Shown here one piece after another: positions 1 to 64,000 of a stretch of DNA of 64,000 bases. This DNA comes from Octopus vulgaris (taxonomy: Eukaryota). The position numbers were made by a program, and so were the translations under genes. The notes under the pieces were generated by a model. That model was given only the letters and a program-made list of their open reading frames with translations. It was not told the DNA's origin and made no database searches. Numbering within the stretch: the first letter of the stretch is position 1; each line of letters begins with the position of its first letter. The DNA is taken from contig OX597827.1 in NCBI GenBank assembly GCA_951406725.2, forward strand, positions 37,820,001 to 37,884,000, in the 5' to 3' direction.

Positions 1-1022
1 TATCTTTGTATGTCTTTCTATCTATCAGTCTTTCTGTCTGTCTTTGTGTTTATGTCTCTATCCGTCAGTTTATATAGATACCTGTCTGTTGGTCTTTAAA
101 TTTGTGTAATAAAATATGCAAAAGATGAATAATTAATCGTAAGATCAATGTATTTTGCAATGTAAAAGGAAAAAAATATGCATGTTGTGAGCATTGGAAA
201 TCATCAAGATAGAGAAAAGTGGTAATAATAGTCATTTAGGTCTGTCTCTTACGGTATGATAGCACTAAACAAAAGAGATGGGTAGATGGGTAAATGGGTA
301 AGTGAATAGATGGTTTCTGGATAGGGGAAGATGAAGATGACTAGTGAAGAGAAAGGTCGAACATGCACAAGAAAGAAAAAGAAAGAAGGGTGAGAAACAA
401 GAGAGTCAGCGTTTATGTAGGTCATTATGTGTTTAGTGGAGGACAACAGCATGCATTATGTATGTGTATAAAAAGGTTCTTTAGTTAGCATGCTTGTATA
501 GCTGTGCATGTGACGTGGGACGAAGTTAGAAGTAAAGACAACTGATTGTTAATACCAGGGAAAGCTAAGATGCCGAGAGGAAATATCAGTTGTTGTTTAC
601 GAAGGAGCCTAATGAAATGAAAACCAAAAACAAAATTTTGTATTTTTCATTTTTTTATCTTCATTTTTATCTTTATTTTATAGATACTCTTACACCTAGA
701 TCAATCTATCTGTTATGATGCCTTAGTATATCTAACTGTCTTTTTCACAAATTGTAAACTCCTGCTGACCTCTTGACTTTTCTGCCATTATCGGCATGAG
801 CATTAAATTGCTAGATCCCTTTTCTCAACTGGATGCATTACTCAGCCCGTTTTCCGAACTATAGACTTACCTAGGATTATACGTAAAGAGGTAAACCTTC
901 ACGGAAATATGGATAAACCTCCATACCTCCGGATCGGGATGAATTATGAGCCTTGAATTTCATACATTTCTCTACATCAAATTTTCTTTCTACATCTCCA
1001 CATAAAAAGCTTCCTGCATATA

Positions 1023-1884
1023 CAGGGTGCGTAAAATTTTTGAAGACAGATTTATGTTTATAAAAAATAAACAGATATATAATAACAAATAATAACTTTA
1101 TTTATCAAAAATGCTATTAGGATAAAAATAAACTTTCTTTTCTATAATGTTATTCAATAAAACCACCTTCAGCTTCAACAACTGCTTCTATATGAGATCT
1201 AAATCATCTACATGCTCGAATAAAGTGGTCCTGGTTCATTTTGGACATTACTCTGTCTATAGCAACTTTCAAAGTATGTTTGGTGTTATGGGCATGTTCA
1301 TTGACCTCTCTCTCAACAACGCTCCACATGTAATAGTCCAATAGATTGAGATCTGGGGAATTAGGAGGCCAAGTGTTAAGGGTTATGTGATCATAAAAAT
1401 TTTCAGTCATCCATTCCTGTGTTACTAGAGCCATATGTGATAGAGCATAGTCTTACTAAAACACATATGGCCTTCCATTATATACACTGTCTATCCAGGG
1501 CTTAACAATTATTTCCAGGACCTCAATGTAGGCAATAGAGTTAACTCTAAGGCCTTGTGGAAAGAATGTCCTTCGTTGTTGATAACCCCTAAAATCATGA
1601 CAGTTGCAGGAAATTTGTATGCATAACACTTGGAACTTCAGAAGGGCCTGCACATAACCATCTGTCATTTCTTCAGTTAATTTTTTGATTTTGGTCGAAG
1701 TTTTTCTCGTCTGAGAAAAAACAAATCAAATCTTCTTGGTTTTTCTGTTTGTTTAAGAGCCTTTTAGATCCGATGTAATGATTTTCTCTGGCTTTTTCTG
1801 GCAAATTGATCTTTCCTTATCATATAAGACTTATATCTGAGGTCTTCGTGGACAACATTTCTGGCTGTTCCTTCTGACACATGT
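1023..1884 (-). mobile_element. Tc1/mariner maT-type (DD37D) transposon, 3' part, decayed
   Basis: TA then CAGGGTG terminus at 1021-1029. Minus-strand translation gives VSEGTARNVVHEDLRYKSY and D-x37-D ending WPPNSPDLNLLDY, with in-frame stops. The 5' part is missing at the LINE junction. Confidence 0.85.
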
Positions 1885-3288
1885 CTTTTGAGATTATTCA
1901 TGAAAAGTGTGCTCTTGAGGAGAGCAACGTTGATAGTTGTGCCAACACAGATAAAAAAATTTCGGCGGTTGCCGCAGTGGCAACCAAGAATATTGATATT
2001 AATGTTAATCAGCTCGTCGAGCTATTTAAAAGAATGAAAGAGGAGGGTGGTGATGTTAAAATATCACCCTCCTCTAGTATCGTGGAGGCCGAGAAGCGGA
2101 TCGTAGTGTTTAAAACCTTCTGTCCACAAAGCAGAAGGTTCAAACACTTTGAAAAGGATATCATCGAAAAATGCCTGTCCCCGATTTGGAGGGACATAGT
2201 ATACATTGCCAGAGGATGCACATACGGCACTGTGGAGGTCCGCTTCTCGGGGCAAGAGGTGGCCTGCGGGTATTCCGTGAGTCCCCTAAAAACTAAGGAG
2301 GTGGTACTTCTGCCGACCTATATGGGACGTAGGACGTCCCGGGTCAAGTTTGCAGAAGTGCCCCCAGAAGTGGACCCTGTAGAGGTAGTGGCCGCCCTGT
2401 TGTATAACAGGGCAGATAAAATCAAAATACTGCCAGTAACATGCTCTGCCCCTCAAAATTTGCTTGGGCGGAGCATTACTGTTATAATCCAAGGGACACA
2501 GGAGGACCTTCAGGTCCTTCCTGAGAGGGTACTCGTGGGCGAGAATGTGGTCCTTAGGGTACAGGTCGAGGGCCGAAAACCCATCTGCTACGCCTTGGCA
2601 AAAAGGGCCACATTCGTGTGGACTGTCCTAACAATAAAAAGAAACCGCAGACAATAAACACAAAGGCCCCTCAGACAATAAAAAAATCTCTACCCTTGCA
2701 AATTCACCTACCCCTACAAAAACAAAAAGTCCCACTCCTCTGTTACGGTGTCAACCCCAAAACAAACTGACAAAAAACCCAGCCCCTGCACACACAAACC
2801 CCTACATTCTTAAAACCTCCCACCCCCTTAAAAATTGCGGCGCCTACTGAACAAAATATAACTACCCCAGACGATACCATGGAGGTATCAGAGGGAGAAT
2901 TTACGATTGTTCGTAAAAGAACCCATGCATCATCCCCGTCTACATCCCCTACAAAAAATAATAAAAACGATGACACACCACAGACACCAAAAAAAAAAAA
3001 TCCCGCCCAACTAGCCCAGATAAAAAAGGACGAAAAGACGAACTCGTGTTAATTGAGTACGATATTCGAGACAAATATAAGAATGATATTGTGGTCCCGC
3101 ATCACACAGCAAGACTGTACGACAAACACAAAGATCTAGACGAAAGATGTGCTTGGATTGCGGAAAGAGTGTACAGACAAATTAAAGACAGACACCCAAA
3201 GCCATCCGGCGTATCACGAACTTACCGGGCTACTTGAGGAGGGAGGAGTGTGTGGTGAGGTCGGCCCCAACTTCTCCAACGAAATGTA
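1881..3288 (+). pseudogene. LINE ORF1 (gag-like, zinc knuckle), frameshifted
   Basis: ORF 1881-2657 ends VEGRKPICYA. Restoring one base near 2596 gives CYACGKKGHIRVDC (CX2CX4HX4C), followed by a Pro/Thr/Lys-rich tail. The end coordinate is approximate. Confidence 0.75.
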
Positions 3289-3309
3289 AGTAGAACTTTT
3301 ACTTTTTAT

Positions 3310-6300
3310 AACGGCCTCTCTTAACCTTGGTTGTTTAAATGTGCGTGGTCTGAGTTCGAAATGGAAGCAGGCTTGTTTCCTCGACGACCTCAGATCACAT
3401 GATATACATGTGATGGTTGCTACAGAGACCAAGCTGGACAGTCTACAAACCTTCTCACCTCTCCTGAACAGCTACGAGAAAACCATGTCTCCTGGCCAGA
3501 CCGGAGGGCAAGGGGGTGTAGTGGTACTGATCCGTTAAGGCTTGGCTCTGCAGACAAGTACAGTCTATGTGGACCCTGAAGGTGGGCTAGTCGTCCTCGA
3601 TGTGGAATACAGCAGTAGTGCCTTCAGGTTGATCGGACTCTATGCACCTTGTGCTAGAGGTTTCCAAATTGATTTTTATCGGCGCCTAGTGGGCCTTTTC
3701 GTGACGTCGAAGACATTAGTGGTATTAGGGGACTTTAACGCTATCGTTGATGCACGCATCGATAGCGTTGGCTCGACCGATAGAAAAGTGAACTCACGTC
3801 TCGTGGATCTACTTAAGCGTTTCCATCTGGCAGATCGTTACAGACTTGACCATCCGAACGTCCCAGTGTGGACCTGGATGAGTGGCGACGGAAGGTTCAA
3901 GTCTTATCTAGATAGGATAGTGATAAGTCTAGTTTTAGTTGTCCACAGCTTGTCCAGGTGTCCTACACTGACCATAGAATGGTCAAGTGTAGACTGGACA
4001 TAGATAGCACACTTATGATAGGAATCGGCTACTGGAAGCTGAATAAGTCTATTTTGACTTGTGAGGCATACCGTAGCCGGATTAAGGAGTTAGTGCAGAG
4101 GGCGTTAACCGGAGCCGTGGTTAATAACCGGTGGTTGTTCGCTCTCAAAAGAGCCATTCGGTTTAGCAAATAACTAAGACTAGACAGGTCTAGAATAGAA
4201 GGGCAACTAGTTAAGAACTTAGAGGAGGCGTTGAGGTTGGGCTCTGCATCTCACATTTTGGCGGCGAGAACGGCATTAGACCGTCACCTCAAAACCAAAC
4301 ATGAGGGGTGTAGAGTTCGGGCTAAAGTGCGAGCATTGGGCCGTGAGGGAATTAATGTTGCCGGATGGGCCCGTATGATAGAAACCCAGCGTGACATCGA
4401 TGCCACAATTAGGTCTCTTGTTGACGAAAACGGATGCACGGTCAAGGAGCGGGACGAGATGTGTGAGGCACTTTACAAGCACTTCGCCGAGTTGTTCGGG
4501 AGGTGCGGGACGCTGGATCATGGTGAGGCCCTTAGGGACTTCCTTCTGGTGGCCCGCATCTCTCGGCACGAGAAGCTGAGTGCTGTGAGGGGCCAATCAC
4601 AGCTGAGGAAGTAATCGAGGTGTTGGGCGAGTGCCCCGGGGAAAAGTCGCCGGGTTTCGATGAGTTTTATAAAAGTATGCCAGACTTATTCGAGCACCTG
4701 CTGGCTAGCGTCTACGCCAATTGGCAGCCGAATGGGAGAATTCCTAAGTCTGTGAGCCGAGGCGGGGGGGGGGCGCTGATCAGAAAGGACCCGATCAAGG
4801 GGGACGAGATAGGTAACTTTAGGCCCATAACTCTGTTAAACACAGAGTTAAAGATTTTGGCCAAGGTGTTGGCAAAAAGGTTGGCGCGGGTCGTGGACAA
4901 ACTTGTCGGGGTGGCGCAAACTTGCGCTGTCCCGGGCATGTCAATCCACGACAATCTCCACCTTATACGCTACACCTTAGAGAGGGTGAGGAAAATTTCT
5001 GGCGCAGGGGGCGCACTGGTGCATTTAGACCAGTCTAAAGCATCTGATAGGGTCGACCATCGGTACTTGGCGGCGGTCCTCGGGGAGGCTGGCCTGGGCA
5101 CGACCTTTCGAGGTTGGATCGCTGCTTTCTATAGCGACATCGAGTCTGTCGTCAAGGTGAACGGTTTCTTTTCGAAGCCGTTAAGGATCGAGCGTTCAGT
5201 TCGTCAAGGGTGTCTCCTGTCTCCGCTTCTATATGTGTTGGCTCTTGAGCCTTTGCTGCGGAAGTTGGAGGCACTAGGGTGCGCGCCGCATGATCTATTG
5301 TGTGGAAGAGGAGCTACGGAGTACGCGGATGTCATCTCCATCATCGTGGCAGATGAAGGCCAGCTTCCAGTGGTGGAAGAGGCCATCAAAAACTACGAGG
5401 CGGTGGCAAAAGCAAAGGTTAACAAGGACAAGTCGGTCAGTTTGCAACTCGGCACCTGGAGGGGCAAGCTGATGCCGTCCAATAACGTCGTGGGCATTGG
5501 ACGGAAGGTCTTGTTAAGCTGCTCGGAGTCTGGATTGGTTCAGACCTCCAGATAGAGAAAAATTGGAGTGAGGTGGCCAGCAGGGTGACCGCTCTAACCC
5601 AGACCTGGTCTGGACGGGCGTTATCCCTGCTAGGGAGGGCGGAAGTGGTGCAGATGTTTATAGCATCAGTAATCACCTACCGTCTGACCGTGGTGCCTTG
5701 CCCCGATTTGTGGTTGAACAAGTTGGAGAGAATCCTTTTCCGCTTTTTGTGGAAAGGAGGAAAGCCACTTGTAAAGAGCTCTGTCTGCTGCCAGAAACCG
5801 CTAAAAGGTGGGCTAGGGATGCCTTGGCTGAAGATGCGAAAACTCGCGTTAAGGTTGAGGCACCTCTGGCTTTACCTGGATGGAGAGCAGGTGTGGTCAC
5901 CGCACGTCCGGTTCTACCTTCCCCAGTTAACGTCCCTAACGGACATCGGTGCATGGATCAAGCGGAGACCTAAACTGGGGGGATAGCATTTAGAGTGCCG
6001 TCAGGCACTCCAGCTATTCTCTCGGAAGGGCAACGCCGGCAACAGGAGTTCCACCGCGGATTTCTATAGTGGGTTAGTGGAATTTATGTCAGAAGACGCC
6101 ATGGGGGAGACCCTGGGCTACGATGAAAATCAGTTGGTCAACCTGTTCCGGAGGACGTTCGAGCCGGGGTATCTGGGTAACTACCAGAAATCTCTGGCCT
6201 GGCAGTGTTTCCGTGCAGCGTTACCTGTTCGCGACAAGCTGGCAAGGCACAGAAGTGCCGTTTCGCCGACATGCCCGCAATGTGAGCAGGATAGGGAAAC

Positions 6301-6320
6301 CGTCTTGCACGCATTGTTTA
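3310..6320 (+). pseudogene. LINE ORF2 (APE endonuclease + reverse transcriptase + Zn motif), broken by stops and frameshifts
   Basis: Motifs CLNVRGL, ATETKL, LGDFNA, SYLDRI, TDHRMV, GYWKLN, NFRPITLLNTELKILAK, DQSKASDRV, VRQGCLLSPLLY, YADV (degenerate YADD), KGGLG, CPQC..ETVLHAL. Confidence 0.9.
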
Positions 6321-6441
6321 TAATCTCATACGTAATTTCATTCGAAATGTTTAACCGTGTAAAGCTACTTCACCCTTTATGTTTGTCTGTCCTTGTTTGT
6401 CCCCTCTTTGTAAATGCCTAAATGGCATATTATATGAAATA

Positions 6442-6581
6442 AAGAAGCTTGCTTACCAACCACATGGTTCCGGGTTCATTCCCACTGCGTGGCACCTTGG
6501 GCAAGTGTCTTCTACTTTAGCCTCGGGCCGACCAAAGCCTTGTGAGTGGATTTGGTTGACGGAAACTGAAAGAAGCCCGTC

Positions 6582-6619
<38 letters not shown>

Positions 6620-6848
6620 GTATGTATGTGTATATGCTTGTATGTCTGTGTTTGCGCGCCCCACCCACATCGCTTGACGACCGATGCTGGTGCGTTTATG
6701 TCCCCGTAACTTAGCGGTTCGACGAAAGAGACCGATAGAATAAGAACTAGGCTTACAAAGAGTAAGTCCTGGGGTCGATTTGCTCGGCTAAAGGCTGTGC
6801 TCCAGCATGGCCACAGTCAAATGACGGAAACAAGTAAAAGAGTAAAAG
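6442..6848 (+). mobile_element. tRNA-derived SINE lacking its first ~20 nt, with internal (TA)n
   Basis: B-box-like GGTTCATTCCC and body GGCACCTTGGGCAAGTGTCTTCT. Homologous to copies at 17455, 21355, 36405 and 59790. Confidence 0.8.
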
Positions 6849-7969
6849 GTATTAGAATAATGGAATAAAAGTTAGTCATAATAAGAGATCTCCCAAAAAT
6901 CTATTTCCTTATTTTCAAACAGCCATACCAACAAATTCATTTTGGGTTGTTGTTTTTCATCAATTTTTGTTGTTTTTGTTTTGTTGTTGTTGTTTTGCTT
7001 TTTTCAGATTATGCCGGTATCTTCAGAAAATTTGATTTTGTTTAGAAAAATATTCATGTAACAAATTCCAGAAGGTAAAAAGTAGAATATTCAAAAGTCA
7101 AGGTGCGTGTGTGTGTTTGTGCAATATCCGCCGCCTCCAGCTCCTTTTTCTTTTACGTCAAATTCCAATATAATCAAAATTTATACTGTCTGCAAAATAT
7201 CTGTAGAAAATTTCATTTAAAAGGTATTCGTTTTTCAGAAAGTTATGAGGAAACAAATTGGAGGGGCGCGTACTTCTGTAGTTACGCCGAAATAAAGTAC
7301 CAGTCAAGTACTAGCCGATTTAATTATCAATCTCCTCTTTAAAAAATGTGATTTTTGTGAGAGTATTAGAAATAGCTGTGTGTGCTTTGTTACTGAGAAC
7401 CGTTTACGGCGAAGGTAAAGAATACGCACACCACCCGTACTCGATGAATAAGGTTAGGGTTACGCCGAAAACAGGTGGTGTGCGTGTTCTTTACCTCCGA
7501 CCATTTACCTATAACACCGATAACAAATTACCAATAATTTCAAAGCAACAATCCCAAACACCAATTGCTCTATCTATACTAAGAGCAAATAGAGTAAGAA
7601 GAATTAATAGAGAATCTAATTCAGTAATCTACATATTTAGTTGACATCATTTATGCCCCTTGACTAAGCGGTGTTTGGTAGATTTTGTTCCTATAAATTC
7701 CTTATCCAGTAAATTTGAATAACTATTTTTGCTAAATGAAATGTGTTTTAATTGATTGGATAGTTTCTTTTGTTGTGTTGATTTAACGAAAAGAATGAAT
7801 ATCATTAGAACTAACTAATTTTTTCATTTCGAAATTTTTCTTCACAAATTCAACTTCAATGCACTAACCTTGTTGCGGTAAACGAACTCAGAAGACACCG
7901 ATTCAATGTTGACCTTCAGTGATTAGAAATATTCACAGGAGGTTTTCCGATCTTAACTAATATACAAAG

Positions 7970-8100
7970 ATGTCCAGTACTTCTACACCGAGTACCTTCC
8001 TGAAGAATATCCTTCAAAATGGCATTGGTCGACACATATGTCAACTCCAAAGAATTACGCTGTGTTTTTGTAAGTCTCACACTGGCAGCAATGGCATGAG
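7970..8100 (+). CDS. MRPL43: Mitochondrial ribosomal protein L43 (mL43), coding exon 1
   Basis: [44 protein letters not shown] resembles the mL43 N-terminus (NGLGRYVxQLQR). GTAAG donor at 8101, phase 2. Confidence 0.93.
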
Positions 8101-9174
8101 GTAAGATATTGAGTTACGTTGACGTTATTTAGTCGCAAGTCAACACGATCGAGGCGTTTCAACCGTGACCATCCATAAAAACTACATTATCCAATGTTGC
8201 CTACTCTTACTTTAGTGAAATTTGTCTGTTCTTTCTAGCCAAGCAAACAACCACGTAGGAGCTCTTTGTCATTTTACTAGATCTTCTTACTTATACTTGT
8301 TACGCTAATATTTCCCTTTGGAAAAAGCACAAATATCACGAATTCTCACTTCTTCCATTCCATATTTACATGGTTTCGTGTCTAATTAAGAAATTATACT
8401 TTAATCTAATTGGTATGACAAACAACGAGTAATACAGACAGACTAAGCTAGAAATCTGTTTTCCATTCTTACTTCAACTTGTAACCATTTCATTCCATGG
8501 GAGAGCTGTGTGAACATCACGTAATGTTAACCTTAACCCTAACTTTGCATGCTTTGATCTGAACTTATACACGGGGTCCTTACCGAGAAGCGGCAAGTTC
8601 ATGTCTTGTCCCCTAAACGATAAAATAAATCTATGGTACTTATACGGTTATGGGTAATCATATCATCTTGTATTGTTCTACCATATCCACCACCCACTAC
8701 TTTAATATGCAGTGTTGTCATTTAGTTTACCCCCGTGTCATCCATGACCAAGGAAACATAATGAAAATCGTTCCAGTGATGACCTTCATGCCTTTTTGTA
8801 TTTCCAGGATTATATTATTAGCGGGAGTGTTGCAAATGTGGTTGAACATATAGCATTGAATGAGTCGCTGTTGTTGTTTAGCCCGAAATGAGCCCTAGTC
8901 CTACAAACATATGATCCATAGCATTCCAGCTGTAACTAACCTACCCATTCATTTATATATATATATATATATATATAATTCAACCCACACACATACTTAC
9001 ACATGCACATATAGATTCTAATATAATGAAGACCATCTCAACTACACCTAAAACATCCTCTTTTCTAAAGTGTCCCATCTATGTTTAGCCCCTTGTGGGT
9101 AGTAAAGAAATATTTTCCTAAACTCAAGAAAACGAATTCAACTCCAGATTTTTTCAATTAATTCAGATATATAA

Positions 9175-9204
<30 letters not shown>

Positions 9205-9206
<2 letters not shown>

Positions 9207-9508
9207 GAGCAGTCTGTTGGTTATGACGATGAGGGTCCCAGCTGATACGATCAATGGAACAGCTTGCTCATGAAATTAACATGCAAGTGGCTGAGCACTC
9301 CACAGACATGTGTACCCCTAATGTAGTTCTCAGGGAGATTCAGTGTGACACAGTGTGATAAGGCTGGCCCTTTGAAATATAGGTGAGTGGATTGGAGCAA
9401 TGTGAAATAAAGTGTCTTGCTCAAGGACACAACATGTTGTTGGGAATTGAACTCATAACCTTACGATCATGAGCCAAATGCCCTAACCATTAAGCCACGC
9501 AACTTCAC
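9205..9508 (-). mobile_element. tRNA-derived SINE
   Basis: Minus strand starts GTGAAGTTGCGTGGCTTAATGGTTAGG...GAGTTCAATTCC (A/B boxes), then TGTGTCCTTGAGCAAGACAC. Confidence 0.75.
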
Positions 9509-9511
9509 TCT

Positions 9512-9526
<15 letters not shown>

Positions 9527-9577
<51 letters not shown>
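9527..9577. repeat. (TA)n microsatellite, one of many (also ~6583, 8955, 9175, 9767, 10757, 20181, 29811, 51749)
   Basis: Seen directly in the sequence. Confidence 0.95.
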
Positions 9578-9579
<2 letters not shown>

Positions 9580-9580
<1 letters not shown>

Positions 9581-9764
9581 GGCATATCGAACCGATGACC
9601 GATGCCGGACCCCGGCCCCTGTGCAGGTGGCATAAAAGCACCCAATATATAGGAAGGGCATCCATAGAAATATACTAGCCTGGAGCGGCCCCTGGCTTCC
9701 CAGACCCGGTCGAACCGTCCAATAGCGGAAAACGGACGTTAAACGATGATGATGATGATGATGA

Positions 9765-9767
<3 letters not shown>
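9580..9767 (+). mobile_element. RTE LINE 3' tail fragment ending in (GAT)n
   Basis: GGAAGGGCATCC...CGTTAAACGATGATGAT, as in the copies ending at 11567, 16590 and 38535. Confidence 0.75.
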
Positions 9768-9799
<32 letters not shown>

Positions 9800-9805
<6 letters not shown>

Positions 9806-10545
9806 TTTTCTATAACAAAAATTAGACATGATGAAACCCTCAAAGTTACAAAAGTGCTTTATGAATAGTTCTTATCCAAATCATGACTATCTCCTTTTTC
9901 TTAATATGTATATATCATTATCATTAAATGTCTGCTTTTTATTCCAAACAGCCATAACAACAAAATCACTTCTTGATTCTTTTTTACAAAAATGATGCCA
10001 GTATATTGTTTCATTCAATAAATAACGTTTTTACATTACATATTTAGAATAAACTGTGGGTTTTGCAAATAGCGAATTAAAACTTGAAATGAAAAGATTG
10101 AAATAAAGAATGAGAAACTTTGGAAATGAAAATGGAATACTCTGCAGTGAATCCAACAAATAATAATATCTGTGATAAATTGGAGTTCAAAAATTCAATA
10201 AACTTCAGAAATCGAAATTATAGGGAATTCCTTAGAACACCTCCAAAATTGGATTTTACTCATAAGGTATTAGAATCTTACATATATACCATTCTGCCTA
10301 AAAAATGGATCTACAAATTCAATATCCCTACATATCTCACATCTATTTTCTTTCCTCCACGTCACTCTTTATTTTGTATCCTATCTAAATTAACTATTAC
10401 TTAACCATCCTCTCACACCATCTCTGATGAAGGGATATAATTAATAAATATCCTTGAAACAGCTGTAAGACCTTCTATCTATAAATGTTCTAATATCTAC
10501 ACAGCCTTGGTTTTTTATCTCATTACGCAAAAAATTTTGTAATCA
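9800..10545 (+). mobile_element. Penelope-like element 3' remnant / pseudo-LTR
   Basis: Contains a minimal hammerhead at 10421-10470. 10080-10250 loosely resembles a frameshifted GIY-YIG C-terminus (EMK-W..ILCS..NNIC..LE..FKNSINFR). Confidence 0.55.
10421..10470 (+). ncRNA. Minimal type I hammerhead ribozyme motif
   Basis: TCT-CTGATGA-AGGGATAT(aattaataa)ATATCCTT-GAAA-C-AGCT-G-TA-AGA: complete core, 8-bp stem II, palindromic ACAGCTGT stem III, predicted cleavage after 10467. Confidence 0.8.
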
Positions 10546-10757
10546 TATAGAAGTCATATGGAAAACTAAATCTAGCTTCACCCTCACACTTCCTGACTTT
10601 ATTCTTTATTTGCTCCTCACTGAAAAATTTATCACTTGGTTTTCCAGGATTTTCAATTACATGGACCCATTACATTACACTACATTGATTGATAGCCAAT
10701 TCCAAATGGTGAGCTTACTGTGATAGCCATATGATTCTCTGAATCTGTATTTTATAC

Positions 10758-10803
<46 letters not shown>

Positions 10804-10929
10804 GAGGGTTGGTGATGCAAATAGAAAAATAGTACTCAAAATATGAGTATATTTATATTTTGATTAATATATAGCAGAAGCAGCAGAGTGACTCAAGGGC
10901 CAAGAGTTTCACAAACTGGTTTGATAAGT

Positions 10930-11567
10930 GCCAACACACGAAACTCTCGGCCTTTGAGACACTCTGATCCTTCTGCTAGAGCAATGACGAAAGACCGAAA
11001 CCTCTGGAGATATGCTATGACTGCAAAGACCCAACAAATAACGTGAGTTCATAGCTGTTTCCTGCACCAGCTTCACATAGAAGCCCCAGCCCATCCAAAG
11101 TACCTTGGATCGCAGGACGGCCTGCTGTGCTTACCTAGGATCACAGGACGGCCTACTGTGCTTACCTTGGATCGTAGGGCAACCTACTGTGCTTGAGGAG
11201 ACCTATTGAGTCAAGTACATCAACATCAAAAAATCAAATGGAAATTGTAGTCGTGATACCTGTGCCGGTGGCACGTAAAAAGCACCATCCGAACGTGGTC
11301 AATGCCAGTGCCACCTTGACTGCCTTCCATGCCAGTGGCACATAAAAAGCACCAACCAATCGTGGTCATTGCCAGCCTTCCCTGGCACCTGGCACATAAA
11401 AAGCACCCACTACACTCACGGAGTGGTTGGCGTTAGGAAGGGCATCCAGCTGTAGAAACACTGCCAGATCAGACTGGAGCTTGGTGCGGCCTCCTGACTT
11501 CCCAGACCCCAGTCGAACCGTCCAACCCATGCTAGCATGGAAAATGGACGTTAAACGATGATGATGA
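10930..11567 (+). mobile_element. RTE LINE 3' end/UTR with (GAT)n tail
   Basis: Shares CTGGAGATATGCT, GGCACGTAAAAAGCACC units and the GGAAGGGCATCCAGC...CGTTAAACGATGATGAT tail with the RTE-coding copy at 37590-38535. Confidence 0.8.
11101..11193 (+). repeat. 3 x 31-bp tandem repeat inside the RTE 3' UTR
   Basis: TACCTTGGATCGCAGGACGGCCTGCTGTGCT repeated three times with substitutions. Confidence 0.9.
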
Positions 11568-11585
11568 TATACACTCATACACACA

Positions 11586-13090
11586 CAGGGTGTAACGGGT
11601 AAATTGGGGCCATTTAAATATTTTTAATATAACAGGTATAACTCAGAAAAATCAAATACATCAAGTTTTATGTTTATGCCAATTTATTGTGGAGAGTTTT
11701 GCACTTATTTCAGTTTAATGTGACCATCATTTGCTTTCTTTACCAGTTCAATCCATTTACGAAATGATGCACATGCCTTAACTATTTCTTCGTTTTTCAT
11801 TGTACTGAATTCTCGCTTGAGCGAAGCCTTCAATGAAGACACAGTTGTGAGAAGTTGCATTGGATATTGCTTCAGCTGTGCCCCATAGCCAAAACTCACA
11901 TGGATTCAAATCTGGCGAGCTAGAGGGCCAGATATGTTTAGGGACAAACATAGGCAATTCCTCCATCAAAAGTTCTTGCACACTTTTCAGAGAATGGGCT
12001 GGTGCAGAGTCCTGTACAAACATGACTTGACTTGCATCATAATGCTTCCTAATCCAAGACAACAAAACTTCTAAGATTTTGAGATACTCTGCTGTGTTGT
12101 TTTTAAGAACTGCTTCAATAAAATGAGCAGGCATCAATTTCCCATCACTTGCAGTAGCTCCAAAGACCATAATGGAAACTGGATTCTTGCTATATGCATA
12201 ACTGAAAGAACTTGGGAAGGATTGTACACTATCACTCGTGAGTTTTGACTGTTTGCAATTTCGTCTATCATAAACTTCTTTTCATCCATGACGTTGCAGA
12301 CATTTCCACCATGATGTTTCAGATGACTAAGAAGTTTGAGACTTCTTTCAGCTAGAATGGTTTTGGAGTGGGTAGTTAATATGTTACAGTGTCTCCTCAT
12401 GTACAATTTCATATGAAGGTCTTGTCTCACAGTCCTAGAAATGGTCATCTTACTGATTCTTCGATCTTGAGCCAACTTCGCCGTCGATTTTGATGGGTTT
12501 GACTCAATCGATCTTTCAAACCCTGTTAACCCTTTAGCATTCAAACTGGCCATATCAGGCCCAAATATTCTACCTGTGTTGTGTTGAAACTGACCAGATC
12601 GGGCCTCTCACAACTACTATACAATATAATTCTAAAATAAAATAAATGCATCATTGAAATCGCAAAGCTACAAGATGATGCATAATTAACTGAAAACAAA
12701 GTGAATAAATGGGCCTTAAATTTAACAGAATAATCTAAATGCTAAAGAGTTAAGGAGCGAGGTGTGCGTTTTCAGTCACTACGAGGACTGTCAGGCCCTC
12801 TCTGAACATCCTGACTTTTCTTCAAATTGGCTGCAACTCTAAAAACAAGATTTGGCATGCTTTGTGGCTCTAACAATCACCCCAGCACTTTTGCCGGCAC
12901 AGAATAATTTTGAAATTACACTTCTGCAGTTTAATTCTTTATTAACATTCATAGTTTGTTCAATCTGAAATACGAAATAGTACAAGTGATCATTCAAGCT
13001 GGTAATATTTAAAATTAATACTCCAACAAAATCTGTACAATTAGAAATATACCCATTTGAAATTTGACCCAGTTTACCTGTTACACCCTG
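11586..13090 (-). mobile_element. Full-length maT-like Tc1/mariner transposon (37-aa catalytic spacing), decayed
   Basis: TIRs CAGGGTGTAACGGGTAAATTGGG (11586) and the reverse-complement match ending at 13090, followed by TA. Transposase pieces MDEKKF, VQDSAPAH and WPSSSPDLNPCEF. Confidence 0.9.
12530..12749. mobile_element. piggyBac-type MITE with TTAA duplication, nested in the maT element
   Basis: TTAA|CCCTTTAGCATT...AATGCTAAAGAG|TTAA. Removing it restores the transposase frame (RTPRSLTGFERSI). Confidence 0.85.
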
Positions 13091-13598
13091 TATATCATTC
13101 AATTGCATAATATTCTTAACGGAGCTTTATGTCGCAGTCGGCGTCTTCCAAGAAGTCTCACTAATTCAATTTTAATCGGAATCAAATTTAGTTTTTTTTT
13201 AAATTATGCTTGACTAGTTATAAGCTACATTTAGACAGAAAATACTTAAAATCTGGGCCCGACATCGACACTTTGAATCCACACCATTCTTTTAATTTTG
13301 ATTAAGAATTATTATACTGATATTAATATGAAAGAGAAATATTAAAGGAATATATTGGTAAAGGTTTCGTAAAATTTTATCCATTAGAAAAAAGATATTT
13401 AATTTTAATTCTCAAATTTTTATCAATTTTCGCGTGATATTAAAGGGACACTACTCAGATATAACTACAGATTTCTACCCCCTCCGAATTTGGATGATCA
13501 TAAAAATGGATATTTTTTAATGAAATTTTCTACGAATATGTGTTATATTATGTAGATTCCGAATATACAAAATTGAGTGGGGAGTGTTTTAGGAGGGG

Positions 13599-14390
13599 TG
13601 TGGTGGGGAATTACGAAAAATTCACCAGAGTCCACTTCAATTCGTCTTAACTTTCAAGAAAATTGATATTTTCTGATGAAATTCTCTATAAATATACCGA
13701 GGAATAGGAATTGGGGGGGGGGCTTAATTTTGAGAACTATTCCCCATAAGGGGGTGTTTCGAAACACGTCGCCCGTATTCTTTTCTTTTTCTCCGTTTTG
13801 AACGTTTGTGCACCGTAGATTTCTACTGACGCAACAAACAAGCAAAGAAACCCTCACTAGAAAACTAAAAATAACAGCTAAAGGTCTGGTACACAGAAAT
13901 ATATTAAGACGATTTATCTGTTGCATACGATTTTTTTTCACTTCAAGTAAATTCCCGGGTAAACGTTTCTAATAGAAAGGCAGAAGACACCAGAAGCAAA
14001 AATAAGGAATATACATGCACAGTTAAATATATAAGTGTAAAGTATAATTTGTTACATAATTTCTATAATAAACATGATACTCAATGGAATAATTCCTCGT
14101 TTGAACTTGTTTAATTACATGTGTGTGTGTGAATGATAGAAATCGATGGATGCACAAAACGGAGAAAATGTAACAAATATGGACGACTTGTTGTGAAATA
14201 CCCCTTTGTGAGGAACAGTTCTCAAAAATAACCCCCATTTGTTTTCCTCTCCAAAACTCCTGTGTCCTCGGAATCTACATAGTCCGAGGTATATTTGTAG
14301 AGAATTTCATTACAAAAATATCCATTTTCTTGAAAGTTAAGACGAATTGAAGTGAACTCCGGTGGATTTTCCGAAATTCCTCACCCCACA
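13599..14390. mobile_element. Foldback/MITE-like element with ~200-240 bp imperfect inverted arms
   Basis: 13599-13800 is the reverse complement of ~14155-14390 (for example CACTTCAATTCGTCTTAACTTTCAAGAAAAT, TTTTGAGAACT, TTTTCTCCGTTTTG). Confidence 0.8.
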
Positions 14391-15139
14391 TATTTCTGGA
14401 GAAGAAGAATTAGGTAAAGCAGTTAAGGTGGGGTTAGGGATCAGACAGAGGAAAGACAGAATGGGTAGTGAGAGGAGGAGGTAGAGATGAACTTGAGTGT
14501 AGGTGATATGCAACTTGCTAGTCCTGAAGGACAGTGGCTATTGTAGTAGATGTAGAAGAGGCAGAGTGATGAAATAGGTTGTGTGTGAGTTAGAGGTTCA
14601 TGAGTGAGTTTTTGCTAATCAATCAGATGGATTGTACCTTTGTTAGCAATCAGTAGCAATGGAGCGAGTGACAAGCACAATAGGGAGCTTGCAACATTTT
14701 GTTGTTGTCTTTCATATTCTAACCTCAAACCCCAGAATGACTCCAGGTAACCATAGAGCATGTCCTTGGATTTTTTCAACCAATTATATTAACATTTGCT
14801 TCAAACATTCAGAATCATGAGGGCAGAATTTCTCTGGGTTTCTGAGACATTTAAATAACTGAAAGTACAAAACAACTCCCTGAATATAGTGCTGGTACAT
14901 TGCAGTGTTATCCACCAATTGTTGTTGCTTCTTCTCATTCTTAGCCGAATGGACAGGAACAAAGTAAAATGAAAGGCCTTGTTCAAGGACACAGTATGCT
15001 ACCCAGTCCAAGAATTAAACCCATAAGCTAACAATCTTGAGCCCAACACCCCTAACCATTATACCATATGTTTTCAGACACCACCTTCACTTTTCTCTTA
15101 TATTTTCTAATGCCTTGTTGTTGTTTTCATGTCTTTCAG

Positions 15140-15246
15140 GGAATATATTGAACATCACCTTTTGGATTTCACTCGTGAAAACCCTGGTATTGTGGTTTAC
15201 TTAAAGCCAAGAAGACACAGAACTGCTAGACTCCAAGCAGAATATT
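15140..15246 (+). CDS. MRPL43: MRPL43 coding exon 2
   Basis: TTTCAG acceptor; [35 protein letters not shown]; GTAAG donor at 15247; phases match both neighbouring exons. Confidence 0.93.
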
Positions 15247-15849
15247 GTAAGGAAACTCTTAAAAAATTTTGATAAACAGCAAACAAATGGTACTATCTTC
15301 TACACACTGTAATCACAGAAAAACACAACTTAACAAAATTGAATAAGATTAGAATGTATGAGATAATATAGACCTACATAACCCAAACAAGACAGGATGG
15401 TTATGGCTGGAATGCATTTGATTATAGACTCAATCAGGGCTCACCTAAGGCTAGACAACAATCTTAAATGTCCTCTGTGATAAGCTAGTAAGGGAATATT
15501 GTCACTCAACTCCTAGAAGTAGCATCAAATCCCCTCAAATCATACCTCACTGTCATAAAAAACAGGGACACTTTTGTTAGTGTAACCCTAAATAGATGCC
15601 CCTCACACTTTTAAATGAAAAATACTACACAGATGAATCTGATATCTTACCTTAGCTATATAGCTACAGAATGCACATTATTGTCAGTCTTTTTCACTGT
15701 CAACTTACTATTACTGCTCACAATGAAATTTCAGTTTTGTCTTCTTTACTTGCTGAGTCTAAAGGACAGTACAGTACATACAACCTTTGTAAGACCTGAG
15801 ATTCATATTGTTAATGTTCCAATTAAACTGTTGCAAGTCAGCATCTATC

Positions 15850-16590
15850 AGAAAGACATGACCAGAGAGGAGATTCCGGAAGGATGATATACTAGGGAGG
15901 AAGGACTGAATAACAACTGGCACCCGGCAGTTGCCAGGGCCACTGGACTGACTCCTGTGCAGGTGGCAAGTAAAGAAATACCGTTTCGACCCTGTGCTTG
16001 AGGAGATCTATGAGTCAAGTACACCAACATCAAAAATCATTAGAAACTGCAATTGTGATCCCTGTGCTGGTGGCACGTAAAAAGCACCATCTGAACGTGG
16101 CCGATGCCAGCGCCGCCTAGACTGGCTTCCGTGCCAGTGGGACATAAAAAGCACCATCCAAACGTAGCCAATGCCAGCGCCGCCTAGACTGGCTTCCGTG
16201 CCGGTGGCACGTAAAAAGCACCATCCGAACATGGCCGATGCCAGCGCTGCCTAGACTGGCTTCCGTGCCGGTGGCACGTAAAAAGCACCATCCGAACGTG
16301 GCCAATGCCAGCGCCGCCCTGACTGGCTTCCGTGCCAGTGGCACGTAAAAAGCACCAATTTGATCGTGGCCGTTGCCAGCCTCGCCTAGCACCTGTGCCA
16401 GTGGCACGTAAAAAGCACCCACTACACTCACGGAGTGGTTGGCGTTAGGAAGAGCATCCAGCTGTAGAAACACTGCCAGATCAGACTGGAGCCTGGTGCA
16501 GCCTTCTGGCTTCCCAGATCCCCGGTCGAACCGTCCAACCCATGCTAGCATGGAGAGCAGACGTTAAACAATGATGATGATGATGATGAT
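15850..16590 (+). mobile_element. RTE LINE 3' UTR with an expanded internal tandem array
   Basis: Same tail family as 11567 and 38535, with a (GAT)n end. Confidence 0.8.
16071..16420 (+). repeat. 67-bp tandem array (4 units, one 63-bp variant and a partial unit)
   Basis: TGGCACGTAAAAAGCACC-type motif starts at 16071, 16138, 16205, 16272, 16339 and 16402. Confidence 0.92.
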
Positions 16591-17454
16591 GAGAGTAATA
16601 ATGATTTCAAATTTTGGTTCAAGGGCAGCAATTTTAAGGGAAGGGGTTATTAAATTACACCGGCTCCAATACTTGACTAGTACTTTATTTTACTGACCCT
16701 GAACGGATAAAAGGCTAAGTTGACCATAGAAGAATTTGAACTCAGAACATAAGGCCACAAGAAATGCTGCTAAGTGTTTTGTTTAACACTAATGATTCTA
16801 ATAAGAACGATAATCTTTTGTTACTAAGTTGCAAATTTTTAGGAGACTGTCATATGATTGAATTGACACATACATAAGTGGAGTTTAATATTTATGGACT
16901 GCTAAAAAATGAAAGGCAAAACACCATAGAGAACGCAAAACTAAACGCTTAATTGTATTTAAAGTACTTAAGAAAAGGGTGTCAAGAAATAGAGGCAGGA
17001 AAGTTATGATGATATATGTGTGAATATGTAATCTTTTGAACAAGTATCAAACAGAGTTATCCCACTTACTACAGATATCTGACTAACAAACTAAATTCTA
17101 GAGAGATGGTAAAAAGTAGTTTGTCTATAAAAATATGAAGACCTTTTAGTTTGAAATCTTGACTGAGTTGGCTCCTTAAACAAACAACTGATGGTTACCC
17201 TAAAAGCAAAATCCTTTCAGTTGTGCCGAACCAACAGGAAAATTTATCAATATAATTTGTTGTGTCTCCATCTCTGAGTTTCTCCATTCTTCTAAGGGTA
17301 ATAACTTTGATCATATTGATTGCAGCTTACTGTGTTGTCTGTCATATGACAGATAATGTTGAAATATACTTTCACCACTGTTGATGCTAACATCCATCAT
17401 TAATTGATTGTTAAACAGTATTACTGGAATCGATATTCATTGCATATATAGAAT

Positions 17455-17730
17455 AGGTGCAGACATGGCTGTGTGGTAAGACGTGTGCTTTGCAACCAGA
17501 TCATTTCAGATTCAGTCCCAGTGTGACACCTTGGGCAAAAATCTTCTATAACCCCTGGTCAACCAAAGCCTTGTGAGTGAATTTTGTAGACAGAAACAGA
17601 AAGAAGTCCATCATAGATGTGTGTGTGTTACTGCCACCTTGCCTTGACATCACATGATATCCACCTTTACAAATTCCATCCAGCTCATGCAAGTATGGAA
17701 AAGTGGATATTAAAACAATGATGATGATAA
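17455..17730 (+). mobile_element. tRNA-derived SINE, decayed
   Basis: GCAGACATGGCTGTGTGGTAAG head and CCAAAGCCTTGTGAGTG body. Confidence 0.7.
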
Positions 17731-19819
17731 ACAAATGAGAAATTTTGTTTTATCTAATTTTACTTTAATTTAATAAGTATTTTTATTTTAAAAACTAGTA
17801 TTCTTTTTATTATTTTATATGAGTAAGGCTGCAAGCTAGCAGAATGCAGACCAAGCAAAATGCTTAACAGCATTTCATCCATTTTTACTTTCTGAGTTCA
17901 AATTCCACCAAGGCCGATAAATTAAGTACCAGTGAAACACTGGGGTCGATGTATTCGACTAGTCCTCTCCCCAAAAATTTCAGGCCTTGTGCCTTTAGTA
18001 GAAAGGATTATTTTATATGAGCACCATGAAAATTGAATTAACTAATATTATTACTGTATCTGAGTAACATTACCTTGATGTTTCCAATATTACTTGTCAT
18101 ATGACATAACATTTATCATCATCGGTTTTTATTTCTGTTTTTCCATGCCAGCATGGGTTACACCAATTTCTATTAGGGCAGTTTTTCTATTACCAGGTGA
18201 TCTTCCTGTTACCAATCCTTCCTTGTTTTTCCAGTAAGGTATTTGATCTCCCACATGGGGCCACTACATTTTTAAACTTTTATTTTCTGGAAAATGCAAA
18301 CACCAATGCTTTTGTTCAGATAGTATTAGCAATATTTCAATATTCACACACACAAACACATGATGGGCTTCCATGCAGTTTCCATCTGCCAGTTTTCTCT
18401 CAAGTCCAAAGTGCCATACAATAGAATGAAACCCAAAATCTCATGGTCATACCTGTACCTCTTTTTTTATATCAAATCCTAGTAATCTTAAGGCCTATAC
18501 CTGGTTTCCAAGATCCTAACATTCCCCCTTAACAAGACACTGATTCATTACAAGGTTCAAGGCCTGTAATTTTGAGAGGACGGGTAAGTCAATTACATCA
18601 ACCACAGTACTTCATCCAAAGGGATGAAGGGCAAAGTTAACCTGAAAGGGGTTTGAAATCAAAACATAAAGTGCCAGAAGAAATTCCAATAAGCATTTTG
18701 TCGCACATGTTAATGATTCAGCCAGCTCACTGCCCTTCTACTTCTTATACTTTAGTAGAAAACAAATGACTCTCCAATTATATGTAATGGCTGTAACTGA
18801 ACATTGAAACCTTGTAGAAGAAAACTGCAATTCAGTATGTGTCGGGACATAAATTTTAGCTCCAAGCAAAGTGGTAAAATGCTGTTATAGCAGTTGTTGA
18901 CTTAGCTTCAGATCAGCCCTAATCAAGGAAACATCATCAAAGACATTCCAGCCATGTCACTTCCACCCCCACCCCTAATCAATCCATACCAGGGATACAT
19001 TATTCAACATGTATTTCCTTTTTTTAAGACAGTCAGATGAAATTTTTGATTCACCTGCTATTTCTAGCACAAGGAAAACAATACTTGATGCATGCAAAGG
19101 ATAAATATATTTTCTGTTTCATTAAAGTAATCACTACATCAAATGTAAATCCATATTAATTAAGAGTTAGAAGAAAGTAGAAGAAAGACTAAAACAATGG
19201 ATATGGTAAGATTTGAGGGAAAATTATCTACTATTTCTCGCACATTGAGCAACCATATAGAGGTTTCCAATATATATTCTAAAATTAGTTTCAAGTTCAG
19301 CCTTATTGCATGACAACCCAGGCTGAACAAAACCTTGTGAGTAGATTTGATAGAGTGAATCTGAAAGAAACCTGTCATATGCATGTTTATATCTTGTTAA
19401 CAATGTCACCATCACACTGACAGTGTTCTTCATTTGCAATATTCTGTAAAAAAGTTGTCCACCCATGGGAAAATATTATCTTTCTTGGAAACATTTATAG
19501 CTTGGAGACAAGAAGGGTATCCAACCATAGAAAATTTGGCTCAACAAATTCTGTCTGACACATGCAAGCATGGGAAAGTGGATACATGTGTAAATATATA
19601 AACATACATACATGCATGCATGCATGAATGACAAACAGACAGACAGACAGGCTTCCTACAGTTTACATCTACCAATTCCTCTCAGCATTAGTCAGTTCGG
19701 GACTATTGTAGAAAACATTTGCTCCCCAAAATGCCACACAGTGGAGCCAAATCCAAAACCACATGGTTACAATGTAAACTTCATAACCATACATTCTTGC
19801 CTCTCCCTCTCTATTTCTT

Positions 19820-20060
19820 ATCATCATCATCATTTAACATCCGTTGTCCATGCTGGCATGAATAGGACAGTAAGCTGAGGGGCTGCACCTGCCTCCAGTC
19901 TGATTTGGTATGGTTTCTGCAGCTGGATGCCCTTCCTAATGCCAACCACTCCCAGAGTGTAATGGGTTCTTTTACATGACACCAACACATGACTATGATT
20001 TCACTTGACTTGATGGGTCTTCTTCTCAAGCACGGTATATTGCTAAAGGTCTTGGTCATT
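19820..20060 (-). mobile_element. RTE 3' tail, inverted
   Basis: (CAT)n-TTAACATCC...GCTGGATGCCCTTCCTAATGCCAACCACTC is the reverse complement of the tail family. Confidence 0.75.
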
Positions 20061-20233
20061 TGTCATTACTCTCTTTGTTTCTCTTTCGCTTCATTCACAC
20101 ACACACATGCACACTAGCCTTTAAAAACATATACCAAAACAAAGTAACATTATAAGTTTATAGTCTTAATATTATAATACATATATATATATATATATAT
20201 ATAATTTTCTCTCTTTCTCTGTCTTTCTGCCAG

Positions 20234-20532
20234 TAAATGGATACTTTGAATCATTCAACACCCATAACAAAGACAAAGATGAAATCAGTAAATGGATGGA
20301 ATTAATGAGGACAAGATCTGGTGTTCAGATAAAACGTATTCGTAAACCATGGCACACAGAAAATCCCAGCATTCAAGGTGTATGGCATTCATTCGCCAAT
20401 AAAAGCCCTTCTCTTAATGTTACTGAATTTCCAGATAAAGAACTTGGAAAGTGTTTCAAATCAAAAATGTCTGCAACAGATTATTTATTGTCTCTGAAGG
20501 AGGAAATTTCAAAGGAGAAAACTTCACAATAG
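20234..20532 (+). CDS. MRPL43: MRPL43 coding exon 3 (terminal)
   Basis: Pyrimidine tract plus CAG acceptor; LNGYFES...RTRSGVQIKRIRKPWHTENPSIQGVWHSFANK matches the mL43 motif RKPxHTxNPSIQGxW; TAG at 20530-20532. Confidence 0.95.
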
Positions 20533-20546
20533 AACTTTATTCATTT

Positions 20547-20552
20547 AATAAA
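20547..20552 (+). promoter_or_regulatory. Candidate MRPL43 polyadenylation signal
   Basis: AATAAA 14 nt after the stop codon, followed by a T/GT-rich tract at 20595-20640. Confidence 0.6.
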
Positions 20553-21354
20553 ATCCAATCATTATTTTGTAAGCATAAAATTTGATATTCAATAGTTTTT
20601 TTTTTTTGTTTTTTGTTCTTCTTGTTTTTTCTTGTTTTGTCTCATGTCTGTCCTGTCAGAGTAGACCCATGACCAAAGATATTCTTGCTCTGGCCATTCC
20701 ATCTTTAAGACTATGCAAGACTACAATAGAGTGCAAACTGAGGGAAATTTGACTGCTATTTATAGTAGGTTAAACAACCATTTGAGACTCCCTTGAGTTG
20801 TTATGATGTGATTATCTTGAGTTTAGTCTTCTTTTGGTCATTAGGAGTGTTTCAATAGTCTCTGCTCATGTGTTCCATTTGAGTGATTAATTAATGTTAG
20901 ATCTTTCTAACTATAAAATCACTGCCAGTCAAAGAGTCACTGGTTCAGATCTATTTACTGACACTTCTCCATGTTTTAGTCAAACACACTGAATTCTACA
21001 TAGCCTTGACCACTGGGCTCTAAATAGTCTTGGAAACAGTTTTTAAGTTATTCAATAAGACAAATATTCAAAACTTGCTGTGAGGCTACCCTGACAGTTA
21101 CTGAACTCAAAACAGTATGGTTGGAGACTTAATAATATATAGAGCACATTAATGGGAATTTTCGTTTCATCATTGGCACATACAGAGTGTGATATTACTT
21201 TCATCGTTTCAACATCATCTATGTAGCTAGCAGAATAAGGATTTAGATACAACATCATGAAAAAGCTATTTGACTGACCTCTCTCATTGCTTTAACAAAT
21301 GACAGTTCAGTAAGACACAGCTGCATAGTGTTCGTAGTTCAATGTTTCCACTGC

Positions 21355-21775
21355 ACTGTGTAGTTAAAAAGCTTGCTTCCAACTATGTGGTTATGGATTC
21401 ATTATCACTGTGTGGCACTTTGGGTAAGTGTCTTCTACCATAACCCTAGATTGATCAAAGCCTAGTGAGAAGACAGGATTGAGGGAAATTGAAAGAAGCC
21501 CATCTTATACACGTGTGTGTGTATACAACTTGTCTTGATATCATGTGATGGTTGTAAATGAGCATCACCATACTACAAGTAAGGGTGTTCATTTCCAATC
21601 TTCCAATGCTGGTATGTTTATGTCCCCATAACTTAGTGGTTCAGCAAAAGAAACTGAGAGAATAAGTATCAGAATTAAAAAGAAATAAACACTGGGGTCG
21701 AGACATTCAACTAAAAATTCTTCAAGGCAGTGCCCCAGCATGTCTGTAGTTTAATGACTGAAACAAGATAAAAGA
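21355..21775 (+). mobile_element. tRNA-derived SINE, decayed
   Basis: Head, body and tail are homologous to 6442-6848. Confidence 0.7.
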
Positions 21776-21879
21776 AATATGTATGTGTGTGTGTGTATAT
21801 ATATATACACACACACGTGTACTATAAGGCCATTTAGCACTTTAGCAGTTCATCTAAGATAAAGTAACTCCATGCAAAT

Positions 21880-22700
21880 TCCAGGCACTTTTTGCACTAG
21901 ACCAATAAGACTACATCTCAAAAACTGGCCTTTCTTTTCAAAGTCAAAAAATACTTCAAACCCAACAGTGACTACCTCACTACAAAACTCCTGTAAGATT
22001 CACCATGGGATACTGCTACCCCATCTGGAGTATTGCTGATGCTATACACCCAGACATTCTGAACAGCATCCAGAGAAAAACCACTCAACTGGCACAAAGT
22101 TGCTCACCAACACACATGAATATTTGGTCCCACTGACCCGGTGCTGACTTTCTCCACCTCTTCTCCTACTCAACAGTGACCTCTGCTGGTTGATTCAATA
22201 CTATTGCTCCTCCTTTGTTTCTCTTTCTTTCATCACCATATTAGTGAAGGCACATGGCTCAGTGATTAGAGCGTCGATCTTACGATTGTGAGTTCAAATC
22301 TTGGACCGGGCTACGTGTTGTGTTCTTGAACAAGACACTTTATTTCACGCTGCTCCAGTTCACCCAGCTGTAGAAATGAGTTGCGACATCACAGGTGCCA
22401 AGCTGTATCGGCTCTTGCCTTTCCCTTGGATAACACTGGTGACGTGGAGAGGGGAGGCCGGTATGTATGGGCGACTGCTGGTCTTCCATAAAAACAACCT
22501 TGCCCAGACTTGTGCCTCAGAGGGTAACTCTAGGTGCAAGCCCATGGTCAGTGTCTGACCGAAGACGGTCACACATCACCATATTGTATCCAACTACTGT
22601 ACCCAGTTCTATCTCCTAGAACTTCTCTAGAATACCTCCCCTGCATATGCTTTATTTTATTTTTTTCCCCTCAATCTGCAAGTTTAAACAGGACATTAAA
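21880..22700 (+). mobile_element. Old CR1/Jockey-group LINE RT C-terminal remnant, interrupted by a SINE
   Basis: YKTPVRFTMGYCY resembles the LYK..VRP.MEYC motif. A similar remnant lies at 58840-59230. Confidence 0.45.
22243..22573 (+). mobile_element. tRNA-derived SINE with a 12-bp target-site duplication
   Basis: A/B-box head GTGAAGGCACATGGCTCAGTG...GAGTTCAAATC. CATCACCATATT flanks both sides (22231-22242 and 22574-22585). Confidence 0.88.
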
Positions 22701-23526
22701 GCATTAATTTCCCTTCATGTAGGCTCTGCTAACAAAAAAACTGTGATGTTTTTTTTCCATTAATTTTTTTTTTAATCCGCAATTTTTATAAGAATATTTC
22801 AATAATTGTAGAATGTCTTTCAAAAACAGTCCACCCTTCTTGCTTAGAAAGCATGTATTCTGGAATAAAATATAACTACTTTTTGGGACCTGAGAAAGGA
22901 AATTAGTGCTGAGTGAATCCAAAGCTCAGTCTTTGATGACCTGACAGCAAAACAATATTTATATATTCAATTTTTTTCCCATAATTTTGATTTCTCCTTA
23001 CACCTTAATATACACTCAAGATAGAATTTAATAATAACTAACAAAAAAACTTATTTGTTGAATTCATTTAAAATAGAAATAATTTTCTACAAGAAAAGAA
23101 ACTCATGCCAATACATATATAACACCTTCACATGTGAGTCAGTTTCTCTGTTTAATGATCTGAAATATCAGGGTATGCAGAACATTAACAATATTCCTCT
23201 CACAAAGGTCGCAGTTTTTTGTTTTTTGTTTTTGAAAGCAGTTGTAAGGCATACTGGGCATATGCATATCTTTCCTTGAGGAAAATAATTGAAAGTTATT
23301 TTTATAGATAAATTGAGTATTTTGAGTTTGTTTTAAAATAATATGAATCATTAAAAATCGGGAACGTAAAGTCAACATTTAATAAACATAAGGAATTACA
23401 TGTAACGTATATTATTTAAAATAGTTAATGTTTTCTGTCTGAGAAAATGTTGCAGTAATATTGTCTATATAAATCGAATCTAAAGAGTGTATGAAGATCT
23501 GATACGAAACTATGAATCAGTCTACA

Positions 23527-23683
23527 ACTTCCGGTTCAGGTTTTTCGTCTCTGCCATATAAAAAGCTGACGTTCTTCTGTAATTTCGTTAGTCAGGGGTA
23601 GAAGATAACATAAAACAGGCAGCGAAATTATTGTTCGCTACCTGAGTGTGAGTCAGTGTCTATAGGAACTCTCCTCCTAACAG
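23527..23683 (+). promoter_or_regulatory. ELOC: Probable ELOC promoter and non-coding first exon
   Basis: ETS-like ACTTCCGG at 23527, TATAAAAAA at 23557 and a CAG|GTAAGA donor at 23684, at the start of a CpG-richer stretch. ELOC coding exon 1 starts with an acceptor, so an upstream exon is required. Confidence 0.55.
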
Positions 23684-26600
23684 GTAAGAATAATGGCACC
23701 TTGCATGCTTACTGAGATAGAGATATACACTTTCTGATTAACTTAATTAATATTTCATTTATCTCTACTCATCTGACAGGTGATAGAGTCAATTTAGAGA
23801 GCAAACTGTGTCACTGGGTGATTTGGGTATATTGACTTTGGATAAACACTGTTAAAATCGGGAATTGTCGACGTTCATGCCTTTCCCAAGGTCATGAACC
23901 GACTTAAGTTAATTGAAATGATCGTAGATGTAACTGGGTATTGAAACCTTGGCTTGTGGTCTCGTCTCGCCGGAAGCTTGGCTAGTGCTCGTCATAAACA
24001 ATATACATATGTGTGTAACTGGATGACATTGATTAAGCATCTTACAATCGTTTATTTATTTGTTTTTAATATATGTTAACTAATCTCACCGTCATTTTCA
24101 ATTTAAAGGCGGTCCGGATATGCAAGGTAAATGAACTATCTATTTCTCTTGGTTTGGAAAAAGCCCTATAGTTTAGTGCAGCGGTAAGTGGGGGCAGTGT
24201 TAGCGCCGTAAATGAACGTGCTTGAATCGAGGTTCGAAACCGCTTTGCTGACTTAGTTCGCATAGACGTTGAACCAGATATTTCACTGTAACCTGCTCAC
24301 TTCCATTGTTCTGAATGTAAACCCTGTTGTAGAGGTACATTCACTTACATCCCTCCAGGATTCAACGAGATCGATCGATTCACTTGACACACACTCTCTC
24401 CCTATCTTTCTCTCACATACACATATTGGTTTCGTTTTCGTAAGTCATGATGCTCAACTTATTTCTTTAGAAATGATAGAACTACCGTACTCTTTTCAGT
24501 GTTTTGTATTCCCAGTCCAAATCCTGCCGGAAGCCAATTCTACCTTTGATCCCACCTTAGTTGACAATGTACTAGGGATATCGATTAAACCTGTTCAGCT
24601 TATCTCTTTCTCTGTGTGGTGCTAAAATAATATTTCATTTTTCTTGCTGTATGTGCGCTCTTATTTTTATTACAAAAATTCACTTATATCATATGTGGTA
24701 ATCACTCCTAAAAGGGATAGTCATCTTCCGGTGATTTTGTCTCAATTGCTGGTTGCAGCACGTTGAAATGCACGCTTCTTTGGGAGTTAGCAGGGTCCAT
24801 CATCCCATTGAAGGATCCCTTTAATAGTGATAAGTCAGTCACTGTCCGCTGATATGTAGGGAACCGTCTGCATTCCTTTTGTCACGGATATAGTTTACAG
24901 TTGTTAGTAAACGAAATAGTAAGATACTATTCGTGTGCAGAGTTTTTTCAATATTTACAGTCGCGTGAAAGTCTGTGCCAAATCTATTTAAATAAATATT
25001 TATAAACTGTACGTTACCGTACATTTATTATTATGCCATTTCGTCACTGAATTCATTATCCAGCAATCGCATCTATCAATTACATTGATATGTTGAAATA
25101 CATTTTATTTCGTCATATTTCACCAATAAATCTTATCCTATCGAACCAATGAAGGAAGTCTCTAAGCTTCCCTCATTGTCCTGCCAGATAAAGCAGCCAA
25201 ATCTGCCTTGAATCACATCCTTTCACTCAACCAACTATGGAATCTCTAGGTTGTTGTCCGACCTATTAGAAAGAGTAGCAAAATCTCCCTCATGATACTG
25301 TACTGTCTTAAAAAGGAAAGGACACATTGGATAATGATATACCACAGATGACTAGGATAGTCATGAATGGAACACCTTTCCTCTTAAGTCTGTTCAATGA
25401 AGACTGAACTGTGGCTACACAAGAATAACTGATAGTTCATCATACAATACATTGATATATATTGGACGAACATTTTATATAGCCTCGTCGCCATGTTCTG
25501 TGAGGTCGCTACCGTACTTCCTCTCTTTATCTCTTTCTCTATAATTTTTTGTAATTATTATTTCATTTATGTAATTAATCATATTTACTTTTTAATTTCT
25601 TTCTTATCAAAATGTATTCGACCAAAAACAGAAGTACCTAGGGAAAGGTGCTAATTTTTTAGATATTTATTTTTAAGCTCCGCTAGTAATTAATGTCTTT
25701 ATTTTTTGCGATGTTATAAGTGGTCCTACCAACTGTGTGTGTATGTGTACGTGTGTGTGTGTCTGGTTGCCTTGTTAGTAGTAAGGAGAGAGAGGAGATG
25801 GTTGACTGTTGTGTTTTCTCTGCTTAACTCCCTCTACATTGAAATACCCGGGTAATTATCTTCTTTTTCCCCTACCGCTATTCGCTTAATCAGACTGTGT
25901 TTCTATACATAAGGTGTATGTGTATGGTACTTTATTATAAGGTTTAAAAACCACAAGACTCTAACTGTGGAAGATTTGCTTGAAAGATCTTTTGAAACTC
26001 TGGTTTCTACTCTGTAATACACAGTTAAAATACTTACCTAGGACTATTGCATATTCCATAGTCAAAATTCTTGATTTATTTAATTGTAGGCATTTCTCTG
26101 TGTATCAATGTCTATATATGCATGTCTGTTGATTTGATTTGTAAAGTCATGTAAATATCAGATGAGTTAATGTTTTCGTTGCGTTTGTTTTGTGGTTCTG
26201 TTTTTGTTGTTTTGTTTTTTAAGACTGACCAAATCATATCAAATACAAATTTGTTCGGAATTAGTAAGATTTTGTTGGAAAGTATAATGACAATTATGTC
26301 TGTAGATACTTTGCTCTTTCTAATATATATAATGAAAAATACTTGTTACTCCTCTGGCACATACAATCTGTGTGTAATGTATTGATTGCATTGTTGATGC
26401 ATTTATAGAACTCAACACTAATTTATGTCTTTCTACTGACAATGTTACCGTGGTATTTAGCTATTGTTATTTAGCATGAGATCGTTTCTGTCCTTGCCGT
26501 AGGATCGAACCGCGCACATCATACTTTGCCTTCATATATCTCCGATTTCCTCTCTATAAAAGAAATTTCTTGTAAGAATGGACTTTGTCTCTCATCCCAT

Positions 26601-28654
26601 TCTCATCCTTGTGACGATATTTCGATTCCGGCTTGAAACAATTACGCTACTCATGCTGTTTGCATATGAATTAGAGTGTCTTGTAGCAAGAAGTGTTGTC
26701 TACGTTTCACGTGGTTCTACTTTACCTTTCATTTTGACTTCGACGAAATTACGGTGCTTTCCAGTTATTGGCAGCCAACCATTTATTTACAAATGGATTA
26801 GTAAATAAACTATTATATACTCGAGGTGTGTGTAATAAAGCTGATCGGCAGACTTTCAGAATAGCTATCACTACCTCATGGAGAAGGAAAAGGGCAATGA
26901 ACCGGGTGATGGGTCAATAGTTTATTTACTAATTTCCTTTCGTAAAGAAAAGAAAAAGACCGAAATTACTTCTATTAACAGCCAACGAGAGAGCATCTAC
27001 TTGATCACACGACTTGTTAGAAATAGTAGCCAAATCTCCTTCAATCATCATTTTAAAAATGGAAATACAATTTGGTTAATGTTATCTAAGATGGATCAAA
27101 CACTAACGGAGGGATGATCGAGACTGGAATGCCTTTGATCATGCTTACTACCTTACAAATATTAAGCTGGTCGGTAATCACTTCTTGAGCCGATGAAGTT
27201 AAATCCCAGTTCTGGAGTTGATTTAATCCACTACAGCCCCTTACTGCTTTATATCCATATAGTTATCTGTTTTGTTTATTTATTTTAGCATTAATATTGA
27301 TAATTTCCTTTAGATTAGCATATATATATTTGTGTGAGTGTGTTTGTATTCTATTTTCTGTTATTAAATTGTGGTCCATCTTCATCGCTCAACCTGCTAG
27401 AAATAGCAGTTAGATCTATCTCAAATTACGCCCTAACATCTCTTAGAAATGTAAAAACATTTGATAAGATTATGAAGTTCTTTGATGTATGACTACTTTA
27501 TAGGAAAGACTTGCGTATTTGGGTTAGACACGGAGGTAACATTTATACGTAGTAATAGTTGAACTTCAAAGCAATCGCCAACGAGCATTATGATCACAGA
27601 TAATCCAAACATGGCCATCATATAACTAGGACTACATCAAAATAACAGCCAAATGTCCCTAAAAACACTCCATCTTGTTGGTTTATTATTTCTCTGGAAT
27701 TTAAACACAAGTTAATAAAATCAACTTAATGATTGTCATTTTTGTTTTCATAATTTTGTTGTTAATGAATTTCGACCGAATCGTGTTGATATTTAGGCCT
27801 AGATTAGTCCTGATTGTGTGTTGACCAATAATCTAGAACTGTTTGCTCAATATAACCTTTTTAAGACCCTAGGATGTAATTTTGATGAGTATTTGGATCA
27901 ACCATAAAGGTTCCTCTTGTTCACACTTGTATTGACTTCTAAAACTTGTAATTCCTGTTTAAATGTTTGTTCTTGAGCTGTTTTACATCTCTGTTATGGT
28001 TAAATGTTTGTGATTCAGTATATTACTAGTTAGAGGGGCTAATGTTTTCTTAAATGTGAAACACTGAGAAATTTTTAAACATCCAGTGATTGCATAGATC
28101 TATGTCAATCAAATGGTTCAAATAAGGTTACTACACAATAATTGTACCTAAAAAGATATCTGGAGAGACCAACCATTAACAAGGCTGGGCTAAGAAATTA
28201 CCTAGAAGAGAGAATTTATTAGGGAGCAACATCTGAAGATAATTTTTAGTTTCTTCAAATAGCCAACTTTTTTTATGATATTGATACTTGTTTTGTTATT
28301 ATAAAGACTCAAAATTTCAGCATTAACTAAGAAAACTGGTAAATGGAATGTCAATGTTTTGTGTTTTACAAGAAAAATTCTTTGGGTTATAAAGAAGCAC
28401 AGACATTACTAGGCTTTCTTCATGTTGGGAAAACCGTTACTAGCCTGTGAGATTTCATTTGTGATGGAATTTGATGAGAATCTAGACACTACAAACACTT
28501 TTCTACTTAACATATATGTAAATAGGAAGATACACTTATCTGAAAATATTATTTGGTTACATTTAAACTTTTGACAGATAATGAGAGCAAGGTTGTTTTC
28601 AAGCTATTTACTTCATCCTTATAGATGAATATATATTTTTTTAATCACACGTAT

Positions 28655-29630
28655 AGGGTGCATTCCAAAAGAAGTCTTTGAAAGTGGTGTCCAGGACCCT
28701 TATCACAGCTTCCTTCATCTTCTCGATGTCTTCAAAATGACTGCTACTAGAGTTCTCTTACAGCTTGGAGAACAACCCAAAGTTACAGAGAGCAGGGCCT
28801 GAACTGTGAGTAGGGTAAGGGACAGTCTTGATGGAATTGTGGACTTGTGCAGGTGCCACTAACTTATGGAAGAACCTTTGGCCTTTTGTGATGAAATCTC
28901 TTCCTGAACTTCCTCAAAACATCTTCAAAGTACTCTGCTGACCACCTGACTGGAGGAAACTCAGTGGACTTGCTTTGCCTGGTTTTTTTGAGTCCGGCAG
29001 TGCCAGGATACTTCTATTGGGCACTCTGTCTCTTTGTTTCTGGATCATATCAGTAGATCCAGCTTTTATCACAGGTCACCAGAGACTTAAGTACTCTTAG
29101 ATTGGAGGTAATGAGTTCAACCATCTCCCTGCTGTCACTGGCATGTCTTTCATTCTGTTCATCATTGAGCATAAATTTTGTTCATGTTCAAATCTTCATG
29201 AATAATTGTGTGTACAGTTTCTGCACCACCTCCAAACTGTATGCTTACTGTCTTTATAAACACACAACAGTCTTCATTCAGAAAATTACAAATTTTCTAA
29301 ACCAGCTCTGATATTCTGACATCCCTTTCACATTCCTCATTGTCTCTCACCTTCTCTCTACCATCCTTGAACCTCTTGTACCTGCAAAAAACAGATGCTT
29401 TGGTTACACTAGTTAAGCTGTATGCAGTCTAGAGCATTTCATAAGTTTCTGAAATAGTGTTTAGTAAAGTGTGTTCAAAGTGGTTACTGCTGTCTCCTTC
29501 AATCTAGAATTAAAGTAGTTGGCAAGACAGCTTACTTGGTTGTATAGTAATGATAGACTAAAATTACAATAATATAGGGCAGTTATGATCGCCTCGCCTA
29601 AAAAAAAGTCTCAAACCTTCTGGAATGCAA
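28655..29630 (-). mobile_element. Mariner-family transposon, heavily decayed
   Basis: Inverted ends GGGTGCATTCCAAAAG and CCTTCTGGAATGCA; degenerate SPDLAPCDFWLFPKLK-like segment at 28760-28810. Confidence 0.65.
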
Positions 29631-31328
29631 TGTGAATATTGTGCCAGACATGATTCTAATTATGAACCTTTATTTCCAAACTAAGGACAACATGCTTATC
29701 CATTTGAGCATTGCCCTAACAGATTAGATTCCTAGTCTGATTCTCATCCAATACCATGTATTCTTGGAAAATCACAAACCTAATAAGGAATGGAGGTTAA
29801 AAATGTTATGTATATATATATATATATATATATACATTGTGGCTAAAATACAGGAAAATTGAATTATTAACCTTCTCATATTTGTGTAAGTTATACTACA
29901 GTTGTAAGTATAATAATAGCCTGACTGTTTTAAATGTTTGGTATTGTATTAATATCAAGGTATCTATTAAATTTACTTCAGATTTTAAGAGGATGAACTG
30001 TAAGAAATAATGTTTCCCAATAGACGTTGGGAGGCTCTAGAGCAGCTAGCCTGGTCTATGGTTAATTTAAATGTTATAGTCCAGTAATATAATTCATATT
30101 TATTTCTGTATATTTTTCATGGATTCATCATTTCCACTTATACTTTTCTGTGTTGGCATTGGTTGGATGGATTTATTTCAACACTGTCTTGTCACTTGTT
30201 GCAATCCAGGAGCCAACCACCCTGATATCAGACCACACATTTCTGCAGGTTCTTTCCACATGGATTGCAAGCAGTACCAGTGCAGTCTTGTCTCTTGCAA
30301 ACTACAGCTGATACTGCTGAATCCCAATTTTTCTTTCTGCACATACTCTGTCATTCATGTATGTTCTTATTAAACATTCAACAAAGCATCTTTAACCCCT
30401 TTCTTTTCAGCCTTTCATATTCTCCACATTCAGTTCCCATGTCTTATTACAATGCAGTATCCTATTCTGTATGCAATTTCATACAATCTATCCTTTACTC
30501 AGACATAGATCTTTGTTGCCTGCAAAAACAATAGTCCCCTGACATTTTTCCAGTTGGGTCTCGGGTCAACCAAAGCTTTCTGAGTGGATTTAGTAGACGG
30601 AGGTTGACTGAGGCCTATTGTGTATTTCTGTATGTGTGTTTCTGAATTTTTGTGTTTGTTCCCCTGAAACTTGGTGGTAAGTGCTGGGGTCAGTTCATTC
30701 CACTAATGCCTCTCAAGATGCCCTTGCATGGATGTAGTCCAATGGCTGAAAAAGTAAAAGATAAAGAGGTGTGATTCTCCCCCTCTACTGTTTCTTTACA
30801 TCCCTTAACTTAGAGGTTTAGTACAGGAAACCAATCACATGAATACCAGACTTAAAAATAAGTACTGGGATCATGGCTGCAGTCAGATGTTTGAAACAAG
30901 TAAAAGATAAAAATAACTGTACAACTCATGTTCATTCTTTCGTTTAATGTCCACCTTTCCATGCTAGTATTGCTTGGAGGGGAACTTATTTGAGGCAATT
31001 CAAGTAAAGTCTTTGAAAGCACTGAGTGACTAGTTGTAATGTTACCAATTATGTGTGAACATACCACAATATTACTCAGATATTGACAAACCAAGCCAGG
31101 CAATGTCAACATTCATACATACTTGCATGCACACAACACAAACACATGCACAGATATGATTGTGTCTTAGATGAAAACCACTAATTTGCCTGTCAACAGT
31201 GCAGATACTCTAAGTATAATACATAAATAGCTGTGTGGCACCGTGGGCCGGTGTCTTCAATTATAACCCCAAGCTGACTAGGGTCTTGTGAGTGGATTTC
31301 ATTGATGGAAACTGTGTGTGTGTATGTA

Positions 31329-31700
31329 TAAATGATACAACAAATGGGCTGAGGTTCACTACAGCTGTTTCAGATGTATTTTTTATTGATGAACAAATCA
31401 ATTACATCATGTAAAAAAAGTTTTCTTCAGGTGAATTACAAATTAAAATAGAATTTAACATTTAGGATTTTTCACACAAAGAGTATAGAATACATATTGA
31501 CTTTCTCAACTAGCACTGAGATGAGTCAGTATACATTCTATACTCTTTGTGTGAAAAATCCTAAATGTTAAATTCTATTTTAATTTGTATTTCACCTAAA
31601 GAAAACTTTTTCGTTTACATGATGATGTAATTGATTTGTTTATCGATAAAAAATACATCTGAAGCAGCTGTAATGAACCTCATTTCATTTTTGTTATTTA
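31329..31700. repeat. ~370 bp near-perfect palindrome whose arms carry hammerhead-like motifs
   Basis: 31350-31508 is the reverse complement of 31517-31682, with a loop of about 8 nt. Confidence 0.92.
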
Positions 31701-33824
31701 TAGTACACCAAACTTGGAACCTTCCCTGTGCTGGATCTTGATCATGAGGAAATATTACCTTATTTGGAAACAGGTAAATATTGGTGACAGGAAAGGATTG
31801 CAGCCATAAAAATATATGCCTCAACAACTTCCATCTGATCTATGCAAGCATGGAAAAGTGGACATTAAAACAATGAGTCCTTAATCTGGTTTCAATGTTT
31901 TTGCTCCACTCATCAACACTGCTGATTAGGTCACCTAGGTAACAGAAGCTATCAGTGAATTTAACAAGTTTGAGATTTAAGCCTCTCAATTTCAGGACCT
32001 ACTTCAGTGTTTGAAACTTGCATGTTTAATTCTGTGATTAATTTAACTGTGAGAACTAAGTCATTAGCATACAAGAATTTCCATAGTCAGCTGCTCTTGA
32101 ATTCCTGTGTTATGACCTGGAGAACTATATAAGGGCTGACGGCTGAGCTCTGATGAATACCTACTTATATGCCCTCAGTGAACCCATTAACTCCCACTTT
32201 GTTGACACACCTTTGTACATAGCTTCCACTATTTTCTCAATTCATTCATCTTCAGTTTTATTAGTGACTGCCAAACTATGAAGTATAGTTTTCTGGAAAG
32301 GAACTTCAGCATCATCACTTAGCATCCATTTTCTATGCTGGCATAGGTTAGGCAGTTTGACTAACTAGTAAACTGGAGAGTTGCACCAGGCTCCAACATG
32401 TTTTGGCTTGCTTTCTACAACTGGTTGCCCTTCATGCTTCATACTTCACCAAATTTCTTCAGCATCTCGGTAATCATCCATTGCTACTTTATCTACCTTT
32501 TTTTATATCTTTCTATCTTGCCACAATCAAACCAATAGCTTGTCTCCCTTTTGGAACAACGCCTCTTTTTCTTCATATATTCTTTTCATTCAACAATGAT
32601 TTATATCAATTTCATACCTCTTTCTTCTCAGAATTGGTAAAGACAAGTACCAGTATCATATCATATGCACTTTTTCCTAGTAACATTCAGTTAACACAGG
32701 CATATCAGTTTAGCTTCTTTCCTTGCCAGATGTACCTACCTTCAAGCTACCTCACATCATTCCTTGCTCTACCCCACCTTTCCTTCATTCCTTCTCATCT
32801 TGTCTCTTCGGCTTTATATCTTGCCTAATTGTTCTGTCACAGTTCTCTATCTCCTCCCTTGATATAGATATCACCTAATGCATGAAAGTTCACTTGGTAA
32901 AGAGATCTTTTAGCTTTTATACCTTCCTTCTACAGGTTGTCTTCTGTCTCTGAGTTGATCTACTTCTGATCCTGAGGTCCTGATTGCTAGTCAATATAAG
33001 TGGCATGCTTTTCATCAGGATGTGGTGGGGTACTTGGTATTTATAATCTCAGCTGTCTCTCTTGTTGGAAATGAAATCTAACTGGCTTGTGTTCACCTGA
33101 GTGGTAGGTGATTATCTAATTGCTTGGTTGGTTTCTGAACATTTTTTTCCTTCTTATTGTTAATGTGTTGGTGCAGAGTTAAAATTGTAGTAAACTTAGT
33201 CTGCAATATAGCTTCTATTTTCAATGAAAAAAGATATTGTCATAAGTCTTTAATGGCATAAGGGAAAACATGAAATTCTCTATTTGCTTAGATTTTTTTT
33301 TCTTCACAACTCTCTCTTCATCCTGGTGTAAGAAATTATTGTTTTTGTAATGAAGGAGCATGGTCTAGTGGTTAGGGTGGTTGACTTATGTTCATAAAGT
33401 TTTCAGTGTACTCTTGGACCAGGTGGGTTGTTGTGTCCTTGAGCAAGGCACTTCATTTTACGTTGCTCCAGTCTACTCTTCTGAAAATGAGTACCAGCTC
33501 AGTGTTGGAGCAGCTCCCTCTTCCTCTAGCTGTCCCATCCTTGACATTTGTTCAGGTCAGGGGTGGAAGCATTGGATGAACATCTATGTTTCCTTGCAAC
33601 TACATAGGCACCTAAAACAATTAGCAGAAGTATGGTACATGCAAGTAATGACTATAGTGATAGGGGTTGTAATAGAGATGGCATGTAGGAGTGTGAGATG
33701 GGATACTTTACAGTATCTGATTTATGCATCTTGTTTCAAATTACAAGTTCCAGATAGGTTAATTTTGCCAATCATCCTTCCAACTGCAATAAAGAAGCAT
33801 TAATAAACTAGTGATTATGTTCAC

Positions 33825-34195
33825 TGACACAAAACGCCGCCGCCGTGGTGATCTCATTCTTGTTCACAACATCATAAGCGGAAAGTGTAACCTCTCGAAA
33901 GAGCTGTTCTTCACTCCTGCTCCAGGGCGTTGGCTGCGGGGTCACTCCGAAAAGCTCTATCTGCGACGATTTCATCTCAATCGAAGGAGAGGGGGCTTTC
34001 TCTGTCCATGTTGTGGATCCATGGAATAAGCTGCCAGACGAGATAGTGAAGATGCTGACGACCACTCAGTTCAAAGTCTCTCTTGACCAGAAATGGCATG
34101 AACTCTTTGCATGAACACCTTCCCTGTACATAACTCCATGTCCCCCTACATGGCCTTGCTTTTTGCTTTTTGAGCCAAAAAATTAACTTAACTTA
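33825..34195 (+). mobile_element. CR1 LINE 3' fragment
   Basis: RRRRGDLILVHNII..LRGHSEKL..WNKLPDEIV..FKVSLD is typical of the CR1 ORF2 C-terminus; (TTAAC)n tail. Confidence 0.85.
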
Positions 34196-36404
34196 AGCCT
34201 TTCATTTTAGAAGAATAAGTAGGGGAATTACTTTTAACTAGTGAAAGTGGTGGTAGATATAGATGTGTGCAGCAAATGCAACTACACTGATTTAGACTTA
34301 TACATTGAGGTTGTTCATGTACAGAAACTAAGTTAACTGCAGATTGTTAGAATTATTAGGGCTTTGGATTTGTGTATTTGTTCTAGCACCAACATCATTT
34401 TTCACCTGTTTTCCATACTAGTATGAAGTGGGTGAGTTGATATAGTCTGACTCAGTTCTCGTTTAGAGTTATTGCCTTCTTAATTAGGTTGGATGACCAT
34501 ATCTTGCTTGTATGAAATGTTATCTTTCAGATGGTTTCTATAATTGAATACCTTAAAGTATACCATTTGCACTGGATAGTGTCTTGTTGCCAGCAAGTAA
34601 AGAATCCTCTCGAACTGTTCAATGCTCTCTTTATTTATTCAAGGCAAATGGCCAAGTGGATGAGTACAGAGAGAGAACCAAGGTTTGAAGGTGACAGAAG
34701 AAAGGGAATGTGATGGAGGGACTGATTGATAGGGGCGATAAAGTGATCAAGGTGGGTAAAATAGAAGCAGGGACGGGTAGCATGAAGGATGTGATGAGGA
34801 AGAAGGGTAATGAATGATAAAGAGTGAGTGAATGATGGTTAGCAATAAATAAGAATGTAGAAAGAATTGAATAATATGACTACATCTAATGGCATGGTAG
34901 GAGAGAGTAAGGATTGAATATGGACACATCCAGTGTCATCATTTGTTACAAAAATAATCAGAGATGAGAGATAAAAGGTAGTACACAATCAAGACTTAAC
35001 AGAAACATTAGAAAGGGACCTGAATGTAGATAAACATCCCAACCTCCACCATTGTTTTAACTTCCATTTTGCCAAGTTTAGATGGCTGATCACAGAACAA
35101 CTGATTTCTCTTATACCCAGATTTTCTCTCACAACATTACTATTCTGTTCATTATGCGCAATAATTTACCAATGTTTACTCACTTCATTTCTTTGTAGCC
35201 ATCACAGCTGTTTCACATTCACTACCATACAACATTATGTTTCATATACAAGCATCATATAATCTGCTCTCCACTTGAAGAGAAAAACTCCTCAAGTAAT
35301 AGCTTTCTCAATTTTTTCCACTCTGTTCTTTCTTTGGTTTCCTCTGCTTTTGCAGCACCCATTCCCCTCTGCTAATTTGATAACTTAGATGACAAGACCT
35401 ATCAACTACTTCTTGAGAGCCTTCCAAGTCATTGAAAGCATCTAATTTGTATTCATACTGTTGGTGCGCTTGTGCATTTATCATATATGAATTCTACCTT
35501 CCTTGTCAGCTTTCTTATGATCCTACTACACTTCTTGTGAGACACTGGATACACTGAATAGAATTTCTGAATTTATACCTATTCTTTTTCTATATATTGA
35601 ACAAGGCCATTTTCCTGATGGCAGTAGGGTCCTGCTTTCTTTCCTATTTACTAAAACTTATGTATTTGATAAGGATTTGCTTTCATGTCTGAAGTTTCTT
35701 CTGTAATTTACAGATTTCGCTTGTGGCTAAATGAGGTCATAGGCATACAGGGGTTCTCAACTTGCAACCTGTCTTAAACTCTTCCGTGATGACCAAAAGG
35801 ATTATAATAGATAGGAAGAAGCTGAGAATTGAATCTTGATAGACCCTTCCTGCTTGCTAAATTCATTGCTGTACTTACTGCTAACTCTCACCTTTGCTGA
35901 CTACACCTCTCTACATGGCTTGCCCAGCATTGACAAGCTATTCATCTACCCTTCATTTAACTTAGACCACCAGATTACAGAGCATGATGCTCTATCAAAG
36001 GTCTTCCCTAGATCAGCAATGGTATGTAGAATGGTTTATTCACAGATGGGTATTTCTGTTGTCTCACTAGAAAGATGGCATCTATAGTGAAGTTTCAAGT
36101 TTGCATAGTATTGTGGTTAGAATTTCTTGACATTTTAGACTTTTGTCAGAGAGAGAAAACGGTTTGTCCTTCACCTATCAAAGTGTTCCAAACATATTTT
36201 CTCTCTCTAACAAAAGATTTGGTCTGAAATGACAGAAAAATCTCCCAGTGTCATTCATACATAAAAAAATACTTTCTGGTGTATATTTTAGGAGTTTTCA
36301 TATAGACTGTTGTATAAATCATGTGAGTAGTGCTAGGGCACCACCTTGAAGAACTTTTTAGTTGAATGAAACAAAAATAAGTAGTGGGCTTATTAATATA
36401 CATA

Positions 36405-36567
36405 CACGACAGGCTTCTTTCAGTTTCCAGCGACCAAATCCACTCACACAGCATTGGTCAGTCCAAGGCTATAATAGAAGACGCTTTCTCAGGGTGCCAC
36501 ACAGTGGAACTGAACCCGGGACCATGTGGTTGGGAAGCAAACTTCTTACCACACAGCCATGCCTGCA
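36405..36567 (-). mobile_element. tRNA-derived SINE head and body, inverted
   Basis: Reverse complement reads GCAGGCATGGCTGTGTGGTAAGAAGTTTGCTTCCCAACCACATGG. Confidence 0.8.
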
Positions 36568-36732
36568 TCTATTGCGTAATTTTATTTCATTAATCTTGGT
36601 GTTACCAGGTATTCCTTCCACTAGTTTATTAATTGAACTGATCTGATTACTACAAGTAATGTTGTTGGTTTTATCTGTCACTTTTGAAATAATTCTAAAA
36701 TCCTGTCAATTTCTTTTAATTACCAGGCTTGA

Positions 36733-36954
<222 letters not shown>

Positions 36955-37589
36955 TGATTTGGGAAGGTGCACTGTCCCCAGAATAACTGAAAGGAGTTAT
37001 TCCTGGGGTTAGTATTTATTTTGAATAATTGTTGCAGATTAATGTGGTGGAGAGAGAGATGCTGTTCTGAAAAAGACAGGTTGGGTAATACTGAATCTGA
37101 TGTGGCAGATAATATTGATGTGTGGAGTTAAAGAGGTGAGTTAACTAAATAGTTGTAAAAAAAAAAAGGCTTCAAAAATTAAGGTAAACTGGGACTGTTG
37201 CAAGAAAAGAAACAGGGAGGGCACAACTCTTCTGTGAAGACTCATTTTACATTTGGTTTTCATGCTGACATGGATCCAAGTCAGTTGTTGCTCAATTATT
37301 GCACTCTTTTGTGGGCGTGTTCCATTTTTGCATGGTTTCAATGACTTGTTTCATTTGCATCCATGTCTGCCACACTCAATATCCATAGGTCGTTACCTTC
37401 AATTTTGCAAAATTCTTACACAAGTGTTAATATGATCTGTCCTTCAAAAGAGAAACTCTTTCTGACCAACAGATGTAATAGTTGTTCACTGCACCTTTTT
37501 TTGTTTTTTACACACTCTCCTGAATTGTTTAGGGTGGATTTTGTAGCTGGATATTCTTCCTAGTGGTCCAGGAGGTATTACTAGGGTTA

Positions 37590-38535
37590 TTGTTTAGCTC
37601 TACATCATGTGTGTGAACAGCCATGCTACATGGCAGTGAAACATGGGCCGTGACTGCTGAGGATATGCATAAGCTTGCAAGGAATGAAGCCAGTATGCTC
37701 CGCTGGATGTGTAATGTCAGTGTGCATACATGACAGAGTGTACGCGCCCTGAGAGAAAAGTTGGATTTAAGAAGCATCAGATGTGGTGTGCAAGAGAGAC
37801 GACTGCGCTGGTATGGTCATGTGTTGCAAATGAATGAGGATGAGGTGGTGAAGCATGACCTTTGAACATTGGGCCTTACCAAGGCAATGACTAGTGACCA
37901 GGACCTTTGGAGATATGCTGTGCTTGAGAAGACCCAACAAACCAAGTGAGACCATAGCCCATGGCCTATGCCAATGGGTGTAACCAGCCCATTTATGAAT
38001 ACCCCTCATTCATTGGACAATAAACCTTGCTTGTGAAGACCTATTGAGGCAAGTGAAATCAAAATTGCTGACGTGACTGATGACAGTACTGCCTGATTGG
38101 CACTTGTGCCAGTGGATGTTAAAAGCATATCTGAACATGATCATTGCCAGGGCCACGGATTGGCTCCCATGCCGGTGACACGTGAAAAGCACCATTCAAG
38201 TGTGATCATTGCCAGCGTCACCTTACCAGCATGTGAAAAACAACATTCAAGCGTGGTCGTTGCCAATGCTTCCAGACTGGCTCCCATGCCGGTAGCATGT
38301 AAAAACACCATTTGAGCGTGGTCGTTGCCAGAAACGCCTGACTGGCCCTCATGCCTGTGGCACATAAAAAGCACCCACTACACTTGGAGTGGTTGGTGTT
38401 GGGAAGGGCATCCAGCTGTAGAAACTTTCTCCAGATCAGATTGAGTCTGGTGCAGCCTCTGGCTCACCAGTCCTCAGTCAAACCGTCCAACCCATGCTAG
38501 CATGGAAAGTGGGTGTTAAACGATGATGATGATGA
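37590..38535 (+). mobile_element. RTE LINE 3' fragment (ORF C-terminus, repeat-containing UTR and tail)
   Basis: TAMLHGSETW..NEASMLRWMC..RRLRWYGHV, then diverged tandem units and (GAT)n. Confidence 0.88.
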
Positions 38536-39049
38536 AGATACCTACGAGTTCAGTAATCCCAGGTCTATGACATAAACAATTATTGTTTGGTGACGTGGAT
38601 GTATGACTTATTTTGCCACATAGGGAGAGGCAGAGCTATGATTTATTCTTGAACATATTTGAGGAAATGTATTTACTAGGTAACAAATAAATTAAAATGG
38701 AATATGAAAAATTATTTAATATAAGGGGGGATAAGTGCGTTTATTCAGAATCATCTCTAACAGGGAAAGCTAAGTTTCATCGCCATCAGCGATGCTACAA
38801 AGGAATACAAATCAAGTCAACTGGAATTTCATTACCATACCTTAAAGTACTTGTTAGTGCACTGGTCTGTTTGTTTTTTTTATAATATATCTACATAAAT
38901 ACATGAAGAAAATGGTAATGATCGAAGGAAGCTTTCAACCTACATCCTATTGTTTGGACTGTAATTAGCTTTACTGACTCATCTCCTCTGGTCTTCAAGT
39001 TCAACAATGGTCAAGTCATCATGCTGAGACGAGCATTCACAACCACCTT

Positions 39050-40250
39050 CAAGCTCTCAGTTTCCAGGTTTACTGAGGAGTTTAAAAACCATGCAGCAGG
39101 CCATCACTTCGGGGTTGACAAATCTGTTGTCTGATGATGGTGCTCCAATAAGGCCACAATCGAGTCGATGCCCAAGAAGAAGGCGATGAGGAGTAAGACA
39201 GTGCAGTGGCTGGAAATAGAGGAGAGGCTTCTCAGATAGGTGAAGGAGAAGAGGATGATAGGACTCGAGGTGTTGACACTCACCTTTCGAATCAAGGCCA
39301 AGAAGATCGTCAGAAACTTCCATTCCAGCACATCATGGGCTTTCCAGTCTATGCGCAGGCATGATTTGTCCATCAGGTATCACATCCACATTACACAGTG
39401 GCTGCCAGAAAATCTCAACGCAAAAACAGAGGTTCCAGCGGTTTATCATCAACCCGCTTAAACTACATCAGTACCCTCTGAGCCACATTGGCAACACGGA
39501 CCAGACTCCCCTCACATTCGATCTTCCGATGGCAAGAACTGTTGCTGAGAAGGGGAGAAAACAGTAGAAATCTTCACAAGGACTATTTTAAAGTGATGCT
39601 GACTTCCACAGCTAATGGAGGAAAGCTGCCACTGTACGTCGTCTTCGAGAGGAAGACACTACCCAAAGATGCCAAGTTTTTGGAGGGGGTCTCATTCGAG
39701 CCCAAACAAAAGGTTGGATGGGCCAGGCACTCATTGAGGTCTGGCTTCGGGTAGTGTGGGGACAGCGCATCAGTGGACTGCATTAGAGAAGGGGTCCCCT
39801 GGGTCTGGATGCATTCAGATGCCACAAGTTAGAAAAAACCAAGGCAAAGATACATTTGAACATCGATGTGACAATGATCCCTGGGGAAATGAGATCACTT
39901 CTTTAAATATTTTATATTGCAATCAACAAATCGTTTGAGGACCGTCTCAAGCACTGCTGGGAGGATTGGATGGCCAATGCGCCAAAAGAGGTGATAAAGA
40001 CTGGGCTCACGAGGAAAGTCGACTGGGGGGAGATTCCAGAAGACATCATCAAGCAGGCTTTCCTGAAATGCTGCATATCCAACGCATTCAACAGCACAAA
40101 AGATGACATTTTGTAAGAAGGCGCCACCATTTCTCCCAACACTTCTGACTCCAGTGATGGCGAGGATGAACTGGCATATGCAGATAATCAACTCTACAAG
40201 GTCTTCAACGGGTCATTTGATGATGAAGAGTTCTGAGGTGTTGAGTGAAG
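39050..40250 (+). mobile_element. pogo/Tigger-type transposon (CENP-B-like HTH + DDE_1), decayed
   Basis: WLEIEERL..FRIKAK..W..MRRHDLSIR, IGNTDQTPLTFDLP, VMLT..ANGGKLPLYVVF.RKTLPK, LVLDAFRCH. Confidence 0.8.
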
Positions 40251-41799
40251 TCTCTACTCATTAGGGTCAGTCCTATTTAGGACCACACATTTTCAAGAAA
40301 GAATATAAAGATCACAATATGAATAAATCATATAAACACACATAATAAAAAGATGTTTTCTTATTATCTCTTGCATTTAAAACCTAAGACTTTATCTTCC
40401 ATTCATAATTATGAATATCAATGATTGCAGTCGGAAAAGTTTAAGTATGAAATCATCATGAAACGGAAGTTTGTATTCATCCTGTACTTCTCCTTTTTCA
40501 TTAGCCCCAGTTATTTCGTGGTTTTCCCCTCTCGGGCACCAAAAATTGGTAGTTATTTATGAATAAACAGAAAAACTCATTCTACGGTGTTATCTAACTT
40601 CAGTTCCAGACCATTTTCTTTCTGCCAATTTACATTTATCTTTTGGTATAGTAACATTCAGATGTGTTCTATCTTTTATTCCTCTCTTCAAGGCCATATG
40701 AAAATACTTGGGACTAGATTTTGTTCTGCTGTCCTATCCACTCACAGCAGTATTATTTTCAAAATTTGCTCTGAAATCATCAATAAATACCTTACTTTTG
40801 GCTGAAAGTTGAAGTAGGTCTTAAGTAGTAACATGGATATTTGTCAATCTAAAATCAAAGTACACTGAATCATTGGGATAATGGTGGAGATATTTTAATG
40901 AAATGGGTCAGATCTCTATGATTCTTAGATCTGAGGTGACTTTGACATCAGCTGTCACCACTTCTTCCCACTACTGTCATCATTCATCTTGTCACATCTC
41001 CATACTTGTGCAGCTGCTGTTTTGCATACATCTTCTTCCTCTTCTACCCATTTTTTTTCCCTCCTTTCTCTTAACTCATTTGTACTTCGAGGTTTGTGCA
41101 TACTGGCATATTACATCCAACAGAACATTTTAGTTTAATTTCTGTTCCACCTTTGCACATCCTCTGCAAATATATATGGTACATTGGCATGCAAGCACTA
41201 AACAATCTACCCTTCACTTAATAAAAATCCTTGTCACCAACATAAATAACAATCTTTTTTTTCCATCTTGTTCTAACTTTGATGGCTTAGTTTTATGCAT
41301 CTAGTAGCTATCAACTAATACAGAGCAAGCTTTTTAAGCAGTTGGTCACCCTACCTGTGATCTCACTGCATTTTTTGTACATCAGTAATCTCCATTAGGT
41401 AAACACCATAGAGTTCCTACCTGCTCCTGTTTTGTATATCAAGCACAGCCACTTCCCAGATTATAGTAATTTGTATATAATTTGTTGCATGCGTGGTGAG
41501 CTGCATGAATCAAAATGATGACTTGCATATTCTTCATAAGTTCTGGCAGATTTGAACATCATCAATATTGTTTAATGTCCACTTTCCATGCTGACATGGG
41601 TTGGATGGTTTGACATGGAGCTGGCTAGCAGGAAGATGTCCAGACCCCAGTTGCCTGTTTAGGCATGATTTCTACGGTTGAATACCCTTCCTAACGGCAA
41701 CCACTTAAGAGTGTGCTGGATGCTTTTGAAATGGCACCAGCAACTGAAAGAACAAGTCTGTATGTATGGAAGACATCAATTTTACGTAGCTTGACATGT

Positions 41800-42940
41800 C
41801 TTATCATCATCGTTTAACGTCTGTTTTCCATGCTAGCATGGGTTGGACAGTTCGACCGGGGTCTGGGGAGCCAGGAGGCTGCACCACACTCCAGTCTGAT
41901 CTGGCAGTGTTTCTACAGCTAGATACCCTTCCTGACGCCAACCACTCAGTGAGTGTAGTGGGTGCTTTTTACGTGCTACCGGCACAGGAGCCAGAGGAGG
42001 CTGGCAAATGACCATGATCAAGTACAGCAACTCGCCAAATCTCTCAGTCCCATGTCTTCCTGGGTCTGCCCCTTCCACAGGTCCCCTCCACAATTAGAGC
42101 TCAGCAAATCTTTATGCAGTTGTCCTCATCCATATGCATCACATGACCAGACCAGTGTAGTCTCCTCTCTGGCACACAACATTTGATGCCGCTTATACCT
42201 AGTTTTCCTCTTAAATCTTCTCTGCTCTGTTGTGCATGCACACTGACATTACCCATCCAGCAGATCATGCTAGCTTCATTTCTTGCAAGTCTTCTCTAGT
42301 CAAAGCCCACATTTCACTGACATATAACGTAGCTGTCCATACACTGGTGTCATACAATCTACCTTTCACCCTGAGGGAAAGGACCTTAGTTACCAACAAA
42401 GGTAGAACCCCTCCAAACTTGGCCAAGCCAATTCTTGTCTTAGCAACTACACTTTCAGAACTCCCTTCCCTACAACTAACTTGGTTTCCTAGGTAACAGA
42501 AGCTATCCACCTGAGCATTTGAGGGAGCCTATTGTCTGTATGTTTTTAGTGCTTATTGTGCCTGCAAATTTGCCATACACACACACACAGACTCTGTTCT
42601 CTGTTAACCTTCCTTTGATGCTGCTACACCTCTGAGTACAATGTATGGAGTTTCTACCAACAGCCTTCTTAGATATTGAGCCGGGCCATCTCCAAGAAGG
42701 GACTTGTGATTTGTCTGTTTTCCTACTTTCAAGGACTTAAGTTAATTTAGTAAAAACCCTAAGACCCTTAGATTCCAGACCTTGTTTCCACAACTGAAAT
42801 TTCTACTCTAGGTAAAGTAGTGATCCAGCTATAAGAACAAGGTCATTAGTGCAGAGGAGCTCCCAGGGACAGCCAGTCTTGAATTCCTCTGTTAGAGCCT
42901 GGAGGGCTAAGATAAACAGGAGTCTTAGTACACTGAGTTC
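41800..42940 (-). mobile_element. RTE LINE 3' portion, inverted
   Basis: Minus strand DSFCYLG..RIG..KF..LPLL..VKGRLYD, with the tail at 41800-42000. Confidence 0.8.
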
Positions 42941-43257
42941 ATTAGCATGAATATGCTAATCACTGTTGCATTTGTCACCAGAGAACAACTTTTCTTTTAT
43001 GAAGAATATGCATTCATACTCGATTTATTAGTATAAGGGATGAAATACAACAGCAGTTAGCATATTCAAGTTCAAATCTTCCAGAACAGATCGAAAATAT
43101 GTGAAAGTCATTGTTTTGATTCTCACTGTTCACATGATGATTTGGCAGATATCAGCATGAATCAGTAAACAGTTTGTTTGCTGATGTTATAAACAAGACC
43201 ATCACCTCTTGTTAAATTTGAGACACAACAGTGTCAAAATGCCTCTAACCCTTTATA

Positions 43258-44345
43258 CAAGGGGGTATCCAAAAGAAACCAGACTTTTACAATATTATTT
43301 TATTCACTTAGTTTTTCTGCCTTCAAAGTATTCTCCATTTGAAGCGATGCAGTCCTGGAACTCTTGCGAAGTGATGTTCTTAATGCCTCTGTTGTTTTTT
43401 GTTTTTTTTTCTTCACCTCTTCCACATCTGCAAAACGTTTTCCTTTAAGGACTTTTCATTCAAAGGGAACACAAAAAGTCGCAGGGAGCAAGATCAGGCG
43501 AATAGGGAGGGTGATGCCATTTTTTGGTCAAAAACTGTCTCACACTCAAGGTGGTGTGCACAGGCACATTGTCATGATGAAACCACCACTCTCCACTTTG
43601 CTACAGGTCAGGATGTTTTCATCTCACCATGTCACACAAATGCTTCAGAACTGCCAAGTAAAATGTCTGGTTAACAGTTTGACTAGCAGGAGCAAATTCT
43701 GTGTGGACAATTCCTTTCACATCAATGAAATAAATCTGCATCATCTTGACATTGGAGTTCACTTGACGTGCTTTTTCGGGGTATGGTGACATCGAATGCT
43801 TCCATTGACTTGATTGCTGCTTTGTTTCTGGGTCGTAGCCATAGCACCAGCTTTCATCACCAGTGATGACCTTTGAAAAATGGTCTGGATCGACTTCCAG
43901 TTGTTCATTAAGTCATGACTGCTTTTGATCTTTCATGAGCAAGCGAGGCACAAATTTTGCTGCAACTCTATTCATTTACAATTCCTTGCTCAAAATTTGT
44001 TGGCAGAAGCTCCAGGACAAACCAGTCATATCAACAAGTTCGTCAGTTGTTAGGTGACGGTACTCCAAAGTCTGTTCATGAATTTTCGTGACATTTTCAT
44101 TAATTCTGGAGGTCAACAGTTATCCTGAACAAGGTTGGTCTTCTAGTAACAGGTAACCATTCCTAAAGCATGAAAACCACTTGTAAACTTGTTTTGTTCA
44201 TGGCAGCATCCTTGTAAGCTATTTGAGGTATGACAACTGTTTCAGCCACCATTTTCCCCTGCAGTAAACAGAATTTCACAGAAGCACACTATTCCTTTGT
44301 TTCAGCCATCACAAAAATTGACAAGCAGGGTGAGTGAACACACAT
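43258..44345 (-). mobile_element. Mariner (DD34D-type) transposon, decayed
   Basis: VITGDESWCYGYDPETKQQSSQWK and HPPYSPDLAPCDF on the minus strand. The terminus AGGGGGTATCCAAA recurs at 47150. Confidence 0.85.
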
Positions 44346-44369
44346 CCGTCATAAAGGAGAATTTGTTCT

Positions 44370-45620
44370 CCTTTGACAAAATACAACATTATCATTTTCA
44401 TTATTTGATCCATCAAATTGATGCCTCTGTAATTACTCCTTTCTAGAACAACCTTGTTCTTGTAGCAGTTGGAAATAAGCCATTCATTAGGGATAACACA
44501 TCCTTGATTCACTATGTAACAAACATGTCATACATTGCCAGATATTGGCAACTATCTCTGATGGTCCTACTGTTTTTTGTTTCCATATCCTTAAAAGCTC
44601 TTTTGTCTGTATAGTGATCAACTGTAATGGTTGGACACTCTGTTACATCTATTTGAAGGAGTCCCTCTATCTTCCAGTTTTGTTTCTACAACTATTCTTT
44701 GTGAGATTTTCATTCCTCTTTTCTTCATCATTGACAGTGCCACTCTCATTGTGCACTTTTCACCAGCTACCTCCCATTTCACTTGCAATTTAGTATACTT
44801 TATTCTGATCTTCATGGTAAAGAACATGAGCATACTTCTTTCAGCTTCTCTCCTAGCTCCCTGATATTCCATGATCATCACTTTCTAGGCCTGTCTCTTA
44901 GCTTTTGTTGCTCTATCTACTGTACCTTCCACCACTGTGTCACTCGCTATTTGTCTGGGACTTTGCTCCATCTCCAAGTCTGATTACTGGCTCATGGTAA
45001 GTTGTCACATAGAAATTCTCAGTTATCCTTTATGCCTTTACTGCTTTTTCATCAGAGATGTTACCTAATTTTGAACTCATGTCTAGCAGAGGGATCTTTC
45101 AAGTTCCATATTATCCTCCTTTGATTCATCTTCTGTCTCTGAATCCATCTAGCTCTTAAACTGAGGTCGCTAATCTTTAGTCTATTTCGAATGGCACATT
45201 CTTCAGCAAAGAAGGATTTAATATTAACAATTTTGTATTTACATACTATTCCATTCTGACTAGGAAGTCTAGCTGGCTTGTCTTCAACTTTGTGGCTGGG
45301 ATTCTGAAATTTATGTTACAAATGGCTATCTGTGACTCGGAACACTAAGAGCTTTCATGCAACATGACCATAACCTCCATGTGCATGTTCACCAGTATAG
45401 CCATTAAAGTCACCTGCTGTGATCAGGAGGCTACTGTTAATGTCACCAAAGCAGTCTGCAAGAGGACCTTGTAGAAACAGTTGTTTAGATCATTTGTCAG
45501 TCTTGGTTTTGGTTCATAGGCAAATATCATTTGCTCTTTGTATTGCTTATCACTAGTTTAATTATCCTGTCACATATTCTGATTTCCTCAATTACAATAC
45601 TTACATCTAAGTTGTTACCT
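44370..45620 (-). mobile_element. RTE LINE endonuclease/RT upstream remnant
   Basis: CYKNK..LERSNYRGINLMDQIMK near 44400-44480 and an AGDFNG-like motif near 45400. Confidence 0.6.
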
Positions 45621-47634
45621 ACTCAGAAGCCTTTTTTTTGTTCCTGGATGGTACTCACAGCACTAACAAGATGTTAGTCCTAATGGATATCTTTGTCATT
45701 TTCTCTCCCTCTCTCTCTCTCAGAAATAGTACTGTCACTCAAAGATATATTTAATGTTGACATTGAATAGCCTCAATCAGCTATGCCACAAAAATAACTT
45801 TGCAAATGTTTCAGCTAACCTAAAAACCCACTTCACTGGCTGTTGTATTGTTGTATTGTACTGGCAAACCAAATAGTTTTGCTTTGTTTTAATTATGTGA
45901 TCCTAGTATTTCACATTGAAATATATGGTGCTTCTTTATTGAAATAGAAAGGTGAATCTGTAAAGGAAATGTTGGGTTTTTTTCCCTTTTCATTTTCTTT
46001 TACATGTTTCATTCATTAGACTATGATCATGCTAGGGATTTTAGGTGAAATAAGTCTGGTGCTTATTCTTGGTTTCTTTAGCCAAGCACTGTGTTAGAGG
46101 GACATAAACAAATAAACATCAGTTGTCAAATTGTGAGAAATGAATGCAAACAAAGGCACACAGGCATATATATACAATAGCTATCCATGTACAAAATCCA
46201 CTCACAAGGCAGTCAGCTTGGTGTTATAGTAGAAGACATTTGTACAAGATGCCACATAGTGGGACTAAAGCCAAAACCACATGGTTGCAAAGTGAGCTTC
46301 TTAACCACATAGCCAGCTTCTCAAATTTTTTTATTTTTCCCTTTTCTGGTCTTCCTTTTTTTTCTTTTTCTATATAAATTACTCATAGATAGAACAGTAG
46401 AGGTCCTTCCAAACTGGTGAGCTTGATGAAGTTAGCATTTAGTGTAAACATCTGAGAGAATACATAGAAAACAAGAATTCTAGGGAGTTGCTATTGTTGG
46501 GAGAAATGATTCTACATGTTTAGGTACAGTCTGAGAGATGAGGCACAGTAAAAGTAACAGAAGGTAAGGAAGGGTGACAAGGATATGCAAAGACCATTGT
46601 CAAAGTACCTGAATAAGCAAAAGCTTTGTATGTTGCTTGTGTATGTATGTGTGTGTGTGTGGTGTGTTAGCATCTCTTTGCCTTCACATTATATAACAGT
46701 CATAAAAAAACCATTATCATACAAGTAGTGTCCTTCACTCTTAATTTTTTGTGAAAAAATATCAAGCTATGAGAAAATATTACCTTGCTTGGAAAAATGT
46801 ATGGGTTAGTGACAGGAATGGCATCTAGTTATAGAAAATCTGCTTCAGCAAATTCTGTTTAAACCATAAAAGCTTGGGAAAGTGAGCATTAAAGCAATGA
46901 TGTATGTGTTTGTATTTCTACATGTGTGTGCGTCTTGTACATGCTTGTGTGTATGTTTTTTGTCTCTCTCCATCTTTTTGCAAACACCTCTTGAGCAGCA
47001 GTGATGTTCTTTATGTTCCTCATAAACAGATATTTGATGATTTGATGTGCAAAGATGATAGCACATTAAAGATTAGGTTAGGAAGGATGTCCAGCCATAG
47101 AATGTTGCTTTAAGAAAGAAAAAACATGTAAAAATGATTTGCATATATGAGGGGGTATCCAAATGAAACCAGAATTTTGCAATATTATTTGATTCACTTA
47201 GTGCAATTTTTATGTCCATTTTTAATGTTTACATTACTTGGATGGGTTTCTTCATGCAACATTTTACCATTTCTTGCAGTTCTTTTGTCATCTCATGTGT
47301 GAAGCTTAGCCTCATGAGATCTATCTTCTCCACTGCCTTCCGTGGTTCACCACCCCTCCTCTATAGTTTCCTTCTTATTAGAACATTGGTACTTTTTTAC
47401 CCAACTGTCATCTTCCAAATTTCATCAATACCCATACCAGTTCAGTTTCCTGGCTTACATACTACATTTGGTCCTTCTTACACTTTTTTCCAGCTCATTT
47501 GTGCTCTGTCATTATGCACACAGACATTATTCATCCAACAAAGCATACTTAATTTCTTCATTTGTAATGTAGATACATATTTTTGTATCTACATTACATG
47601 GTAGATATATATATCTGTGTTGCTGACACAGCTC

Positions 47635-47850
47635 AAGAAGACCCATGAAGCTGAGCAAAATCGCAGTCATGGCAGATGCCGGTGGCACATAAAAGCACCC
47701 ATTACACTCTGAGTAGTTGGTGTTAGGAAGGGCATCCAGCCATAGAAAACCATGCCAAATCAGACTGGAGTCTGATGCAGCTTACCAGCTCTGGTCAAAC
47801 CATCCAACCCATGCCAGCATGGACAATGGACGTTAAATGACGGTGATGAT
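47635..47850 (+). mobile_element. RTE 3' tail fragment
   Basis: GGCACATAAAAGCACCC...GGAAGGGCATCCAGC...GACGTTAAATGA. Confidence 0.75.
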
Positions 47851-49717
47851 AGATACTCATACATATATAGAAATGTCAGATCTTTTCACTTTGACCGACA
47901 GATTTTTAAAAATAATTTCTTTGTAACTAAACACTTTTAAACTTCGTATACTGGTAGAATGTATTACATAAAATATCTTTCTCTCTTGGCTTTCTTGAAA
48001 AAATTCTGTAGTTTGTAAGCTATTTCTTGCATTTCGGCAATTTCAACCAATCAATGACGTCTATTGAGGTGAATACAATTTCTGCGGTTGTTTGTCAATG
48101 CAGTGTTGATCTTATAAGTGTCGCATGGTGGAAATAAACACAATTTTGCATTTCAATTTGTACATCTGTACTCCCAACTGTGTACAAGCGCATATGTAAA
48201 ATGACATCCTTTATTTTTTAATCATTATCAGCTAATAAGTAGTATATTGAAAAATAAAAATATTTTCAGGGCGGGGGTATTTGTGATTACAAGGATCAAA
48301 AGTGGGCCTTTGGCCAAAATGGGTTAAGAACTTTTGCCCTAGAGGATTCATCAGGTCATTAGTATCACAGAACTCTCTTCATTTCTAGATACAAAGCCAT
48401 TGACTCCATGTACATCATGGAATCTATCAGTGGTGTCCAACATGTCTGTTAAAGTTACCAGCCACAAAGATTAGAACATTGACAATTATCAATTTCTGAT
48501 AATAATGGATGATGGCTATGCCTGCAACCTACATTTCTGTTTGGAATTTCGGATAAGCTGGGGTTTTTTGGTTATTGTTATGTGAAGCCTACAGGTGAGG
48601 TTGTATGCAAGTGATTGATGTGTAGTTACACATATCTCTGTTGTTAGTGTGAAAGAGAATATTATTTCCACTCAGAAGCTTGCAAAAGTGAATAATACTT
48701 CTACTCAGTTTCATAAACCAGAGTGATCTGTAATAGTATTGACATTGTTATTGACCTCTTCGTGAATTTTCTCACAATCGGTATGCTTCTGAAACATTAA
48801 GTTCAGAGGCATAAGGAACTGGTCATGATGATATGCTATAAAATTCCGTGTATGAAAAATTATGTAGTCACTGAATGGCCTAATACCAGTACACAGCATA
48901 GGCTGCTAGTACTAAGTCCGTCTGCAAGGGGTTGACATAAACTGAAAAGTCAGAAGGCTACGCCAGGGAGAAGTATTGAGGGACAAGGGAAGAGGAGAAA
49001 CATGGCTACCCTAGGCGGAGAGGGAGAGAGTGAAAATGTAGTGGGCCAGGGATTGGAGAGGGTAAGCTGATGAGTTCCCAAGATTGCAAAAGGAGAGTGG
49101 GAGCTTGGAGTAGGGATGATGAGTGAGCACAGCTAAAGGGAGGGGATATTAGGATATGTTATGAAGAAGGGATTCAACAGGAACATATTTTGTGCAGCTA
49201 GATGCATGAGAGAGAATGGAATGTGGTGAGCATGGGTGGGGGTTAGGCATGGACATAAGGATCATGCCTTTATGCCCTGGACATGTCTTCTTGGTTCTTC
49301 CTCTTCCACAGGTTCCTTCCACATTTAGAGATCAGTAAAAATTAATGGGTTTTGAGTCTTGGACGCAGGTCATGATTGGAAGCTGTGCAGCTATTATCAG
49401 GTTGGCATAGTGAATCTAGGGCTGCATTACCTAACATATCTTTTTTTTAAAAAAATGTAGAATATACTTTAAGGGATATTTGGCTGTCATTCCTAGCATG
49501 TTGAATGACATAGAGGAGCCTTTGTTGGCTCCTGATAGGTTTAACCAGCAACAAAGGTAGTACAAATGTAAACAAACTAATTTCCAAATCTAACCAACGC
49601 AACATAGGAAACTATTCATCATGAGAATTATGGCACAAGTTTTTGTTTTCTTTTTACTAAAATTTTGTGTATAAAAATCAATGTTATTTTTAAATCTCAT
49701 TTTCCTATCTTTTTCAG

Positions 49718-49766
49718 GTCAGTTCTCTGAGAACGAGACTAATGAGATCAATTTCCGTGAGATTCC
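49718..49766 (+). CDS. ELOC: Elongin C, coding exon 2 (49 nt)
   Basis: TTTTCAG acceptor; GQFSENETNEINFREIP; GTAAGT donor; absent from the ORF track. Confidence 0.96.
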
Positions 49767-49849
49767 GTAAGTGTGCTTTTATTCTTGCCCTCTGAATCAA
49801 GTGTAAAACACCCTCAAATGTAACTAAATAAAAAGCTTATTGTAAATGC

Positions 49850-51513
49850 AAGGTGAATTCAAAAAGTATCCAATCTTTGGGCATTAAAAAAAAATTCACA
49901 AATTTTATTTAATCACCTTCAAAATATTTCCCTTGAGAGTTTATACACTTCTCCTAGCAGTTCTGCCATTACTGGTAACACCTTTGGATTGATATGGAGC
50001 TTTCCCATCATTTTTCTCGTGATTTCCTCTTGTGACTCAAATCACTTCCCTTTCAGCGTGGTTTTCAGTTTGAGAAAGAAGACCTAGAAGTCACATAGTC
50101 CCAGCCTGTTGAACAAGTGATGTGCTGTTCTTTACCAGGAAAGCTTGGATTATGTGGGTGGAATGAGCGGGCGCATTGTTGTTAAGTGGCTAATTCTTCA
50201 CCACCCACATATTCAAACACTTTCAATGCACACATGTTCAGTCACTTTTGGCACACAGCATCATGAAGGCAACACATAACTTCCTGCTAGTATTCCATAT
50301 TGATTATTTGGCCTTGTGGTACCTATTCATGATGCACAATACCGTTGGAGTCAAAGAAACCGGTCAACATTACCTTCACATTGTTGCGAACCTGTTGTGC
50401 TTTTTAAGCCTTGATGATGACATATGCATCCATTGGGAAGACTGGAACTTGATTTTTGAATCATAACCATAAACACGTCTCATCACCAGTAATAATGGTC
50501 TTCATAGAATCTGGGTTGTGATTTGCACAGTGCAACATGTCTTGAGTGATTTTCATGCAGAGTTGTTGCTGTTGAGTGAACGGTCTTCGTCCCAGAGCTC
50601 GCAAGATGGGAGAAGTCCGAAACGTGGTCCTTTGCTATTCCTAAGACCCGCAGAAGAGGAAGCTGGTCAACCCCTGACACCGAGAGCATCGGCAGATGGA
50701 TGAATGCGCATCCAGTCTCAGCGGTTGCATAGGAAGTCGGGGACAAGAAACAGGAAGAAAGAGTGAGAGAAAGTAAGAACAAAAGAGTACAACAGGGGTC
50801 GCCACCACCCCCTGCCGGAGCCTTGAGGAGCTTTAGGTGTTTTCGCTCAATAAACACACACAACGCCCGGTCTGGGAATCAAAACCACGATCCTCCGACC
50901 GCGAGTCCACTGCCTTAACCATTGGGCTATTGTACCTCCTGCTTCTGCTGCTCAATCAGCCCCTTGGCGAATTTTGCTGAAACTCTCCACATACATAAAT
51001 CTTCTGTTAAAATGGAGTTCACTGATCCTGTGCTTATTCCCCCTTTGTGAGCAATTTCCTGAATTGTTACGCGAGTCTTCTATGACTATGTGCTGAACCT
51101 TCTCAATTGGCTCCTTATTTCAGCTTATGGATGGTCTACCTGAGCATGCCTTGTTCTCCGCTGAAGTACAGCCATGTCTGAAGCGGTTGTACCACCCCTT
51201 GATCTGAGTTTTGCCCATAACATCATCGCCAAAGGCCAGCTGAATTTTCTGGATGGTTTGAGCTTGAGTATCACCAAGCTTTTGGCAAAATTTGATGCTT
51301 GGTGTGTTCGGTCAGCTTATGTGAAAACGAGAATCCAGCGAGCATGCATTACACATCTGTATTCTAGGTATAACAGCTGAGAACTGATCTGGCCTACTGG
51401 TACAAAAATGTTCACACATGTGCAGGAATGGTGACCTATCCAAAGGATTTTGTCCGTGCGGCATTGGTTTTGGTGGGGAAAAAATGAAGTTAGATACTTT
51501 TTGAATGCACCTC
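49850..51513 (-). mobile_element. Mariner transposon, decayed, interrupted by a SINE
   Basis: Inverted ends AGGTGAATTCAAAAAGTATC and GATACTTTTTGAATGCACCT; IITGDETCLWL near 50470-50500. Confidence 0.8.
50562..50939 (-). mobile_element. tRNA-derived SINE, relatively young (CpG-rich), nested in the mariner
   Basis: Minus strand GGAGGTACAATAGCCCAATGGTTAAGGCAGTGGACTCGCGG...GATTCCCAGACC tRNA-like head; (CAA)-like tail. Confidence 0.8.
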
Positions 51514-51732
51514 ATGTATTAAATATTTAATACATACATCACATAGTTACACTGGACATTCTGGAGCCTGTACTTTGTTCTTTCAGAGTTGACCATCTGT
51601 TATAAATTTAAACTACATGATTAACTAAACAAATGGTAGTTATTGTACAAAGCCACAATAGGTTCAGACATAACTGTGTGATTAAGAAGTTTTACTTCAC
51701 AACCATTTGACTTTTGGGTACAGACCCACTGA

Positions 51733-51785
<53 letters not shown>

Positions 51786-51922
51786 TAAATTAGAGATAAA
51801 ACCACTATTAGGTTTTATCTCTTTAATTTATATTTATACTGTAAAATTAGATTTAATCCTAAATCTAATTTTTCCCTGTAAGTTTGGATTTACTCCCTAA
51901 TATTATATATATATATATATAA

Positions 51923-52123
<201 letters not shown>

Positions 52124-55100
52124 TGTTTAATCAGATGAATTTACAGCTGGGATTTTACTATTACCCCACCTCCACCCCACACCCTTTCAAAAATGGAGGA
52201 TTGAGAAGAGGAAGAAGAAACTACCAAAACACTTATTGTCAGCTAAAATAACAAACATTTTATTGTTTGTTTATTGTGTTCCACCCCCTTGGCTTCAGTA
52301 TGTGGAAAGTCTCATTTCTACCTTTATCATCACCACTATGTGCTGGCCTCCTAAACAGCACAATTTAAACAAGCGTTAAGTTCTCCATGAACCAACACAA
52401 TTCTAGACCTATTAGTTTTTTTTTTATTATTTCCAGTCCCCCTCCACCTCCAAACTAGTTAAAATTCTTTAAATCAAACCTAAACTTATTCCTCATACTT
52501 CTGTTTTTTTAATCTTCTATGTTATTTTTTTAACCACCTTTTTTTTTTCCAATTTAAATCTAAAATTAATTAGTTATTTTGTTTATTTATTCATTAAAAA
52601 AGTTTTTGCAGTTACCCAAACAAGCCTTTAATCGTAGTTATTTTGTCACTATTGATAAATTAACAAGACTGCTAGTTTTTTGGTTTTTACTTTTTTTTTT
52701 CTGTCATACAAATCTTTTAAATTCACAACTATACTTATGTCCCATTAACAGTGCAGTGGGTTTTTTTTATATATATACACACATTTTTAAAACAACTATT
52801 CATTTTCTTTAAATTTACCTCAAGTATAGATGTGGAAATCAATTTATTTGTGGGACAATGAAGAAAAGCATTAAAAAAATAAAATGAGAAAAAAGCCAAA
52901 TGTCTTATTGTTCTTCTGTAGATGCATTAAATGTTAATTATAATTTATAGAATTTGACAGTGTAAGAAACATTGCTGCCTTTTTTTTTTTTTTAAGCAAT
53001 TACATTTATAAATACTTTTATCCTAGAAGACTCCAACCATTATGGCTTTCTTCTGCATACATCAAACCAATATCCCTATGCAGCCAAAACACTATTTAAT
53101 ATGTTGGTTTTGTGTGTGATTTTCATGCAAACAAAAATAGTTTTGCATTAGGCAACTTTTCTTAATAACTTCTATACAGATTTGTACAAAAATATCCCTT
53201 TTGATTTCATTTTCAGATCATACAATGTACACATTTTATAGAAACTGAATTCTTTAATGTCATTCTTGATGCAACAGACCCCCACTTTATTACAGGATTA
53301 AAATACTATTAAGTCAAATTACACAAAACAATTAAACATTTAGAAAAAGTTACACATTTGTTTCTAAAAGTGTAGTGTAACTGAAATTGCCCTAATAAGA
53401 AATTCTAAATTAGAAATTTCCTTAAGATTAACACCTTCACCTCTAGATGAACAGGATGCTGAAGGCTGGTAGTAAATGGATATGAAAAATTTAGAACAAG
53501 CATGTGTTTTTTACCAAGAACTAGCAACATAAGTAATCTTGGTTTGTGGAGAACTTCAACTGTTGCACTAATTACAACAATAATGATGCTTTATTAATTG
53601 TTTATTTTAATAAATACAGAATTTTTTTAACAAATGAGAACAAAGAAAATATCACAGTGAGTGGGAATGCAGTGGTTTTGGTTGTTTTTTTTTCAGAAAT
53701 TTTTCAATTCAAGATATCTGTAAATAGAAATAATCTATTTATTAAACTAATTTTAACTTTATTCTTGCTGAATTTAAACATTCTTGTGGAATGGACAAAT
53801 CTCATTTCAGAATTATTTTAATTCCACCATTTTATTTTTTATTTTTATGTCTTGCATCCTTCTTATATCCAACTAATAATGGCCTTGTCTAGCTGAAAAT
53901 TATTATACAAATAGATTAAAGACTGCAGCCGACTAGGGTGGTGGTAGTGGCAGGTTACTGATCTGAACTCTCAATCAAGTGGAAACAGTTGATTTATTCA
54001 TGTTGTGGGTTGGACACTTGTAACAATGCATTCATTTGCAAACATTACAAGAAAATTATTGTAATATTTCTGAGATTATCCTTTTAACACTTTTTCTTTT
54101 TTTACATTGGTTTGCCTGATTAAAAATAATTTTTGAGGGTGGGAGGTATTTAAATATATAACACCATGTTTGTGTCACTGCCAGCTTCATATTGCTGTTA
54201 CTAGTTTTTCTTTTTCATTTTGTAATAAATCTTGATGACTATTGTCACGTTTTCCATGTGAGGGACAGCATCCTATTATCAAGCAAACATCTTGGGATAA
54301 AGAAAATGTATATGAACAGTTATGCATACTGATAGTACATCCTTGCTTCCCTGCTCTTAATATATACATAAATGGAGATAGGGATGAAACCTAACCATTC
54401 GGTTTGCCAACTTATGCATTGCTGCTCAGCACCAGGTCTGGCTCTTGTGATACTATTTTATCTCAGACAACTACTGAATGATAGACTGTAAATGTTTTAG
54501 CATACTGTATTACTGAGATATAGCCTAGAACTTTTTCCTCTTGCCACTTGTAATAGCTGCTTGTTTTCATCATTTTGTTGCAGAATACATGAAACAATTC
54601 TCATGTAAAATACAAAAAATTCTACCTTGAGATAGCAACTATAGAAAATGTTACAAAGATGATAATGTCGAGTAATTTTTCTTTCCCCAACCCCTTTTTT
54701 TTTTAATAAGGTGTTTGTGTTTGCTCCTCTGCCCCCAACTAGATGTGCACCTTCTTTGTTTTCAAAAAGATAAATGAAAGCACAAGGTGTGTTGGCTGTT
54801 CAGCTTTCCAAGAACTGAAACAAATGGAGTGCAACTGCCTGTTTTTTTGCCTAGAGAGCAGAGAGATAATGAAATAGCAACAGTCCAGTAAATCAGCTAT
54901 TGGAAATTTTTGCTGAAGTGGTAGTTGAGGGATTGAAATTGCCTTCTCCAAACCAACATGAGGAGACAAGTGTTCTGATGTTCATATAATAGGTATGTCA
55001 TAAGGCTAGTAAAGTAAAACGAATGATTCTATCCAAAAATGAAGTCTTGGTCAGGTCTTAAATCTAGGCTTAACTACTTTCCATCAGTGTACCACTTTTA

Positions 55101-57017
55101 CTTAATAAAGAAGTAATGTTAAATTTTAAATCTTCACAAACTGAGATATACTTACTTTCTAATGTGCATTATCTCAATGTAACTGAAGCCAAGGAACAAG
55201 GTAACTAACACTCCAGCTTGGCTGGCATATCTGTAATAAAAGAATTCATTATTTTTTTTCCTCATGTGATCCAAAGCGTGTTGGTTTATTTTATTTATAT
55301 CAAATTTCAAATAGTCTGTACTATGCATTATCTGCTTACACTTAATAATTTGTACTATGCATTATCTACTTACTTTCAATGTCTATTTGTTTTCTTAGAA
55401 TTTGGGTGCAAATTATTTCCCTTCTGACTTGTTTCAATAAAAAAAAAAAATTCAGACCTTGCTCAATTTTCATAAAAGCCTGGAAGTCTCTTGTTATGGC
55501 TTACAATAAACAGAACGTTGGTTACTTGATTTTTTTTTTTTTATCTCTCTTTCCACTTTCCTTGGATTATATGCAGCAACAGTAAATGTTCACAATAGGA
55601 AATACCTAGAGAAGGATGATTTCTCTACAAGGATTCCATTGAATAGCTCTGAAAATTATCACTATCAACAACATAAAATCAACCAGTTTCATAGTACTCT
55701 TTAATTCACTCAGTACCACCAATTGTCTTCCTTGCTGCAGTTCTGTTGAAGGCAAAGATAATGCTTATATATGATTGATTGATTCTAGTTTCAGCTCACA
55801 AGCTGTGGCCATGCTGGGACACCGCCATATGTTTAGTATTGAAAACAAATTCCAAAACTTTGTGACAAATATGATACAGGAGAACCACAATGAGTGGGAA
55901 AAGATCAAACTCATTCTTGCCTGATGAAATTTTGCTTACATAAGACATTATCAGGCCTGCAGCCTAGTGTTTAATGTAGGTTTCTAAGTCTGGTACTTGT
56001 TCTATTGGCCTTTTTTGCAGGACAGCTAAGTTGCAGATATTAACAAATCGGTACCAGTTGTCAAGAAGTGGACAAACACAAAGCCATATATACACACACA
56101 CACACACACACATAACATACAATTAGTGTCTACATAGTTTCCATCTATCAAATTCAATCACAAAGTTGCAAAGCAAACTTCTTAATCACAACCATTGTTT
56201 CTTCAACATTTGAAGCCTTCAGGAAATGATTTATATGGTTTGAAAATGTGCACACATTTTCAAAATTAATTATTAGTGGAATACTTATAAAACAATTTCT
56301 GAAATTACTTACTATACTGTATTCCCATAAACTGAAAGCATGAACAACTGAATTGTTGGTACTTCACAGTATCCCATAAACAGACCACAAATTACTAAAC
56401 TGATAGTAGCGGTCAACAACTAGTGGTGCAATATGACACTGTTGAGTCTAACCACAATATTTCTAAAATTAGGTCAAACTCAAAAATCCCCCAAAATTGG
56501 TGATGGTGTGCATCAATTTACTTCCCTACATCAACTCTTTCTCTCTCTGTCAGACAAAGAATAAGGGTTTGAAACATCACAATTCTTCATTCCTCAAGGT
56601 AACTTATAGATACCATTCCTTACAGTTTGCTAGCAGTCCTGAGTTCAATATTTATTGTGGGTAAAGCCTGCAGACAGATGGTTTCTTTCAAATTGATTTT
56701 TCTTTCCTATAGATACACCACATGAAGATCAGAGATGTGGGGTTCATTAGTTTCATATTTAATACAATATAAAGATTCTAACATTTTTTACTAGAGGGAG
56801 CCAAAATAGTTGCAGTTTCGATGATAGGAAAAAAACTGACAAACCTATTACAACTGAGCAGATTGAGAATATCTGGCAGGTGATTGAAACTATGAACTAT
56901 TCACTCAGTGTTCTGCTAGCCTACCATGCAGTTACTCTACTCCAGAAGTAGGAAGGACAAAGTTGACTTCAGCTAGATTTAAATAAATCTAATGCAATAC
57001 TCTGTTGTTGTTTTCAA

Positions 57018-57214
57018 CCCTTTAGCAGCCAAATTGGCTATATCAGCGAAGTATCCTACCTGTTTTATGTTCAAACTGGCTTCTTACACCAACCCTACAA
57101 TATCATTCTAAAAATTAACAGCTACCTCAGCAAAATAGAAGATAATGCATAATTAATTCAAAATAGTGTGAATAAATAAGCAGTACATTTGACAGTAATC
57201 TGAATGCTAAAGAG
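57018..57214. mobile_element. Second copy of the TTAA MITE
   Basis: TCAA|CCCTTTAGCA...AATGCTAAAGAG|TTAA, with internal homology to 12530-12749. Confidence 0.8.
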
Positions 57215-59789
57215 TTAAATGACTTGAGAAAAGGCATTAACCATGATCCTTTTACAGGATTGCTCAGAGTAGACACCTTGTCTGAATGTTTGCAACAGAA
57301 TGAATTTCATTAAAGGCATCCAAGAGCCTGTAGATAGTATTAAAGTGGGTAACATATTTGTTAACTACAATGCAGTGTTTTCCCAAGTGTCCCACCAGCT
57401 AGATATGGATGTGTGAAATATATATTTGTTATATTCATTTACCAAGGACTCTGCAAGTGAACTGATACCACTCCAGCAATAATTCAAACTCTACACTGTC
57501 CACAAAAATACATTCTAGAAGAGATAGTTAAAATATTGAACTTACATTAATGATGCTCCTAAATACAAGAGACTATTTCCCAAAAACAATGTTGATTCAA
57601 TACTAAGTAAACTGGCACAAGTTGGGAATCCTGGAGATGTTTTAGTGGCAGTTTTACTGGAAGGGTCTGAAATCAACAAAAAATATGTAAAAGGAATATT
57701 TTTAAAAAGCATCCTAAATAAATACAGTATTAAAGTGAGAGCGACGTCTCAGAGAGCCATCCCTGTTGCACAATGGAAATCTTCATGCTCATGTCCTTGA
57801 AAAACATGAACACTACAAAATCTCATATTCCTTTAACCTTATAAATCAGAGCAGTACTATAATAGAACCATGATGAATTGAACATAATAATACTGTGGGT
57901 AAGGAAATAAGGTGTGCAGAACAATACAGTAATTGAGTAAAAGTACATTACGGGAGCAAGACCTGAATTAATGAACGTAGAGAAGGCTGAAAAAAAGTGA
58001 GAATGGTTTGGTGAGAGAGAAGGGAAAGCAAACGATGACTTAGAAAAATAAAAGAGGACTAGTAGTGGATGCGAAAAGAAATGAGATGGCAAGGTCATGT
58101 ATTGAAAAAGGACAAAAGTGAATGAGTGAGAGAAATGATGAAAATGAATGAGGAAGGGTGAGAAGAGTGACAAAGTAAAAGATGGAGGAGACGAGAGTAA
58201 GGTAGGTTGTAAAGGATATGGTAAAATAGAGAAGACTGCTTTAGCAGAGAAATGGCTTTAAATTACTGTGGTACAGTAAATTAAGTATACTGAATGTTGT
58301 TATACCATGTGAAATTGAACAGAACATTATAATATGGACACCAGAAAAGTAAGCTGCAGATTACAGGAAGACAGTGCAGTGATTGAAACTGTAGTCTGCT
58401 GATTTAGAGTGTCATGTAAAATCCTGTTGGAATTCACTTTTCATCCCTCTGAGGTCAATAGGAATAAGAAGTAACAGTGATATAAGAATGGATCTTAGTC
58501 AGAACTTCAGGCCAGTAGAATTCAGTTATTTGATAAACTGAAGCTTAGTGTGTAAGTGGCTTAATATTCCAGACAGAAACAGCACTAGGTTGGGCAGATG
58601 CCATCCATCTGATGAGCTGCCATGCAGTTTCCATTTCCTCAGTTTTACTCATAATACATGGGTCAATGAGAGGTTAAAGTAAAAAGACACCTGTTCAAGA
58701 TGCCATGCACTGAGATTGAACCTAGTATTTTATTACTAAGAAATGAACTTCCTAAACTATTCAGCTATACTGCTTCTAAACCAGTTATATACTGGAGTAA
58801 ATCCAATCAACTGTTTCTAAATAAAATATTGATCGGCAACAGAAATTAATATTTTAAGCAGGATCATAGACACACTCTAGCTTCTGACCCACTGGTATGC
58901 TGTCTCTGCTCTGTTTTTTCCATTGCACCAATAGTGGCCTCTGTTCCCAGAGCTGGTTGGTTTCATACCACCACCAATCAGACACTCCTAACCCGCTAAT
59001 CTCTCCACTTCTTATCATCCTTGCCCCAGCACTATAATAAGCACTACCCCCAGTCCTTCCTCCCCATAACATCATTTCTCTGGAACCTTCTCATTGCTCA
59101 TGTTTGTCCTGCTGCTGCTGTTGACCTGAAACAGTTTAAACAGAAAATTTACAGTATCAAGCTTATCAGTCTCAGAGGGCCTGCAAAGGCCATGGAGCAT
59201 GCCCTCTTCCTCCAAATTTACTAATTAAAAGAAATAGAAGCAATGTTTCATGTCTCGTTGTCTTCTATTTTAACTGAAACCAGTAAATTATTAAATGCAT
59301 CAATTTAATCATCTAACCTAAAGAAGACTGTCTTGCTGTTACATTAACCCTCTCTTATATGACAAGTGTAAGTTTTTAGAAAAGATATAGTTTTCTTACC
59401 TTTCAAAATATGAGATATTTCCAAAGACTTAATTCCATGGTGAATATGACAGACTCCAATCAAGATGAAGAAATATCCAGTAAGAAGAAACATATTTGAC
59501 TGAAGAAAACTCCAGTGAGGTTGGTCAGCAATCAATTTCAAGAACCTAACAATTAGAAGAAATAATAATGAATATGACTGAAGCTTTCAGTACTCACAAG
59601 AAATAATAAATGGCATTCATCTTTGGAGTTAGAAAATATTACAACTCCCAACAGTTGTTAACTCACAACAAGGATCAAGTGAGACACTCAATGGAATATT
59701 ATTGCCCCATCTAGAGCTAAACATGAGTGCCCTAGACCATATAAAAAGATAGACTAGTAGACTGATTGCTATAAAATTACTAACTTATA

Positions 59790-60100
59790 AGTGCAGGCAT
59801 GACTGTGTGGTAAGAAGCTTGCTTCCAAACCACATGGTTCAAGGTTCAGTCCCACTGCATGGAACTTTGGGCAAGTGTCTTCTACTATAGACTCAGGCTA
59901 ACCAAAGCTTTGTTAGTGAATTTGGTAGAAGGAAATTGAAAGAGGTTCATCATATATATGCATATATATATACGTCTGTGTGTGTGTGTCTTTGTATCTG
60001 TCTGTCCCCCACAACTGACAATTGGTGGTGGTGTATTTATGTCCCTGTAACTTAGCAGTTCGCCGAAAGAGAACAATAGAATAAGTGCCAGGTTTTTAAA
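59790..60100 (+). mobile_element. tRNA-derived SINE with a complete head
   Basis: GTGCAGGCATGACTGTGTGGTAAGAAGCTTGCTTCC...GGTTCAGTCCCAC. Confidence 0.8.
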
Positions 60101-60747
60101 AAAAGTGGTGCTGCTAATATTAAACAGACCTCATGAAACATGTGTAGAAGAGAAATTTGGAACTTATATAGTAAGTATTAAAATAAAATTCTATGATATG
60201 GTGTGATGTATATTAGGATTTGATGAATTGCATGGGGACTTCTATCTCTAAATAACATATATATATATGTGAGTATGATAATTGCTTCAGTCTTAATAGT
60301 TTCACTATATATATATTATATACATAGTGAAACTATTAAAACTGTAAATATTATCTCATTACAATAGAGATGTTATTCTTTCATTTTTAACACATAATAC
60401 TGAAATAGTCTAAGGGATAAGAAATTGCTCCAGGCTCGCATCAGGCAAGAAGTTGAAAATTGTTTTGGTTCATAACACTGCATAGACCCTAAATAAGGCA
60501 TGCGTAAAATTTAAATGAAATCAGTTGTGTAACTCAAGAGTTTTAGTGATGCACAGACAGAGTCTCAGTTTTATACATATAGATTATGTTTGCATAGCAA
60601 AGTACCACATACCTACAAATCATTAATGTTTACATACCAGCCCCTAGGAATGCATCTAATATGTAAATTGGTATACCCAATAACTTAACTCTGCTGTTTG
60701 CGATGGCTATATAAGCAATGTGTTCAGAGACAATAGTGTGTTGGATA

Positions 60748-60793
60748 AGTGCTGAAGAAGAGTAACAACTCCCTGAAATACAGTATATACACT
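60748..60793 (+). ncRNA. Type I hammerhead ribozyme motif in a pLTR-like segment (~60580-60870)
   Basis: AGTG-CTGAAGA-AGAGT(aaca)ACTccCT-GAAA-TA(cagta)TA-TA-CACT: core intact, 4-bp stem I, bulged stem II. Confidence 0.6.
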
Positions 60794-63769
60794 CGTTACC
60801 CATTTTTGTCTTTGATCACATTGTTTGTTTACATCTGATGTCTCGATACGAAATGTAGTAAAAGCAGTGTTGGCTATAGATACAATAGAATATCTGTAGA
60901 AATAACCTTAACAAAATATTACCATATTTTTTTAGCAGCCACACAATCACATTCTCTCAAAACAACCTTTAATACATTAACATCTTACTAGCACTCAACT
61001 TATTTCATAAGAGAATTTTGTAAAAAAAGCTTAAGTTACCCAACAAACGATGGTACAAGAAGTACAGCTGTGGCCAATGCATAAATCAGATCACCTTGAT
61101 GGCTATTTTTCAATTTTTTCTTCAAAAATATTGTACACACCTAAAAAAAAAAATATAATATCTGTAAATTTTTCATCATTATCATTCATTTAAGTCCATT
61201 TTCTCAAAAACACCTACAAGGTTTCCATATATTATTTATGAGGACTTATTTTATAGTTTAATTTTAACTCCTGAGAACTATATAGTTGCATGATCTGCTA
61301 GAAATAGTAGCCAAATGTCATTCAAATCATATCCTACTGTCTTTAAAAACAAACTGAATAATCACAGCAAGTCTGCTCTGTTAAGACTGACCTGAAGCTG
61401 AACAACAATAACATACTTTTAAATTCTAGAGCACATTCTTTGATCCTTCATCTACCTAAGCTTCTCCAGAATTAACTTTCATCTTTCTTTTGTAATTATC
61501 TCATACAAGATTTTTCAAAATTTTTTCCAATTTCCATGTAGCTCCTCTTGCAATGCAATGTTATCAGTTGTACCATTTCATCTCCCATTACACTGTTGGA
61601 AAAACTATTTAAAGTATTGTTGTGATAGGTAAACATGTTCCTTGGTTTGTTGTAGCTATCACAGCTAAGGCTGTACTGAAGCACTGTCTTTAAAATATGG
61701 CTATTTATTGTATTTTATTAACACTCATTTATTTTATAACAATCATAATAATCACACATTTTTCAGGAGCAAAACAGTTCCTTACTTCAAATATGTTAAC
61801 ACAAACCTAACTAACTAAATAACTTTCTGGCAAGCTACTGGCCTATTTCTCTTAGCTCATCTTTTCAATTATGCAAGTTAATTATTACCAAAAATCTTCA
61901 GAATTCTTCCAAAATGTATGCATGAATCAGATGATCACAACTGTCTTGAGTAAATTATACTATGCTAAAGAGGTCCAATAACACTGAAACATGTCTTCCC
62001 CTGGCTTATTTGAGTTATTATTTCTCTTAGCTCATTTTATTTTCTGTTTTTCTTTGATATATTTCTGGTGTGTCAAGGCTAAAGAAACAACTGAATAATT
62101 CAAGACTATGCCTCTAGTATAAGTTCCAACTGCTATTTTTTATACCAAGAGTTAAACCTTGTTGTTATTTGGTCTATATATCACTTCAGTGTAACATTCT
62201 ACAAAACACAAATACAACCTACACTGGAGAAGTGCTCACGTATCACGAACAGAGCTGATGCTACACACACACAAACATCCTCAAATGCATACAAAATAAA
62301 AACCTGGTTAATTGACAAAGACTCCCATACCAATCTGGTATAACCATAAACCACATACTATTAACACGCATCATCAACATCATCATCATTTTAACATCCA
62401 CTTTTCCATGCTTGCATAGGTCTGATGGAATTTGTCAAGACAAATTTTCTATGACTCGATGCCTTTCCTGTTGCCAACCCTCACTTGTTTCCAGAAAGTG
62501 ATATTTCCTATGGTCAGATATATTTTTCACAGAGAAGTAGAGAGATGAATAACACCACTTGCTTTCTGAACTATCATCTATCTATTTTCAAGTAGTCATC
62601 TCAATTTTGTTTCTCCGTTATTAAACAATAATCCCAGTACTCCCTTCCTAATATTGCAGACCCTGAAACTCACTCCCTACCAACATCTTCCCAGCTCACA
62701 GGTGAAGCTGAACATCAAAAGTACCCTTGTCAGAGAACCTGTAGAGATCAAAGAAACTCATCTGTTTTCCTCTAACTAAATAGTAAATAAAACCCACTTC
62801 AAATGACAGTGAGCAGTAACAATGAAACTCCTGGTAAATTGCATTATTATAAGTAAATGGCTTTCCATCAGTTTCAACAATGAAGATTCAGTTGTTCAAT
62901 CAAGTGGACAACCTGCTTATTGAATTAGCATGAAAGTGGATGAGTATTCCACAGGCACATGTACCATTAACATAATTCTCAGCATGACTGTACAGATACA
63001 GTCCATTCAACAGGCTTTCACATAGCTTCTGTCAACCCTATTGAACTCACAAGGCTTGAATCAATTCAAGACAATGGTAAAAGACACTTAAGGTGTTGTA
63101 TAGTGGGATTGAACCCAGCATTTCATCATTATGAAGCAAACTTCTCGACTATTCAGTTATGCTCTCTCCACATACTACATATAAAGTAATATCAATAAAC
63201 TGAACTCCAGTGGACTTGAAAGATACATTTTTCATCTTGTACGTTTGTGGAAGTGGAAGTTTTCAGAGAAATTTCAGTTTCCTTTCCTACCTTCTCTGTG
63301 TCATTCCAATTTTATTCAGAAAAGATGATCCCAGTCACAAACAATTATGTATAAACCTACTTTTATTTCTGAGAGAATATCACATAATTTTAAACTAATA
63401 TTACAAAAGGAAAATAACTTGAAATAGAATGATCAAGCATAAAAAGAAATTCAGAAATTGGTTAGTATATAAAAGTGTGTGTTATTTAATCTTAAAAGTC
63501 AAACAAGAGAGATTATAATATTTGGATTAAAACATACCATCAGCCACAAAGGAAGAATAACTAAGATGATGCATAACAGTATCCAAAGCTTGGTATCAGA
63601 CCACCTAATCTGAGAGTCAGGGAAGAAGAAATCAGGAAATAATTCCACCTAAAATAAAATTTTTAAATCATGAATTAAAAGAAATTTTTTTAAATTACTT
63701 TTCTCTGAAAATACTGATATAATTTTTACACATTGTGTGTGTGTGTATGTGTGTGTTTCTGTAATTCAT

Positions 63770-63990
63770 CATTGTCAAGATCCTTTAACTGATGCAGCCA
63801 GTTGTTGGAGTGTCACTCTAGACACTTTCATAGTCAGCCATTGCCACTGGTCTCTGTTCTGTCATGCATAACAGGTTCACAGTGCTGTGAACAGTCCAGT
63901 CCCTTGATGGTGCCAAACCAGAATTTTCTCAGCCTGCTTCTCTTTCGCTTTCCCTCAAGTTGTAGCAGGATACATGACCATGATAGGTAA
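63770..63990 (-). mobile_element. RTE-like LINE 3' coding remnant
   Basis: Minus strand YHGHV..LEGKRKRSRLRKFW resembles the RTE motif EG.R.RGRP...W. Confidence 0.55.
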
Positions 63991-64000
63991 GCTTCTATCT

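Follow-up and report, generated by a model that had tools for sequence, protein, structure and literature searches.

A decayed head-to-head repeat insertion with a hammerhead motif in each arm, likely of Penelope-like origin, in ELOC intron 1 of Octopus vulgaris

The hairpin and its host intron

The window, a stretch of 64,000 nucleotides of Octopus vulgaris DNA (contig OX597827.1), carries ELOC on its plus strand. The gene has a non-coding first exon (23537-23680, +), which opens a CpG-retaining stretch (about 23500-28000), and coding exons at about 36750, 49750 and 52000 (Skp1_POZ domain). Contigs of all four runs guessed to be RNA (4/4) splice 23680 to 36724 with GT..AG ends, which gives a first intron of 13,043 nt (23681..36723, +; GT..AG if the cut is read three places rightward). 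This splice places the hairpin described below within ELOC intron 1, as the earlier note had proposed.

The hairpin is a palindrome of about 375 bp, in which the outer arms (31335-31410 and 31622-31697) are 87% identical and the inner arms (31415-31502 and 31524-31611) are 94% identical, with 21 nt between them. For the segment 31320-31710 the predicted folding energy is -229.5 kcal/mol (z -32.9), a stability equalled by none of 100 shuffles, and the arm alignment and the fold together bear out the palindrome of some 370 bp claimed before. Contigs of one further run, of a kind not on record, agree with both arms at every position covered (31358-31408, 31390-31466 and 31560-31771), the right junction included; none spans the centre of the palindrome (31516-31559). 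These contigs argue against an assembly error, although they may derive from the assembled sample and are then not fully independent. The runs guessed to be RNA have just short repeat-like pieces over the hairpin, which are informative neither way on expression or editing. An intronic stem of 175 bp is a plausible substrate for A-to-I editing.

The two arms are ends of one repeat family. The left arm (31327..31502, -) is a 5'-truncated family end that runs from the junction through a hammerhead motif to an outer end some 33 nt beyond the predicted cut, here called site 1, and it departs from the family majority at six of 163 positions. The right arm (31524..31701, +) is a second 5'-truncated family end, in the sense of ELOC, with 16 differences in 162 positions. 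Between them, the junction loop (31503..31523, +) is single-copy family sequence, here from the right arm; it contains a small hairpin and falls in the region where the junction-side ends of the family cluster. On the right, family homology extends to 31741, so that the element is asymmetric: the tail stub (31702..31741, +) represents the first 40 nt or so of a one-sided family tail of about 280 nt, the remainder of which is absent, and is followed by another repeat. This is the 3' part of an abundant repeat (families D14 and D19; 31744..31876, +), which adjoins the stub. The left flank (31231..31326, +) is a copy of an abundant SINE-like repeat (families D5 and D9) ending in a (TG)n/(TA) tract, and this tract is the likely insertion target of the hairpin.

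Other features of the window include a broken LINE-like element with a reverse transcriptase (1878-6421, +; RVT_1, E 2e-21), fragments of DDE transposases (11781-12607, -, and 43619-43912, -) and a repeat with internal tandem units of 67 nt (16053-16385, with five in a row at 16053; 11251-11382; 38158-38375). An element of about 790 bp (13598-14389) has the appearance of a MITE, its long inverted ends of 75 nt (89%) and 82 nt (80%) enclosing 350 bp. An isolated, G+C-richer hairpin of 95 nt lies in AT-rich DNA at 7408-7502 (+), its only microRNA-precursor match being below threshold. Lastly, an open reading frame at 20170-20532 (+), for which there was no Pfam match, presumably resembles the C-terminal portion of mitochondrial ribosomal protein L43.

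The hammerhead motifs

Both arms contain the hammerhead motif that had been described in them. The motif of the left arm (31355..31435, read from 31435 to 31355 on the minus strand, antisense to ELOC) has the features of a type I hammerhead, that is, an intact invariant core (strands CUGAAGA and GAAA) with stems I to III; stem I is of 5 bp, stem II is long and stem III is the palindromic C-AGCU-G. The cut site is GUA, with cleavage predicted between 31360 and 31359. The motif of the right arm (31591..31677, +), on the ELOC strand, fails the invariant core at two positions, G5A at 31598 and A15.1G at 31664, as reported earlier, and also has a stem I mismatch at 31673 that was missing from the first description. 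We predict that the ELOC-sense hammerhead is inactive. In isolation the two motifs fold no better than shuffles (z -0.42 and -0.26), and a constrained hammerhead fold of the left arm is possible, yet amounts to about 1e-4 of the monomer ensemble. An Rfam scan of the window gave 17 matches at E<=1, with no hammerhead among them and none at the hairpin.

Stem III of the left arm is identical to that of a motif at 10424-10463, in agreement with the earlier observation. The compact type I hammerhead at that place (10421-10463, +; intact core, 8-bp stem II, 3-bp stem I) belongs by sequence to a different family, and a further hammerhead-like motif (60745-60795, +; CUGAAGA..GAAA with a short stem II) is weak and may be due to chance. 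Two details of the proposed structure had to be given up. The "extra 13-20 nt" placed between core and stem II are really the 5' strand of the long stem II of the family, and the letters needed for a GATGTA/TACATC helix are found in just four of 47 family arms, two of which are those of the window locus itself. At its base, stem II has two facing CG steps that are decayed in many copies; where they are kept, the stem begins one or two bases from the core and runs on as a helix between a T-run and an A-run. Other families in the genome also have hammerheads with a long stem II and a C-NNNN-G stem III.

The 47 arms compared are those that span the motif in 63 loci, loci selected by motif being excluded. 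Their majority sequence has all 11 invariant core letters, so the idea of a mobile repeat family with an intact consensus core has held up. A complete core is kept by 15 of the arms and is damaged in the other 32; core, stem I and stem III are all intact in eight, including the left arm of the window. Substitutions affect 50 of 517 core letters (9.7%) versus 886 of 6970 background letters (12.7%; P=0.045), a background that includes A/T runs that are hard to align. Across the family, the decay of the core is close to neutral.

Ends, pairings and junctions of the repeat family

Used as a query against the genome (2.8 Gb), the hairpin returned 1053 first-look candidates, 40 of which were scored. 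A majority sequence of 782 nt, the reference, was mapped on 78 distinct loci, from which duplicates, GIY-YIG loci and microsatellite-only matches had been removed; these loci are the top matches of several similarity queries and of two exact patterns, a non-random sample in which the counts of ends and junctions are biased. The copies are about 70-90% alike and the family is old. They share the arm, some have a further stretch of about 280 nt with a sharp far end, and a few extend upstream of the junction into as much as about 480 nt of T-rich sequence. Searched for as an exact pattern, the junction region of the hairpin occurs at one place in the genome. The palindromic form as such is not a one-off, in line with what had been suspected: 31 of the 78 loci are head to head and 47 are single-armed. 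Elsewhere in the collection, one family copy plus its flanks is present four times (L103, L113, L114 and L115; G000:C7 and C29, three on C29), by segmental duplication, and two nested hammerhead-bearing palindromes of other families lie just upstream of a family copy in L182 (about 640-1260; G000:C3). An unrelated family provides a young head-to-head palindrome of 489 bp (96%), both arms of which contain an intact hammerhead with a long stem II (L091:3425-3909; G000:C1).

The outer ends (n=109) fall mainly at two places of the reference, in which the predicted cut is at 470: 42 are at 490-519 (site 1, about 33 nt past the cut) and 37 at 760-789 (site 2, about 310 nt past it). Just 4 of the 109 are at 460-479, within 10 nt of the predicted cut, and it follows that the RNA that was copied was mostly uncleaved. 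Among the 31 head-to-head loci, 15 pair site 1 with site 2, five, including the window copy, pair site 1 with a point inside the tail, and 11 have at least one shortened arm; pairs of site 1 with site 1 and of site 2 with site 2 were both absent. Three loci collected later (L190, L192 and L201) show the same pairing of sites. In seven head-to-head loci (L016, L025, L027, L028, L099, L104 and L111) the halves do not overlap, an arm standing on one side and the far end of the tail alone on the other. Simple repeats adjoin 70 of 83 site-1 and site-2 ends versus 22% of random 36-mers, in a test that took in the last 6 nt of the AT-rich end of the element itself. A target-site duplication was not defined for the family.

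The junction-side ends are less regular, with 47 of 109 at reference 280-339, near the small hairpin. In L001 and L009 it is the tail-bearing arm that contributes the central loop, in L003, L004, L011 and L018 the other arm. The varied junctions and the varying owner of the loop imply that palindromes arise anew at insertion, and, since the family also continues upstream of the small hairpin, that there is no single palindromic master. The palindrome is therefore not the fixed mobile unit that the earlier note had supposed. That the central loop might be the 5' end of the RNA was rejected, a query of 104 nt from upstream of it matching 17 places. Copying of the DNA from edited RNA was likewise rejected, since neither the arms (0 and 3) nor the family as a whole (A>G at 0.049 beside T>C at 0.053) showed an excess of A>G.

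Origin of the palindrome

We propose, with a probability of about 0.82, that the window hairpin is an old and decayed insertion in which two 5'-truncated copies of one repeat end stand head to head, that a Penelope-like machinery (GIY-YIG endonuclease plus reverse transcriptase) is its likely source, and that its sense hammerhead, as predicted, is inactive. According to the available text of two reports, endonuclease-bearing Penelope-like elements (PLEs) leave an inverted, 5'-truncated pLTR, a one-sided tail of 30-40 bp and a bias for (TA)n (Craig et al., 2021, PMC8557442; Adineta vaga Penelope, PMC3846280). The octopus family has in common with these insertions the inverted end copy placed head to head, the short palindrome near the junction, the extension on one side, here set by two sites, the (TA)n or other microsatellite targets and the hammerhead in the repeated end. 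The link to the inverted pLTRs of PLEs, raised in the earlier note, is thus the best reading, from the head-to-head ends, the one-sided tail and the (TA)n flanks. The tail differs in being of about 280 nt, as against 30-40 nt in what is available of these reports, and, with no coding part found, the family cannot be assigned to a clade (Neptune, Hydra or Poseidon).

A purified PLE protein, that of the Anolis carolinensis Poseidon element PAc, offers a further parallel. In the portions of that study at hand, both target strands are cut and extended, the tail is set by two internal positions at which synthesis begins, and uncleaved RNA serves as template, with ribozyme cleavage unneeded (Frangieh et al., 2024, PMC11167929). 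Two start sites downstream of the hammerhead, an uncleaved template, AT-rich targets and the extension of both strands are all shared with the octopus family; in contrast, the start sites of PAc are described there as adjacent and in the beginning of the frame, whereas here they are about 280 nt apart and in no recognised frame. The hammerheads can be compared with the type I motifs of metazoan PLEs, as far as these are covered in the accessible part of Cervera and de la Pena (2014, PMC4209133). Type I topology, a 5-bp stem I, a tiny palindromic stem III and the prevalence of solo, decayed copies are common to both, as are motifs on opposite strands a few hundred bases apart, pairs of this kind being reported at 100-700 bp in Schistosoma. 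The stem II described there is of 7-8 bp with G10.1-C11.1, whereas the stem II domain of the octopus family is of about 54 nt, has internal bulges and opens with an A-U pair.

By comparison with these systems, we hold that the family works like a PLE end and is probably PLE-derived or PLE-mobilised. In a (TA)n/(TG)n tract the endonuclease would nick both strands, and each DNA end would prime reverse transcription within an uncleaved RNA, one at site 1 and the other at site 2. Both copies would stop early and be joined where they stop, often near the small hairpin, which precedes the ribozyme by about 90 nt. In the window copy, the site-2 arm would afterwards have lost its tail except for 40 nt.

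The link to the PLE machinery is one of architecture only, because no coding frame was found to run in register with the family. GIY-YIG elements abound in the genome (6136 candidates in a family search), and, out of at least 1053 family candidates, a reverse transcriptase or endonuclease frame in register was not found in the 138 overlapping loci or in the extended regions. Comparison at the DNA level of 30 GIY-YIG loci with the hairpin and the tail gave no match, and walking upstream from the family led through about 480 nt of T-rich sequence to a microsatellite. Several PLE frames near family copies (L106/L133, L129/L134, L131/L135, L136, L137 and L025/L033) were considered as partners and rejected for wrong orientation, intervening repeats or ends of their own; these frames come from other insertions. 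The idea that the inner arm is a decayed C-terminus of the endonuclease found no support in tblastn. In L169, a second family piece of just 48 nt lies 3.6 kb off with no frame between, and a direct pLTR pair or a partial tandem around an internal region was not seen in the 78 loci. Near-intact and truncated elements with such frames do occur in the genome. L092:1430-6672 (G000:C16) is near-intact, with direct repeats of 456 bp (99%), in which a scan found no canonical hammerhead, and frames of 359 aa and 781 aa (reverse transcriptase plus GIY-YIG). L095:1568-3550 (G000:C8) is truncated and possibly of the Hydra type; it has an inverted pLTR-like end repeat, an asparagine-rich stretch, a GIY-YIG-like frame under the Pfam cut-off (E 0.002) and a hammerhead with a long stem II and a C-NNNN-G stem III.

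With about 1 kb of the family recovered and its coding partner not found, the non-coding nature suggested for the unit has stood so far. Possibly, although we think it rather less than an even chance, the family is a stand-alone element of about 1 kb that never had a frame of its own and uses Penelope proteins in trans; this differs from our preferred reading in the origin of the template only and not in how the hairpin is formed. The four longest copies (L134, L136, L170 and L182) start beside a (TA)n/(TG)n tract about 450-500 nt upstream of the junction and have nothing in common beyond it, no tail copy runs into shared sequence past site 2, and the 138 overlapping loci lack the frame. However, a simple-repeat tract within a 3' UTR would break the alignments at that point too (L093 has such tracts downstream of its frame), and in a family of this age the coding parents may have been lost or gone unsampled. 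Taken to its full extent, this reading would make the family a non-coding passenger of the Penelope machinery, every insertion being copied from the two ends of the broken DNA, with starts about 33 and 310 nt past an uncleaved hammerhead, a proposition that we advance tentatively and do not favour.

Fold-back synthesis of DNA, whether on the freshly made cDNA or in the course of later repair, is an unlikely source of the second arm in place of a second priming. Self-priming has been proposed, in the part of PMC3846280 at our disposal, the clustering of junction-side ends near the small hairpin would suit it, and the two arms of the window share three differences from the family majority and a long identical inner run. 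Nevertheless, three shared differences are reached by 19% of unrelated arm pairs, a frequency that also led us to reject homogenisation of the arms by gene conversion as not significant, and fold-back synthesis cannot yield the non-overlapping halves of the seven loci listed above. For those loci it is largely refuted; the symmetric subset might still have arisen in this way.

Less probable still is the proposal that the palindrome is itself a retrozyme-like mobile unit whose core on the ELOC strand was broken by selection against cleavage of the pre-mRNA. Animal, or non-LTR, retrozymes are likewise non-coding, PLE-related and endowed with a type I hammerhead; in the available text of bioRxiv 10.64898/2026.07.22.740005, they are defined as repeats in tandem whose successive units carry a hammerhead, whereas the octopus copies are dispersed, truncated and head to head. 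Not being head-to-tail tandems, the copies are not retrozymes: arrays of this kind were found in none of the 78 loci, save for one local duplication that includes the flanks (L052), and the variable junctions and loop ownership also speak against the proposal. As to selection, the majority core is intact, the damaged core does lie on the ELOC strand, and the sense arm is the more diverged (16/162 versus 6/163, P=0.029). This last asymmetry speaks for the proposal, but the additional changes are distributed along the whole arm, and asymmetries as large are seen in L038 (28 versus 14) and L045 (18 versus 33). At the divergence of the right arm, two or more hits in 11 core positions are expected by chance with P=0.27-0.30. 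Moreover, forming stem I and an open core within the hairpin is predicted to cost about 89 kcal/mol on the ELOC strand, and each strand has a single sense copy of the motif, whereas, by published accounts, such hammerheads work only as dimers and cleave slowly (PMC4209133; PMC6765202, for the parts available). In the ELOC pre-mRNA, the antisense arm would be transcribed first and would pair with the emerging sense arm, giving an inert double-stranded intronic stem. With chance hits in the core, a motif predicted to be buried, an antisense arm made first and the reported dimer requirement and slow cleavage, selection is unnecessary to explain the damage, and the claim made for it in the earlier note is unsupported.

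The long inverted repeats around a short spacer might suggest a foldback DNA transposon or a MITE bounded by long terminal inverted repeats. This is the least probable origin and, unless some subfamily combines equal ends with a fixed duplication, is already refuted by the unequal ends. Of the 78 loci, 47 are single-armed, both outer ends are at one site in 0 of 31 head-to-head loci, inner ends are cut at many points, as in retrotransposition, and the majority sequence contains a hammerhead core.

For ELOC itself, the decayed intronic stub is probably without consequence. What stands out in the family is the long tail and the clean pairing of two sites; the window copy, which we regard as probably twice-primed and PLE-made, is an ordinary genomic fossil. 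Our literature search found no paper on this repeat family, and long tails may still be on record. If the family is indeed a rider copied from both broken ends, the gap of about 280 nt would be the longest PLE "tail" in the literature compared here, itself available in part, and the non-overlapping halves would give clear evidence, from a genome, that PLE palindromes come from twin priming and not from fold-back synthesis. With start sites so far apart, the two primings are easily distinguished, and the family is a usable data set on the origin of the head-to-head palindromes and one-sided tails of PLEs.
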